NCBI GenBank assembly: GCA_963737265.1
Contig: CAVTRY010000021.1
Span: 292,600 to 356,599, forward strand
Reading direction: 5' to 3'
From: an uncultured delta proteobacterium
GTDB lineage: Bacteria; Myxococcota_A; Polyangia; Fen-1088
DNA length: 64,000 nt
The notes under the pieces were generated by a model. That model worked only from the letters and a program-made list of their open reading frames with translations. It was not told the origin of the DNA and ran no database searches. Below are positions 1-64,000 of this stretch, piece after piece (the stretch's first letter is position 1; every line of letters begins with the position of its first letter). The translations under genes and the position numbers were made by a program.

Positions 1-11
1 ACAGAGGCCGG

Positions 12-1994
12 TCACTGGGGTGCCGACTGCGCTCCGCACGTGGCGCTGGCGACAGCGCAGGCACCGGTGGTAAGGCCGCACGCCGCTCCGATTTGGCTGA
101 CCGTATTTGTGTTTCCCGCGGCGAGAACACCACTGCCAGTGATGGCGCCGGAGCAAGATAGGCCACCGAAGCCGTTGTTCTGGATGGTCACCAGACTGAG
201 GTTGGCCGGTCCGGCGGTGGGCGGGTTTTGCGCCAGGATTCCGCCCCATGGGGTCGATCCACCGAATGCCCCTGGTCCGTTTCCGCTCAGGGTGGTGTTC
301 TTGATGTCGAAGGCGGCGCCGTTGAGCAGGATGCCGCCGCCGGGGTTGTTGATGACAGCGCAGGTATCTATGTGGAGGATGACGCTGGAGCCGGAGTCAG
401 GTGAGGCTTTGATACCCATACCAGTTGCCGGGCTTGTGCTTCCCTGGACGGTCAGGTTGCGCAGGTAGATTTCGCCGGAGGTGATCGTCAGAGCGTCGGC
501 TCCGGAAGCCGGGGCGATGACTGCGCTGCTCTTCCCCACGATGGTCAGCGGCGCGGAAACGGCGATGGTTGTGGTGACGCCAAGGGAAGGCGGCGTCAAT
601 GTGCCTCTGATGAGAACCACTGGCTTGGAACCGCTCTTGGCAAGCGTGACGCCGGCCTGGGCCGAACACACCGGCGCTGACGAGCTTCCCGTACCGGTGG
701 TATCCGAACACGTCGTCGTTCCGCTCGGACCGACATAGATCGTCTCCGCATCCGCCGCACAATGACCGTCGGTCATGCATACACCGGGGCCGACGCCGGA
801 GCAGTCGGTGTCGGCGGCACACTTGCGGCAGGTATTCGTCGCGGTGGCACAGATGGGTGTTGTACCCGAGCACTGAGCGTTACTGATGCACCCGACGCAC
901 TGACCTCCCACGGTTGGCGTGGTCGAGGGTGCACATGCCGGGGTTGTACCGGTGCAGGGATTCGTGGCGGCCTTGTCGCAACCGGCACAGGCATTGGAGA
1001 CGCAGAAATGTTTGGCGGCGTTGGCGGTGCACAGGGTGTTGTCGATGCATTCCACGCACTGGCCGGCCAGCGTGCCGGTCATCGGGCACGCGGGTTTACT
1101 GCCGGCGCAGGCGGTTGAGCCCGCATTCTGGCATCCGGTGCATGCGTTGTTCACGCAAAAGCCCTTGGCGGGATCCGTGGTGCAGCCGGCGTTATTGAGG
1201 CATTCCACGCATTGGCCGGTAGAGGTTCCGGTCACTGCACAGGCAACTTTGCCGTCCGGGCGCGCGGAGCATCCAGTTGAACCGGTCGTACCGCACCCGG
1301 TACAGGCGTTGGCCACGCAGAACCCCTTGGCGGGATCCTTGGTGCATTGGGTGTCGGCAGCGCACTCGACGCATTGGCCAACCGAGGTTCCTGCCGCCGC
1401 GCACACGGTCTTGCCGTCGGTTCTCCCGGAACACCCAGTGGCACCAGTTACGCCGCAACCCACGCAGGCACCGAGTACGCAGAATCCCTTTGCAGGATCC
1501 ACCGCGCACTGGGCGTCTGCCGTGCAACCCACGCACTTGCCGCTCGTCAAGTCGCACGCGGGCGTTGGTGCCGCGCAGGCATTCACTCCGGCGGTTTGGC
1601 AACCCACGCATACATCCGCCACGCAGAAGGCTTTCGTTGGGTCGGTGCAGTCGCTGTTGACACTGCACGTTCCGGCGGCGTCCGGGACGGCAAGATCGGC
1701 AGCCACGTCCGGCACGATGGCAAGATCGATGCTGGCATCGACTATCTCGCGCGAAACGTCTGCGTGGACATCCGGTCCGGCCGGACCGTCTGCTGGCGTG
1801 CCGCTATCGCCACACGCCGGCCCCGAGCAAACGCACATGTGCCAGGTCGGTACGGCCTGGTCGGCAAGTTGGCATGCCTGGCCTGACTTGCAATCGCTTG
1901 TGCTCTCGCAGTAGCCGTCTTTCAGGCGCGTGGGCAACCAGCCGCATGCGCCAAGCAGCGCCACCCCGATGACGACGAACGTTCGCTCGCTCAC
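12..1994 (-). CDS. Cys-rich repeat lipoprotein with C-terminal beta-helix-like domain
   Basis: GTG at 1994 after GGGGAGG; lipobox-like LLGAC; tandem repeats such as CVECxxxxxCTxDPAKGFCVxNACTGC; C-terminal ETIYV...ITSGEIYLRNLTV beta-rich region. Confidence 0.75.
   Translation of the reverse strand: MSERTFVVIGVALLGACGWLPTRLKDGYCESTSDCKSGQACQLADQAVPTWHMCVCSGPACGDSGTPADGPAGPDVHADVSREIVDASIDLAIVPDVAADLAVPDAAGTCSVNSDCTDPTKAFCVADVCVGCQTAGVNACAAPTPACDLTSGKCVGCTADAQCAVDPAKGFCVLGACVGCGVTGATGCSGRTDGKTVCAAAGTSVGQCVECAADTQCTKDPAKGFCVANACTGCGTTGSTGCSARPDGKVACAVTGTSTGQCVECLNNAGCTTDPAKGFCVNNACTGCQNAGSTACAGSKPACPMTGTLAGQCVECIDNTLCTANAAKHFCVSNACAGCDKAATNPCTGTTPACAPSTTPTVGGQCVGCISNAQCSGTTPICATATNTCRKCAADTDCSGVGPGVCMTDGHCAADAETIYVGPSGTTTCSDTTGTGSSSAPVCSAQAGVTLAKSGSKPVVLIRGTLTPPSLGVTTTIAVSAPLTIVGKSSAVIAPASGADALTITSGEIYLRNLTVQGSTSPATGMGIKASPDSGSSVILHIDTCAVINNPGGGILLNGAAFDIKNTTLSGNGPGAFGGSTPWGGILAQNPPTAGPANLSLVTIQNNGFGGLSCSGAITGSGVLAAGNTNTVSQIGAACGLTTGACAVASATCGAQSAPQ
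790..1680 (-). repeat. Intragenic Cys-rich tandem repeats (~50-55 aa units)
   Basis: Recurrent DPAKGFCV / GQCVEC motifs in the protein; recurring ccccttggcgggatcc-like DNA; boundaries approximate. Confidence 0.8.
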
Positions 1995-1996
1995 GA

Positions 1997-2887
1997 CTAA
2001 AACCTCCCCGCCACGCTGATGGTTCCTGGTCCGACCGCGACGCTGCCTTGCTCGCGCACCTTGTAGATGTACCAACCGCCGCCCGCCAGGATGGCGGCGA
2101 CGCCGATCCCGGTGCCGGCGATTCCTATTCCACGCGTACTGTAGACCTTGCCGCAGGTGCTGGACCAGCAGGCGCCGCCTTGTTTTCCATCGACCGCCCA
2201 AAGGCCGACGCCGATGCCGGTGACCAGGGCGCCCGCGCCCACCAGGACCCAAGGTGCGATGATTCGTTCTGGCGGCGGCGAAGCAGGCGACTGTGCTGCG
2301 ACGCCAGCCGGTTGGGTTTGCGCCGGGTTAGGTGGTTTGATTCCGTCGATCCGTCCCGGCTGGGTGAGTGGCCCCGGATTCGGCAGCGGTGCAGGCGCGG
2401 CGGCCAGACGCTCGGCCTCGGCAACCAGGGCTTTGCGGACGTTGATGCCCACGGTTCCCGCGAACTCGGGCCCCGAGCACAGCTCGCACGAGCTAGCAAA
2501 TTGCGCCGTCCAACCGTCTTGGCCGTTTCTGACGTTCCTGCCCCAAAGCTTGACGGTGATGCTGTAGCCAGCATTGGTGTAGCTGCCTTCGACGGAAAGG
2601 ACGGTCGCGACCTTCTCCCGATCCGCGATCTCGCGCGGGCAGTCCTTGACGCCGCAACTGCTCGCGCCGTCTTCCGCCTTGATGGCCGTCCAGCCGCTGT
2701 CCCGCGCCGCGGACTCGATTTCGTCCCAAACATTGGCGCGATACCTCTGCAGCTTCGGGGGGAGCGTGATGTCTCGCCCGACGACGACGCGCTTCGCGCC
2801 CGGGTCGGCTGCCGCGGCCGAGATCCCCCCGGCCGTCGCTAGCATCAGCGTCAGCGACAGAAGCACCATCTTTTCACTCTTGGTCAT
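1997..2887 (-). CDS. Secreted/membrane hypothetical protein
   Basis: Signal peptide MTKSEKMVLLSLTLMLATAGG; CxxxxC motifs; Pro-rich linker; two C-terminal hydrophobic segments. Confidence 0.7.
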   Translation of the reverse strand: MTKSEKMVLLSLTLMLATAGGISAAAADPGAKRVVVGRDITLPPKLQRYRANVWDEIESAARDSGWTAIKAEDGASSCGVKDCPREIADREKVATVLSVEGSYTNAGYSITVKLWGRNVRNGQDGWTAQFASSCELCSGPEFAGTVGINVRKALVAEAERLAAAPAPLPNPGPLTQPGRIDGIKPPNPAQTQPAGVAAQSPASPPPERIIAPWVLVGAGALVTGIGVGLWAVDGKQGGACWSSTCGKVYSTRGIGIAGTGIGVAAILAGGGWYIYKVREQGSVAVGPGTISVAGRF

Positions 2888-2966
2888 CGTGGCTCCTTCA
2901 ACCCCATGGCGCGGCATCCTGCCCGGATTCAGGGGCCTGGTCAAAAACGAACGGGACGCCATCCCG

Positions 2967-4836
2967 CTAGGGATTCGCTATCGACTCGCGAGTGCGCGCG
3001 AGAAGCTCGCGCGCTTCGCGATTCTTGGCATCGTCCGCCAGAGCCTTCGTAAACTCCATCTCCGCTGCCTTCAGATCTTGCATCTTCAGCAAGAGCCGCC
3101 CGGCCAGAATGTGCGCCGTGGCACCGCCGCCAGCAGGTGCCGCCAAGCGCGCCAGGCGAAGGGCTTCGGCGAAATTGCCATAGCCGAGTTGCGTTCTGGC
3201 TTCCTCCAAGAGGGCGTCACCGCCTTGCCTGGGTTGGCCTGGCACCGCGCTGCGAACGGGCGGGGAACGAGGTTCGATCATCGGATGCGGCCGGACTGCC
3301 TTACCAGTCGCGGACGTGGGTGTCCGAGCTGTCACCGACACCCCACGCTCAGGACTCGGCAGGCTTGCGGACGGCAGGGATGGCGGGGCGACGACGGGCG
3401 GAAGGAGCAGTGGCGACGGTGCGGTGGCAACCGGTGGGGTAGCAACCAAAGACGGCTGTGGCATGGGGCGGGTTATCGGAGGATTCACAGAGCTGCCGCG
3501 GCTGAAAGCCACGAACAGGGCAAAGCTCACAGCGGCGGACGCGCCGAACGCCAGCACAATCACCCGGCGCCAATTCCTTCTCGGGATTGGCACGATTTCG
3601 TCGCTCGTCGGCGGTGGCACTGAAGACGTGTCCATCGATCGCTCCCGTCGCCCGTCCGGCTGCGCAGCCCGCCCGCTTCGTTTCTCCTCGCTTACAGAGC
3701 CCGCGCGATGCGCGCTCGTCGCGCCTCGCGGGCGGGCTTGCTCGCTCGGCCGGGGCTCGGTCTGCGATTGATAGACACGTCTTGACTCGGCCACGGTGTC
3801 GCCGGCCACAATCACTTGCGGCGGCGGCGCTAAAACCGGGGCATCGTCGAGCAGCGGCCGGCCTTCTTCGAGCAGCTTGGACAGAAGGTTCCCGGCGAGC
3901 CGGCTGGTGTTGCGGAAGATGAGGTTCGCCACCGCGGCCTTGCCGGCGAAGCCTTCGGGGACGTGGCGGCCGGCGGCTCGCGCCAGCTCGGCGGCAGTCT
4001 GGAAGCGCAGGTTGGGATCGGGATCGGTGGCCCTGGCGACTACCTGGTCCAGCTCGTGACTGACCTCGGGGTTGAAGGCAGACGGCGGGACAAAGCGATC
4101 GCTCGACACGGTTCGGTTGGCCTTGGTCGAGCCGGGTTCTCGGCGAGTCAGAATGTACCAGTAAAGCAATCCGAGGGTGTAGATGTCGGCCCGGCGGTTG
4201 AGCTTGGCGCCATGGAAGAGCTCGGGCGCCAGCCAGTCGGCCTTGCCGATGACGCCCCGCTGGGTCAGGCCGTCGTCGCGCTTGGTGGCCTTGGCCACGC
4301 CGAAGTCGATCAGCTTGACCTCGCCGGTGTTGGCCAGCATGACGTTGTCGGGCGTGACATCCCGGTGCATGCAGACCCCTGTCTTCGAAATCGTGCAAGT
4401 ACGCCAGCGCCCGCGCCACCTCGGCCACGATGTGCGAGGCCAGCGCAACGGCGATGACCTCGCCCGCCGCCTCTACCCGCGGAACCAGGTTGCGCAGGTT
4501 CATGCCGTCGATGAACTCCTGCACCAGGTACGGTCCGTGCTCGTCGCCGACCGCGAAGGTCTTGGCAATCGAGGGATGGGCGAGCGCCGTGGTGATCTCG
4601 GCCTCGTGCCTGAACCGCGCCTCGATCTCGGGCAGGTGCTCGTTGGAGAAATCGGACCAGCCGCTGCCCACCTGTTTGACGACACAGAACTTCTCCGCTC
4701 CCTTGGGTCCCATGAGCGCCAGGTACACGCTGCCCATGCCGCCCTCGCCGAGGAAGCTGACGATGACGTACGGACCAAGCCGGCGCGGGAATTTGGCGTG
4801 GTCCGCGGGAAGCATAGGGGCGAGTTCGCTAGGCAT
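2967..4836 (-). CDS. Hanks-type Ser/Thr protein kinase with TM segment and C-terminal TPR-like region; +1 frameshift near 4371
   Basis: LGEGGMGSVY and VVKQ in ORF 3349-4836; HRDVTPDN, DFG, APE and ADIY in ORF 2967-4448; frames join near 4371. Confidence 0.85.
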
Positions 4837-5331
4837 CGGTCACTTGGGTTCTGGTGCGAAATCTGGCTGCGCGATAGGCGCGGATTGGTTTTCGGGCATT
4901 GGGCGGCGCGGCTGAAAAATAGGGCAGAGGGAGCCTACCACGACGCACAGGATGGTTCCGAGGACAGCCTCTTTGAGATATCCGAGCTGGAGCTCGCTGC
5001 GGAGGGGAAGGGACGGGAACGGGCAGCCTCAGAGATTCTTCTCGACCCTTTCAAAGAGCAAAATGTAGCTAGGCACATTACCGAGCCAGCGCCATTCCCA
5101 GAACGTATCGACCGGGCGGTAGTTGGCCCTGAGCTCCAAGCAACGCCCGCTCGGCGGTGCGCCGGAAGTTCCACACGTGGTTGCTGACGTCCAACAAGAA
5201 CTGGCATCCTATTCGGAGCAGGCAGAGTCAACAGAAATTCGGCGTCGTCGGTCGACGAACGCCTTTCCCGGCTGACACGCCGAGCGGCGCCTGCCTATTT
5301 CTCGGCGGCGTGACCGATCCGCGCTAGCCAG

Positions 5332-6355
5332 CTATTGCTGCTCTCTGGTCTTCTGCTGGGGCAGCGGCCGCGTGCGCGGGTGGCGGGTGCTGAAGGCGGG
5401 CTTTTGGTTGGGGTCGCAATTGGGACCGAAACCGTCGGCTTTGAAATCGTAGCCCAGTCGGCCGCGCATCATGCCCTTGACGGCTTCGATTTCCACGTTG
5501 TGGTGGCCCGCGCGCGCCGGCGAGCAGTAGGAAAACAGATAGTAGCGCCGGGAGAATCCTTCGATGCGCTGGGCGATTTCGTCGAAGCCGCGGCGGATGT
5601 CGGCGGGGTTCTTGGAGGTGAACGTTCCGTTGCGACCGATGGCGCGGATTCTCTGATCGTTGACCTCGGAGCCCACCGCAATGGCGTAGACCTCGACGTT
5701 CGAGCTCGCTCAGGGCGGCGTGCAAGGCTTCCTTGGAAACGCGCGACGCGTGGTCGGTGCCGTCGGTAAACACGACCAAGGTTCCGAAGCGCAGCGGCAT
5801 CGGCGACTGGCTCATCTGGCGATCGAGAATCCTGATGGCTTCGACCACGGCGCCGTTGAGGTTCGTGGAAGGATCGCGAGACTGGAATCCGGCGAAGGCC
5901 CTGATGGTGCCTTGGGGATTGGTAGCGCCAAATGGGGATATCGGCGTCACGTGCGGACTGCCGTCGAAGGCGTAAATCCCAAGCTTTTGGTAGCGTCCGA
6001 CCTGTTGGGCGAACGACGCCGCTCCGGCCACGACCTTGTCCAAGTCGGGCGACGCCGAGACGCTGCCGCTCATGTCGACCAGCAGCAGCGTGTAGTGCGC
6101 CGCCGCGACCTCGGGCTGCAAAATGGTTTGCCTGCTTTCAAAAACCGACACCGGAGCGCCGTCCTCGTAGATGTGAAAATCGGAGGGCGTCAGATTCGGC
6201 ACGGGATCGCCACGCGTCGTGTCCACGGTGAAGTAGACGGCGATGTTCGACGGCCGCTCTACCGAGCGGTCGACCATCTGCAATTTCAGACCGGCGCACC
6301 CCGCAAACAGGACTGCCGCGGTTAGCGAGACGAGGGAAAGGGGACTTGGGCGCAT
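5332..6355 (-). CDS. VWA-domain lipoprotein; +1 frameshift near 5700
   Basis: Lipobox FAGC; MIDAS DMSGS; FTDG; continuation VEVYAIAVG...RYYLFSYCSPARAG in the next frame. Confidence 0.8.
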
Positions 6356-6475
6356 GGCGAGAAGTATAGACCTGGCGAATGTGCTAAAAACAAGGCATCT
6401 TTCGTCGACAGGATCCCAGCGCCCGGCATTCTTCGGGACGGATTTTTTGCCAAATCTCAAGCGTCGGAGCTGCCC

Positions 6476-8659
6476 ATGGCTGCATTCGGAAACCTAACGC
6501 TTTTAGTCTCCTTTGTTGTCGCCACGATGGCGGGCGTCGCCTCGTTCGTCGGCATTCGCCGCGACTCGGAACGGCTGCTGCGTGCGGGACGCGCCGCGGT
6601 CTACTTGCTCGCTGCCACGCTCTCCATGGCCATCGCGACCATGGTGCACGCCTTCATGTCGAGCGATTTCTCGATCAAGTACGTCCAGCACTACTCGGAG
6701 GCTGCGCAGCCCTTCGCCTACAAGATCACCGCCGTGTGGGGCGGCCTCGATGGATCGCTGCTGTTCTGGGTCTTTCTGCTGGCCATCTGTTCGGCCGTGG
6801 CGGTGCGGGCCGTGTATCGCCGCGATCGAGCCATCGCCGCCTACGGCACCGTGGTGCTGATGGCGGTGTGCGATTTCTTCATCTACCTGGTGGTGTTCGA
6901 AAAGAACCCCTTCGACACCTTCCTGGTCTCGGCCCCCGCCAGCGGCCAGGGCATGAACCCGCTCTTGCAGAATCCCTACATGGTCGCGCACCCGCCGTCG
7001 CTCTATTCGGGCTTCGTGGGGCTAACCATTCCGTATGCCTTCGCCATGGGCGCGCTCATGGCGGGAAGATTCAACAACGCCTGGCTGCCGCTGGCCAAGC
7101 GCTGGTTGTTCGCGGCCTGGCTGGTGCTGACCCTGGGGCTGACCCTCGGCATGATCTGGGCCTACGAGGTTCTCGGTTGGGGCGGTTTCTGGGCCTGGGA
7201 TCCGGTGGAAAACGCGGGCCTTTTGCCGTGGCTCATGGCCACCGCGCTCATCCACTCGGCCAAGGTTCAAGAGCGGCGCGGGATCTTCGTGCGCTGGAAC
7301 TTCACCCTGGTGATCTTCGCGTTCTTCCTCACCATCGTCGGCACCTTCATGACCCGCTCGGGAATCGTGCAATCCGTGCACGCCTTCGGCAAGGATATCC
7401 ATCTCGCCTACGTCTTCGGCGCGTTCATGGTCGCCATACTCGCCTTCAGCTTCGGCCTCATGGCCTGGCGGCGCAAGGAGCTGCGCGCAATCGAAAAAAT
7501 CGGCTCCATGCTCTCGCGCGAGGCCATGTTTGCCATGGGCAACTGGTTCTTCGTGCTGGCCACCGCCGTCGTGCTGTTCGCGACCCTGTTTCCCACCCTG
7601 TCGGAAACATTCATTCACCAGCGCATCGACGTCACGGCGGCCTTCTTCAATCGCACCATGGTGCCCATCGGCATCGTGCTGCTGCTCTTGACCGGAACTG
7701 GATCGCTCTTCACCTGGCGCGGAATGGAAAAGACCATGGCACGCCGGCGCGCGCTCTTGCCCATCGCCGCGGGCGCGGCGACTCTCGTGCTGCTGGGCGG
7801 GCTCACGCACGCAAGGAAATCTCCCGCCGCGCTGCTCTGCTTCGCGGTCTGCGCCTTCGTGGCGGCTGTGATCGTTCAGGAACTGATTCGTGGCGGACGC
7901 AGCCGGCAGAAGGCGAGCGGCGGTTCCTTCGTCGTGTCCATGGCGAGCGTGATCTTCCGCGCGCGCCAGCCCCATGCGGGATACATCGTTCACATGGGCC
8001 TCGTGCTCATGTTCGTGGGCTTTGCCGGCCAGGCCTTCCAGCACGAAGAGACCGCCGTCATTTCTGCCGGCCAAACCAAGGATTTCGGTGGCTACAAGCT
8101 GCGCTTCGACGGTATGACCCAGGACCGCGATCTCATCAAGGAAACCTACCGTGCCGACATCGCGGTGTCGTCGTCCAGCAACCGATTTCTCGGCCGCCTG
8201 CAACCCGGGCGTGAATTCTACGAACAGCGACCCAACGAGCCCGTGAGCCAGGTCGCCATCCGGCGCGGCCTCGACGAGGATCTCTACATCACACTCGGCA
8301 GCTACGATGAAGCCCGGCGCGCGGTCGCGCTCAAGCTCGTGACCAATCCGCTCGTGGACTGGCTGTGGCTGGGCTTCCTGGTGATTGCCTTCGGCTCGCT
8401 GCTGATCCTGGCGCCGGGGCGAGCGCAGGAAGCGCCGGCCCGCCAGGTCGTGTGGTCGCAGGTCGCGGGCGCGCTCAGCGTGGCCGCCGTCGTGGCGATC
8501 CTCGGAAAAACCGTTCTGCACATGCCCACCTCCGCGCAGCTCGTGACGCTCTCTTTGTGCGGACTGACGGTCGGCCTCGCCGGGCTGGCGTGTTATCGTA
8601 TGGTGCAGTCGTTGCTCGTGCCGTTGCCCAGCGAAAACACCAGCCCGGAAGTGCCGTGA
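6476..8659 (+). CDS. ccmF: Cytochrome c maturation heme lyase subunit CcmF
   Basis: WGGLDGSLLFW, HPP, WGGFWAWDPVEN (WWD motif), TRSGIVQSVHAF. Confidence 0.93.
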   Translation: MAAFGNLTLLVSFVVATMAGVASFVGIRRDSERLLRAGRAAVYLLAATLSMAIATMVHAFMSSDFSIKYVQHYSEAAQPFAYKITAVWGGLDGSLLFWVFLLAICSAVAVRAVYRRDRAIAAYGTVVLMAVCDFFIYLVVFEKNPFDTFLVSAPASGQGMNPLLQNPYMVAHPPSLYSGFVGLTIPYAFAMGALMAGRFNNAWLPLAKRWLFAAWLVLTLGLTLGMIWAYEVLGWGGFWAWDPVENAGLLPWLMATALIHSAKVQERRGIFVRWNFTLVIFAFFLTIVGTFMTRSGIVQSVHAFGKDIHLAYVFGAFMVAILAFSFGLMAWRRKELRAIEKIGSMLSREAMFAMGNWFFVLATAVVLFATLFPTLSETFIHQRIDVTAAFFNRTMVPIGIVLLLLTGTGSLFTWRGMEKTMARRRALLPIAAGAATLVLLGGLTHARKSPAALLCFAVCAFVAAVIVQELIRGGRSRQKASGGSFVVSMASVIFRARQPHAGYIVHMGLVLMFVGFAGQAFQHEETAVISAGQTKDFGGYKLRFDGMTQDRDLIKETYRADIAVSSSSNRFLGRLQPGREFYEQRPNEPVSQVAIRRGLDEDLYITLGSYDEARRAVALKLVTNPLVDWLWLGFLVIAFGSLLILAPGRAQEAPARQVVWSQVAGALSVAAVVAILGKTVLHMPTSAQLVTLSLCGLTVGLAGLACYRMVQSLLVPLPSENTSPEVP

Positions 8660-10098
8660 TCCGAACAAAGAATCTCCTTTCCACCATCGTCCTCGGACTT
8701 GGCGCGACAGCCATAGTCGCGCCCGGTGCAAGCTGGGCACAAGACCCGCCGCCCGATCACAGCAGCGCTTCCGCCGAACCCCTGTTCGTGCAAGACCTGC
8801 CGGCGGGAACCATCACCGTCCGCATCTCGCGTCCGTCGATGACGGAGCCGATCGTGAATGTCCAAGTGACCGGTTCGTGGACGGCCAAGGACGGCAAAGC
8901 GCGGTTCCAAGCCGTGAAGACCGGCGCCGATGGTCGAGCATCGTTCGCAGGTATTCCCGCCGGCAGCAGCTTTCGTGCACAGGCCAGCGTCGACGGCGAG
9001 GCGCTGTCGACGCCGACCTTCACCGTTCCGGACAGCGGGGGCACGCGTCTTCTTCTGATAGCCAGCGGCGGTGCGCCACGATCCGCCGACGAGATGGTCC
9101 CAGGCGCAAGCCTCGGCAAGACGAAGGACAACAAAACGCTCGCCGTGCGCTCGGGGAAGGTTGAACCCCGCGAGGGTATGCCCGCGGGAACCGTGGAGGT
9201 TCGCGTTTTCGCGGCCGATGGAAAAGCGATTGCCGGATTGACCGTCAACTTGGGTAGAGCCGATCCCGGAAAGACGAGCGTGGAATTCCAGCGCGCGGTG
9301 ACCGACGAATCTGGAACAGCCCGTTTTTCGGATCTCAAGGCAAGTGGAAGCTCGCCCTACGCTGCGGTGGTTGAGCGCGACGGCATGCGGGTGGGGACAG
9401 AGGCCTTTCTCCTCGGCGGCGACGTCGGCTCCTCGGGCGAAATCCATGTTCCCGCCAAAACCAGCGATCTCTCCGTGCTGCGTATTTCCCCGGACTCGCG
9501 CATGATGGTAGAGGTACGCGAAGACGCCTTGAGCGTTCTCCAGAATCTGATCGTGGAAAACACGTCTGACAAAGTATTCGACCCGGGGCCGAGCGGGCTC
9601 TTTATCCCGTTGCCCGGGGGATTTGCCGGGGCGGAGAAACTGCCCGGCGGAGCCGACGTCGATCTCAAAGAAGGAGTTGGCGCCTTTCTCCACACGCCGT
9701 TGCCGCCCGCCCAGTCGGTGGGAGCCTTGGCCCAGGTGCGCCTGGGCTATCTACTGACGACGCACGAAACGGCCGACTATGAATTCGTCCATCCCATGCC
9801 GCTTGGGATGGCGGGAGGCATCGTGATGGTGCCTGGGGAAACCCCCGTCACGCTTTCCGCTCCTGGCTTGCGCACACGACCCCCGGAACGCGACGACAAC
9901 GGCAACGAGCTACGCATGTACGATCTCGATGCCGTCCCGCCGGGGCAAGCCTTGCGCTTGACGGTGCGCGGGCTTCCCACGCGCGAGCAGGCGGGCAAGT
10001 GGATCGCGGCGACGCTGGCCGGGTTGTTGGTCGCGGCGGGGATCGTCGGCGCGCGGCGCCCCAGACCTAGCGTGGCTGCCGGAGGAAAAGCCGGGTGA
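8656..10098 (+). CDS. Secreted, C-terminally anchored protein with carboxypeptidase-regulatory-like beta domains
   Basis: GTGA overlap with ccmF; signal peptide; KTGADGRASF and VTDESGTARF repeats; C-terminal TM followed by RRPR. Confidence 0.7.
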   Translation: MIRTKNLLSTIVLGLGATAIVAPGASWAQDPPPDHSSASAEPLFVQDLPAGTITVRISRPSMTEPIVNVQVTGSWTAKDGKARFQAVKTGADGRASFAGIPAGSSFRAQASVDGEALSTPTFTVPDSGGTRLLLIASGGAPRSADEMVPGASLGKTKDNKTLAVRSGKVEPREGMPAGTVEVRVFAADGKAIAGLTVNLGRADPGKTSVEFQRAVTDESGTARFSDLKASGSSPYAAVVERDGMRVGTEAFLLGGDVGSSGEIHVPAKTSDLSVLRISPDSRMMVEVREDALSVLQNLIVENTSDKVFDPGPSGLFIPLPGGFAGAEKLPGGADVDLKEGVGAFLHTPLPPAQSVGALAQVRLGYLLTTHETADYEFVHPMPLGMAGGIVMVPGETPVTLSAPGLRTRPPERDDNGNELRMYDLDAVPPGQALRLTVRGLPTREQAGKWIAATLAGLLVAAGIVGARRPRPSVAAGGKAG

Positions 10099-10102
10099 CG
10101 GC

Positions 10103-10819
10103 ATGAGCCTGCGCCACCTGCGCGTGGCCAATCTCAGCAAGACCTACGGCCGGCAGCGCGCTCTCGTCGACGTTTCACTCGCCTTCGCGCCGGGGGAAGG
10201 CACGGCCATCGTCGGTCCCAATGGCGCCGGCAAGACTACCTTGCTGGCCATTCTTTCTACCCTCGTGCGACCCACGAGCGGGGCAATTTCCCTCGGCGAT
10301 GAGGCCCTTTCCGGCAATCCCGCCGCGCGCGGGACCATCGGTTACGTGGGACATGAGCCTGGCGTTTATCCCGAGCTTTCCGCACGACAGAACTTGCGAC
10401 TGTTCGCTTCGCTCTACGATTTGACCGATGCCGAGGATCGCATCGAGGCGATGCTCAAGCGCGTCGACCTCGCGGACGTGCGCTCCGATTTACCGGCGCG
10501 GGCGTATTCGCGAGGCATGCTGCAACGTCTGGCGCTGGCACGCGCGCTCTTGCACAGCCCGGAAATCCTTCTCTTCGACGAACCATCTTCCGCCCTCGAT
10601 CCCATGGGCGCGCGCTGGCTGGTCGACGAGCTCTTGCGCGAGCGTCGGGCAGGCCGGCTGGTCGTGCTGGTCACGCACGATCTCGATGCGGCCGCGCAAG
10701 TGGCCAGTCACCTCGTCGTCATTCGCCGGGGCCGCGTCGCGCTCGATCGGACGCAGCCCGACGGTTTCGCTGTTGCAGAGGTGCGCACGCTCTACGAGGA
10801 GGCCTTGCGTGACAGCTAG
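10103..10819 (+). CDS. ccmA: Heme exporter ATP-binding subunit CcmA
   Basis: Walker A GPNGAGKT, signature YSRGMLQR, LLFDEP; operon context. Confidence 0.88.
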   Translation: MSLRHLRVANLSKTYGRQRALVDVSLAFAPGEGTAIVGPNGAGKTTLLAILSTLVRPTSGAISLGDEALSGNPAARGTIGYVGHEPGVYPELSARQNLRLFASLYDLTDAEDRIEAMLKRVDLADVRSDLPARAYSRGMLQRLALARALLHSPEILLFDEPSSALDPMGARWLVDELLRERRAGRLVVLVTHDLDAAAQVASHLVVIRRGRVALDRTQPDGFAVAEVRTLYEEALRDS

Positions 10820-11507
10820 CTGGTGGCGCTACACCTTCCTCGTCGCATTCAAAGATCTACGCATCGAGGGCAGAAGCCGCGAGGTGCTTTACACCATGGG
10901 ATTCTCCGCCGCGCTGGTGGTGCTGGTGTTTTCCTTCGCCCTGGCCAACGCCACCGACGCCGCGCAAGGCCCGGTTACCGCCGCCGGGGTGCTGTGGGCC
11001 GCGACCCTTTTCACCGGCACGGTGGCCCTGGCGCGCGTCCTCGATCGCGAACGGGAAAACGAAGCCATCCGTTCGCTGCTCCTTTCCCCCGCCCCACGCT
11101 CGGCCATCTACGCCGGCAAGCTCATCGCCACCTCGCTGCTGATGATCGCCGTCGAGGTTCTGCTCACCGTCCTCGTCGGCGTGTTGTTCTCGACCGGGGT
11201 CTTCACCCATCTTGGCTGGCTCGCGCTCGTCCTCGTGCTGGGCACACTCGGCTTCTCGGCCACCGGCGTGGTCTTTTCCGCCGCGCTACTGCGCTCGCGC
11301 AGCCGCGAGGCCCTGCTCGGCGCCCTGCTTTTCCCCATCGTGATTCCGGTTTTGCTGGCCGCGAGCCGGGCAACGGCCTGCCTTTTCGATCCACTTTCGC
11401 CCGATCTCGAACCCGTCGGCTTCTGGACGCGTTTCCTTTTCGCCACCGACGTCATCTATATTCTGCTGGGCCTATGGGTCTTCGAGCCCGTGGTCATCGG
11501 CGAGTAG
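10809..11507 (+). CDS. ccmB: Heme exporter permease CcmB
   Basis: KDLRIEGRSRE, DRERENEAIRSLLLSP, multiple TM segments; context. Confidence 0.88.
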   Translation: MTASWWRYTFLVAFKDLRIEGRSREVLYTMGFSAALVVLVFSFALANATDAAQGPVTAAGVLWAATLFTGTVALARVLDRERENEAIRSLLLSPAPRSAIYAGKLIATSLLMIAVEVLLTVLVGVLFSTGVFTHLGWLALVLVLGTLGFSATGVVFSAALLRSRSREALLGALLFPIVIPVLLAASRATACLFDPLSPDLEPVGFWTRFLFATDVIYILLGLWVFEPVVIGE

Positions 11508-11544
11508 CCAACGCAAATTCCAACCCGCGCTATCATTGTCAACC

Positions 11545-12249
11545 ATGCCTGCCGAGACACCCCAAACCTCCCACAGCTCGCTCCGCTTTCTTGCCGCCAG
11601 CGCGGTCACGTTCCTGCTGTTCCTCATCGCGTGCAATGCCATCGCCGACGCACCGCGGGAGATCACCATGGGTTTCGTGCAGAAGATCTTCTACTTCCAC
11701 GTACCGTGCGCCTGGCTGCTGATGCTTTCCACCCTGGTGTGCGCGGGGGGAAGTGTCGCGTATCTTTTCGGTGGTTCGGAACGGGGCGACCGCGTCGCCC
11801 TTTCCGCGGCCGAGCTGGGCGTGCTTTTCGGCATGTGCGTGCTGGTCTCCGGCCCGCTGTGGGCCAAGGCGGCGTGGGGCGTGTTTTGGCAGTGGGAAGC
11901 CCGGTTGACGTCGTCGCTGCTTTTGTGGTTGATGCTGCTGGCCTACGTTCTCGCGCGCCGCTATGGCGGCCCGTCGGCGCGGCGCCTGGCCGCGGCCCTG
12001 GCGCTGTTCGCGGCCATCGACACCCCGCTGGTCTATTTCAGCGTGCGCTTTTTCCGCAGCATTCATCCCAGCAACACGGTGGTGTCTACCCTTGGTCCGG
12101 GCATGCGCGGCGCTTTCTGGCTGTCCTTGCTTGCCTTCACCGCCCTGTGGGCGGTGCTGCTGACCGCACGTCTAGCCGTGGAAAGCGCTCAAGCGCGTCT
12201 GGTGGACCTGGAAATCGAGCTCGACCAAGCCGAGGAGAAAAGAACATGA
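11545..12249 (+). CDS. ccmC: Heme exporter CcmC
   Basis: KIFYFHVP, WAKAAWGVFWQWEARLT (WWD-like), SIHP. Confidence 0.9.
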   Translation: MPAETPQTSHSSLRFLAASAVTFLLFLIACNAIADAPREITMGFVQKIFYFHVPCAWLLMLSTLVCAGGSVAYLFGGSERGDRVALSAAELGVLFGMCVLVSGPLWAKAAWGVFWQWEARLTSSLLLWLMLLAYVLARRYGGPSARRLAAALALFAAIDTPLVYFSVRFFRSIHPSNTVVSTLGPGMRGAFWLSLLAFTALWAVLLTARLAVESAQARLVDLEIELDQAEEKRT

Positions 12250-12383
12250 AGATGGTGGCACTTGCCTACGGGTTCATCTGGCTGGCCGTGTTCGGCTATG
12301 TTTTCCTGGTCGGCCGGCGCCTGGGCAGATTGAATGGCGAGCTGGACGAGCTGCGCCGCCGCATCGAGCGGCTAAAGTCGTAG
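12246..12383 (+). CDS. ccmD: CcmD-like small membrane protein (45 aa)
   Basis: ATGA overlap with ccmC; MKMVALAYGFIWLAVFGYVFLVGRR plus charged helix. Confidence 0.75.
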   Translation: MKMVALAYGFIWLAVFGYVFLVGRRLGRLNGELDELRRRIERLKS

Positions 12384-12424
12384 CCCGTAGATGGGTGCAC
12401 TATAACTAGCGCCGTCGTCACACG

Positions 12425-13069
12425 ATGCCGCGTCCCCTAGTTATTTTCGATTTCGACGGAACCATCGCCGATTCGCTGGTGGAATCGCTGGCGGCGTACA
12501 ACCGCGTGGCCCCCCGGCTGCGCCTGCGAGCGGTGCAAGACGGCGAAGTCCCGGCATTGCGCCGGATGGGGGTGGGGCAGCTCATGCACTTGCTCGGGAT
12601 TCCCATGTGGAAACTGCCGCGCTTGATGATCGCCGTGCGCGCCGATTTGCACGAGCACTTCCATTCCGTGGAGCCCATCGCCGGCATTGCCGAGGCGCTG
12701 CGCGCGCTCAGCGCGGCGGGCTGCTGCCTTGCCATGGTGACATCGAATTCCGAAGCGAATGTCCGGCAGTTCTTGGCCCGTCACCGGATTGCCGATTTCC
12801 AAACCATCGCTGCCGGTTCGAGCATCTTCGGCAAGGCGACGCGGCTGCGCCGACTGATCAAGGCTGCGCGCGCGCAGCAGGCCGCGACCTTCTACGTCGG
12901 CGACACCCTGCCCGACATCCACGCCGCGCGCGAAGCGGGCACGTCCGCGATCGCGGTTGCGTGGGGCTTCAACGATCGTGCACTGCTGGCGGCCGAGGCC
13001 CCGGACGCCTTGGTCGAGTCCACCCAGCATCTCGCGGCGGCGATCCATCGCTTGCTTGCGGTCGAGTAA
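12425..13069 (+). CDS. HAD-family hydrolase (phosphoglycolate phosphatase-like)
   Basis: FDFDGTIADS motif I, VTSN, YVGDTLPDI. Confidence 0.88.
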   Translation: MPRPLVIFDFDGTIADSLVESLAAYNRVAPRLRLRAVQDGEVPALRRMGVGQLMHLLGIPMWKLPRLMIAVRADLHEHFHSVEPIAGIAEALRALSAAGCCLAMVTSNSEANVRQFLARHRIADFQTIAAGSSIFGKATRLRRLIKAARAQQAATFYVGDTLPDIHAAREAGTSAIAVAWGFNDRALLAAEAPDALVESTQHLAAAIHRLLAVE

Positions 13070-13169
13070 ATCCTTCTTCCGCACCGCGCGTTTGTTCTGG
13101 GCGCCTCCTCCGCTTTTCCACCGTCGCACAGCCTGGTTTCTGCTAGTTATGATTGCCAGGAGAACCGTC

Positions 13170-14171
13170 ATGCGAAGACTGAGCGCGCTCGTCACAGGCC
13201 TTGTTGTTTGGGTCGTGCTTTCGGCCACCGCGCACGCCAAAGTCGTGGAGTATCTGTCGCAACATCCGGTGCCCCATAAGTTCGGCGGCGGGTTCTGTTA
13301 CATCGACGTGCCGCATGTGCACAACTACGGCCCGGCGGATCCGCGCATGTACCGCGAAAACAACGGGCAGTTTTATTTCGTCGGCGACCCGGCGCCCTTC
13401 GACTACGATGGCCCTCGCTACACCTACTACGGCGGGCATCCCATCCCCGAAGCCGAAAGCCGCCTCGGCCATCCGGCGTATTGCTACATCCAAGGCCCGC
13501 ACTACCACTGGTATCAGCCACCGGCGCAGGCCCAGTTTCAATTGTCCGGCGGCGCCTACTGGTACGTCGGAACCTATCCACCGGCTTACTACGACGAGCG
13601 TCCCCGCTACGCCACGATCAACGAAGCCTACGCGCCCATCCCGTATGCGCGACCCGTGGTCGACGTGCAAGTCGCCCCGGTCGGGTTCCGCGGCGAGATT
13701 TCCGTGGGCGGGCCAGGATGGCGCGCGGGCGCGGTGGTGGGCGGACCTCCCGCTCCGGTCTACCCGCCGCCGCCCCCGGGGCCAGCGGTACAAATCGGCG
13801 TCGGCATCAACCTCGGCGGCGGGCCCTCGGGCGTGGTCGAGCGCCGGGAGATCATCGAACGTCGCGAGATTATCGACGAGCGACATCACCACGATCGTGG
13901 GCGCCACGAGGGCTGGCGCGACGAACCTCGCTTTCGCGAGCGTCCGCGCTACGAACCGCCCAGGCACGAACCGGGGCCGATGCAATTTTCTCACCCCGGC
14001 CGCGGCCCCGCGCGCGAGGCGATCGCACCGTCGCGGCTTGCTCACCCGGGCCACGGTCCCGTGCAAAACGCGATTCATCGATCGGCACCGCAAAATCCGG
14101 GGCCGACCCGCGGTCCCGCACCTGTGCCCGCGCAAAGCCATGACGACCACCACCAGAACCGGCAACGCTAA
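13170..14171 (+). CDS. Secreted hypothetical protein with duplicated His/Cys motif and Pro/His-rich tail
   Basis: RBS AGGAG; signal peptide ending AHA; HPVP...CYIDVPHVH and HPIP...CYIQGPHYH. Confidence 0.7.
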   Translation: MRRLSALVTGLVVWVVLSATAHAKVVEYLSQHPVPHKFGGGFCYIDVPHVHNYGPADPRMYRENNGQFYFVGDPAPFDYDGPRYTYYGGHPIPEAESRLGHPAYCYIQGPHYHWYQPPAQAQFQLSGGAYWYVGTYPPAYYDERPRYATINEAYAPIPYARPVVDVQVAPVGFRGEISVGGPGWRAGAVVGGPPAPVYPPPPPGPAVQIGVGINLGGGPSGVVERREIIERREIIDERHHHDRGRHEGWRDEPRFRERPRYEPPRHEPGPMQFSHPGRGPAREAIAPSRLAHPGHGPVQNAIHRSAPQNPGPTRGPAPVPAQSHDDHHQNRQR

Positions 14172-14186
14172 CCAGAGGCTCAGGTC

Positions 14187-14639
14187 ATGAAGCTTTCTTG
14201 CTCGATTCTCGCAACGATTTTGACCGCCCTTCCGGCATGCCACAAGAACAAGGCCGCTGGCGAAGCACCCGCCGCAGTCGCCACTTCGCATGTTCGGGGC
14301 ACCCCGCACACCGATGAAGTTCTAGACGCCTGGCGCGGCGCCGGACTGGCGCCGGAGGGATTCGTCGCCGAGCAGCCCGCTCCCTACAGCGCGGCGTACT
14401 GCGAGCACGGCAAGGTTCATGGCGTCGACACGCTGGTGTGCGAATACGCCAGCGACGATGCCCTGGCTCGCGGCACGCAACAGGTGAAGGACGAATGGGT
14501 GCGCACCGATGCGCACACCGGCGTCATCATGCATGCGAAACGTACCACGATGGTCACGGTGGATCGCGAGCGCCGCGAACCGAGCGGCAAGACGATCAGC
14601 CAAATGGCGAAGGTGTTCGGCAAACTTCCGGCGCTATGA
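14187..14639 (+). CDS. Hypothetical lipoprotein
   Basis: Lipobox-like LPAC after hydrophobic N-terminus. Confidence 0.7.
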   Translation: MKLSCSILATILTALPACHKNKAAGEAPAAVATSHVRGTPHTDEVLDAWRGAGLAPEGFVAEQPAPYSAAYCEHGKVHGVDTLVCEYASDDALARGTQQVKDEWVRTDAHTGVIMHAKRTTMVTVDRERREPSGKTISQMAKVFGKLPAL

Positions 14640-15310
14640 CTGCGTTCGTCCTGCTCCTCGCCAGCTTGCTTTCTGCGGAGACCGCCGCCGCCCCCAAGGT
14701 CGAGCTGTGGGCGGGTCACGAAGTTCTGAGCGGCAAACGCAAGATTCCCATTTACGGCGAAAAAGAAACCCATACCGAGAACTACGTCCTCGCCGAGGTC
14801 CAGCGCACCCCGTCCGGCATCGACATCCGGCAAAAGACCTGCCTTATCGACGTTCGCCCGCTCAAGGGCGTGACCCCGGTGATGAAACCAGAAACCGTCT
14901 CGCACTTTCCTAGGGCGCACATCGTGCTCGAAAAGAAGGAAGACGGCACCCTCCGCGCAGCCCCGTGGACGACAAGTTGGGGCGCCGAGGACATCGACGG
15001 CGACGGATTTCCGGGCGCCACCGTGCAAATCACGGGCACGAGCTGCTCCGGCGATCTCTATGTTGCCAGTCAATCGGTGACGTCGCTCCTCGCCGGACAC
15101 CTGACCGAAGATGGTGCCGCTGGTGAAATATCGGTGCACCTCAAGCAGAAGATTCTCGGCGCGCGCGGTTTCTGTCTCAAGCTGATGGCAGGCGACAGCG
15201 ACGACACCCAGACGGGATCGTTCGCCTACCGTCGCGTGGAACCCGGAACCACTTGCAAATCGCTCGCGGCCGCTGCCTGGCCGGTGCACGCCAAGCCAGC
15301 CGCCAAATAA
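14636..15310 (+). CDS. Secreted hypothetical protein
   Basis: ATGA overlap; signal peptide MTAFVLLLASLLSA; DIDGDGFPG possible Ca-binding motif. Confidence 0.7.
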   Translation: MTAFVLLLASLLSAETAAAPKVELWAGHEVLSGKRKIPIYGEKETHTENYVLAEVQRTPSGIDIRQKTCLIDVRPLKGVTPVMKPETVSHFPRAHIVLEKKEDGTLRAAPWTTSWGAEDIDGDGFPGATVQITGTSCSGDLYVASQSVTSLLAGHLTEDGAAGEISVHLKQKILGARGFCLKLMAGDSDDTQTGSFAYRRVEPGTTCKSLAAAAWPVHAKPAAK

Positions 15311-15465
15311 AAAGGGACCGGCCGCTTTCAGCCGATCCACCTCCGCTCCGGCGCCAAGAGAAAAGCCAACCAACATTCCGAGAAGATGGTTCGGCTTTCG
15401 ATCTGGCAGCTCGATGGTGTCCCGACAACCCGCTTCCGTGCCGACATGGAAGAGCACGCGCAGCT

Positions 15466-16704
15466 TTAGGGGCTGGACGGATACACGATTTGAATGCCGT
15501 TGATCGGAGCACGCACGGTCTGATAGAGCGACGATCCCGGCGTTGCCTTCAAGGTGAAGCTGGTTCCGGTCACGCTCTTGAACACCACATAGTTTCCCGC
15601 GCCGGCTTCAGGCGCCAGTGTATAGCCTGAGAAACTCGTGACCAGTGGTGGTTCCGTCTGAGTCACGGTATGGGTCGTCGAGCCGATCGTGTATTGGTAC
15701 GTCCGCGTATCTGCCCAGGTCATGTCCCCGAAGCAATAGACATAGACGTCGTAGCCACTGCTCATCGGGCTGGCCAAACCGGTCACGCTGACCGTCGCTG
15801 GCGAGGCAGTCGCCCTGGGATCGAGGTAGCCATTCATCATGCGCACGTCGCCCGGGGCATCGGCGAAGGACAGTGTCCAAGTGGCCCAGGTTTCGTTGGC
15901 CGCCACGGGCGAGTTCCAGACAGCGGACGCGGACGTGGCGGTGCCGTCTGCCAATTTCAGCGATGCCAGCGTGCCTGCATTGCCTTCGGCGCTGTTCCAG
16001 TTCGCGGCCGGCCTGTACCCGGCGGTTTCGGTGGCGGCCATCGCGACCGTCCCGGTGGTTCCAGAATCGACAGGCGGCGTCCCGCCCACGAAGTCAATGC
16101 TGATGATCATGGGCGCAATCGCAGCGTCCGCCACAATGCCGCCCGTTCCACCATTGCCGCCCGCTCCACCTGTCCCGGCACCGCCAGAACCACCGGTCCC
16201 CAGATCCGGCGACCGACTGATATCGGCCGCAGCGTCCATCCCGCCATCCCGAGACAAAGCCGAGTCGGCCGATGTTCCCGCGTCCACCGCAAAAGTCCCC
16301 CCCGTGCCGCCCATCGCCTGGTCCCTGGGCAGATTGCTGTCGGCAAATGGCGGAATGTCGACGCCACCATCTCCAGCCGATCCGGCCCCGGCCTCCGCGT
16401 CCAGCGCCCCACCCATCGCGGTTCCGCCGGTTCCTCCCATCGACGTCAAACCGCCCATCCCACCCATCGCTATCCCGCCCGTCGTCGCACCAGCCGTTGC
16501 AACGCTGCCTCCCGCAGCGCCCTGTCCGCCGGCCGGATCCTCTCCCGTTCCGCCCCCTGCTGCAGCCGCCGAAACTGCCCCAGCGCTCGCGTCACCGGCA
16601 CTGATCATCCCCTGCCATGGTGGCGTGAGGTTAACGCAGGCTGCGAACAGAAGCGACGCGGCAACAATCGACGAGACTCCTAAAAATGGGCGAGGCAAGT
16701 CCAT
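15466..16704 (-). CDS. Hypothetical lipoprotein with Gly-rich linker and C-terminal beta domain
   Basis: Lipobox FAAC; GG-rich low-complexity linker; ISIDFVG...PINGIQIV domain. Confidence 0.7.
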   Translation of the reverse strand: MDLPRPFLGVSSIVAASLLFAACVNLTPPWQGMISAGDASAGAVSAAAAGGGTGEDPAGGQGAAGGSVATAGATTGGIAMGGMGGLTSMGGTGGTAMGGALDAEAGAGSAGDGGVDIPPFADSNLPRDQAMGGTGGTFAVDAGTSADSALSRDGGMDAAADISRSPDLGTGGSGGAGTGGAGGNGGTGGIVADAAIAPMIISIDFVGGTPPVDSGTTGTVAMAATETAGYRPAANWNSAEGNAGTLASLKLADGTATSASAVWNSPVAANETWATWTLSFADAPGDVRMMNGYLDPRATASPATVSVTGLASPMSSGYDVYVYCFGDMTWADTRTYQYTIGSTTHTVTQTEPPLVTSFSGYTLAPEAGAGNYVVFKSVTGTSFTLKATPGSSLYQTVRAPINGIQIVYPSSP

Positions 16705-16855
16705 CTTGGTATAGATGTGCCCGGGCGCCGAAAACCCTCTATCGAACCTTTGGACACCTCCCTTTGGACACTTCGCCGGTTGTCTTGAGGTCTTGCCTTC
16801 CCTCTATGCGTCAACAGCCCTGGCGTGGATCCTCCTCCGTTCCGGTATCCCGCAA

Positions 16856-18164
<1,309 letters not shown>

Positions 18165-18292
18165 TTACTCCTGCCCGGCCAGCGCGGCAGCGAGAAAACC
18201 GGCAAAAGCGCATTACCTTCGCACCATGAGAATGTCCTCGAAGATTGCGACGGTTCCATTTCAGTTGGTGCCGACACCCCTCGCGAGCATCG

Positions 18293-20543
18293 TCAATTGT
18301 CGAGCGAGGCGAGCTTGCACTCCTCGTCGAGCGAGAAGCCGAGGTCACGCAAGAGCTTGGTCGCCTCCTTGCGGCCTTCCTCCGTCACCACAAAACAGCC
18401 GGGCGCGAGCGCGCCCTTGAGGAAGGGCCGCAGCCGTTCGCTTCGCCGCAGAGCCTCGAATGCCTTGGGGTCGCCTACCTGCAGCAGCACCACACCGTCG
18501 AGAAATGCTTTGCCGCGCCCGCCCGCCCAGTTCCTGATCGCGGTCGCAAGGACCGGCGCAACATCGTGGCTCATGTGCGCCGTTAGCCAGCCGAAAATTT
18601 GATCCGACGAGACACCCAGTTCCTTTGCGGCCCGCACGGACTCGGCGGTGATCCGCCACTTTCCGTCAAGCGGTTCGGCAAAGCGCCGCAGGCGGGCCAT
18701 GCCGACGAGCGATACCATCTTGCCGAACGACACCGTCCCATGCTCATCGACCTTCCAGTCTTTATTCATGGCCTCGGATTCGACGGCGATTCCAATGTCC
18801 TTGGCCGTTTTGCCAGCGGCCCGGGACGACGCGACGACAAAGGACTTGCCCACGGGGCGACCGCGTATGGAGCTCTGTCCGTCAGGTAGTCCGGCAGCCA
18901 GAGCCACGGAGGTACGAACCACGACTGCCTCGCGCTTGCGCGACCACTCGGCGAGAGAATGCGCAATGTTGGCCGGGACGCCGTTGCGGCTCCTCGATGA
19001 AAGGAAGGACTCGATCTCCGCCAGGGCCATCCCTGCCTCGAGAGCCGCGTAGACGGAATCGCGGGCGAGCTTGAAGATCTGCACGACTCCGGTGGCCGAC
19101 TCGCGCGCGGCGATGCGACCCAACGTAGTCACAGCCCGACCATCGGCGGCGTCGAGGTACAGCAGGATCTCATGGTTCGCTTGGACGGTGAGGCAGCGCA
19201 CGTCGCCAGCGGCCTTCTCCGTCCGCACTTCGGGGGCGCCAAAGACTGCTTTGCCCACCTCGGTCAGGCGGAAGCACCAGCGCTCAGAGCGGACGCCCCC
19301 ACTTCGACCACGCTCGACAACGCCCAGATGGGCCATGGTGGAAAGCAGCGCGTTGGCGGCCCAGATGCCCTCGTCGTCCATCCAATAGGCGCGCGAGCGT
19401 TCGAAGCCGCTTGGCAGCTTGTCCTTGCCCGTAGGAGTGGCGAGGCGCGGCTGCCACGCATACCCGTGCCAATAGAACGACAGTCCGTCCTCTCCGGTGA
19501 CCTTGTAGAGGTCGAGGAGGAAGGTCTCCAGGTCGAGCCAGTCCATCTGGCTGTGCGCGATTCGCGCAAGCGCCCACACCAGGAGATCCCGAGCCTTGCG
19601 CATGGAGCTCAGGTCGATGCGGGTAGATACGTCTCGATTGTCGCGTTCCGGCACCGCCCCGATCCCGTCCTGCCAAGTCCGCAGCGTTAGCCAGGCGCGC
19701 ACGTACCTGGACGCCTGCTCCTCGTGGGAGAGATTCGCCAGCGCCTCGACTTGCTCTGGGATGAGCCAACCCTCTGCATCGTTAGTTTCGGCCACTCCCA
19801 TGGCACACAGCAGCGTGTAGTCGAGCACGACTCGATCGGGCGGCTCGAGAGGATCTCCGGACTGCGGCGGAAGGAGCTTGGCCAGCCTGTTTCGGACCGC
19901 CGCAGGCAGAGCGCCGCCCCGATTCACCTTCCAGCCGTCTTGGGCCCGGAGCGCTCGCGCGGTCTGCTCGAGGTCAATCAGGACCTGGGCGGGAGCACGA
20001 TGGGCCGTGGATTCGGGGGCCTTGTCGAGCGGCGCCGACGCCTTCCAGTTCGAGCGCCGCGGCCGGCTCGATGTGTGATGCCAGGCGGCCGGGCAACGAC
20101 ACACTCGAGTACCCCCGCGAGGATTCGAACGACCATCGGTCTTGGTAGCCGCCGATGAGGACGAGGTTCTGGCATAGGTCGTCCACCAGATCCGCTTCCC
20201 GGCGGTAGTAGTGCAGATCGCCCTTCGCTTCCTTCACGAGGCCTCTGGCGAGAAGCTCTTGCCGCAGAAGCGCACCCGAAATGGACCCTCCGTAGCGCCG
20301 GACAACCGTCAGAACTGCCCGCTGCTCGGGCCGGAGCGCCGCCACGACCTGGGCGACACGCTTGGGGTCGCGCCAGGCCGACTTGAGCCGTTCGATGCAT
20401 AGGGCTTTGGCCTGGGAGCCGGTCCACTTGCCTGCCCAGAAGCGCGCGGCTTTTTGCGCCGCGGTCGAGTGGAGATCGTCGAGGTTCGGCTCGACCGAAT
20501 CGAGGCTCGCAGCCAGAACGAAGGGGAGAGTTGATTTGGTCAC
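18293..20543 (-). CDS. XPB helicase-associated protein (~750 aa) with two Helicase_C_3/clutch-like domains and a C-terminal small alpha/beta domain; +1 frameshift near 20049
   Basis: GTG 20543 overlaps upstream stop; LTVQANHEI...FKLARDSVYAALEAG...GVPANIAHSLAEW and WRITAESVRAAKELG...VAPVLATAIRNW resemble the XPB N-terminal domain. Confidence 0.8.
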
Positions 20544-20797
20544 GGCTCGACCCCCTTCGCCGTTCGTGGGGTGTGCCCTGCCGCCCTGAGCGCCTTGACG
20601 AGCTCTTCCTCTGCGCCGGGGTCGATGAGCGCGACCGTGTCGGAGAGCCGAGCGAGCAGGTGCCTGCCGATCTTGGGGTCGCGGCTGATCTCGACGAGCT
20701 GTGCCAGATCCTGGACCTCGAGGAGCGCGGCATGGGCGAGAACCGCGGGCTGGTCGGGCTCGAGCGGCGGTAGAATTCGATCGAGAGGGTGCTTCAT
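20540..20797 (-). CDS. 85-aa small protein, possible p8/Tfb5-like fold
   Basis: Overlaps both neighbours by 4 bp; AALLEVQD...IGRHLLARLSDTVALID...LVKALRAAGHTP. Confidence 0.7.
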   Translation of the reverse strand: MKHPLDRILPPLEPDQPAVLAHAALLEVQDLAQLVEISRDPKIGRHLLARLSDTVALIDPGAEEELVKALRAAGHTPRTAKGVEP

Positions 20798-22480
20798 GAA
20801 TGCGTGGCTCCTTGGGCGATCTCGATCCGGTAGGAATAGCCCTGCTCGGTGAGGAACAGCTGGCGGTGGTGGGCGAATTCCTCCTCCCGGGTGTCGCGCG
20901 AGACGAGCGAGAAAAAGTGAGCCGTCCGGCCGTCGGCCTTGGGGCGCAGGATGCGGCCGAGGCGCTGAGCCTCCTCCTGGCGGGAGCCGAACAGGCCCGA
21001 AACCTGGATGAGCACGTCAGCGTCCGGGAGATCGATGGCGAAGTTGCCCACCTTGGACAGGACCATGTGGCGAACCTCACCTTTCCGGAAGCGATCAGTA
21101 AAGTTGCTCGCGCTCGACCTGCGGCGTCTTGCCGGTCACCAGCGGGGCGGATAGCTCCCGTGCAAGCTGCTCGAGCTGAGTGATGTACTCGCCGATGATC
21201 AGTACCCGGCCCTCGGGGCACCGGTCGAGAATCGAGCGGACGTGGCCGACCTTCGCCGGGTTCTCGGCGGCCACGCGGAACTGCGCGCGGCGCTCGGCCA
21301 GCGCGTACTCCATCCGGCGCTCTTCGGACATGGGAACGCGCACCTCGGTGCAGACCGCGGTGGCGATCCAGGCGCGCTGCTCGAGGTCGCGCCAGGGAAC
21401 GTCGTACCGCTTGGGGCCGATGAGCGCGAACACGTCCCCCTCGCGGCCGTCCTCGCGGACCAGCGTCGCGGTCAGGCCCAGGCGACGCCGCGCTTGCAGT
21501 TCAGCCGTCACGCGGAAGACCGGTGCCGGCAGCAAGTGGACCTCGTCGTAGATGATGAGGCCCCAGGATCGAGCCTGGAACAACGACAGATGCGGAAAAT
21601 CTCCGTCCCGACTTGGCCTCCACGTGAGTACCTGGTAGGTCGAGAGCGTCACTGGGCCGGTTGCTTTAGCTTCGCCGGTGTACTCGGCGATCGCATCGTT
21701 TGCCAGGCTCGTCTTGTCGACAAGCTCGCGCCGCCACTGCTTCACCGACGTGAGACTGGTGGTGAGCACCAGCGTCGTCTGACCCACCGCCGCCATGGCA
21801 ACCATGCCGACGATGGTCTTGCCCGCCCCGCAGGGCAGCACGATGACGCCGCTGCCTCCACGCTCCGACCCGGCAAGGTAGAAGGCGTTCGCTGCCTCGC
21901 GCTGGTAGTCGCGCACGTCGAATGCCATTCCCGAAAGGCACCGATCTCGAAGAGCGACCTGCAGCTCGTCGCCCGTCACGTAGCCAGCGAGATCCTCGGC
22001 CGGGAATCCCGCCGCGACCAGCGCTTGCTTGAGCACGCCGCGCATCGCTGGGGACACGCGGAAATGCGTCGCATCGCTTCGATCCGCAAGGATTGCGCCC
22101 GCGGCCTTGTCTCTCGCGAGCCGCTCGGCCGTCGTCCGGTCTTGGCAGGTGCAGACAAGCGCGTCGCCTTCCTTGGTGAGCACCACGCGTCCGTAGCGCG
22201 CGGCGAGCTCGCCCACTTCGGCGACGACGTTGTCGGGGACCGGGTACTTCGCGTGCTCCCGGAGTGCGGCAATCATCGCGGCCCCGGGTAACCCGGCCGA
22301 TCGCGCGTTCCAGATCGAGAGCGGCGTCAGCCGGTAGGTGTGCACGTGCTCCGGGCTCTTGACGAGCTCGGCGAATGGTGCGAGCGCCTCGCGCGCAGCC
22401 TCGGCCCCGGGTGAGTGAACCTCGAGGAGTACGGTATAGTCGCTCTGGACGATGAGCGCGTTTTCGGGAACGACCGCCAT
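20794..22480 (-). CDS. XPB/Rad25-like SF2 DNA helicase; +1 frameshift near 21097
   Basis: LIVQSDYTVLLEV, ELVKSPEHVHTYRLTPLSIWNA, LPCGAGKT, DEVH, LGLTATLVRED (RED motif), SRQEEAQRLGRILRPK. Confidence 0.92.
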
Positions 22481-22542
22481 GCACTACGCCTCGGCTGATT
22501 GTGGGCCAACCGTCTTTGCTTCGACTGGCCGGGATGTTGCGG

Positions 22543-23127
22543 TCAGCCTTCGATTTTGCAGTCGACGGCGGTCGCGACCTCGACCTCTTCGGGATTGGAC
22601 CACGCGCCGGTGGACAGCCAGCGCACGCGCGTTCCACCGAGCTTGCCGATGCCTTTGATCTGGCAGCGAGCAGTGAAGCGCTTGAGCTGATCGCGCGGCT
22701 TGCTGGTGGGCGGCTCGGAATTGTAGCGGTCTTGAATGGCCTTCTGAAGGAAGAGTCCAGGGATGAGGTAGAGGTGCCGGTCCACCGTATAGAACGGCTT
22801 AAGCTTGTTCTGCTCGTCGCCGTGCCATGGCATGTTTTCGTCGGAAAAACCGCAGCGGTAGGGTTCGATGCCGGTGGCGGCTGAGCAGTCGACGTCGGCG
22901 CGATCCGAGGTCACAAGCGTGATGTCCACGGTGCCGGCCGCTGCCGACGACGGGGTCTTTCGCGGTACGGCCAGCGCCACGCCCAGAACGACGACAGCGC
23001 CCACGCCAAGACCGATGAAGACCCGGCGGCGGGAGGCATTGGCTGGCGGCGTGGCCGGCGCTCCCTGCGCTTCCGCACCCGCTGCTTGTGGTTCGGCGTG
23101 TTCCTGCTTCTCGTTTTCGCTCTCCAC
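22543..23127 (-). CDS. Hypothetical single-pass membrane protein
   Basis: GTG start; TM RRRVFIGLGVGAVVVLGVALAV; four Cys in the extracytoplasmic part. Confidence 0.6.
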   Translation of the reverse strand: MESENEKQEHAEPQAAGAEAQGAPATPPANASRRRVFIGLGVGAVVVLGVALAVPRKTPSSAAAGTVDITLVTSDRADVDCSAATGIEPYRCGFSDENMPWHGDEQNKLKPFYTVDRHLYLIPGLFLQKAIQDRYNSEPPTSKPRDQLKRFTARCQIKGIGKLGGTRVRWLSTGAWSNPEEVEVATAVDCKIEG

Positions 23128-23332
23128 GTTGGGTAATCCTTTCGTCTCGGAATTGCAGCGTGCCGCTGGACTGACCGTCAGTCCGCGGCCCCACCAAGTC
23201 GTGGGGGATGCCTTCGGGTTTCCTCCGCATCCACCGGAAGGGTACTCAGGAAAGACGCGTTTGGGAATGGTGTAATGTGGGCGGAAGACGCCGTTACGCT
23301 TCGCCGCCGCGGGGCATGATGGGCGCCGCGCG

Positions 23333-23775
23333 ATGGAAAACACGCCGCCAAAAAGAGCCCCGGCCGCACCGAAATTCGATTGGTGCGGCTTCACGATCGG
23401 CGCACTTTGTGTCGGCCTCGCCTGCCTGGGTGTGGTCTGGCGCCTGGTCGTCCTCGACTACCCGCGGACCTTCATGCGTTTTCGGCAAAGACGCGCAGCC
23501 AGGCCTTGGCCATCGCCACCATGGCGGCGCTCATGCTGCCGTTCATCCTCACCCACCGGCAGTCCTATATCTTCCACTACCTCGGCGCCTACGGCCTCGG
23601 CCTTGGGCTGCTGGCGTTTAGGTTGGTTCGGCTAGAGAAGCGCTCGCCGCGCGTGGTGTTGACGTTCCTCGTCTGCGCCACCTGCGTCTCGCTGCTCTAC
23701 CTTCCGCTGTGGACCGGTGCCCCGATCAGCACGCAAGGGTTTCTGTGGCGACTGCCGTTCCCGGGCTGGCGCTAG
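23333..23775 (+). pseudogene. Internally deleted protein O-mannosyltransferase (PMT/GT-C)-like remnant
   Basis: N-terminal WRLVVLDYPRTFM stops just before the expected FDE motif; out-of-frame C-terminus HRQSYIFHYL...PLWTGAPIS...RLPFPGW resembles PMT C-termini. Confidence 0.55.
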
Positions 23776-23783
23776 CCGCGTCG

Positions 23784-24809
23784 CTAGTAAACTTCCACTT
23801 CCGCCAAATGGAAATAGTTGGGCGGCGTGTTCTGCAAGCGAATGTAGCGGCCCTCGGCGTGAAGGCCCCGCACGGTCCATTTGTCGAAGATCTCCTTTCG
23901 TTCCTTGAGCAACGTGAAAATCTTGTTGTCCTTGCTGACCTCCAACTTGATGGGCACCGCCCGCTCCTGAAAGCCATCAGCCCGGTTGCACACCACCACC
24001 TTGTTGAATTTGCGGACCGACCCGAGATCGATCACGACCCATTGCTGGCCACCCGACTCGGTGTGGAAGCCCAGGCTTTCGCGGTCGCCATCGACCAGCA
24101 GGCTGTGATCCAGGCCTTGCCCGGGATACTGGCTGCTGACGGTGACGGGACGATGAAGCGCGAGATTGGGCTTTCCGAATTTCTTGTCCATCCAGGTCCC
24201 GACCACGCCGAGCAGCACCGCCAGCACCGCGATCGCCACCGCCACGCGCGACCAGCGCGCGAAAAGCACGCGCCCCAGCCGATTCGACTCAAGCTCGAGC
24301 GGCTCGGACAATCCAATGGCCAAGCCATGCACGGCGTCGGCGAACGAATCGCGCTCTTCGCCAGTCAGTCTCGCAAGGGTGGCGTCCCGGTCACGCCCGA
24401 GCATCGCCGTCAGCATGGTGCCCTGCTCGACGGTGAGCTTGGCGAACGATTCGGCCACCCCCGGCACCTGCAGGGCGTTGGCCCAATCGGCGTCGCCGAG
24501 CGGCCCGGTGCCGGACAGCAGACCTTCCCGTTCCAAGTAAGCACGAACCAGCAAACCGACCTGATCGCAGTCGAGCAAGAGGACCGCTAAGCTGCTCTTG
24601 CCGGTTTCGCCAATCTTGACGACATCGTCGCAAAGCTGGCGCGCGATCTCGAACCACGCGAAGCCAGGCTTGGATGGACCAAATTTCTTCTCGCGCGCCT
24701 CGGCCACGCGCGGCCCCATCCACAGGAGTCTGCTCAACCAATTGGGCCGCGCCTTGGCCGGCGTTCCAGTTGTCGGTACACTGACGTTCTCAGCGCTGTC
24801 GTCACTCAT
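23784..24809 (-). CDS. Membrane protein with C-terminal discoidin (F5/8 type C) domain
   Basis: NLALHRPVTVSS, LVDGD, WVVIDLG, GRYIRL, LAEVEVY. Confidence 0.82.
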   Translation of the reverse strand: MSDDSAENVSVPTTGTPAKARPNWLSRLLWMGPRVAEAREKKFGPSKPGFAWFEIARQLCDDVVKIGETGKSSLAVLLLDCDQVGLLVRAYLEREGLLSGTGPLGDADWANALQVPGVAESFAKLTVEQGTMLTAMLGRDRDATLARLTGEERDSFADAVHGLAIGLSEPLELESNRLGRVLFARWSRVAVAIAVLAVLLGVVGTWMDKKFGKPNLALHRPVTVSSQYPGQGLDHSLLVDGDRESLGFHTESGGQQWVVIDLGSVRKFNKVVVCNRADGFQERAVPIKLEVSKDNKIFTLLKERKEIFDKWTVRGLHAEGRYIRLQNTPPNYFHLAEVEVY

Positions 24810-24892
24810 GGCACTGGCGTTTATACATCAGAGCGCGACGCGTGGGTATGGCCCCCCCTGATCCTGACCCCGCTACAACCGCAGAGGGTCGC

Positions 24893-24934
24893 ACCGTGGC
24901 CGTGGTCGTGGCCGTGACCGTGGCCGTGACCGTG
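24893..24934. repeat. Hexamer microsatellite (R(C/T)CGTG)x7 downstream of purE
   Basis: accgtg gccgtg gtcgtg gccgtg accgtg gccgtg accgtg. Confidence 0.8.
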
Positions 24935-24986
24935 GCCGGAGTGATCTATCGAGGGGATCGCCGGCGGTGCCGGTCTTACGGCTGGG

Positions 24987-25487
24987 CTAGAATCTCGCGC
25001 TCACTTCCGCGTCGGCTTCGAGAACCTTGCGTTGCCTGGCTTCGCGCTCGGCCACCACGCGGTTGGCCAGCTCGGGATCGGTGAGCGCCACGATTTGCGC
25101 GGCCAAGAGCCCCGCGTTCTCGGCGCCGCCGATGGCCACTGTCGCCACCGGAATCCCGGGCGGCATCATCGCCGTCGACAACAGCGCGTCCATCCCCTGC
25201 AAGCTGCCCGCGGCGATGGGCACGCCTATCACCGGTCGCGTGGTATGCGCCGCGACGGCACCGGCAAGGTGGGCCGCGCCGCCGGCGCCGCAGATGAATG
25301 CCTTGGTTCCCGTGGCCGCGGCCGCGCGCACGAAGGCCGCGGTTTGCTCGGGCGTTCGGTGCGCGGAAAGCACGCGCACGGTCACGCGTACGCCGAGTTT
25401 TTTCAGCACTTCGGCCGCCGGCTTCATGATGTCGAGGTCCGATTTCGACCCCATCAAGATCGCAACGTCGTAGGTTGTGTCGCTCAT
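24987..25487 (-). CDS. purE: N5-carboxyaminoimidazole ribonucleotide mutase
   Basis: [34 protein letters not shown]. Confidence 0.95.
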
Positions 25488-26806
25488 GGTCTGCCTCGCA
25501 ATCCAATGTCTTTGCGGAAATGTACACCTGGCCAACGAATTCGATCGACGCTAGCGTAGGCGCGCGCGCGGGCTTCGTCGAGATCGACGCCGGTCGCGGT
25601 GACGCCGAGAACGCGCCCGCCACTGGTGAGAAAACGATTGTCCTCGCGCCGGGTGCCGGCGTGAAAGACCAACACCGCTCCGTCCGCGCCGGCAAGCTGC
25701 CCGTCGTCGCCAAGGCCGAGAATCGCTTCGCCCGAACGCACCTTGCCGGGATAGCCCTCGGCGGCCAGCACCACGCATACCGCGAGACCGGGCAACCAAT
25801 TGAGCGAACAAAGGGGCAGCTCGCCCGACGCAGCGTCGAGCAGCCAGGGCAAGAGATCCTCATCCAAGCGTGGCAGCACCGCCTGGGTTTCGGGATCGCC
25901 GAAGCGGCAGTTCCACTCGATGACCATGGGCCCGCGATCCGGCGTCAGCATGAGGCCGCCGTAGAGCAAACCGCGAAACGCCCGGCCGAGATCCGCCATG
26001 GCGGCCACCACGGGCGCAAAGATGGTGCGCGCGATGGTCTCGGTCAACGCCTGATCCACCAGCGGCGACGGCGAATAGGCGCCCATGCCGCCGGTGTTGG
26101 GTCCGCGATCGCCGTCGAGAACCGCCTTGTGATCCTCGGCCGAAGCCAGCATCACGAAGCGCGTGCCATCGCACAACGCCATCATCGAGACTTCGCGCCC
26201 GACCAGCTTCTCTTCGATGACCACGCGCGCGCCAGCGTCGCCGAATGCGCGCTCGACCAGCATGGAGCGCACGGCTTGTTTGGCTTGCGCGTGCGACGAG
26301 GTCACGACCACGCCCTTGCCGGCGCACAGGCCGTTGGCCTTGACCACGACATCGCCGGGCTGGGCATCGATGAAGGCTTCCGCTGCCGCCAGCTCGGTGG
26401 CGGAAAAACTTCCGTAGGCGGCGGTGGGGACGCCGACTTGTTTCATCAGGTCCTTGGCGAATTCCTTGGACCCTTCGATCTTGGCGGCCGCGCGCGACGG
26501 CCCAAAGAAACGAATGCGGGCCACTGCGCAGGCATCACCAAGCCCTGCCGTCAGCGAGACTTCGGGGCCGCACACCACGAGATCGATGGCCTCGGACTTG
26601 GCCAGCGCCACCAAATCGGCAATCGCCCCGACGCCGACATTGGCCAGCGCCACCTTGCCGGCCATGCCTTGGGCGCGGCCGAGCGCTTCGATGCCTGGAT
26701 TGCCCGGCGCCGCGACGAGGTAGTCGCACAGCGGGCTTTGCAGCAGTTTCCAGGCCAGGGCATGTTCGCGCCCGCCCGAGCCGACGAGCAGAATCCGATG
26801 TCCCAT
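25484..26806 (-). CDS. purD: Phosphoribosylamine-glycine ligase
   Basis: [42 protein letters not shown]. Confidence 0.95.
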
Positions 26807-26809
26807 CGG

Positions 26810-28363
26810 CTAATGCCTGAAGTGGCGCTCGCCCGTGAAGACAAGGGCGATGTTGTGCTGGTTGGCGGCCGCGATGACTTCCTCGTCGCGCACCGATCCG
26901 CCCGGCTCGATGACTGCCGTAACGCCGGCCTTGGCCGCCTCGTCGAGGCCGTCGCGGAAGGGGAAGAAGGCATCCGACGCCAGCACCGAGCCTTGCAGCG
27001 GCAGTTGCGCCTTGGACACCGCCAATTTCACCGAATCCACGCGCGACATTTGCCCGGCGCCAACGCCGAGGGTGCGCCCGCCGCTCACGAAAACGATGGC
27101 ATTCGACTTCACATGCTTGCAAACGCGCCAGGCGAAATCGAGGTCGGCGAGCTCGGCGGGGCTCGGTTTGCGTAGGGAGACGACCTTGCCGGCGCTGGCG
27201 GCGCACGTGGAATTGTCCGACGTCTGCACCAGCACGCCGCCCGAGACCGCGCGCAGGTCGAGCTGCCCGGCCGCCAGACCCGCGATGGCCGCGCGCAGAA
27301 GGCGCAGATTCTTCTTGGTCGAGAAAACCTTAAGCGCCTCGGGCGAGAACTCCGGCGCCACGATGCATTCGAGAAAAACCTCGGCCATCGCCTTGGCGAG
27401 ATCTTCTTCGACCTTGCGGTTGAACGCCACGATGCCGCCGAACGCGGACACCGGATCGGTCTCGCGCGCCAGCCAGTAGGCCTCGGCCACGCCCTTCTCC
27501 GCAACCGCGACGCCGCAGGGATTGGTGTGCTTGATGATGCACGCCGCGGGCAACGAGAATTCCGCGCACAACTTCATGGCCGCGTCGAGGTCGAGCAGGT
27601 TGTTGTAGGAAAGCTCCTTGCCCTGGATGACGTCGGCGCGAGCGAGCGACATTCCCGAGGGCGCGTCCCAGGCGTAGAACGCCGCCTTCTGGTGCGGATT
27701 TTCGCCGTAGCGAAGCAATCTGTCCAAATGCAGCGACGGATGCATGGTGGCGGGAAAGTCGGCGATGGCGGCGCCAGCCTCGGACAATTTGCCAAGGTGG
27801 CTGGCGATGGCGCCGTCGTACGCCGCGGTATGCGCGAAGGCCGTGCGGCAAAGATCGAAACGCAGCGCCTGCGAAATTTCCCCGCGCGTTTCGAGCTCGC
27901 CAAGGACGCGCTCGTAGTCGGCCGGATCGACGACGACTGCCACGCGCTCGTGGTTCTTGGCGGCGGAGCGCACCATGGCCGGCCCGCCGATGTCGATGTT
28001 CTCGATCACCTCGTCGAACGAGGCACCGCGCGCGACGGTCTCGCGGAAGGGATAGAGGTTGACCACCACGAGGTCGATGGCGTCGATGCCGTGCTCAAGC
28101 ATCTGCTTGCGATGCGCGTCGGTAGCGCGGCCGAGAATGCCCCCGTGCACGCGCGGGTGCAGGGTTTTTACCCGCCCGTCCAGCATTTCGGGAAATCCGG
28201 TAAAATCGCTGACGTCCTTGACGGGAACCCCAGCCTCGCGAAGCGCGCGCGCGGTGCCGCCGGTGGAAAGGATCTCGACCCCGAGCTTGGTCAGGCGTTT
28301 CCCCAGATCCAAAATGCCCTTCTTGTCGGATACCGAAATCAAAGCGCGAACGACCTTATTCAT
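26810..28363 (-). CDS. purH: Bifunctional AICAR transformylase / IMP cyclohydrolase
   Basis: [47 protein letters not shown]. Confidence 0.96.
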
Positions 28364-28488
28364 AGCCGGGTTTCTACCACACGCGCCCCCTGTTTCAGCC
28401 ACCTCCGGCAGGAACCAGGCGTCACGCTGCGCAAGCCGACAATCGTCCTTGTCATCGCACCATTTTTGACCCAAAACTCAAAGCAACC

Positions 28489-29799
<1,311 letters not shown>

Positions 29800-29857
29800 C
29801 GCCACGACCGCGCCAGCCCGCATTGTCGACCTCAAGATACGAGCCTTTGGCGAGGTC

Positions 29858-30457
29858 TTGCGCATGCAGCAGGACCTGCTGGCCGCGCGCCAGGCCGGAA
29901 CGATTCCCGACACCCTGATTCTGGTCGAGCACCCCGACGTCATCACGCTCGGGCGGTCGGCTGCGGCCGCGAATGTGCTCGATGCCGGCGAAATTCCCGT
30001 CTTCGCCATCGAGCGCGGCGGCGACGTGACCTACCACGGGCCGGGCCAGATCGTGGCCTACCCCATCTTTCTCTTGCGCGACGAGGAGCGCGATCTGCAC
30101 CACTTTCTGCGTGGGCTTGAAGAGGCGGTCATTCGTACCCTGGCGGATTTCCGCATCGAGGGCACGCGACGACCCGGACGAACTGGGGTGTGGACCGCGG
30201 AAGAAACCGCCCCGCGCAAGTTGGCATCGATCGGCATCGCGGTTCGCAAATGGGTCACCATGCACGGACTGGCACTCAACGTGAACACCGATCTGTCGCG
30301 CTTCGCCGCCATCAACCCCTGTGGTTTCGACGCCAGCGTGATGACGTCCATGGCGCGCGAGCTCGCTCGTCCGATGGACCAGGAAGCGGTCCGCGAGTGC
30401 CTGACAAAACACCTCGGCTTGGCCTTCAATCGACAATGGGCTCAGGCGGTCGACTGA
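29858..30457 (+). CDS. lipB: Lipoyl(octanoyl) transferase; true start uncertain (frame open from ~29795)
   Basis: VEHPDVITLG, RGGDVTYHGPGQ, KLASIG, HGLALNV, INPCG. Confidence 0.9.
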   Translation: MRMQQDLLAARQAGTIPDTLILVEHPDVITLGRSAAAANVLDAGEIPVFAIERGGDVTYHGPGQIVAYPIFLLRDEERDLHHFLRGLEEAVIRTLADFRIEGTRRPGRTGVWTAEETAPRKLASIGIAVRKWVTMHGLALNVNTDLSRFAAINPCGFDASVMTSMARELARPMDQEAVRECLTKHLGLAFNRQWAQAVD

Positions 30458-30485
30458 ATCCGACGAATAGGGCAGTATCGCCATC

Positions 30486-31703
30486 GTGTTCAGAATCGTC
30501 GGCCGGCTCGCGCCTCTTTTCGCGGCGCTCGTGCTCGTTTCCTTTTCGGCTCGCCTGCGCGCGCAGGTCGTGACCGAACTGCCGGATGCCGCGCCGGCCG
30601 GTGACATGGCAGCCGCGCCACCATGGCCGGCCCCCGCGCCCGCCGCGGCGCTGGCCCGAGCCGCCAGCCAGGAAATAACCGCGCAAGTCGGCACGCGCGT
30701 CGCCGTGCGCGTGCAAAACCCCAACGCGCGCGACCAGCTCAACGACGTGGGCTCGAACGCCGAGGCGGACATCGTGCTTTCTGGGCAGGTTCATCCCTTT
30801 CTGAGATGGCAGGCCGGTTTCATTGGCAGCTACGGCGACCCCACCGCGCCGGCCTCGCACAGCGCGGCGATTCTCGATCTGGTGGCCAAGGTGGAATTGG
30901 CGGATGCCTTCAATCTATGGCTCGGCCGCATGCCCATACCATCCGACCGCGCCAGCCTCAGCACGGTGTGGGCCATCGCGCCTTGGACCTTGCCTGGCCG
31001 GTACGACGACTATGCTCCGATTCCGCCCGCGGTCGCGCGGCCACCCGCCGGTCCGCGCCAGGGCGACAACGACCGGGGCGACGGCGTCACCCTGTGGGGA
31101 CAAATCGGCGGCGGCAGATTCAAGTATTACCTTGGGGCATTCGGCCTCGACACGCCAACCACCAGTCCGCTCTATTCCGCCCGCATCAATCTCAGCCTGC
31201 TCAATCCCGAGCCCGGCCTTCGCTCGGCCAGCACCTACTACGGCGCCAAGGATGTCCTCGCCTTCGGCGCAGGCGCTCAGCACCAAACCGGCGGTTCCTT
31301 ACCCTCCGTCGTGACCGCCGCGGCCGGCGATTTCAACGAGCTGAACGCGGATCTGCTGTTCGAGAAAAACGGCGGAACGGCCGGCGTCCTGGATCTGGAA
31401 GGCGAGATCGCCAAGCTGTGGGGTGACAACGAAACCGCGAGCTACCAGGTCTTCGCCCTGGCCAGCTACCTCGTGCCCATCGACATCGGCTTCGGCCGAT
31501 TTCAGCCCCTCCTGCGCGTCCAACACGCCGGCAAAGGTGCCGCCGCGGACACCGACGATAGCACCCGCATCGACGCCCAATTGGGCTACCTAATCGACGG
31601 CCAGCACGCCCGCTTGGTCAGCGTCTACCAATACACGAAGGTCCACAGCCAGACCGAAAACGCCGTCATCTTCGGTCTGCAATTGCTGTCACATACGAAG
31701 TAG
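30486..31703 (+). CDS. Putative outer-membrane porin-like beta-barrel protein
   Basis: Signal peptide; alternating beta-strand pattern; RDDG-like RGDGVTLWG; YSARINLSLLNPEPG. Confidence 0.6.
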   Translation: MFRIVGRLAPLFAALVLVSFSARLRAQVVTELPDAAPAGDMAAAPPWPAPAPAAALARAASQEITAQVGTRVAVRVQNPNARDQLNDVGSNAEADIVLSGQVHPFLRWQAGFIGSYGDPTAPASHSAAILDLVAKVELADAFNLWLGRMPIPSDRASLSTVWAIAPWTLPGRYDDYAPIPPAVARPPAGPRQGDNDRGDGVTLWGQIGGGRFKYYLGAFGLDTPTTSPLYSARINLSLLNPEPGLRSASTYYGAKDVLAFGAGAQHQTGGSLPSVVTAAAGDFNELNADLLFEKNGGTAGVLDLEGEIAKLWGDNETASYQVFALASYLVPIDIGFGRFQPLLRVQHAGKGAAADTDDSTRIDAQLGYLIDGQHARLVSVYQYTKVHSQTENAVIFGLQLLSHTK

Positions 31704-31744
31704 GAACTACCGGCCGTGCCCTGAGGTCCGGGTCACGGGCACTA

Positions 31745-32719
31745 TCAGTTGGCCACGCGTTGGCACCCAGCGCTGGTGGTCAGCGCCGAAACGCAAGTCT
31801 CGGTAGCAACCTGGTTGCCGGAGACGCCGTTCCGGCACGTTAGCCAGCAATTGTTGTGAGAATCTGAAGTCGGACATGAGGCCGCCAACAGACAATCGAT
31901 CATGCCTTTGCACTGAGTCTCAAGAAGGTCCTGGTTGCTCGGGTCGAGGCAGGAGCTGCAGGCGGGAGTCGGAGCGGCTGTGACTGCGTAGCCATTGCTA
32001 ATGATTTGGTTGAGACATGCGAGCGGTCCGGCATCGACGCTCACCACGTCCACCGCTTCGGCCGTGTCCGCCACGGCTGCCGGACTGTCGAAGGACTCAG
32101 ACGCGTCCTCCGCTGCGTCGAGAAGAACGATCTCGCCGACATCGACGCCGCCCGCATCAACCATCTCCGCATCGGTCACGCCTAGATCCACGAGCGTGGG
32201 GCCGCCGTCGCTGCCGGGAACGCCGTCATCGGAGACAGCGGGAACGTCGCCTTCCTGCAAAGGCGCGTCCTCGGCATCGCTTGCCCCGCCGTCGGAACTG
32301 CCACCGCTTGAGCCGCCGTCGACATTGGTCGAACCGCCGCTGCCGCCGCCGTCGACATTGGTCGAACCGCCGCTGCCACCGCCGTCGACATTGGTCGAAC
32401 CGCCGCTGCCGCCACCGGAGCCGCCCACAGCGGTTAGACCGCCCGAGCCGGTCGTGCCACCCGATGCGCTCGAACCGCCGGTCGCGTGGGAGCCGCCCGA
32501 CACCGCCGATCCACCGGCAGAGATCGCACCACCCGTCCCGCTCGAACCCCCGGTTCCGCTGTTGCCGCCGGTTCCGCTGCGCGTGTCTTTGCCGGCATCG
32601 AGATTGGGCAGCGAGCCTCCGCTGCTCGAACACCCGAAGGTGAAAAAAGCCATCGAAAGAATCAAACCAAGACCAAGACTAGACCTATACAGGGATCGTC
32701 GTTTCACGTCTGACTCCAT
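31745..32719 (-). CDS. Hypothetical lipoprotein with Gly-rich linker and Cys-rich C-terminus
   Basis: Lipobox TFGC; Gly/Ser repeats; C-terminal Cys cluster. Confidence 0.65.
   Translation of the reverse strand: MESDVKRRSLYRSSLGLGLILSMAFFTFGCSSSGGSLPNLDAGKDTRSGTGGNSGTGGSSGTGGAISAGGSAVSGGSHATGGSSASGGTTGSGGLTAVGGSGGGSGGSTNVDGGGSGGSTNVDGGGSGGSTNVDGGSSGGSSDGGASDAEDAPLQEGDVPAVSDDGVPGSDGGPTLVDLGVTDAEMVDAGGVDVGEIVLLDAAEDASESFDSPAAVADTAEAVDVVSVDAGPLACLNQIISNGYAVTAAPTPACSSCLDPSNQDLLETQCKGMIDCLLAASCPTSDSHNNCWLTCRNGVSGNQVATETCVSALTTSAGCQRVAN
32312..32410. repeat. 33-bp tandem repeat x3 (GSGGSTNVDGG)
   Basis: gccgccgtcgacattggtcgaaccgccgctgcc repeated three times, nearly perfectly. Confidence 0.9.
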
Positions 32720-32833
32720 GGTTGTACTGTTGTCTATGACACCCGTTCCACGACTGATGAGAACACGCGGCATGTTTCGTTGCCGTAAAATCTCGCGCCC
32801 AGATCGGGGCTGCAATTCTCGCAGGCCGCGCCG

Positions 32834-33532
32834 TCAGCCGGCGCGAAACTGAAAATCGCGCTGGCGCACCACGGTTTCGTCCTCGAGATCGACGAGAAAC
32901 GCGGTTCCCTCGCCCACCATGCCGTTGAACGAACGCAGGTACCAAACGTCGACGCCCCAGCGGCCATGACCGCTTTCGCTTGGCGGACACCACTCGGCCG
33001 CTTCCAAATCGCCAAGCTCTGGCGGGCGGGCGCGGGTTTCGCTTGCGACTTCCTTGAACGCGTGTGAAGCACGCACGATTTGCTCGGCCTTGCGCGCCGC
33101 TTTGGCCTCGATCTCGCGGCGCCATTCGCTGACCAGACGGAAGGGCTTCAGATCGCCGTCGATGGGGCCTTCGGCTTCGTAAACCTCGTCGGCGGCGAGC
33201 CCGGCGAAATCCGAGACGTCGAATTCAGGGAAAAGATCCTCCCTGGCAATTTGCGCTAGCCGGTCTTCATAGGAACTTTCGCCCAGGGTCTTTCCCTGCG
33301 ACGTATAGAATCCATAAAACCGAACGACGCAGTCCCGCGACGGGATGCGGTGATCCCAATCGAGCACCCACAAGGCGGCCTTGTACGACTTGCCCTTGAA
33401 GGGGAGAAACACCGGCAGCGCCGCGGCGATCTTTTGCACGTCGGCCGGGTTTCCGAAAAGGCTCTGCGCCACGACGCGCGGATGAATCTTGACCCCGCGT
33501 TTTAGTTCTTCTCGAAGATCCAGGTCGGCCAT
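32834..33532 (-). CDS. Hypothetical protein
   Basis: 232-aa ORF with protein-like composition downstream of murA; no recognised motif. Confidence 0.65.
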
Positions 33533-33598
33533 GGGGGAAACGCTAGGTTAGCCGGGAATGGGTCCGATCGCACAATTCTTCGTCGGACGAAGCTTGCT

Positions 33599-34855
33599 TC
33601 AGAGCTCGCCCTTGACGCGACGAATGTCGGCGCCGAGCGCGCGCAGCTTACGTTCCAAATGATCGTAGCCGCGGTCGAGGTGATAGACGCGCAGCACTTC
33701 GGTGGTTCCCTCGGCGATGAGGCCGGCGAGAACCAGGCAGGCCGAGGCGCGCAGATCGGTGGCCATGACCTTGGCACCTTTCAGCCTGGTCGGGCCGCGC
33801 ACGACAGCAATGTGGCCATCGATGACGATGTCCGCGCCCATGCGCATCAGCTCGGGCACGTGCATAAAGCGGTTTTCGAAGATGTTTTCCGAGAGCACAG
33901 ACTGCCCCTTGGCCCGCGCCATCAGCACCATGAACTGGGCCTGCATGTCGGTGGGGAATCCCGGGTACGGCCGCGTGGCAATGTCGGTGGGTTTGATGTC
34001 GCCGCGGCCGACCACGCGCACCCCGCCTTCTTCGATGCTGACCTCTGCGCCGGCGACGCGCAGCTTGGCGATGACCGCGTCCAAATGTTCCGGCATGCAG
34101 TCGCGAATCAGCACGTTGCCGCGCGTGATGGCCGCCGCGACCATGAGCGTGCCGGCCTCCACGCGATCCGGGATGATGGCGTGGTCGAGCGGCTGCAGCT
34201 CGTCCACGCCCTCGATGGTCACGAGCGATGTTCCCGCGCCGCGCACGCGCGCACCCATTTTGTTGAGGACACGCGCCATCTCCTCCACCTCGGGCTCGCA
34301 GGCGGCATTTTCCAAAGTGGTGCGGCCCTGGGCCAGGGACGCCGCCATCATCAAGTTCTCGGTGCCGGTCACCGTCACCACATCGAACACGATGGTGGCC
34401 CCATGCAGCCGGCGCGCTTTGGCGGTGACGAGGCCGTGTTCCAGCTCGATGCGCGCACCCATGGCGGCCAGACCCTTGAGGTGCTGGTCGATGGGCCGCG
34501 CCCCGATGGCACAACCGCCCGGCAGTGACACACGCGCTTCGCCGTAGCGACCGACCAGCGGCCCGAGCACGAGCGCCGAGGCGCGCATGGTCTTCACGAG
34601 CTCGTAGGGCGCCTCGAAATTGGTGACGTGCGAGGTGTCGACCACCGTGGTCCCGTCGCCTTGCACCTTGGCGCCGAGCTGACCAAGCAGCTTCCTCATG
34701 GTGACCACGTCGCCCAGGCCGGGCACGTTGCGATAGGTCGACTGGCCCTTGGCCAGCAGCGCCGACGCGAGGATGGGCAGGGCCGCGTTCTTCGCCCCTG
34801 AAACGCACACCTCGCCGTGCAGTTTCCTGCCGCCTTTGACGACGATCTTATACAT
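33599..34855 (-). CDS. murA: UDP-N-acetylglucosamine 1-carboxyvinyltransferase
   Basis: [22 protein letters not shown] (catalytic Cys), [24 protein letters not shown]. Confidence 0.97.
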
Positions 34856-34911
34856 GGCGCTGCGCCGGCGGCACGCGGCTGCCGCCTATCCAAATCGACC
34901 CGTGGCCGGGG

Positions 34912-35190
34912 CTAGGCCGCGGGAGCGGCGCCTTCAGGGGTGGCGCCCTTCTTGTGTTCCGCGCAGACCCCGCCAGCGACGGCCGGCTTGCGGCAGCCTT
35001 CCTTGCTGCACGTGTTGTAGCGATGCTTCGCCCCGAGCTTGCCCCGCCGCCAGCTCATGTAGTGCTTGCGGCAGTAGCCCTTGGCGCGCACGGGCTGTTT
35101 GCACTTCTCCGCACAGCACTTCTCGCCGCCCTCGGCGGCGGGTGCGGTCTTGGCGGGCTTCTTCGTGGCGGTCGCTTGTTCGTCGGCCAT
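34912..35190 (-). CDS. Small basic protein with two CxxxxC-x9-CxxH repeats (myxobacterial vegetative-protein-like)
   Basis: [19 protein letters not shown] and [19 protein letters not shown]; AAAGGA upstream. Confidence 0.7.
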
Positions 35191-35454
35191 CTGGTCAGGA
35201 TCCTTTCACGTACGGTCGCATGGGAAGCGGACGGCTTTGCCGGACGCGGACCATTGCGGGAGGGTTTGGGATCCCTGCCAGGGTTCCCATATCGAAGGTG
35301 GAGAATGGATACCTTGGGCTGCGGAGTCAAGCTGAACTAGCGTCGTTACCCTGCCAGCTGCATCGTTCCCCAGCAGGACGTGCGAGTTTTGGATGACGTG
35401 CGTAGGTGTAGGTAGTATAGGTTAGAGCCTATTTAGCCCTGTTCGGGAGGATCC

Positions 35455-35583
35455 ATGCAGATTCAGATTCCTGTCGACCTCAATCGTCGATTCCTTCGTC
35501 CACCTAATGCGACTACGGCAAGGCAGTCCCTGGACACACCTCGCGAAGGCAACTTCGCAACGCGCGGGGGAATGGTCGGATGA
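35455..35583 (+). CDS. Putative 42-aa small ORF coupled to the downstream gene
   Basis: GGGAGG 4 nt before ATG; MQIQIPVDLNRRFLRPP...GMVG; TGA overlaps the ATG at 35580. Confidence 0.35.
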   Translation: MQIQIPVDLNRRFLRPPNATTARQSLDTPREGNFATRGGMVG

Positions 35584-36332
35584 CAGATCCGATAGGTGCT
35601 GGAGCAACGGGTCAGACGCGCGCCAAGACCGAGGAGGTGCATTTCTACCCTGGATCCAAGATCATGGTGTACCTGGAGGACAACAAGGTGAAGGCGATAG
35701 CCGAAGCCTGGGGCGGACCGCGAACCAAACAGGCGCGCAGGCCAGACGAAAAAATGGCGGCCGAGCCAACCGCCGCCGGTCAGTTCGTCATTGATGGTTT
35801 GGAGACGTACAGAACCGACTCGTGGCAAATGTCCAAGATCGCCTGGGGCACGCCCATCCGAGGAAGCCGAATCGATACGAGGAGGATCGAGTACTTGTCA
35901 TCGTCCGGCAAATGGCGACCTTCGACTATCATGATCGACGAGAAGGTCGAGGTCCGGGTTCCGAATGGTGGAAGCAAGATCAAGACAAGAAGGAGGCTGC
36001 TGACTACCGCGGACGTCCAGTGGCTGAACAAATTTCTTCGCGGATCTCGCGACTTTCCAGACACCTGGCTGTTCAGCGACTTTGGTCCCGTCGCTGTCCG
36101 CTATTACTACGACAGGAACAGGAATCGCAGGCGCGATGCCAACGAGCCGCTTTCGGGAGAAATGATTCACACCACTCAAGTTAACGAGGGCGAATCGTAC
36201 AGATTCAACGACTCGAGTCAGGTTCATCTGTACGACTCCCACGGGTGCATCCACATCAAACCCATCGATCGACAGAAATTCCTCGACGCAGGGGCGTTCC
36301 GGAAGGGGATGAGTCTGATCATCCATTCGTAA
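35580..36332 (+). CDS. L,D-transpeptidase (YkuD)-like catalytic-domain protein, putative T6SS effector
   Basis: MIHTT...DSHGCIHI motif; PTAAGQFVI; no signal peptide; upstream of vgrG. Confidence 0.65.
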   Translation: MTDPIGAGATGQTRAKTEEVHFYPGSKIMVYLEDNKVKAIAEAWGGPRTKQARRPDEKMAAEPTAAGQFVIDGLETYRTDSWQMSKIAWGTPIRGSRIDTRRIEYLSSSGKWRPSTIMIDEKVEVRVPNGGSKIKTRRRLLTTADVQWLNKFLRGSRDFPDTWLFSDFGPVAVRYYYDRNRNRRRDANEPLSGEMIHTTQVNEGESYRFNDSSQVHLYDSHGCIHIKPIDRQKFLDAGAFRKGMSLIIHS

Positions 36333-36362
36333 TAACGAGCTCTTCGACCCAGATAAGTACAA

Positions 36363-37436
36363 GTGAATGCGATGATCTGGCTCCAGATATTCCTGCTTCT
36401 CGTCGCGGATCTCTCTGCGCCGCCTGGTGCAAGGTGCGCGCTTGAGAAACCTGCGCTATCCTGGAATGACCCTGACACATGGAATAATCGGCCGTTGAGC
36501 CTTCGTGCTCTGCACGACGGTTGGCTGGGTCTGGCAGCCGCGGACGGAAGGGTTCAGTTTCGTTCCCCGACAGGAGAATGGTCAGCGGTCCGTCGGCTCC
36601 CTGTGGATGTGGTGCTTAGAGTAGCAAGCACTGGGCCTGGCCTCCTCGTGGCGGGGGCGGTGCTCCAAGTCAAGGGATTTGCGGTGTTTCTGGTTGGCGC
36701 CGATGGCCGCATCAAGGAGACCTGGCAAGTGCAGGATGACCCAGTTCTTGTCCACTCACTTGTAGCCTGGAAGGACACGTACTGGGCCACCGTTTCCGGC
36801 GGGTGGTGGACGCACCCTTCTCCGGACAGCCCCTTGGAGTTTCTCCCTGGTGGCAAGGTCGTGCGGCATGCAGACGTCCCAAAGACCGAGGTAGATGGCC
36901 ACATGGTCGCGCCGTGGAACGCCGCCCTTTACTTCGGCCCAGACGGGGAAAGGGTCTATTGTGTCCAGTCCGAGTGTGAGCATGACGGGCCTTGCCACTA
37001 TGGCTTTTGCTACCGCAAGGACAGCATTAGCTGGCGTGAATGGGGACACTGGTGGTACCAGCCGGTCTCCTGCGGCGACTACTTGCTAGAGCAGGAGTTC
37101 GTCGTCCCTGACAATCATCTCAGCTTTCCCCGGAACCGTACCATCGTCCGTCGGATTTCGGACGGCACGAAGGTCGCCACGGTTCGGACTGGCGCGGACG
37201 ACGATATCGTCTGCGCGGGCCCGGACGAGTTTCTTCTGAATAGTGGCAAATCAGTCACCAGCCTCAGCCTCCCGAGCGGCCGTCGACGCTGGTCGGTGCC
37301 AGTGCCCGCACACGCGGGGAATGTCGCGGAAGCCGCCCGCGCTGGCACATGCACGATTGCCATCACTGATCGCGGCGCCATCATGAGCATTTGCCCAGGC
37401 GTGGGTGATAAAATGGTAACAACAATAACGAGGTAG
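36363..37436 (+). CDS. Secreted beta-rich (propeller-like) protein, putative periplasmic immunity
   Basis: Signal peptide; multiple Cys; SLPSGRRRWS PQQ-like end; follows the LDT-like gene. Confidence 0.6.
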   Translation: MNAMIWLQIFLLLVADLSAPPGARCALEKPALSWNDPDTWNNRPLSLRALHDGWLGLAAADGRVQFRSPTGEWSAVRRLPVDVVLRVASTGPGLLVAGAVLQVKGFAVFLVGADGRIKETWQVQDDPVLVHSLVAWKDTYWATVSGGWWTHPSPDSPLEFLPGGKVVRHADVPKTEVDGHMVAPWNAALYFGPDGERVYCVQSECEHDGPCHYGFCYRKDSISWREWGHWWYQPVSCGDYLLEQEFVVPDNHLSFPRNRTIVRRISDGTKVATVRTGADDDIVCAGPDEFLLNSGKSVTSLSLPSGRRRWSVPVPAHAGNVAEAARAGTCTIAITDRGAIMSICPGVGDKMVTTITR

Positions 37437-37438
37437 TC

Positions 37439-39691
37439 ATGGACCTTAAGAAAGACATGTGGATCACCGTAACTTTCGCAAAGGCGCCGGGCGTATTTTC
37501 CGTCCGCAGCATTTCGGGCGGCGAGGAGCTGGGGTCGCTCTACGAATATCACGTCGAGCTGTTCACCACGCTGCCCGGGCTCGACATAAGGTCGTTCCTG
37601 GCGGAGCCCATGACCATCCACCTCGATCTTGGGAATGGCGAATTTCGCCATCTGAGCGGCGTGGTTTCCAAGATCCGGCGCGGTGAAACGGACTTCGAGG
37701 GAGATACCTACCACGTGACGCTTCGGCCTGAGCAGCACAAGTTGAGCTACCGTCACAACTGCCGCATCTTTCAGAATGTGAGCGTAGTTGAAGCTCTAAG
37801 TACGATCTTCGAAGAGCACGGTCTTCGTGCAGTACGAAAATTGTTGTACGAGGAATACCGCAAGTGGGACTACCTGACACAGTACCGGGAGTCAGATTTC
37901 GAATTCATCAGGAGGATTCTGGCGCTCGAAGGAATCTATTTCTATTTCGACCACCTCGCCGATGGCCACCAAATGGTTCTGGCCGATTCGATCAGCTCGC
38001 ATGACGAGCGCCCCGGTTTCGGAACCCTTCCGCTTTGTACGTCATGGCAGCCACTGGACAGACCGGACTTCCTGACCTGGTGGAGCCAAAGCTACGAGCT
38101 CGCGACTCAAGAAGTCTCCCTAAGGGATTTCGATTTTCGCCATTATGGTACCGCTGCCGTGCTGAAGGGAATGAGGGACACCGGCTCGGCGGAGGACGCG
38201 AAGGCGGAACGCTACGAATACCCGGGCGTTTTCGCTCTTCACGAAAACGAAAACATCGCTTCCGAGGTAGATAAGATTCTCAGCACCGAGAAGTCTGAAG
38301 GCGAACGGCTCGCATCCGTCCGATTGGAAGAGAAGCAGAGCAAGGTCGAATGCTATGAGGCAGAGGGCAATGCTCGGTGCCTTCAGGTAGGCTGTCTGTT
38401 CGCCGTAACCAGAGATACATCGCTCGCTATGCGGCAGTTCGTGGTCGTCTCTACCGAGGTGACGTTTCGAAACCCAGTGAGGCTTGGCGTGGGGAACGCC
38501 CCAACCAGCGACCGAAGCCACGTTAAGCTGACCGCGATGGACAGCAAAACGCAGTTTCGCATGCCGCGCCTCGAAAAACCGGTCGTGTTTGGCGCCCAAA
38601 CCGCCCGAGTGGTTGGCGGAAAAGACGACGAAATCATGACCGACAAATACGGCCGGATAAAGGTGAAGTTCCACTGGGATCGCAGGGAAGAGTCCGAGGA
38701 CGACAAGACGTTCGGAAAGTACACCGAGGAGAACAGCTCCTGTTGGGTGCGAGTGATGCACCCGTGGGCTGGTACCAACTGGGGCTTCATCCATATCCCG
38801 CGGGTGGGCCAGGAGGTGGTCGTGCAGTTCATGGACGGCGATCCGGACCGCCCCCTGGTCACCGGCAGCGTCTACAACGCCAGGAACATGCCGCCCTACG
38901 CGCTGACCGACCACATGACCCAGTCGGGCATCAAGAGCCGAAGCACCAAGGGCGGCAACGAAAACAACTTCAACGAGATCCGCTTCGAAGATCTCAACGG
39001 CAAGGAAGAGCTGCACATCCAGGCCGAGCGGGACGAATCGACGCTGGTCAAGCGCAACCAGTCGACGTCCGTGGGCGTGGATCGCAGCGTAAGCGTGGGC
39101 GGCAATCACTCGGTCAGCGTGACCGGCACGCAGAGCACGACGGTCACCAAGGACGAGACCCAGACCTACAAGGCCAATCGGACCATGAAGGTCACGGGCA
39201 AGAACGACGACGAAATCACCGACACGCACACGGCAAACTACAAGAACACCCGAACCGAGACGGTCAAGGCGCCCGACACGCTGACCGTGAACGGCGGCGA
39301 CAAGGTCGTCACCGTGCACGGCAAGTACGACAACACCGTCGACACCGAGTTCAAGGTCACGAAAGCGGGAACCTCGCTCACCATCACCGACGACTGCGTG
39401 CTGGATGCCACGGGCAAGATGGACTTCCACAACCCGGGCACCAGCGTGGTCGGCCAGGGCACCAAGCTCGCGCTCAGCGGCAACAGCGAAGTGACCATCA
39501 CCTGTGGCTCGGCTTCCATTTCGCTTAAGAGCGACGGCACCATAGAAATCAAGGGCCAGACGGTCAAGATCGGCAACGCCAGCAACAACGCGGCCTTCGA
39601 GCCCGCGGGAACCACCGTCAACGGGGTCAAGATCACCTCCGCTGCGGTGGGGATGCACGAGATCAGCGGGGCGCTCATCAAGGTCGGCTAG
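37439..39691 (+). CDS. vgrG: Type VI secretion spike protein VgrG
   Basis: QYRESDFEFIRR, GAQTARVVG, TDKYGRIKVKFHW, IPRVGQEVVVQFMDGDPDRP, NEIRFED; gp5-like C-terminal beta repeats. Confidence 0.95.
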   Translation: MDLKKDMWITVTFAKAPGVFSVRSISGGEELGSLYEYHVELFTTLPGLDIRSFLAEPMTIHLDLGNGEFRHLSGVVSKIRRGETDFEGDTYHVTLRPEQHKLSYRHNCRIFQNVSVVEALSTIFEEHGLRAVRKLLYEEYRKWDYLTQYRESDFEFIRRILALEGIYFYFDHLADGHQMVLADSISSHDERPGFGTLPLCTSWQPLDRPDFLTWWSQSYELATQEVSLRDFDFRHYGTAAVLKGMRDTGSAEDAKAERYEYPGVFALHENENIASEVDKILSTEKSEGERLASVRLEEKQSKVECYEAEGNARCLQVGCLFAVTRDTSLAMRQFVVVSTEVTFRNPVRLGVGNAPTSDRSHVKLTAMDSKTQFRMPRLEKPVVFGAQTARVVGGKDDEIMTDKYGRIKVKFHWDRREESEDDKTFGKYTEENSSCWVRVMHPWAGTNWGFIHIPRVGQEVVVQFMDGDPDRPLVTGSVYNARNMPPYALTDHMTQSGIKSRSTKGGNENNFNEIRFEDLNGKEELHIQAERDESTLVKRNQSTSVGVDRSVSVGGNHSVSVTGTQSTTVTKDETQTYKANRTMKVTGKNDDEITDTHTANYKNTRTETVKAPDTLTVNGGDKVVTVHGKYDNTVDTEFKVTKAGTSLTITDDCVLDATGKMDFHNPGTSVVGQGTKLALSGNSEVTITCGSASISLKSDGTIEIKGQTVKIGNASNNAAFEPAGTTVNGVKITSAAVGMHEISGALIKVG

Positions 39692-39693
39692 CC

Positions 39694-40959
39694 GTGCACA
39701 AGCTGTTCGAACAGATGCGCACTCGGGTCGAGACCTTTCTGGGCCAGCGACGTGCGATCCTGCTGGTGGTCCGTGCGGGCCCGGCGGAGTACTTGCCGCT
39801 GGTGTCCACCCTGGACGGCATCGAGCAGGGCGATTCGCCCGATGCCTTCTGGACCTTCATGGATCCGTTCGAAAACCCCGCCCAGTACGTGAAGGCGGTG
39901 GTCAAGTCCTTCCGGGTGCGCTACGTGGTGCTGGCGCCCGAGCTGCAGAAGGCCGGGTTCGCCGTGCCCAGCGCGCTGCCGCCGGAGATCACCGATACCC
40001 GCCGCCCGGGCGTGGAGCGGCTGCGCGAGCTCCTGCTGTTCGCCCGCTCGCTTATCGACGACGTGGAGACCTCGCACCTGGTGGTGGGCCTCTTGCCGTC
40101 GAAGATCGCCAAGCCGCTGGAATTCGCCCAACTGGTGCTGGCCCTGGCGGCGCACCAGATGCCCGAGCCGTGGTGTCACCACATGCGCATCGTCGTTCGC
40201 GAAGAGCCGCCGCACGCACTGCTTTCCGACCAGGGCCAGGCCCAGGGCCAGAGAACGGCCGGCGTCGAATTTTACGCCCCAGACATGGGCCCCAAGGCCG
40301 TCGAGGCGGCGCTGGAGGAAGAGGCCTACGACCCTGGCCTTCCCCTGCCCCAGCGCATGCAATCGTTGCTGTTGTCCGCCGGCATGGATCTCGCCTATCA
40401 GCGGTATCCAGCAGCCAGTCAGAAATACGCGCTGCTGGCCAAATACCACGGCGCGCTCGGGCCGCGCCCGCTCCACGCCCTCAGCCTGAACGGAATCGGC
40501 GAGGTGTTTGATCGATCGGGGAACAAGAAACAGGCGCAGCACTACTTTGAACAGGCGCTGGTGCCAGCCTGCCAGGCGGAGGATCCCCCGTCGCTGATCA
40601 TCGTCACGGGAAATCTGGCCAATCTGCACCGGCTGAATGGGAGCTGGGCCAACGCCTTCGGCTACTACGTCGGGCTGTCCACGCTGGCCCATGCGGTGGA
40701 CAATTGCGAGCTGCAACTGCGCTGTTATGAACAGATGGGCTTCTGCAAGCACAAGATGGGGGACGTCAAGGGCGCCTGGGAGCACTGGAACGCTGGCATT
40801 GCCCTGGCTCGCAAGGTCGAGTCGAAAGAGCACCTCCTCGATTGTCTGGAGCGCATCCATGGGCTCTACAAGGAAGCCCGCCTGAGCGCCCGCCAGAAAG
40901 AGATCGAGCCGGAGATCGCCGCGCTGAAACGTCAGGGCGTGAGGCCGTATCCAGCATGA
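39694..40959 (+). CDS. Hypothetical protein with C-terminal TPR-like helices
   Basis: GTG 2 nt after the vgrG stop; LNGIGEVF...AQHYFEQAL and YEQMGFC...AWEHWNAG helical repeats. Confidence 0.75.
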   Translation: MHKLFEQMRTRVETFLGQRRAILLVVRAGPAEYLPLVSTLDGIEQGDSPDAFWTFMDPFENPAQYVKAVVKSFRVRYVVLAPELQKAGFAVPSALPPEITDTRRPGVERLRELLLFARSLIDDVETSHLVVGLLPSKIAKPLEFAQLVLALAAHQMPEPWCHHMRIVVREEPPHALLSDQGQAQGQRTAGVEFYAPDMGPKAVEAALEEEAYDPGLPLPQRMQSLLLSAGMDLAYQRYPAASQKYALLAKYHGALGPRPLHALSLNGIGEVFDRSGNKKQAQHYFEQALVPACQAEDPPSLIIVTGNLANLHRLNGSWANAFGYYVGLSTLAHAVDNCELQLRCYEQMGFCKHKMGDVKGAWEHWNAGIALARKVESKEHLLDCLERIHGLYKEARLSARQKEIEPEIAALKRQGVRPYPA

Positions 40960-41915
40960 GCACGTCCTACGTCACTTCGGGCATCACCGCGCTTAGCCAG
41001 ACGGTGGATTCCACCATCGCGTCCACGCAGAAGTCAGTGGACGCTGCCGCAGATGTGGTCACGAGTCCATCCAAGATTCTTGCCGATCCGATTGGGGCCG
41101 TGCAAAAGGTCTCCGGCGCCATCGATGCGGTCAAGGGGCTGCCAGAGAAGCTGTACACCAACCTGGTGGAAACCGGCGTCGCGGTGGCGACCAACGCCAT
41201 CGCGGCGATGCTGCCGGCCTTCCCAGCGGCGCAGTTGGGCTCGCTCTACGTCGGCGCCCCGCACGCGCACGCCCATCCCCCGTCTCTCATTCCGCCGGCG
41301 CCGCCGGTGCCCCTGCCCAGCATGGGTGCCATCACCCTCGGAACCTGCGTGCGCGTCTTAGTGGGCGGCATGCCGGCAGCGCGCGTGGGCGATCTGGGCA
41401 TGGCGCCCACCTGCGGCGGCCTGGCGCCCTATTTCACAGTGTTCCTGGGTTCGTCCAAGGTCTTCTTCGGCGGCGCGCGGGCCGCGCGCATGACCGACAT
41501 GTGCGCCGTGTGCTCGCCCGGCTCGCCCCGCTCGATGAGCGTGTTGTCGCTGGCCTTGGCCGCCAAGAGCGCGATCGACGACATGGCCGCTGCCGACGAG
41601 ACCGCGCAAACCGATGCCGCCATGGGGGCAGCCCAGGCCCTCGGCGCGGCCATGTCCGCCGCCCAGACCGCGGCCGACGCCATCGCCGCCGTGATGACCT
41701 CGCTCATGGGCTCGGATCCGGCCATCCCCCCCAAGCTGCCAGGTTTCATCATGCTGGGCGCGCCCACCGTCCTCGTTGCCGGCGTTCCCGTCCCAGCGAC
41801 GGATGCCATCGCCAAGTGGCTCAAGAACAAGCTCAAGGGCCTCGCCTCCAAGGCCAGGAAAGGCGCCGGAAAAGTGCTCGCAAAATTGGGCGGAGGCGGC
41901 GGGTGTCCCGGATGA
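40956..41915 (+). CDS. PAAR-domain protein
   Basis: PHAHAHPP, VLVGGMPAARVGD, GSSKVFFGGARAARMTD, GAPTVLVAG. Confidence 0.85.
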   Translation: MSTSYVTSGITALSQTVDSTIASTQKSVDAAADVVTSPSKILADPIGAVQKVSGAIDAVKGLPEKLYTNLVETGVAVATNAIAAMLPAFPAAQLGSLYVGAPHAHAHPPSLIPPAPPVPLPSMGAITLGTCVRVLVGGMPAARVGDLGMAPTCGGLAPYFTVFLGSSKVFFGGARAARMTDMCAVCSPGSPRSMSVLSLALAAKSAIDDMAAADETAQTDAAMGAAQALGAAMSAAQTAADAIAAVMTSLMGSDPAIPPKLPGFIMLGAPTVLVAGVPVPATDAIAKWLKNKLKGLASKARKGAGKVLAKLGGGGGCPG

Positions 41916-44900
41916 CTTCCAAGGCGTGCACCCCGGTTTCGTGGTCCCAGGGCCTGCGCCTGGTGGGCGATCCCGTGGACGTGGTCACCGGCGCGCAGAC
42001 CTTCTTCGAAACCGACTTTCGCCTGCAAGGCGAGCACATCCCCATCTCGTGGACCCGCCACTACGACAACCGTCGCAACCAGATCGATCGCGGCGCCGGA
42101 CACGGTTTCCGCCTCTCCTTTGACGTCGAGCTCCGCTTCGACCTCGACGGCATCACCTTCGTCAATGGCCAGGGCGACAACGTCGAATTCCCCTTCCTGT
42201 CCGAAGACGGCGAGCGGCTTGTGCGCGATGGCCACGAAATCGTACGCGTTGGTCTTCACCACTACTGCGTGTCCCCGCCGGGGGACGCGCCCTGCTGGGA
42301 CTTTCGCTTCGAGCGAGAAACCACCGCCCGACCAAGCTCGCTGTTCTACGAAGACGATCGGCGTCCCGCGGTGCGCTTGCATTACGAAAAGGGCCTCCTG
42401 TCCACCATGCAGGTCGACGCCAGCAAACGCGTGGCCTTCGAGTACGCGGGCTCGCACGTCACCGGTGCCGTACTTCTGGAAGCCGGCAACCAGACCAAGC
42501 AGCGTCTGGTGCGCTACCAGTACGACTCGCAGGGTCGCCTGACTGGCGTCGAGGACGCCTATGGCGGCACGCTTCGCTACGAATACGACAAAGACAATCG
42601 CTTGGTCCGTTCGACCGACCGGCGCGGCTACAGCTTCCTGTTCGCCTACGACGCCGAGGGCCGCTGCATCCACACCCGTGGCGAAGACGGCGTCGAGGAC
42701 TACCGGTTCGAGTACAAACCCCTCGAGCGTCTGACCGTGGTCACCCGCGGCGACGGCGCCGTCACGAGCTACTACTACGACGATCAGGGCGGTCTGGTGC
42801 AAGTCATCGACCCCTGCGGCGGCGTGACCGCTTACTTGAAGGACGACGAAGGCCGGGTCGTCGCCGAGGTGGATCCGAACGGTAACGAGAGCGAGATCCT
42901 ATACGACGACGGCGGCCAGCCCTACGCCAAGCGGGATCCGCTGGGGCACGTGCGCGCGACGCCCGCCGACCCGACGCCGCATCCCCTCTCGCACCGCCTG
43001 CCAGAGAATCCGCTGCAGTGGGAGCAGGGCGACTGGCCGGGCGAGCCGCGGGATCTTCCTTCAGACATCACCCTGGAGAACTGGATGCCGCGGTGGCTGG
43101 TGGCCGCCTGGGGCAACAACCCCAGCCCGCTGCCGCCCAAGCCCAACCTGATCAAGAACGAGCAGGGTCTGCCGGTGCGCGAGGAGCGCGCCGACGGCAA
43201 AACTCGGCGGTGGGCGTTCGACCCCAACGGCAACTTCCGCTGGCAAACGGATTTCGACGGCCGCACCCGCAAGTACGAATACGGGTCGTGGAACCACCTG
43301 CTGCGCGAGATCGATCCCCAGGGCAGCGTCACCGAATACGCCTACAGCATCAGCGAGGAGGTCACCGCCATCACCGACCCCGGCGGCACACGCAGCGAAT
43401 ACGGCTACGACCCCAAGGATCGCCTGATCGAAGTGCGCCGGCACGGTCGCGTGCGCGAAAACTACAAATACGACGCCGCAGACAACTTGATCGAGAAGCG
43501 CGACAGTCAGGGTCGGCCGCTGCTGACCTTCGCCATTGCCCCCGGCAACTTGATGAAGCAGCGGATCCTGGCGTCAGGTGACGTGCAGGATTTCGAGTAC
43601 ACCGAGGAAGGACGCCTGGCGAAGGCGAAGAACCGGGCTGGAACGGCCACTTTTGAATACGATGTTGGCGGCCGCCGAATTGCAGACGAGCGGGACCGCA
43701 AAGGCGTACACCACCGATTCGTGGCTGACCGGCTGGCCCAGAGCACAGTGCTGGGCAAGTTCACGACCAAGTACATCTCGGTCGATGCGACGACGACCAT
43801 CGTGCTGGATCCGGGCGGTCAGACTCAGCGCCTGCGCTTGGCCGGGCCAGGCCTGGTCGAGCGGGCCGCCTCGAACGACACGCAAGAGCTGACCCACTAC
43901 GACCGCGACGGCCGCTGCCTGCTGAAAGCGGCGGACGGGTCAGGCCTGGGCACCGCAAAAGATGGATGGGCGCGAAAATTTGTCTACTCAGGCGAAGGCG
44001 ACCTTCTGCGCCGCGACGACAACCTGCGCGGAACAACAGCCTACGAGCACGACGAGGCTCACCGCTTGGCTGCCGTACGTCTGCCCGACGGCAGTCAACA
44101 GCGCTATACCTACGATCGCGCAGGCAACCTGGTTCAAGCCCCAGGCTTGGCCGCGCGCATTCAGCGAGGCAATCGCCTGCTGGAGGTCAACGGCGACCAA
44201 TGCTCCTACGACGACCGCGACCACCTGAGCCGGCGCGAAGGGCCGGGCGGGAGGACGACGTACTCCTACGACTCGCGCGACCTCCTGATTGGCATCGAAG
44301 GCCCGGGGCTGAGCTACCAAGCCCAGCACGATGGTCTTGGCCGACGAACGAAGAAGACCGTCAACGCCCAAACCTGGCACTACTACTGGGATACCGACCG
44401 CCTAGCCGCCGAAGTGTTTCCCGACGGCCGGTTGCGCGTCTACGTCTATCCCGATGCATTCGCCCTGGTGCCGATGCTGTTTCTGGATTACGACAGTGTC
44501 GATGCCGATCCAGCCAGCGGCAAACGCTACCACCTCTATACCGACCACCTCGGCTGTCCCGAGCTGGTGCTGGACGATGCTGGCAAGACGGTCTGGCGTG
44601 CTCGCATCGATCCGTACGGCACCGCGCACGTCGACATCGGCGCAGACTTTCACCAGCCCCTGCGCTGGCCCGGCCACTATTGCGACGCCGAGACCGGCCT
44701 GCACGACAACCGCTTCCGGACCTACAGCCCCGAGCTGGGAAGGTACTTGCAATGCGACCCCAGTGGCACAGAGGGTGCGCTCAACCTCTACGCGTACACC
44801 GACAATCCGCTACGGGCGGTGGACCTACGAGGGCTCGCGGCAACCTGTCCGGACGGCGTCAAGGATTGCCCACATCGCAAAGAAGGCGGGGAGGACAAGG

Positions 44901-45505
44901 AATCGGTTTCCGATCGAATGCTCAAAGACTTCGATCAGGAAGCCCGAGATGCCGCAAACAAGTCTCCGACCCTTCAGAAGAAACTGGAGCACCTCGACCA
45001 GCATGGGTGGGAGGTTCGACGAGGTCAATCTGGCAAGGGCTCGTACTGTGACAGAGACGGGAGGGTGATCGTAGTCGATCCCAACAACAGCGGTGCTCAA
45101 GCAACCGGTACAATCGCTCATGAAGTGGGCCATGCGATGCATGCGGAGGAACCACCGGTGCCGCCGACTGGTCGCACTAAGAAAGAATACGTTGACGCCA
45201 ACGTTGACCGACATATGAGAGACGAAGGTGATGCCCAGTTCAATGCCGCAAGAGTCAGGGACGAAGTAGGCTCGGCCGGCGGGACAGACACACGCATCCC
45301 CGGACAACACGAGGATGGGTACCAAAAGATCTATGATGACCACAAAGCTGGCAAGATTTCAGAGGACCAGGCGAAAGGGCAGATGGGAGACCTCATGGGA
45401 CAAGAGAAGACCTCCACTACAGGCGAGTCCTATAGGGATTACTATGGAAAACACTATTCAGATTCCTACGACCAGGCGAATGCTGGCAGCGGTGGGGAAA
45501 GCTGA
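41912..45505 (+). CDS. Rhs toxin with C-terminal HExxH metallopeptidase-like domain
   Basis: GDPVDVVTG N-terminal motif; YD repeats; PLRWPGHY...GLHDNRFRTYSPELGRYLQCDP...NPLRAVDLRGL core end; C-terminal AHEVGHA...DEGDAQ. Confidence 0.92.
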   Translation: MTSKACTPVSWSQGLRLVGDPVDVVTGAQTFFETDFRLQGEHIPISWTRHYDNRRNQIDRGAGHGFRLSFDVELRFDLDGITFVNGQGDNVEFPFLSEDGERLVRDGHEIVRVGLHHYCVSPPGDAPCWDFRFERETTARPSSLFYEDDRRPAVRLHYEKGLLSTMQVDASKRVAFEYAGSHVTGAVLLEAGNQTKQRLVRYQYDSQGRLTGVEDAYGGTLRYEYDKDNRLVRSTDRRGYSFLFAYDAEGRCIHTRGEDGVEDYRFEYKPLERLTVVTRGDGAVTSYYYDDQGGLVQVIDPCGGVTAYLKDDEGRVVAEVDPNGNESEILYDDGGQPYAKRDPLGHVRATPADPTPHPLSHRLPENPLQWEQGDWPGEPRDLPSDITLENWMPRWLVAAWGNNPSPLPPKPNLIKNEQGLPVREERADGKTRRWAFDPNGNFRWQTDFDGRTRKYEYGSWNHLLREIDPQGSVTEYAYSISEEVTAITDPGGTRSEYGYDPKDRLIEVRRHGRVRENYKYDAADNLIEKRDSQGRPLLTFAIAPGNLMKQRILASGDVQDFEYTEEGRLAKAKNRAGTATFEYDVGGRRIADERDRKGVHHRFVADRLAQSTVLGKFTTKYISVDATTTIVLDPGGQTQRLRLAGPGLVERAASNDTQELTHYDRDGRCLLKAADGSGLGTAKDGWARKFVYSGEGDLLRRDDNLRGTTAYEHDEAHRLAAVRLPDGSQQRYTYDRAGNLVQAPGLAARIQRGNRLLEVNGDQCSYDDRDHLSRREGPGGRTTYSYDSRDLLIGIEGPGLSYQAQHDGLGRRTKKTVNAQTWHYYWDTDRLAAEVFPDGRLRVYVYPDAFALVPMLFLDYDSVDADPASGKRYHLYTDHLGCPELVLDDAGKTVWRARIDPYGTAHVDIGADFHQPLRWPGHYCDAETGLHDNRFRTYSPELGRYLQCDPSGTEGALNLYAYTDNPLRAVDLRGLAATCPDGVKDCPHRKEGGEDKESVSDRMLKDFDQEARDAANKSPTLQKKLEHLDQHGWEVRRGQSGKGSYCDRDGRVIVVDPNNSGAQATGTIAHEVGHAMHAEEPPVPPTGRTKKEYVDANVDRHMRDEGDAQFNAARVRDEVGSAGGTDTRIPGQHEDGYQKIYDDHKAGKISEDQAKGQMGDLMGQEKTSTTGESYRDYYGKHYSDSYDQANAGSGGES

Positions 45506-45544
45506 GCCGTGCAGACTCGATCTATTTGAGACAGGAGCGCTTCG

Positions 45545-45949
45545 ATGAAACACATAGAAGATCTCATTGATAGCGTTGTTGGCCTCCCGAAAGTCACACC
45601 GCAAGATCTGAACCCGATTACTGGATGCGATATATCTCTGAAGGAAACTCGCGGAAACTGGGAATTCTATAAGGGAACAGGCAAAGGGTTCATTGTCGCG
45701 GCGGACTTGAGACTGTCCGTTCCGCGCGGTCGGTGGCTCTTGTCTCTTGCAGTAAATCCGCCTAGGGCTCCAGCGGAGAAGGATGTGGACATGAAACGAT
45801 ACGGGGCGCGAGTCTCGATGGATGTCAACCCGGATGTTTTCCCAGAGGGGATCCACAGTTATCGCTATACTCATAGGGAACTGTTCATCGCTTTCCGATT
45901 CACTCACAAGACTTGTCGTTTGGTCGATGTAGTCATACGGAAAGATTAA
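45545..45949 (+). CDS. Putative cognate immunity protein
   Basis: Directly after the Rhs toxin domain; AGGAG RBS; lower GC. Confidence 0.7.
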   Translation: MKHIEDLIDSVVGLPKVTPQDLNPITGCDISLKETRGNWEFYKGTGKGFIVAADLRLSVPRGRWLLSLAVNPPRAPAEKDVDMKRYGARVSMDVNPDVFPEGIHSYRYTHRELFIAFRFTHKTCRLVDVVIRKD

Positions 45950-46031
45950 GACGTAGTGGTGGTGTGAAGTTCTAGCCTAGGCTCACCCGCGAAACGCCGA
46001 CGCCGTTGTCTTCACGTCAGAGGAGTAATCA

Positions 46032-46400
46032 ATGGCCGGATGTTTTGAGCAAATTAACAATCGGATGGACTTTTCCCGTGAGGTTGACCGCGCCCGAATC
46101 CTCTGTGCCGATTTCCTAAAGCGCAAGAACAAGAGTCCGACTCTCCTGTCTGTTGACATGCAATTGAAGTTCATCCAGGACGGACTGAAGGCGAAACGAT
46201 CCTTCTCTCGAAAGGAGAGAAAGGGCATCGACATTGGATTGCGAATGCACCGCGAATATGAAGAAATTCGCGACGACGTGGACTTCTACGAGTTCAAGGA
46301 ACTCATATTGCTGATCGATCTCTATATGGATTATAGGCCCAACGATGCGTTGGCTTCCGATCCTGACAATGACGACAAGTTCGATTGGGACGACGTCTAG
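46032..46400 (+). CDS. Tsi6-like orphan immunity protein
   Basis: GAGGAG RBS; LLSVDMQLKFI...IDIGLRMHREYE resembles the Tsi6 pattern as recalled (LLSxxxQLxYI...IGxxAxKEFD). Confidence 0.6.
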   Translation: MAGCFEQINNRMDFSREVDRARILCADFLKRKNKSPTLLSVDMQLKFIQDGLKAKRSFSRKERKGIDIGLRMHREYEEIRDDVDFYEFKELILLIDLYMDYRPNDALASDPDNDDKFDWDDV

Positions 46401-46420
46401 GGAGATAGTCCCGTGACACT

Positions 46421-47403
46421 CTTCAGTGACGGTGGCTCCGAAATTCCGTAGCGGCGGTGGCCCGAAAATCGGAGATGGGGCGTTGGCTGGGCGAGCAGCG
46501 TGCATGGTGGCGTGACTTCCGCGGTGTGAAGCCTACGGGGACGGCTGGCTGACGGGACCACGGCGCCGGCCTGGTCAGGAAATTCGCGGCAGCGGTGGAG
46601 GTGGCGTAAGCAGGGGGCTGCGGCTCCCGAAGGAGGAGGGGCACGGGTCACAACACCCGGGCCCCTCGTGTCGGTACGTTGGGACGCGTCGACGACCGAG
46701 TCGTCGCAGGTTCCGAGGCAGATGTCCAGTTTTTGGGCGCCGCAGGACGGGACGCGCGATTGGACTCGATTCGGATAGCGATAGGTAGCCTGCCCGGCTG
46801 TGGGCAGGTGTTTTTCGTCTGCTCTCGCTGCGACCACGGCAATCGCTACTGCACGGCCACCTGCAGCCGACTGGCCCTGCTCGCATCGTGGCGTAAGGCC
46901 AGCCGCCTTCGGCAATCGACCCGTGGGGGCCGGCGTGCACATGCCAGGCGGCAGCGCGTGTGCCGACAGAAAGTGACTCATAGGTCTCACCAAGAATTTG
47001 CGTTGCCGGTACAGATCCCCTTGTCGCTGGATTCAGGCGGCAAGGAGGAATGCGATGGAAGAGCGAATCCTGGTGGCAATCCACCCGGGGCGGGGATCGA
47101 CACGAGTCCTGGTGACCGGGGATGCGGGCGAGACGATACTGAAGGCCCGGCTGGAGCGAACGCCCTGGCACGCACGTGCATTGCCAACGCTATTAGAAGC
47201 GCTGGCGCTGTGGCAGAAGCAGAAGGTCCACGGTGTAGTTTTTGCGGGATCAGGGGGCAGTCCATACGGGTCGAGTCTGTGTGCCACACTCGACGCCGAG
47301 CACGAGCGGACGCCCCTTTACACGGTCGACGTGGTCGAGGCCCGCCGGCCACCGCGCCAGGCGGACCAGCTTCGGGGTATGGGTGATTACCGAGATCTCC
47401 GCC
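46421..47403 (+). mobile_element. Truncated left part of the IS21-like element (near-identical to 57116-58098), cut by IS66
   Basis: Direct identity to the copy at 57116 (offset 10695); one substitution seen, 46784 G vs 57479 T. Confidence 0.92.
46760..47386 (+). CDS. IS21-associated Zn-finger ORF (copy 1; first Cys mutated to Gly)
   Basis: GSLPGCGQVFFVCSRCDHGNRYC...C; identical to copy 2 apart from C>G. Confidence 0.55.
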   Translation: MDSIRIAIGSLPGCGQVFFVCSRCDHGNRYCTATCSRLALLASWRKASRLRQSTRGGRRAHARRQRVCRQKVTHRSHQEFALPVQIPLSLDSGGKEECDGRANPGGNPPGAGIDTSPGDRGCGRDDTEGPAGANALARTCIANAIRSAGAVAEAEGPRCSFCGIRGQSIRVESVCHTRRRARADAPLHGRRGRGPPATAPGGPASGYG

Positions 47404-48747
47404 GTAAACCCCTTACAGGCAGGGTGATTGCGGAGGTCCCCCGCATGAGGGAGATTGGCGTGGATGGCAACGAGCCGGCGAAAACGCGCAGAGCCTGGAC
47501 CTCCCGACAGGGACGCCCGCCCGTGCGCGAGTCTATTTGGGGCGCTGCTATCGGGCTTGGTTCGCAGCCCAGCTGGCGGGGGTGAGCTCGGACATTCGCG
47601 ACAGGGCGTGGCCGCGCTCAAGCTTGTCGATGGTGTCCTGGAGGTAGCGCCTGGGATCGATGCCGAGGATGAGGCAGTTGTCGACCAGGGTGTAGGCCGC
47701 CGCGAGGCGTTCACCGCCGCGCACGGAGCCGGTGAAGAGGAAATTGCGGCGACCGACGGCGTAGTTGCGGATGCGTCGCTCGGTTCGGCCGTTGTCGATC
47801 TCGAATGCGCCGTCGCTGAAACAGCGGCGGAAGAAGATCCGCTGGTTGATGGCGTAGGTTGTGGCCCGGCGCAAAGGGGACTTGGGCAAGAGGGTGGGAT
47901 GCGTGCTGTCCACCCAGGCGTCCAGCTGATCCAGGATGGGCAGGGAGCGCACGCGGCGGATCTCGCCCCGGGCCTTGGCATCGACACCTCCGGCCTTGCA
48001 CTCAGCCTCGATGAGGTAGAGGTCAGCAAAGAATTTGAGCGGGATGCCGGCACGTCTGTCTTTGGCCAACAATGCGGCGTGGAACTTGGATCGAATGTGC
48101 ATACCGCACCCGAGGCGGCGGTCGTCGGGGACGGCAATCGAAGTTTCCCCGTCGTCGTCTTCGACCTCGGACGAGTACCCGGCGTAGCCGTCACATTGGA
48201 TCCAATTGTCAATGGAGGAAAACCAATCGGTGATTTCCTCGGCATTCCAACTGGAAGTGTACCCGTAGGCAACCGTTTCGCGGCCACCCACAATGCCGTC
48301 GGTACCGACAAAGCACCAAAGATGGCCGCGAAAGACGCCGTTCTTGGCCGTCCGGTCGAGCGTCTTGAGGTGGGAGTCATCGGCGCCGACGGTGTGGGAC
48401 GCGAAGACGTTGCCGGTGACGGAAAGGGCCACCGGGGAAAGGATATCGGTGCTGTAGGCCCAGTACGATGCCATGGTCTTGTCGGGCATGTGCAAGCCCA
48501 TGCGGTCGAATTCTCGTCTTTGGCGGTCGATAGGAAAACCGAGCGCACATTTGTCGGCCAGGAGCTTGGCGAGAAAGGACGAGCCGACCTTTCGAATCAC
48601 GGCGGGAGCCTCCGTGCGCGGGGCAATGCTCACGTCTTTGCGGCAAGGCAGGCAAGTCATTTTCTCGCGCTGCTCAATGTGCAGAACGACCTTGGCCGGT
48701 ACGAACTCAATGCGCTGATGCTCGATGGTTTCGAAGACGGTTTTGGC

Positions 48748-50238
48748 CGCCCATCACGCTTTCGGGTGAGCTTCCGTCGAGGGTCAGTGGCAGCATGAGA
48801 AATACAGGATCTGCATGAGGTTGTCGGGGTTGCGGTAGCCGTGGCCACGCTGGCTGATGCCGCGAACACGTGAATTGTTGCCTTCGAGGGCTGCGTTGGA
48901 AAGACCGTGCTTGGCCCAGGCAATAACGCCCGACCAATGGCGCTTAATCATGTTCCAGAATCGCTTCAACGAGCCAAGTCGTTGCCAGCGTAATAGGCGA
49001 CGCCAGTGGTCGAGTGCTGCAGCCATACCGACCTCAGTGTGATAGCCCCATACGACGTCGAACTGCTCCTTGAGCAGGTACGCTACCTGGAGACGTCGGT
49101 TGAGGCGGAATAGCTCGTCAAGCTCGCGACGGCGACGCCAGTGAAGACGACGACGCTTCTTGAGCAGGAGGAACTTCTTGCCTCGGATGGCCTCGCGATA
49201 CAGGCCACCCTTGCGCCAAAATTCCGCCTTGCGGACCTGGTCGACGGCGTCGGTGAGGTGGTGCTCGATGTGGAATCGGTCGAAGACGAGGTCAGCCTGT
49301 GGGGCATGTTCGCAGATGGCGTTGATGTAGCCTTGGGCCATGTCCAGCGTGACTGCCACCAGCCGATGCGACCGGCGCGGTCCCAGCTTCACGAAAAACT
49401 GCTTGAGTGTTTCCTCCTGCTTGCCCTCGCCGATCCAAACCACGTGTCCGGCCTCGTGGTCCCAGACGATGGTCAGATACTTGTTCTGGCCTCGGCCGTA
49501 GCTGACCTCGTCGACGCCGATGATGCGAAGCTTGCGATGGAAGCGGCGCTCGACCGCATCCTCGACCCAGTGGGTGATGAGGCGCATGACGGTAGTCCAG
49601 TGCAGCCCGAGTTGGCGGCACACGCCGGCAATGGAAGTCGTGCGGGCACGCCGCAGGACCTCCGCCTCGAACATGTGAGTCATGCGCGAGCCGGTGCGCG
49701 CCCACGGGACCTGTTCGACCCGGATCCCACAGCGGCGACAGCGCACGCGCCGCAGAGGCGCGATGACGACCGTGCGGATGCCCCAACCGTCGAGATGACG
49801 CCAGGCCCGGGCGCAATTCTTGATATCCAGCGCGCAGCGCTTGGTCTCTCCACAGCCGGAGCACACAGCCGACTGCCTGGTCGGATACAGGTGTACATGC
49901 CAGGAGCCATCGGTACCGCTGTAGCTGTCGAAACTGACACGCCAGCCGTTTGCAATGGCCAGCTGCAATGCCAAAATACCAGGGACGGACGTTCGTTGGG
50001 AGTTCCTCGTGATTTGCATAAACCCGAAGGATCACCGACGGACGTCCACTTTTCATTTCGCGCACCGTCGCGCGCGGCGACGAGATCCTCGTCGTCGCAT
50101 AGCAGCACCTGAGCCGCCAGCGAGGAGGCCGTCACCCGTAGGGCCGGAGCGAAGCGGAGGAGGCGCGAAGCGCCTTGACGGCCCCCGGAGCGGCGGCTAC
50201 GCCGTTGCCTTCGCAATCACCCGAACGCGCGATGAACC
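48748..50238 (-). mobile_element. ISL3-family insertion sequence (1491 bp)
   Basis: 8-bp target duplication GTTTTGGC at 48740-48747 and 50239-50246; imperfect ~22-bp IR ggttcatcgcgcgttcgggtga / cgcccatcacgctttcgggtga. Confidence 0.9.
48784..50019 (-). CDS. ISL3-family transposase
   Basis: CSGCG, RRVRCRRCG, IGVDEVSY, TLDMAQGY, VFDRFHI, SNAALEGNNS. Confidence 0.93.
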   Translation of the reverse strand: MQITRNSQRTSVPGILALQLAIANGWRVSFDSYSGTDGSWHVHLYPTRQSAVCSGCGETKRCALDIKNCARAWRHLDGWGIRTVVIAPLRRVRCRRCGIRVEQVPWARTGSRMTHMFEAEVLRRARTTSIAGVCRQLGLHWTTVMRLITHWVEDAVERRFHRKLRIIGVDEVSYGRGQNKYLTIVWDHEAGHVVWIGEGKQEETLKQFFVKLGPRRSHRLVAVTLDMAQGYINAICEHAPQADLVFDRFHIEHHLTDAVDQVRKAEFWRKGGLYREAIRGKKFLLLKKRRRLHWRRRRELDELFRLNRRLQVAYLLKEQFDVVWGYHTEVGMAAALDHWRRLLRWQRLGSLKRFWNMIKRHWSGVIAWAKHGLSNAALEGNNSRVRGISQRGHGYRNPDNLMQILYFSCCH

Positions 50239-50861
50239 GTTTTGGCGCCACCGCAGAGTGCGCAGCTCCGCTCCTCCTCGGGCACAGACACCTTGGTGAT
50301 AATCTTCTCCACCTTGTCGTCGACCACAGTCGCGCCGCCGACCTTGCGCTTCCGCCGCTTCTTGCCGGCGCCATTCGGTGCGGCGACCTCGCCGTCGACG
50401 TTCAGCACGTCTGCCGGCGCGGCGGGAACCGGCACAAGCGGGCCATCCGCCGGTATCGGGGCAGCGGCATCACCGCCGAGCGCAAGATAGAGCTGCTTGA
50501 GTTCGTCTGGCGCCAGCTTTTCAGTGTTCCGACCGAAGCGGTAGCGCAAGGCACGCAAAAGCCGCCATGACATGCGCTCATTTTCCTGCTCCAGAGCCAA
50601 GACGATGCCCATCATCTTGTCGATGGCATTGGCAATATTGCCCTGCGCGGCCATAGCGCCAAGCTCGGCCTTGAGCGCCTCCATTCTTTGTTGACGTTCT
50701 ATTTCGATGTCAGCGTCGAGTTCAATCCCGGCGCAGAGCAGGTCCCGTGGAACCGGCAATGCGCCATCCACGATGAAGGTCTTCTCTTTACGTTTGGGCT
50801 GCGATTGCGACAAGGCGACAATTGAAATCGCAAATCGCCGCTCATTATGCAATTGAATTCA

Positions 50862-51251
50862 TCACGTCGTTGCAGATTTCTCCGATATTGTTGATTGTGG
50901 CTCCCACTTGAACCGTTTGCGCCGTTTGACTGTGCCCAAATCGATTCCCTCAAGCATCAGCCCCAACTCCGCAGCATCAATTTCCACATGGCTCTTGTTG
51001 CCTTCGTCATTGCGGACCATGCGAAACGTCCCTGCTTCGAGGCGTTTTCGCATCACCACAAATCCCGTGCGATCCCAGAATAGAATCTGCGCCATGTCAC
51101 CTCGTCGGTTGAGGAAGAAGAACATGTGCCCTGTCATTGGATCCCCGCCCAGGCTGTCACGCACCACAGCCGCCAAGCCGTCGAAACTCTTGCGGGCGTC
51201 CACAGGCTCGACAGCAGCGAAAATCCGAACACTCGGAGGCAGTGTCAACAT
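50862..51251 (-). CDS. tnpB: IS66 accessory protein TnpB
   Basis: PVDARKSFDGL, FFFLNRRGD, LFWDRTGF, KRLEAGTF. Confidence 0.93.
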   Translation of the reverse strand: MLTLPPSVRIFAAVEPVDARKSFDGLAAVVRDSLGGDPMTGHMFFFLNRRGDMAQILFWDRTGFVVMRKRLEAGTFRMVRNDEGNKSHVEIDAAELGLMLEGIDLGTVKRRKRFKWEPQSTISEKSATT

Positions 51252-51631
51252 GGATGCCCACCCTCGACGGCGTTGACCAGGTCGGACACTCGCGTGAAAT
51301 CCGTATCGGGCCTGACGTGCATGCGCAGCCGACGGCCGTTCGCCAAGTCGATCTCGACCATGACAGTGGCGTTGGAGGACGGCGTTCTCGCTGCGTGCAG
51401 GACGCTCACCGGCAGAAACGCGGGCACCGCACTCTTGCTCCGTGACTCCCCGTCGTTCCGCAGAACCCGCTTCCAGAATTTGAGCGTGCTGAGCACGAGG
51501 CCCTTCTTTGCGGCGTACTCCTTGGGGCTCAGGCCGCTGTCACGAAGGCTCCGAACTTCCTTGAGCCACGCTGATCGTGGCCGACGCTCTCGCTTCGCCA
51601 ATGGCGCTGCCAAACTTCTGTTCTTCTCCAT
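51245..51631 (-). CDS. tnpA: IS66 accessory protein TnpA
   Basis: SGLSPKEYA...STLKFWK helix-turn-helix, FLPV, VEIDLANG. Confidence 0.85.
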   Translation of the reverse strand: MEKNRSLAAPLAKRERRPRSAWLKEVRSLRDSGLSPKEYAAKKGLVLSTLKFWKRVLRNDGESRSKSAVPAFLPVSVLHAARTPSSNATVMVEIDLANGRRLRMHVRPDTDFTRVSDLVNAVEGGHPC

Positions 51632-51689
51632 GCGTCCAGCATGCCCGAAATCCAGCCGCGCGCATCGCCCCTGCCTGTAAGGGGTTTAC

Positions 51690-52812
51690 GGCCCGGGGCT
51701 GAGCTACCAAGCCCAGCACGATGGTCTCGGCCGACGAACGAAGAAGACCGTCAACGGCCAAACCTGGCACTACTACTGGGATACCGACCGCCTAGCCGCC
51801 GAAGTGTTTCCCGACGGCCGGTTGCGCGTCTACGTCTATCCCGATGCATTCGCCCTGGTGCCGATGCTGTTTCTGGATTACGACAGTGTCGATGCCGATC
51901 CAGCCAGCGGCAAACGCTACCACCTCTATACCGACCACCTCGGCTGTCCCGGGCTGGTGCTGGACGATGCCAGTCGCAACGTCTGGAAAGCGAGGGTCGA
52001 TCCGTACGGCACGGCTCACGTTGAGGTCGGCCAGGACTTCCACCAGCCCCTGCGCTGGCCCGGGCACTATTTCGACGCCGAGACTGGCCTGCACGACAAC
52101 CGCTTCCGGACCTACAGCCCCGAGCTGGGAAGGTACTTGCAATGCGACCCCAGCGGCACAGAGGGTGGGCTCAACCTCTACGCGTACACCGACAATCCGC
52201 TACGGGCGGTGGACCTGCGAGGATATGAAGAGACTTGCCCGGAGGGTACCAAAGACTGTCCGTTCGAAAAGGAGGGGGGCAAAGACAAAGAGGGAGTCAA
52301 GAAAACGGTTTCCGATGCCGAGCCCGGAAAGACGCTTTCCGATGGCAGCCCGATGCCGCCCGGAACGAAGAAGGTAACCTACTCCGACGGCAACCACCAG
52401 GCGCATTACTACGTGGATGGCCAAGGGCGAACGATCCGCGCCGAAGTCCCCGTGAAGCCCCCCGCCGAATACAAGAAACGTGGCGTCGGACACATCAATC
52501 CTGAGGGGCGTGTCGCGTCGTGATGATCGCGGGCACCTAGGCAGCGAACGCGGTGCCCCCAACGCAAAACTGGTCAACCAGCCGGAAAATGTCATCGCAG
52601 AACACGGTACCGAAAGCAATCGAGGCCCGAAGAAGAAGTGGGAGAATTCCGCCAACGCGGAGGCTGCGAACCATCGGGAGTCAAACTATACTTCCGTCCA
52701 CGAACCTCAATATGATGGCAACAATCCTCGACCAACCTCTGTTTCCCATGATCTGCTGAAAGACGGTGAACCTGTTCCAGGCCACGCCGCCGAAATCCCG
52801 AACCCGGAGTGA
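51690..52812 (+). pseudogene. Orphan Rhs core remnant with DRGH-type (Endonuclease NS_2-like) nuclease toxin; frameshift near 52518
   Basis: DNA near-identical to the first Rhs from 44300 on; NPLRAVDLRGY; YYVDGQGRT, DDRGHL, NRGPKKKWEN, YDGNNPRP. Confidence 0.8.
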
Positions 52813-52815
52813 TGA

Positions 52816-53487
52816 ATGGATACCGCAAAGTTGCCCCAAGAAGAACTCAAGACCCTCACTAATGCTCTCTTGGATTGTCTGACCCGTGGAGCCGGCGAAC
52901 ACAGCCGCGCTCAATTTCACGTCGACGTCGAAGGTGCCGACGAGCCTGAGCTTCCCAACATGATGCGTGGCGCCCGACTGACCAGTATGGACAAGAGCGC
53001 CAAGGGCAAACCGTTCGCAGCGGGCAACGTAAGTAAACAGACGTTAGCCTTGCTCAAGGCTGCCACGAAGTCGGATTGTCCTCTCTACCTAATACAATAC
53101 GACTTCGTCAAGGTTGCTGGAGGATGGAAATACGATCTGAAGGTTCAATCACTGGCTGAGTACCAAGCCGTTTGCGCTGCGCGACGCCCGCTTGAGGATT
53201 CGGTCGTTCCTCTTCTGATCGAGGTCATCGAGCTGGCCCAGCCCGATTGGCGCGAAATCAGTTGGAATCTTGGCTTTCCGCCAATGAGCGAGGAGAAGGT
53301 TGAACTCTTCGCGAGCAAGAAGGAACTGCAGTCAACGCCGGTTGCCATCACCGACTCTTTGTGCGCGAAGGCCGAGGAATTCCGCGACTTCTACAGAACA
53401 AATGGCTTCGAGCTGCAACTCATGAAGTTCCAACTGCTGGGCGGTAGCAGGAAGAAGGTGCGCGAGGTTGAGGTCTGGTATGTCTGA
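52816..53487 (+). CDS. Putative immunity protein
   Basis: Immediately follows the nuclease toxin domain; no signal peptide. Confidence 0.65.
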   Translation: MDTAKLPQEELKTLTNALLDCLTRGAGEHSRAQFHVDVEGADEPELPNMMRGARLTSMDKSAKGKPFAAGNVSKQTLALLKAATKSDCPLYLIQYDFVKVAGGWKYDLKVQSLAEYQAVCAARRPLEDSVVPLLIEVIELAQPDWREISWNLGFPPMSEEKVELFASKKELQSTPVAITDSLCAKAEEFRDFYRTNGFELQLMKFQLLGGSRKKVREVEVWYV

Positions 53488-53824
53488 GGCGGACATCCCG
53501 ATTCAGATTGCCCAGCAGCCCGTCGACAACGAAATCAGTGCCGCGTTGTTCGGCGTACTGCCAGAAGACTGGGGCGGGATTCGGATCGAGGCACGGCGGA
53601 CTGTCGTGGGGGCTGGGGCCGAAAGCTATCGCATAGACCTGATCTCGACCGAGAACAAGCCTGGCCTGGCTTTCGTGTCGGACGAGCTTCAGGATGCCGT
53701 TCGAAAGCTCTTCCTTCTGCATAAACGCCACAATACCAATTTGTGCCTGGCCCGCTATATCCTCCAACAGGGCCTCGACGGATGGAACCTGGTGAGTGAG
53801 TTCGAGTACGACGACGCGAATTAG
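53480..53824 (+). CDS. Putative immunity protein (DUF600/YezG-like)
   Basis: LPEDWGGIRIEA...DELQDAVRKL...EFEY pattern; overlaps the previous gene. Confidence 0.6.
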   Translation: MSEADIPIQIAQQPVDNEISAALFGVLPEDWGGIRIEARRTVVGAGAESYRIDLISTENKPGLAFVSDELQDAVRKLFLLHKRHNTNLCLARYILQQGLDGWNLVSEFEYDDAN

Positions 53825-53830
53825 ACAAAG

Positions 53831-54496
53831 CTACCGCTCTCCTCTGCGAGCGGCTGCCTCCATCAGTACAGTGGACAGTCGTTCGTCGCTGCAGCTTACG
53901 ACGAAGCGACCGTCCACGCGGTAGATGAGGAAGTCGCCAGACTCGTAGCGATCCGCAAGCCACTCCAGCAAGTCAACGAGACCGGGCAACAGGACACACT
54001 TCTTGTCTTCGTCCCGGCCGAAGTTAATGACCTGACCCGGAGATCCAGCAGGTCCTGGATTGAAATCCAGGCCAATGTAGTTTCCCTCCATCGGCTCCTT
54101 GGCCACAGGAATCCAGCCGGCGCTCGTGTAAACCTCCTCGATCGAATCTGGCGGCTCAGACGTGTAGCTCGCACGGTAGAGCAGGGAAGGCGCCGCCTTT
54201 CCGCGAACGTCCTCCCGGCTCCTCCATTCCCTAGCAATCATCCCCGTCGACAGGAACGTCCATGCGCCAAACAGCCCAGGATCGTCCTGTTCCAGTTGAC
54301 CGTTGTTCTCCTTCAACAACGCGACCCAGGAGGCAGGGAGTGCCATTCCGATCGCCGACTCCAGCCTCTGGATGGCATCGTCATTTGCTCCGGGCGCAAG
54401 AAGAGAGTGCCCCTCTGGGAAGTTCGTCGCCAACCAATCCCGCACGCGCCGCCAGGCTCGCACGCTTCGTACCGGTTCCGCCGCTCTCGCTTCCAT
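53831..54496 (-). CDS. SMI1/KNR4 (SUKH) family immunity protein
   Basis: LAPGANDDAIQRLESAIGMALP, NNGQ, WIPVA, GNYIGLDFNPGPAGSPGQVINFGRDE. Confidence 0.88.
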   Translation of the reverse strand: MEARAAEPVRSVRAWRRVRDWLATNFPEGHSLLAPGANDDAIQRLESAIGMALPASWVALLKENNGQLEQDDPGLFGAWTFLSTGMIAREWRSREDVRGKAAPSLLYRASYTSEPPDSIEEVYTSAGWIPVAKEPMEGNYIGLDFNPGPAGSPGQVINFGRDEDKKCVLLPGLVDLLEWLADRYESGDFLIYRVDGRFVVSCSDERLSTVLMEAAARRGER

Positions 54497-54533
54497 AGCC
54501 CGGCAGCATGCCGCTTTGCCTTCGGCCCGGCAA

Positions 54534-55296
54534 GGAAACTGGCGTCGCGGAAACCGGCGTCGCGGTGGCGACCAACGCTATCGCGGCGATGCTGCCGGCC
54601 TTCCCAGCGGCGCAGTTGGGCTCGCTCTACGTCGGCGCTCCGCACGCGCACGCCCATCCCCCGTCTCTCATTCCGCCGGCGCCGCCGGTGCCCCTGCCCA
54701 GCATGGGTGCCATCACCCTCGGAACCTGCGTGCGGGTTCTGGTGGGCGGCATGCCCGCGGCGCGCGTGGGCAATCTGGGGATGGCGCCCACCTGCGGCGG
54801 TCTGGCGCCGTATTTCACAGTGTTCCTGGGTTCGTCCAAGGTCTTCTTCGGCGGCGCGCGGGCCGCGCGCATGACCGACATGTGCGCCGTGTGCTCGCCC
54901 GGCTCGCCCCGCTCGATGAGCGTGTTGTCGCTGGCCTTGGCGGCCAAGAGCGCGATCGATGATATGGCCGCCGCCGACGAGACCGCGCAAACCGACGCCG
55001 CCATGGGGGCAGCCCAGGCCCTGGGCGCGGCCATGTCCGCCGCCCAGACCGCGGCCGACGCCATCGCCGCCGTGATGACCTCGCTCATGGGCTCGGATCC
55101 GGCCATCCCCCCCAAGCTGCCAGGTTTCATCATGCTGGGCGCGCCCACCGTCCTCGTCGCCGGCGTTCCCGTCCCAGCGACGGACGCGATCGCCAAGTGG
55201 CTGAAGAACAAGCTCAAGGGCCTCGCCTCCAAGGCCAGGAAAGGCGCCGGAAAAGTGCTCGCAAAATTGGGCGGAGGCGGCGGATGTCCCGGATGA
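54534..55296 (+). pseudogene. 5'-truncated second copy of the PAAR gene
   Basis: Near-identical to 41168-41915; lacks the first ~70 codons; begins at a 15-bp tandem duplication. Confidence 0.85.
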
Positions 55297-57454
55297 CTTC
55301 CAGGACGTGCGCCCCGGTTTCGTGGTCCCAGGGCCTGCGCCTGGTGGGCGATCCCGTGGACGTGGTCACCGGCGCGCAGACCTTCTTCGAAACCGACTTT
55401 CGCCTGCAAGGCGAGCACATTCCCATCTCGTGGACCCGCCACTACGACAACCGTCGCAACCAGATCGATTGCGGCGCCGGACACGGTTTCCGCCTCTCCT
55501 TCGACGTCGAGCTCCGCTTCGACCTCGACGGCATCACGTTCGTCAATGGCCAGGGCGACAACGTCGAATTCCCCTTCCTGTCCGAGGACGGCGAGCGGCT
55601 TGTGCGCGACGGCCACGAAATCGTGCGCGTTGGTCTTCACCACTACTGCGTGTCCCCGCCGGGGGACGCGCCCTGCTGGGACTTTCGCTTCGAGCGAGAA
55701 ACCACCGCCCGACCAAGCTCGCTGTTCTACGAAGACGATCGGCGTCCCGCGGTGCGCTTGCATTACGAAAAGGGCCTCCTGTCCACCATGCAGGTCGACG
55801 CCAGCAAACGCGTGGCCTTCGAGTACGCGGGCTCGCACGTCACCGGTGCCGTACTTCTGGAAGCCGGCAACCCGACCAAGCAGCGTCTGGTGCGCTACCA
55901 GTACGACCCGCAGGGTCGCCTGACTGGCGTCGAGGACGCCTATGGCGGCACGCTTCGCTACGAATACGACAAAGACAATCGCTTGGTCCGTTCGACCGAC
56001 CGGCGCGGCTACAGCTTCCTGTTCGCCTACGACGCCGAGGGCCGCTGCATCCACACCCGTGGCGAAGACGGCGTCGAGGAATACCGGTTCGAGTACAAAC
56101 CCCTCGAGCGCCTGACAGTGGTCACCCGCGGCGACGGCGCCGTCACGAGCTACTACTACGACGAGCAGAACGGCCTTGTACAGGTCATCGATCCCTGCGG
56201 TGGCGTGACCGCTTACCTGAAGGACGACGAAGGTCGGGTCGTCGGCGAGGTGGATCCGAACGGCAACAAGAACGAGATCCTCTACGATGAGCGCGGCCAG
56301 CCCTACGCCAAGCGGGATCCGCTGGGACACGTGCGCGCGACGCCCGCCGACCCAACGCCGCATCCCCTCTCGCACCGCCTGCCGGAGAATCCGCTGCAAT
56401 GGGAGCAAGGCGACTGGCCGGGGCCCACACAGGCCATTCCTGACGGGGTACCGCTCGGGAGATGGCTTCCGCGCTGGTTGATCGATACCTGGGGCGAGAA
56501 CCCCATCGTTTTGCAGCCGGCGCCGGTTCTCGTCAAGAACCTCCAGGGGCTGGCCGTCCGCGAAGAGCGCAGGGATAGCAAGGCTCGCCGCTGGGCATAC
56601 GATTTCAACGGCTATTTCCGCTGGTACACCGATTTCGACGGAGAAACCAGCCGCTATGAGTACACTTCCTGGAACCACCTGCAGCGCCGGATAGACCCGC
56701 TCGAAAGCATCACCGAATACGGCTACACCAAGAGCGAGAAGGTGGCGACGATCGTTGACCCGCTCGGCACACGCCACGACTATGGTTACGATCTGAAGGA
56801 TCGCCTGATCGCGGTTCGTCGCCACGGCAATGTTCGAGAGAGTTACAAATACGATGCCGCTGACAACCTGATCGAGAAGGTCGACGGGCAAGGCAAGCCG
56901 CTGCTGACCCTCGCCATCGGTGCAGGCAACCTGATGAAGCAGCGAAAGCTGGCATCAGGCGATGTACAGGACTTCGAATATACGAAGGAGGGCCGGCTCG
57001 TCAAAGTCAAGAACCGCGCCGGCACTACTACCTTCGCTTACAATCCAGTCGGTCGCTGCATTACCGATGAACGAAATGGTCTAGGAGCTCGCCATCGTTT
57101 TGTCGCTGACCAGCTCTTCAGTGACGGTGGCTCCGAAATTCCGTAGCGGCGGTGGCCCGAAAATCGGAGATGGGGCGTTGGCTGGGCGAGCAGCGTGCAT
57201 GGTGGCGTGACTTCCGCGGTGTGAAGCCTACGGGGACGGCTGGCTGACGGGACCACGGCGCCGGCCTGGTCAGGAAATTCGCGGCAGCGGTGGAGGTGGC
57301 GTAAGCAGGGGGCTGCGGCTCCCGAAGGAGGAGGGGCACGGGTCACAACACCCGGGCCCCTCGTGTCGGTACGTTGGGACGCGTCGACGACCGAGTCGTC
57401 GCAGGTTCCGAGGCAGATGTCCAGTTTTTGGGCGCCGCAGGACGGGACGCGCGA

Positions 57455-58081
57455 TTGGACTCGATTCGGATAGCGATATGTAGCCTGCCCGGCTGTGGGC
57501 AGGTGTTTTTCGTCTGCTCTCGCTGCGACCACGGCAATCGCTACTGCACGGCCACCTGCAGCCGACTGGCCCTGCTCGCATCGTGGCGTAAGGCCAGCCG
57601 CCTTCGGCAATCGACCCGTGGGGGCCGGCGTGCACATGCCAGGCGGCAGCGCGTGTGCCGACAGAAAGTGACTCATAGGTCTCACCAAGAATTTGCGTTG
57701 CCGGTACAGATCCCCTTGTCGCTGGATTCAGGCGGCAAGGAGGAATGCGATGGAAGAGCGAATCCTGGTGGCAATCCACCCGGGGCGGGGATCGACACGA
57801 GTCCTGGTGACCGGGGATGCGGGCGAGACGATACTGAAGGCCCGGCTGGAGCGAACGCCCTGGCACGCACGTGCATTGCCAACGCTATTAGAAGCGCTGG
57901 CGCTGTGGCAGAAGCAGAAGGTCCACGGTGTAGTTTTTGCGGGATCAGGGGGCAGTCCATACGGGTCGAGTCTGTGTGCCACACTCGACGCCGAGCACGA
58001 GCGGACGCCCCTTTACACGGTCGACGTGGTCGAGGCCCGCCGGCCACCGCGCCAGGCGGACCAGCTTCGGGGTATGGGTGA
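57455..58081 (+). CDS. IS21-associated Zn-finger/basic protein
   Basis: CSLPGC...CSRCDHGNRYC...C, Arg-rich helix ending KVTH, distal CSFCG; TTG start inferred. Confidence 0.6.
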   Translation: MDSIRIAICSLPGCGQVFFVCSRCDHGNRYCTATCSRLALLASWRKASRLRQSTRGGRRAHARRQRVCRQKVTHRSHQEFALPVQIPLSLDSGGKEECDGRANPGGNPPGAGIDTSPGDRGCGRDDTEGPAGANALARTCIANAIRSAGAVAEAEGPRCSFCGIRGQSIRVESVCHTRRRARADAPLHGRRGRGPPATAPGGPASGYG

Positions 58082-58127
58082 TTACCGAGATCTCCGCCAG
58101 CTGTTGCTTTTCGAAAGGTTGCGGTGA
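57750..58127 (+). CDS. Hypothetical protein of the IS21-like element (125 aa)
   Basis: Strong AAGGAGG RBS; ILKARL...HARALPTLLEALALW; GTGA overlap with the ParB ORF. Confidence 0.7.
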   Translation: MEERILVAIHPGRGSTRVLVTGDAGETILKARLERTPWHARALPTLLEALALWQKQKVHGVVFAGSGGSPYGSSLCATLDAEHERTPLYTVDVVEARRPPRQADQLRGMGDYRDLRQLLLFERLR

Positions 58128-59254
58128 ACGCCCCGGTCGACCTGCCTGCGCCACAAGCGCGTGTGCCGGACGAGGTGGCTGGGGCAGTGTGCTTTCTGCC
58201 CGTGTCCAATCTACGGACAAGCTATGCGCACCTCCGTCCCGGCTGTCTTGCACCCACGGAAATGCTCACGGCAGAGCTGCCGGTACGGGTGGCGCAGACG
58301 GAAGATGGCCATTACGAGGTGCTTGACGGGTTCAAGCGTCTCAGTCGCTGGCGGGCGCAAGGCCACAGTCACGTGCCAGTGATGCTGGAGATATCGGCCT
58401 CGCGCATCGACCACAAGCGCACCATGCTGGCCGCCAATGCCCCACCGCGCTCCTTGACCGCGCTCGACGAGGCACGGGTCGTCGCCTCCTTGGTCGACGA
58501 GGACGAGCTGTCAGCGCGGGCAGTGGCGCTTCTTTGCGGACGCAAGACTGACTGGGTAGAGCGGCGGCTGCTATTGGCCAGACATCTCGGCGCGGAGGCG
58601 AGCGCGGCGCTGGCGCAAGGGCGTATTGGCCCATCGCTCGCCGAAGCGCTGGCTCCGCTCGGGCGACAGGACCAGGCCACGGTGCTTGCCGCCATCACAC
58701 ACCACCATGTACCCACCCGAAGAGCGCTCGCACTGGTCGCCGCCTACCGGGCCGCCGATCCCGCGGATCGCCGCTGCCTGATTGATGATCCGCTCGGGCA
58801 ACTGGCACCGGCTACGACGTCAGCCTCGCTTTCGACGCGAGCGTCGGTCCTGACGGACACGCTGGCCCACTTTCGCAAGACGCTACACGAGCTCGCGAAT
58901 TTCCATCTGCCGAGCGATCTGGCGCCACCGGAGCGGCGACGCCTGGAAGCGCTCTTCCGCGCCGTCCTCGACGACCTTGGACGGACCGCGACCACCCTGA
59001 GTGCCGACGCCAAGCTTTGGCCTCGGCCATCCACCACGAGAAAGGACCCCTATGAACATGGACACGAAAGACCCGCCGGAAGCCCTCCGCTCACCGCCTG
59101 TGAATCCACCCCCGGCGGCGCCACCGCAACTCAAACGGGGCCGGCCGCGGCGCACGCTCACCCTGGAGCAACTCGAGAAAATTGTGGAGTTGCACCCATT
59201 CTACGGCAGTCGGAAGATTGCCAAACGCACGAACTTGACTCGACAGATGGTTGA
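58124..59254 (+). CDS. ParB/Srx N-terminal-domain protein
   Basis: PVRV...HYEVLDGFKRL (ParB box-like), LTALDEARVV, helix-turn-helix LSARAVALLCGRKTDWVERRL. Confidence 0.8.
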   Translation: MNAPVDLPAPQARVPDEVAGAVCFLPVSNLRTSYAHLRPGCLAPTEMLTAELPVRVAQTEDGHYEVLDGFKRLSRWRAQGHSHVPVMLEISASRIDHKRTMLAANAPPRSLTALDEARVVASLVDEDELSARAVALLCGRKTDWVERRLLLARHLGAEASAALAQGRIGPSLAEALAPLGRQDQATVLAAITHHHVPTRRALALVAAYRAADPADRRCLIDDPLGQLAPATTSASLSTRASVLTDTLAHFRKTLHELANFHLPSDLAPPERRRLEALFRAVLDDLGRTATTLSADAKLWPRPSTTRKDPYEHGHERPAGSPPLTACESTPGGATATQTGPAAAHAHPGATRENCGVAPILRQSEDCQTHELDSTDG

Positions 59255-60752
59255 GCGGGTCTTGCGAGAGCGAGGGCTGCTGGCGACGCTGCACACGCCC
59301 CTGCTGGCTCACAGCAAGCTTCAGCCATTCTACGAGCCCATTGCCGATCGAGTACAGAAAGACCTGACGGCCACCCGCATCCTGCGCGAGATCACGGGAA
59401 TGGGGTACTCGGGCGGCCGGACGATCTTGGCCGAACACCTCCGCAAGCTCCGCGCCGAGATGACGGTGCTACCACGGAAGCCAACCACCAAGCGCCGTTT
59501 CGAGACTGGTCCCGCGGTCGAGATGCAGATCGACTGGAGCCCCTACGAAATCCTGATAGCGGGCCGACCGGTGAAGGTACATGTCCTCGGCTGCCTCCTG
59601 TGCTACTCGCGCAAACTCTTCCTCCACTTCTACCGTGACGAGCGCCAGTCGACTCTACTTGAGGGGCTTGCCAGCGCCTTCGAGTACTTTGACGGCGTCG
59701 CACATCGGCTGGTCCTGGACAACATGTCGACTGCGGTCCTCGGCCGCATAGGCTCTGGGCGCAAGCCCCTGTGGCATGACCGCTTCGCTGACTTCGTCCG
59801 CCACTACGGCATGGATGCCTTCGCCTGCAAAGTCCGCGACCCAGATCGCAAGGGCAAGAAGGAGAAGTCCTTCCGCCTCGTCTGGGACGATTTCGTCAAG
59901 GGCACCGAATTCGCCTCCTGGGACGACCTGCACGCGCGCTGTCGCCGCTGGCTCGACGAAACTCCAACTCTCGGCAACCTCCGCGTCCACGGAACCACCC
60001 GGCGCGTCCCCAACGAGGTCTGGGACAGCGAGGAACACGCCCTGCTCATCCGCTTACCCCGAGACCGCTTCCCGGTCCACGAGAGCGCCCCACGGATTGT
60101 CGATTGCGACTCCACTCTCTCGATCCACGGGACCAGGTACACGGTGCCCGCCGCACTGGCGGGCCGTTCAGTCGCCGTACGGCTCTTTGCCGAGCACTTC
60201 GACGTCCTCGACCCGCACGGCTGCGTCGCCTTTTCCCGCATCTACGTCCCCGACGAGCAGAAGGGCCGTCTCGTCATCGACGAGACCCACTACGCCAATC
60301 TCCCACGACGCGGATTTGGTCGGGGCCTGGTCGACGGTGGCGACCGCCTCGACGAGGCCTTCCTACGTCGCTTTCCCGACCTCGCTCCTTTGGTCGATGG
60401 CCTCAAGTGCCGCATGAAGACCCTCGCGCCCATCCACATCCGCGCCCTGCTGCGTTTGTGCGACCGCTTCGGCGAAGACGCTTTTCGTGTCGCCGCCACC
60501 AGGGTCCAGCACTTTCGCCGTTTCGATGCCACCGCCGTCGAACGCATCCTCGACCAGCAGGCCGAGCCGCTGCCCGACATCGACGCTGTCTCGCCACTTT
60601 TCGGATGCGGTCCCACCATCCTTGGCGAGATTGAGGCGCCCTCTCTCGACGCATTTGCCGACCTCGACGCCCAGCCTGGCCACCAAGAAGCGAGCCACGG
60701 GAACGCCACCTTGTCAGTCGCGCTCCCTGAGGAGGACAATCATGGCTCGTAG
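59052..60752 (+). CDS. istA: IS21-family transposase IstA
   Basis: GYSGGRTIL, RRFETGPAVEMQIDW, LCYSR, LVLDNM, RKGKKE, RVHGTT. Confidence 0.92.
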   Translation: MNMDTKDPPEALRSPPVNPPPAAPPQLKRGRPRRTLTLEQLEKIVELHPFYGSRKIAKRTNLTRQMVERVLRERGLLATLHTPLLAHSKLQPFYEPIADRVQKDLTATRILREITGMGYSGGRTILAEHLRKLRAEMTVLPRKPTTKRRFETGPAVEMQIDWSPYEILIAGRPVKVHVLGCLLCYSRKLFLHFYRDERQSTLLEGLASAFEYFDGVAHRLVLDNMSTAVLGRIGSGRKPLWHDRFADFVRHYGMDAFACKVRDPDRKGKKEKSFRLVWDDFVKGTEFASWDDLHARCRRWLDETPTLGNLRVHGTTRRVPNEVWDSEEHALLIRLPRDRFPVHESAPRIVDCDSTLSIHGTRYTVPAALAGRSVAVRLFAEHFDVLDPHGCVAFSRIYVPDEQKGRLVIDETHYANLPRRGFGRGLVDGGDRLDEAFLRRFPDLAPLVDGLKCRMKTLAPIHIRALLRLCDRFGEDAFRVAATRVQHFRRFDATAVERILDQQAEPLPDIDAVSPLFGCGPTILGEIEAPSLDAFADLDAQPGHQEASHGNATLSVALPEEDNHGS

Positions 60753-61527
60753 TCGCCACCGCCCACCGGCTCCAGATCCCGTCGATGAGCTGGTCCAACT
60801 CGCCATCGACCTGGACCTGACCACACTGTCCGCAGCCTTGCCCAGCATGCTTCGCCGTGCTGAACAGGAGGGCATGGCCTTCACGGCCTTTGCCGGTGCC
60901 TTGCTTCGTGCCGAGACCGATGCCCGCCGCGAGCGCCGTCTTGAGCGCAGCTTGCGTCGATTGCGCCTCGGCACGGTCGAGGGACTCGACGGATTCGACT
61001 TTCAGATTCGGCCACAACTCGAGCCCCGCGTGGTCAACGAGCTGGTCAACTGCCGATTCGTCGAGGAGCGCCGCAACGTCCTCTGTCTCGGCAAACCCGG
61101 CACCGGCAAGACCCGCATCGCCAAGGCCCTGGCCCACGCAGCCTGCATCGCTGGTCACTCCACCCTCTGCGTCCTCTGCGCCGACATGCTTGAAGACCTC
61201 CACGCCTCGCAGGCCGACGGCACCTTCCGCCGGGCCCTGCGCCGCTACGTCAAGCCGGCGCTGCTGCTCATCGACGAATTCGCCTACCAGGCCTTTGACA
61301 CCCACACCACCAACTACCTGTTCCGCGTCGTCGGTGCCAGACACGGCCAGGGCTCGATCGTGCTCACCGCCAATACCGGCTTTCAGCAATGGAAGAACGC
61401 CTTTCCCTCCGAAGCCTCCGCCGTCTCCACCGTCGACCGCCTGGTCGACCGCGCTACCATCCTTCGCTTCACAGGCAAAAGCTGCCGCGCCCCAAAGGAG
61501 ATTGTCGGCGCTCCCCTCGACGATTAG
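60742..61527 (+). CDS. istB: IS21-family AAA+ ATPase IstB
   Basis: GGAGGA RBS; LDGFDF, GKPGTGKT, LLLIDEFAY, VDRLVDRA. Confidence 0.94.
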   Translation: MARSRHRPPAPDPVDELVQLAIDLDLTTLSAALPSMLRRAEQEGMAFTAFAGALLRAETDARRERRLERSLRRLRLGTVEGLDGFDFQIRPQLEPRVVNELVNCRFVEERRNVLCLGKPGTGKTRIAKALAHAACIAGHSTLCVLCADMLEDLHASQADGTFRRALRRYVKPALLLIDEFAYQAFDTHTTNYLFRVVGARHGQGSIVLTANTGFQQWKNAFPSEASAVSTVDRLVDRATILRFTGKSCRAPKEIVGAPLDD

Positions 61528-63025
61528 TCGTCAGCCCAATCTGTCCCAAGAGCACGGGAAGTCGCCCAGGCGCGACTTCCCGTGCCCTTTCCATTTCGGC
61601 CTCTTAAACCGCGATGGCCCGCCCACCATCGCTGCTCCGCCGCCCGCCCGAATTTCGGCACCAAGCCGCCATCCCCATTTTCGGGACCACCGGCGATGAA
61701 GCAGCTCGCCCAGACCACCGTCTTGGGTCGATTCGCCACGCAATACATTCGCACCAACGCAACCACGACCATCATCGTGGATCCTGCCGGCCAAACTCAG
61801 CGTCTGCATCTCGCGGGACCTGGACTCATCGAACGCTCGTGTTCAAACGACGTCGAAGAATTGAGCCATTATGACCGGACCGGTCGCTGCCTTTTGAAGG
61901 CTGCCGAAGGTGGAAGGCTGATAAAGGGCTGGGCACGCAGGTTTGAGTACTCGGGCGAAGGAGACCTGGTTCGGCGCGACGACACATTGCGTGGCACAGT
62001 CAGCTTCGACCACGACGATTCCCATCGCCTTTCGAAGGTACGCTTCGAGACCGGCGTCGCCCAAGAATACGCGTATGACCGTGCGGGCAATTTGCTCCGG
62101 GCACCCGGCCTCGTCGCTAAAACCCAAGCCGGTAATCGCCTGCTCGATGCCAACGAGGATCGTTTCACTTATAACCATCGCGACCACGTGGCGAGTCGCG
62201 AGGGCCGGACCGGAAAGGTCACGTACACCTATGATTCGCGCGATCTGCTCATCGGCATCGAAGGACCAAACCTGTCCTACCAAGCGGTTCACGACGGCAT
62301 TGGCCGGCGTACGCAAAAGACCGTCAACGGGCAGACCTGGCACTACTATTGGGATGACGACCGTCTAATTGCGGAGATCTTCCCAGACGGCCGCTTGCGC
62401 GTGTACGTCTATCCTGACGCCTTCGCTCTGGTGCCGATTCTCTTCCTAGACTACGAGAATGTCGACGCCGACCCGACCACCGGAAGACGTTACCACGTCT
62501 ACACCGACCACCTTGGCTGCCCCGAGCTAGTTCTCGATGACGCCGGCCACACAGCGTGGCGTGCGCGCATCGATCCGTACGGCACGGCCCACGTCGACGT
62601 CGGCCACGACTTCCATCAACCCCTGCGCTGGCCCGGCCATTACTTCGACGCCGAGACTGGTCTTCACGAGAACCGATTCCGCACCTACAGCCCCGAGCTC
62701 GGCAGATATCTGCAAAGCGATCCCGAGGGGACCGCGGGCGGGCTCAATCTCTACGCGTACAACGACAACCCCTTGCGAAGCGTCGACCTTCGCGGGCTCA
62801 AATGAAGTGGACCCCTTTGGTAGGACCAGAAATGGCCCGAGCTAAGAGAGAGTCCGCGTGGGTTTGTTTGTAGATCCGGGTGAGCCTCGCCGGCAAGGAA
62901 ATTGTTGAGAGCGGAGGCATGCTGATGGCTGCTGTCCACGGATGCAATGCGCGCACGGCCCCACAGAAGCAGGTGAACGCGTTGCAGTTGTGGGCAGCGT
63001 GCCATCAGCATGATGCAGCGGCGAT

Positions 63026-63862
63026 TTAGGCGGCCTCTTTCATCGCCGACTTCTTTAGTTCGAATTCGTAAAACGCTACGGGTGTCTGAAATCCAAGGGT
63101 TTGGTGAGGCCGCCTGTGGTTGTACTTGTCCAGGTAGATCGCGATGCCACTGCGGGCGTCGGCCACGTCTCGGTAGTCGTTCAAGTAGACCTCCTCGCAT
63201 TTGACAGACCGCCATAGACGCTCGACGAAGATGTTGTCCATGAATCGGCCGCGACCGTCCATGCTGACCTTTACGCCCTTGTCCAGCAAAACCGATGTGA
63301 AGTTGTCGTCGGTAAACTGCGACCCCTGGTCGGTGTTGAAGATCTCCTGCAAGCCGAAGTTCGCAAAAGCTTCTTCCACGACCTCAATGCAAAAACGGCT
63401 GTCCATCGTGTTTGAAATGCGCCAGGACAGAACCCGGCGCGTGTACCAATCCATCACGGCGACCAGGTAGCAATGCCCCTGTCTCGTCGGGATGTACGTG
63501 ATATCCGAGGCCCACACCTGATTGGGCCGAATGATCGCGAGATGGCGCAGCAAGTACGGGAATTTCGTATGTTCCGGCGCGGGCACGGTCGTCCGTGGTT
63601 TGGGCGCCAGCGCTTCGATGCCCATGATTCGCATCAGTCTCTGCACCCGTTTGCGATTCACCGTCTGCCCCTGTGCCTTTAGCAACCGTGACAGCTTCCG
63701 GCTGCCGAATGCTGGCAATTCGAGATGCAGCTTGTCCAGCTCCTTGCAGATGGCCAGATCTTCCTCTGCGATCGGCATCGGCTCCCAGTAGATGCCCGAT
63801 CTCGCAAGATTCAGCAGCTCGCACTGCCGACGGACAGATAGGTCGTTGTGGGGCTCGATCAT
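63026..63862 (-). CDS. IS3-family transposase OrfB (DDE)
   Basis: RPNQVWASDITY, IFNTDQGSQF, DNIFVERLWRSVK, YNHRRPHQTLG. Confidence 0.93.
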   Translation of the reverse strand: MIEPHNDLSVRRQCELLNLARSGIYWEPMPIAEEDLAICKELDKLHLELPAFGSRKLSRLLKAQGQTVNRKRVQRLMRIMGIEALAPKPRTTVPAPEHTKFPYLLRHLAIIRPNQVWASDITYIPTRQGHCYLVAVMDWYTRRVLSWRISNTMDSRFCIEVVEEAFANFGLQEIFNTDQGSQFTDDNFTSVLLDKGVKVSMDGRGRFMDNIFVERLWRSVKCEEVYLNDYRDVADARSGIAIYLDKYNHRRPHQTLGFQTPVAFYEFELKKSAMKEAA

Positions 63863-63876
63863 GGCGCGCTTCTCCG

Positions 63877-64000
63877 TCAGCGAATGCGCGCGAGCCCGCG
63901 TGCTAAAAAATCATTCTCCAGCGTCAGCTGCCCCACCTTGCGCAGCAATTCCGATTCGCGTTCGGCGTTCGCCGATTCCTCTGCATTTGCATGGCCTGGT
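63877..64000 (-). CDS. IS3 OrfA C-terminal part (partial)
   Basis: ...ELLRKVGQLTLENDFLARGLARIR*. Confidence 0.8.
   Translation of the reverse strand, partial: PGHANAEESANAERESELLRKVGQLTLENDFLARGLARIR
63904..63910 (-). other. Programmed -1 frameshift slippery heptamer T TTT TTA joining orfA to orfB
   Basis: The -1 frame reads FFSTRARAHSLTEKRAMIE, open into orfB; standard IS3 expression mechanism. Confidence 0.7.

Follow-up and report, generated by a model that had tools for sequence, protein, structure and literature searches.

A complete and recently active IS21-family element of 4586 bp, carrying three genes besides the usual istA and istB, was found at positions 57116-61701 (+) of a 64,000-nucleotide stretch (the window) of contig CAVTRY010000021.1 from an uncultured delta proteobacterium. 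One of the additional genes codes for a protein of predicted ParB/Noc fold that has been inherited together with the transposase across many bacterial phyla and is probably part of the transposition machinery, although a function for it is only inferred. The original prediction of a five-gene IS21-like transposon within an Rhs gene was confirmed in its observations, but its interpretation, that all three additional genes are integral factors of a Tn7-like IS21 subgroup, was only partly supported by our results. Literature searches found no description of it.

A mobile element within an Rhs-family gene

The element interrupts an Rhs-family gene, of which the 5' part lies at 55197-57115 (+) and the 3' part at 61707-62805 (+), and it is flanked by the target-site duplication CAGCT at 57111-57115 and 61702-61706. 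Removal of the element plus one CAGCT restored an open frame of 1005 codons, which aligned end to end at 81% identity with the paralogous Rhs gene at 41501-45505. The termini are imperfect inverted repeats, CTTCAGTGACGGTGG... and CTTCATCGCCGGTGG..., and each end carries two copies of GGTGG(N1-2)CCGAAA(A/T)T 24-26 bp apart. The left-end sites, L1 (57126-57143) and L2 (57151-57167), together span 57126-57167 (+), and the right-end sites, R2 (61647-61664) and R1 (61673-61691), span 61647-61691 (-). By comparison with L1/L2 of IS21 (PMC10122671), the left-end sites are probably IstA binding sites.

A second copy, of which a nearly identical left part 10.7 kb away was noted in the original prediction, is present at 46421-47403 (+), 10,695 bp upstream, but only as the left 983 bp (99.9% identical, 1 mismatch), since it is cut off where an ISL3-family element with perfect 24-bp inverted repeats begins. 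The genome holds more identical copies, including a third one on another contig (C11), split by a 1437-bp IS3-type insertion, and a 5'-truncated one at the end of a further contig (C8). The C11 copy has only a 4-bp duplication (AAGT), and the duplication is therefore 4-5 bp rather than strictly 5 bp. In a peat metagenome run, contigs 97-99% alike break exactly at 57116 and 61701 with other flanks. In addition, a related ParB-type element of 4713 bp has 5 copies in a Terriglobia MAG, each with its own 4-6 bp duplication and near-identical termini, CTTCGGTGACGGTGG.

The element shares with canonical members of the IS21 family (IS21, IS5376, IS100, IS1326, ISPst3) an IstA DDE transposase followed by an overlapping IstB AAA+ helper, inverted ends built of two repeated sites each, short target duplications and no evident target sequence. 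Target duplications in the family measure 4-8 bp; a length of 5 bp is stated in PMC10122671. However, it has five genes in 4.6 kb instead of two in about 2-2.5 kb, its ends read 5'-CTTC...GAAG-3', with GAAG-3' on both strands as delimited by the duplication and the contig breaks, rather than ending in CA as in IS5376 (PMC10122671), and its IstA is at most about 32% identical to the named IS21-like transposases listed from 72,556 plasmids.

The five genes and their predicted folds

All five genes are co-oriented. istA (59052-60752, +; an alternative GTG start lies at 59001) codes for a transposase with an HTH and a DDE/rve core, scoring 206.8 bits to NF033546 (cut-off 160) and 33.4 bits to Pfam rve (cut-off 32.6), with a further match to Mu-transpos_C_2. 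Its stop overlaps by 11 nt the start of istB (60742-61527, +), whose product scores 187.8 bits to Pfam IstB_IS21 (cut-off 24.1) and 197.7 bits to NF038214, just under the cut-off of 200. A 14-pair hairpin followed by a T-rich tail, terminator-like, lies just after istB at 61552-61585 (+).

ORF1 (57374-58081, +) codes for a Zn-ribbon protein with the pattern CxxC..CxxC..YCxxxC followed by a basic tail. Its conserved part is about 57374-57700 and GC3 supports this frame to about 57560, although the frame stays open to 58081 across ORF2. No Pfam or NCBIfam family matched ORF1, but an iterated HMM found the family in 50 loci of the pool.

ORF2 (57750-58127, +) codes for a protein of only 125 aa with a predicted RuvC/YqgF-type RNase H-like fold (three strands, helix, strand, helix, strand, helix). 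Relatives were found in 257 representative clusters at E<=1e-3, the AF2 model has pLDDT 84, and VIA-align over 104-124 residues gave Z 10.8 to Cas12i RuvC, 9.6 to poxvirus resolvase, 9.5 and 9.2 to RuvX/YqgF and 8.3, with 23% identity, to the IS110-family recombinase ISCro4; Foldseek also supported this fold, and an ESM Atlas lead pointed to DEDD_Tnp_IS110 at 0.89. At the sequence level, however, ORF2 matched neither Pfam nor an IS110 N-terminal domain of the same genome. The first catalytic Asp, at the end of strand 1, is not conserved: the position reads H, D, A, Q, V or M among relatives and is not among the columns conserved at 90% or more (R17, L29, A31, L33, A42, L46, E48, A51, W53, F112, D114) in a 70-row alignment.

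The stop of ORF2 overlaps by 4 nt the start of the ParB-like gene (58124-59254, +), and the tail of the latter overlaps istA. The conserved core, residues ~20-296 (to ~59012), consists of a ParB N-terminal domain, an HTH domain and a C-terminal helical hairpin. The protein matched NCBIfam Noc at 4e-7, a profile search against PDB returned Noc at 5e-17 and ParB at 1e-14, and Foldseek with the AF2 model (pLDDT 79) gave E values from 2e-10 to 1e-6 to Noc, CTP/CDP-bound ParB and KorB. Even though the ParB N-terminal domain and HTH fold are shared with these CTP-dependent DNA clamps, the inferred nucleotide pocket is modified. Box II, GERRxRA, aligns to DGFKR, of which only G and the last R are kept, and box III, ENLQR, aligns to (A)N(A)P(x)R, in which N is invariant, R is nearly so and E is lost; DGFKR, N105 and others are invariant in 21 of 21 sequences. 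The residue aligned with the E of GERR is Phe, at the position that is Ala in the M. xanthus E93A structure 7o0n, and the E of ENLQR is Ala. Nucleotide binding is therefore itself uncertain. In contrast to these clamps, the C-terminal part is a helical hairpin and the gene lies in an inferred transposase operon. There is no ParA partner, and no repeated or palindromic motif in the element, parS-like or other, exceeded the shuffled controls apart from the end repeats, although a single site would not be seen this way. Among the 72,556 plasmids, the protein matched no transposon-borne gene, the single hit being an archaeal partition ParB.

Linkage of the accessory genes to IstA

The possibility that the accessory genes are variable cargo, which would have refuted the original prediction, was examined in related loci. 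The ParB-like gene is not variable cargo: it lies directly upstream of istA in 52 of 61 related loci from many phyla. In the IstA phylogeny, ParB-linked IstAs form one clade of 54 rows (SH-like support 96; IQ-TREE support 92 on the first set), of which 50 have ParB, 2 are at contig edges, 1 is Zn-only and 1 has none, and ParB is present in none of the rows outside that clade. ParB distances track those of IstA and IstB (Mantel r 0.90 and 0.89, against 0.96 for IstA-IstB, on 24 of 27 loci after removing near-copies). Two of our sets of loci were chosen by the very genes that were then counted, and only a sample chosen by IstA alone is free of that bias; in the latter, 13 of 29 loci carry ParB, and all 13 fall in the ParB clade. 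Most related loci are short MAG contigs whose taxonomic labels are unsure, and one locus (L012) has the ParB-like gene with no IstA or IstB within 7 kb.

The proposed five-gene order, in contrast, is not the fixed unit. The Zn-ribbon gene is widespread, being present in 21 of 49 ParB-type loci and in a sister IstA clade, but ORF2 accompanies ParB in only 2 of the 49, while ORF1 and ORF2 without ParB are the usual layout of that sister clade. The slot upstream of ParB is filled by any of five or six unrelated small-gene families, and 48 of 49 ParB-type loci with at least 900 bp of upstream sequence carry at least one small gene from a limited set of families.

Possible roles of the ParB-like protein

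We are fairly confident that this is an autonomous member of a distinct and widespread IS21 clade. Our analysis shows that the element moves as a 4.6-kb unit with 4-5 bp target duplications, that it encodes a bona fide IstA DDE transposase and an IstB AAA+ helper, that its ends carry two repeated sites each, and that a ParB/Noc-fold protein encoded just upstream of istA is inherited and diverges together with both proteins across phyla. The remainder is inferred. Transposition would work as in IS21, with IstA synapsing the L1/L2 and R1/R2 sites and IstB capturing and bending the target and activating IstA, and the start/stop overlaps and the terminator-like hairpin suggest that the five genes are read as one operon from the left end. 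The ParB-like dimer would bind DNA of the element or next to it through its HTH domain, and its modified pocket, in which both acidic residues are missing, would probably make it a slow or non-hydrolysing switch, if it binds a nucleotide at all. Its most likely job, though only tentatively assigned, is to regulate transposition in cis, either by repressing the operon in the manner of KorB or by keeping IstB off DNA near the element, a form of target immunity. The truncated copy only 10.7 kb away does not fit strong target immunity. The Zn-ribbon protein and the catalytically degenerate RuvC-like protein may be interchangeable DNA- or protein-binding adaptors in the upstream slot.

A more far-reaching and rather unlikely possibility is that a ParB-fold nucleotide switch has been recruited as a third core component of a DDE/AAA+ transposition machine, acting, when loaded on or near the element, on the DNA-bound IstB ATPase much as ParB acts on ParA. 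This would give IS21-type elements cis-immunity or target choice, tuned in different lineages by the swappable slot (Zn-ribbon, dead RuvC-like protein, wHTH protein and others).

IS21 is a structurally well-studied model of how an AAA+ ATPase controls a DDE transposase and is described as a two-gene system (PMC10122671). A large, cross-phylum clade carrying a ParB-fold protein would add an unstudied layer of control to this machine, and a new job for the ParB/CTP-switch fold outside partition, nucleoid occlusion and plasmid gene silencing. The element is small, complete and evidently active. These 4-5 kb units also break metagenome assemblies, and their ParB genes can be mistaken for plasmid or chromosome partition genes.

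The comparison with Tn7 made in the original prediction is an analogy only. Multi-component transposons such as Mu, Tn7 and Tn5053/Tn402 likewise combine a transposase, an AAA+ target-capture ATPase and further DNA-binding accessory proteins, but this is a likeness in logic, with no shared ancestry beyond IstA/IstB with MuA/MuB-type proteins. Pfam and NCBIfam scans of all five proteins showed only IstA, IstB and weak ParB matches; there is no TnsA, TniQ/TnsD or resolvase, and the accessory proteins have other folds (ParB, Zn-ribbon, RuvC-like).

Alternatively, the ParB-like gene and the small upstream genes could be passengers that benefit the element or its host in a way unrelated to transposition, for example anti-defence, addiction or silencing of neighbouring genes, and be stably linked only because they sit inside the ends. 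The swappable slot, the movement of ORF2 between clades, the solitary gene of L012 and the fact that canonical IS21 needs only IstA and IstB (PMC10122671) agree with this. However, we consider it unlikely, since ParB keeps the same position across phyla, diverges at the same rate and in step with IstA and IstB, and marks one IstA clade, whereas true cargo is usually patchy within a clade and lies outside the transposase operon.

Still less likely, the ParB-like protein could be a target selector in the way of TniQ/TnsD, binding particular DNA or spreading from a loading site and recruiting IstB so that insertions are directed there. By analogy, a DDE transposase with an AAA+ regulator often has a third DNA-binding targeting protein, and two of the copies lie in one Rhs region, from which local hopping or target preference had been suggested. 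Our results do not support either suggestion, although the numbers are small: the duplicated sequences, CAGCT and AAGT here and ATGG, AAGA, (C)AATTA, TCTCG and GCCGT in the Terriglobia element, share no motif, and the contexts differ, being an Rhs gene in one case and IS debris on C11 and C8 in the others. Finally, a chance composite of a plain IS21 with unrelated neighbouring genes, or an assembly artefact, for which nothing speaks beyond the unusual size, is refuted by the recurrence of the same 4586 bp with the same ends at other places in the genome and in other samples, by the target duplication and restored host frame that bracket all five genes, and by the transposition of related multi-gene elements as units elsewhere.

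The element and its copies

The stretch 57116-61701 is a cleanly bounded element of 4586 bp. The sequence CAGCT lies directly on both sides of it, at 57111-57115 and 61702-61706, and its tips are imperfect inverted repeats, CTTCAGTGACGGTGG... and CTTCATCGCCGGTGG... Each end holds two copies of GGTGG(N1-2)CCGAAA(A/T)T, 24-26 bp apart, which is the L1/L2-R1/R2 layout described for IS21 (PMC10122671). Removal of the element and one CAGCT gives an open frame of 1005 codons that aligns over its whole length, at 81% identity, with the Rhs paralog at 41501-45505. The G+C content is 63.5% for the window and 65.2% for the element.

A second copy, limited to the left 983 bp and with 1 mismatch, lies at 46421-47403. 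It stops where a 4292-bp element (47401-51692) with perfect 24-bp inverted repeats (GCCGTAAACCCCTTACAGGCAGGG) begins. This element carries an ISL3-family transposase (48784-50019, minus strand) and three or four further ORFs with no family, and since it abuts position 983 of the truncated copy and is followed by Rhs-like sequence, a deletion or recombination removed the rest of that copy. The genome (6.55 Mb, 25 contigs) also has a full copy on contig C11, split in its ParB-like gene by a 1437-bp IS3-type element, and a 5'-truncated copy at a contig end on C8, with all copies listed as 100% identical. The C11 copy is flanked by AAGT only, and the duplication is therefore of 4-5 bp. An abutted right-end/left-end junction, as expected from a tandem or circle form, was looked for in the assembly and none was found. 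In a peat metagenome run, contigs 97-99% alike end exactly at 57116 and 61701 and continue into other sequence, and a soil run holds the C11 insertion. The element is therefore real, delimited to the base and recently active, and the observation made in the original prediction held, although the 5-bp duplication that it described is not constant between copies.

Predicted products of the five genes

Five co-oriented ORFs fill the element. IstA (59052 or 59001 to 60752) scores 206.8 bits on NF033546, against a cut-off of 160, and IstB (60742-61527) scores 187.8 bits on Pfam IstB_IS21 and 197.7 on NF038214, whose cut-off is 200. The ORF2 stop overlaps the start of the ParB-like gene by 4 nt, the IstA stop overlaps the IstB start by 11 nt, and a 14-pair hairpin with a T-rich tail follows istB. 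The left non-coding stretch is 258 bp long, and no sigma-70-type promoter was found at the left end. Contigs from RNA libraries, 95-97% alike, cover parts of ORF1, parB, istA and istB, but these are assembled contigs for which DNA carry-over cannot be excluded and they do not count as proof of transcription.

The ParB-like protein (58124-59254) gave only weak family hits, with Noc at 4e-7, parB_part at 7e-5 and Pfam HTH_ParB below threshold. However, a profile of its relatives matches solved Noc at 5e-17 and ParB at about 1e-14, and its AF2 model (pLDDT 79, high for residues 21-300) matches Noc, CTP/CDP-bound ParB and KorB at Foldseek E values of 2e-10 to 1e-6. The conserved core ends near residue 296, and the rest of the ORF is an unconserved tail read across the start of istA. 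In the profile alignments the invariant DGFKR of the family lies on GERR of Noc, Spo0J and ParB, with the Phe at the position that is Ala in the M. xanthus E93A structure 7o0n, and ANxPxR lies on ENLQR. The glutamates of these two motifs serve CTP hydrolysis. A 15-nt perfect inverted match (CATCTCGGCGCGGAG / CTCCGCGCCGAGATG) lies inside the ParB-like and istA coding regions, at 58583-58597 and 59448-59462, 850 nt apart, and may be due to chance.

ORF2 (57750-58127, 125 aa) is a real gene, since 257 representative clusters match it at E<=1e-3, most of them 120-126 aa long. It has no Pfam family, but its model (pLDDT 84) has an RNase H-like fold, supported by Foldseek, and its best VIA-align matches are RuvC-type domains: Cas12i at Z 10.8, poxvirus resolvase at 9.6, RuvX/YqgF at 9.5 and 9.2, and the IS110-family ISCro4 at 8.3 with 23% identity. 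An ESM Atlas lead points the same way (DEDD_Tnp_IS110, 0.89), but a profile comparison of the ORF2 family with an IS110 N-terminal domain of the same genome found no match. The acidic residue expected at the end of strand 1 is not conserved, and the protein is therefore probably not a nuclease.

ORF1, from 57374, is a Zn-ribbon protein with a basic tail and the consensus CxxCGxxFxxCxxCdRGqrYCSxxC...ARR...RYq. It has no known family. A word-based search with ORF1 returned no homologue, whereas an iterated HMM later found the family in 50 loci of the pool of retrieved loci. The ORF1 frame (57374-58081) stays open through most of ORF2 in most related loci (among L120-L139, loci with members of the ORF2 family), and its stop always lies 28-130 nt before the ORF2 stop. 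We asked whether selection keeps this frame open, but its stop rate (0.009 per codon) equals that in istA and istB (0.009-0.012), and a true overlapping gene is neither shown nor excluded.

Relatives, co-inheritance and the upstream slot

The ParB-like protein has only 33 relatives in the word-indexed set of 5.8 billion proteins, all on contigs of at most 8.7 kb. A pattern scan of 185,579 species genomes gave 61 loci, all from MAGs labelled as Actinomycetota, Chloroflexota, Acidobacteriota, Myxococcota, Planctomycetota, Bacillota, Bacteroidota, Spirochaetota and others, although the labels of short contigs are unsure. In 52 of the 61 loci, istA follows on the same strand. Of the other 9, four end at or near a contig end (L018, L030, L036, L069), four hold ParB fragments (L050, L051, L053, L068), and one, L012 on a 1.45-Mb MAG contig, has a small ORF of family 'b' (a ~140-aa family) and a full ParB-like gene (6502-8056) with no IstA or IstB within 7 kb, and is either a remnant or a domesticated pair. 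In two MAG contigs (L032 and L033, about 6552-10036) the istA of a ParB-type element is interrupted by an insertion of about 3.5 kb. No such element was found among 72,556 plasmids, and the named IS21-like transposases listed from those plasmids are 23-33% identical to this IstA. A Terriglobia MAG holds five copies of a 4713-bp ParB-type relative (L022:5815-10527 and the sister loci L023, L026, L045 and L049), 96-99.9% alike, each with its own 4-6 bp duplication, and their termini (CTTCGGTGACGGTGG...) are nearly those of the window element although IstA is only about 50% identical. Full-text literature searches, including PMC7371123, PMC12486865 and PMC3281130 but without access to ISfinder or to supplements, gave no description of an IS21 element with a ParB-like, Zn-ribbon or RuvC-like gene.

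In a tree of 68 IstA rows, all 46 ParB-linked ones lie on one side of a branch (SH-aLRT 92), apart from IS21, IS1326/ISPst3 and other outgroups. Since those loci had been chosen by ParB, we also searched 400 genomes of the window's phylum with IstA alone. In this search, 76 of 401 genomes had a match at E<=1e-20, with 37% as the best non-self identity listed, and of the 29 loci returned, 13 carry ParB upstream, including the eight best. In the joint FastTree tree of 86 rows, from which 11 near-copies were left out, all 13 fall in the ParB clade. This clade has 54 rows, 50 with ParB, 2 without readable context, 1 with the Zn-ribbon only and 1 with neither, and an SH-like support of 96, while five of the six rows with at least 1 kb of upstream sequence and no accessory gene form a separate clade. 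Pairwise distances of ParB track those of IstA (r = 0.90) and IstB (0.89), close to IstA against IstB (0.96), with Mantel p<=0.001 on 24 of 27 loci after near-copies were dropped, and mean divergence is similar (0.56, 0.54 and 0.47).

ORF2, however, is not part of the constant set. Among 49 ParB-type loci with at least 900 bp upstream, the genes before ParB are family 'b' in 13 loci, ORF1 alone in 13, a ~220-aa Cys-rich family 'd' with a weak DUF6431 hit in 8, a wHTH-like family 'c' in 5, ORF1 with 'c' in 5, ORF1 with ORF2 in 2 (the window and L017), a family 'e', with or without ORF1, in 2, and none in 1. The ORF2 family was found in 25 of 401 genomes of the phylum, and in 14 of the 20 loci then retrieved ORF1 and ORF2 lie directly before istA-istB with no ParB, including two places in the window's own genome. 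The IstAs of these loci form a sister clade (support 98). The same genome also has a second, different ParB-type IS21 element (Zn-ribbon, ParB, IstA) on C10 (~1656-5516, L070), as well as IS21 variants with the Zn-ribbon and ORF2 directly before istA and no ParB on C1 (~17.9-21 kb, L132) and C12 (~82.5-83.7 kb, L138). In all, 40 matches to the IS21 transposase model were found in this genome, including a 510-aa type with at least 20 copies. The original interpretation, that the three extra genes are integral transposition factors, was thus partly supported, as co-inheritance with the transposase holds for the ParB-like gene but the five-gene order is not a fixed unit.

Possible roles of the ParB-like protein and surroundings of the element

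Our results demonstrate that the unit moves, that it has the IS21 core and that a gene with a predicted ParB fold is inherited with that core. What remains inference is that transposition proceeds as in IS21, that the genes are expressed as an operon, and that a DNA-bound dimer of the ParB-like protein, with a modified and probably hydrolysis-poor nucleotide pocket, controls the element in cis, either by repression or by immunity through IstB. This regulatory reading is the one we tentatively favour, though it is less likely than not. A search for an array of ParB sites in the element, by k-mer families with mismatches against shuffles and by repeats, found nothing above chance except the end repeats, and a complex prediction of the ParB-like protein with IstB gave no evidence either way.

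A passenger function of the ParB-like gene is unlikely, and target selection more doubtful still, as the insertion sites seen share no motif or context. The local hopping or target preference that had been suggested by two copies in one Rhs island finds no support in these sites. An origin as a chance composite or assembly artefact is rejected by the other copies in the genome, the restored host frame and the metagenome contigs.

Rhs-family paralogs or fragments, 69-96% alike over 300-nt stretches, lie within 21 kb of each other at 41501-45505, 51558-51989 and 55197-62805, interleaved with at least four different insertion sequences. Just after the 3' part of the interrupted Rhs gene (62803-64000, running off the window end) sits a 1437-bp IS3-type element (rve + HTH_21 transposase) that is 99.6% identical to the one that splits the ParB-like gene of the C11 copy.
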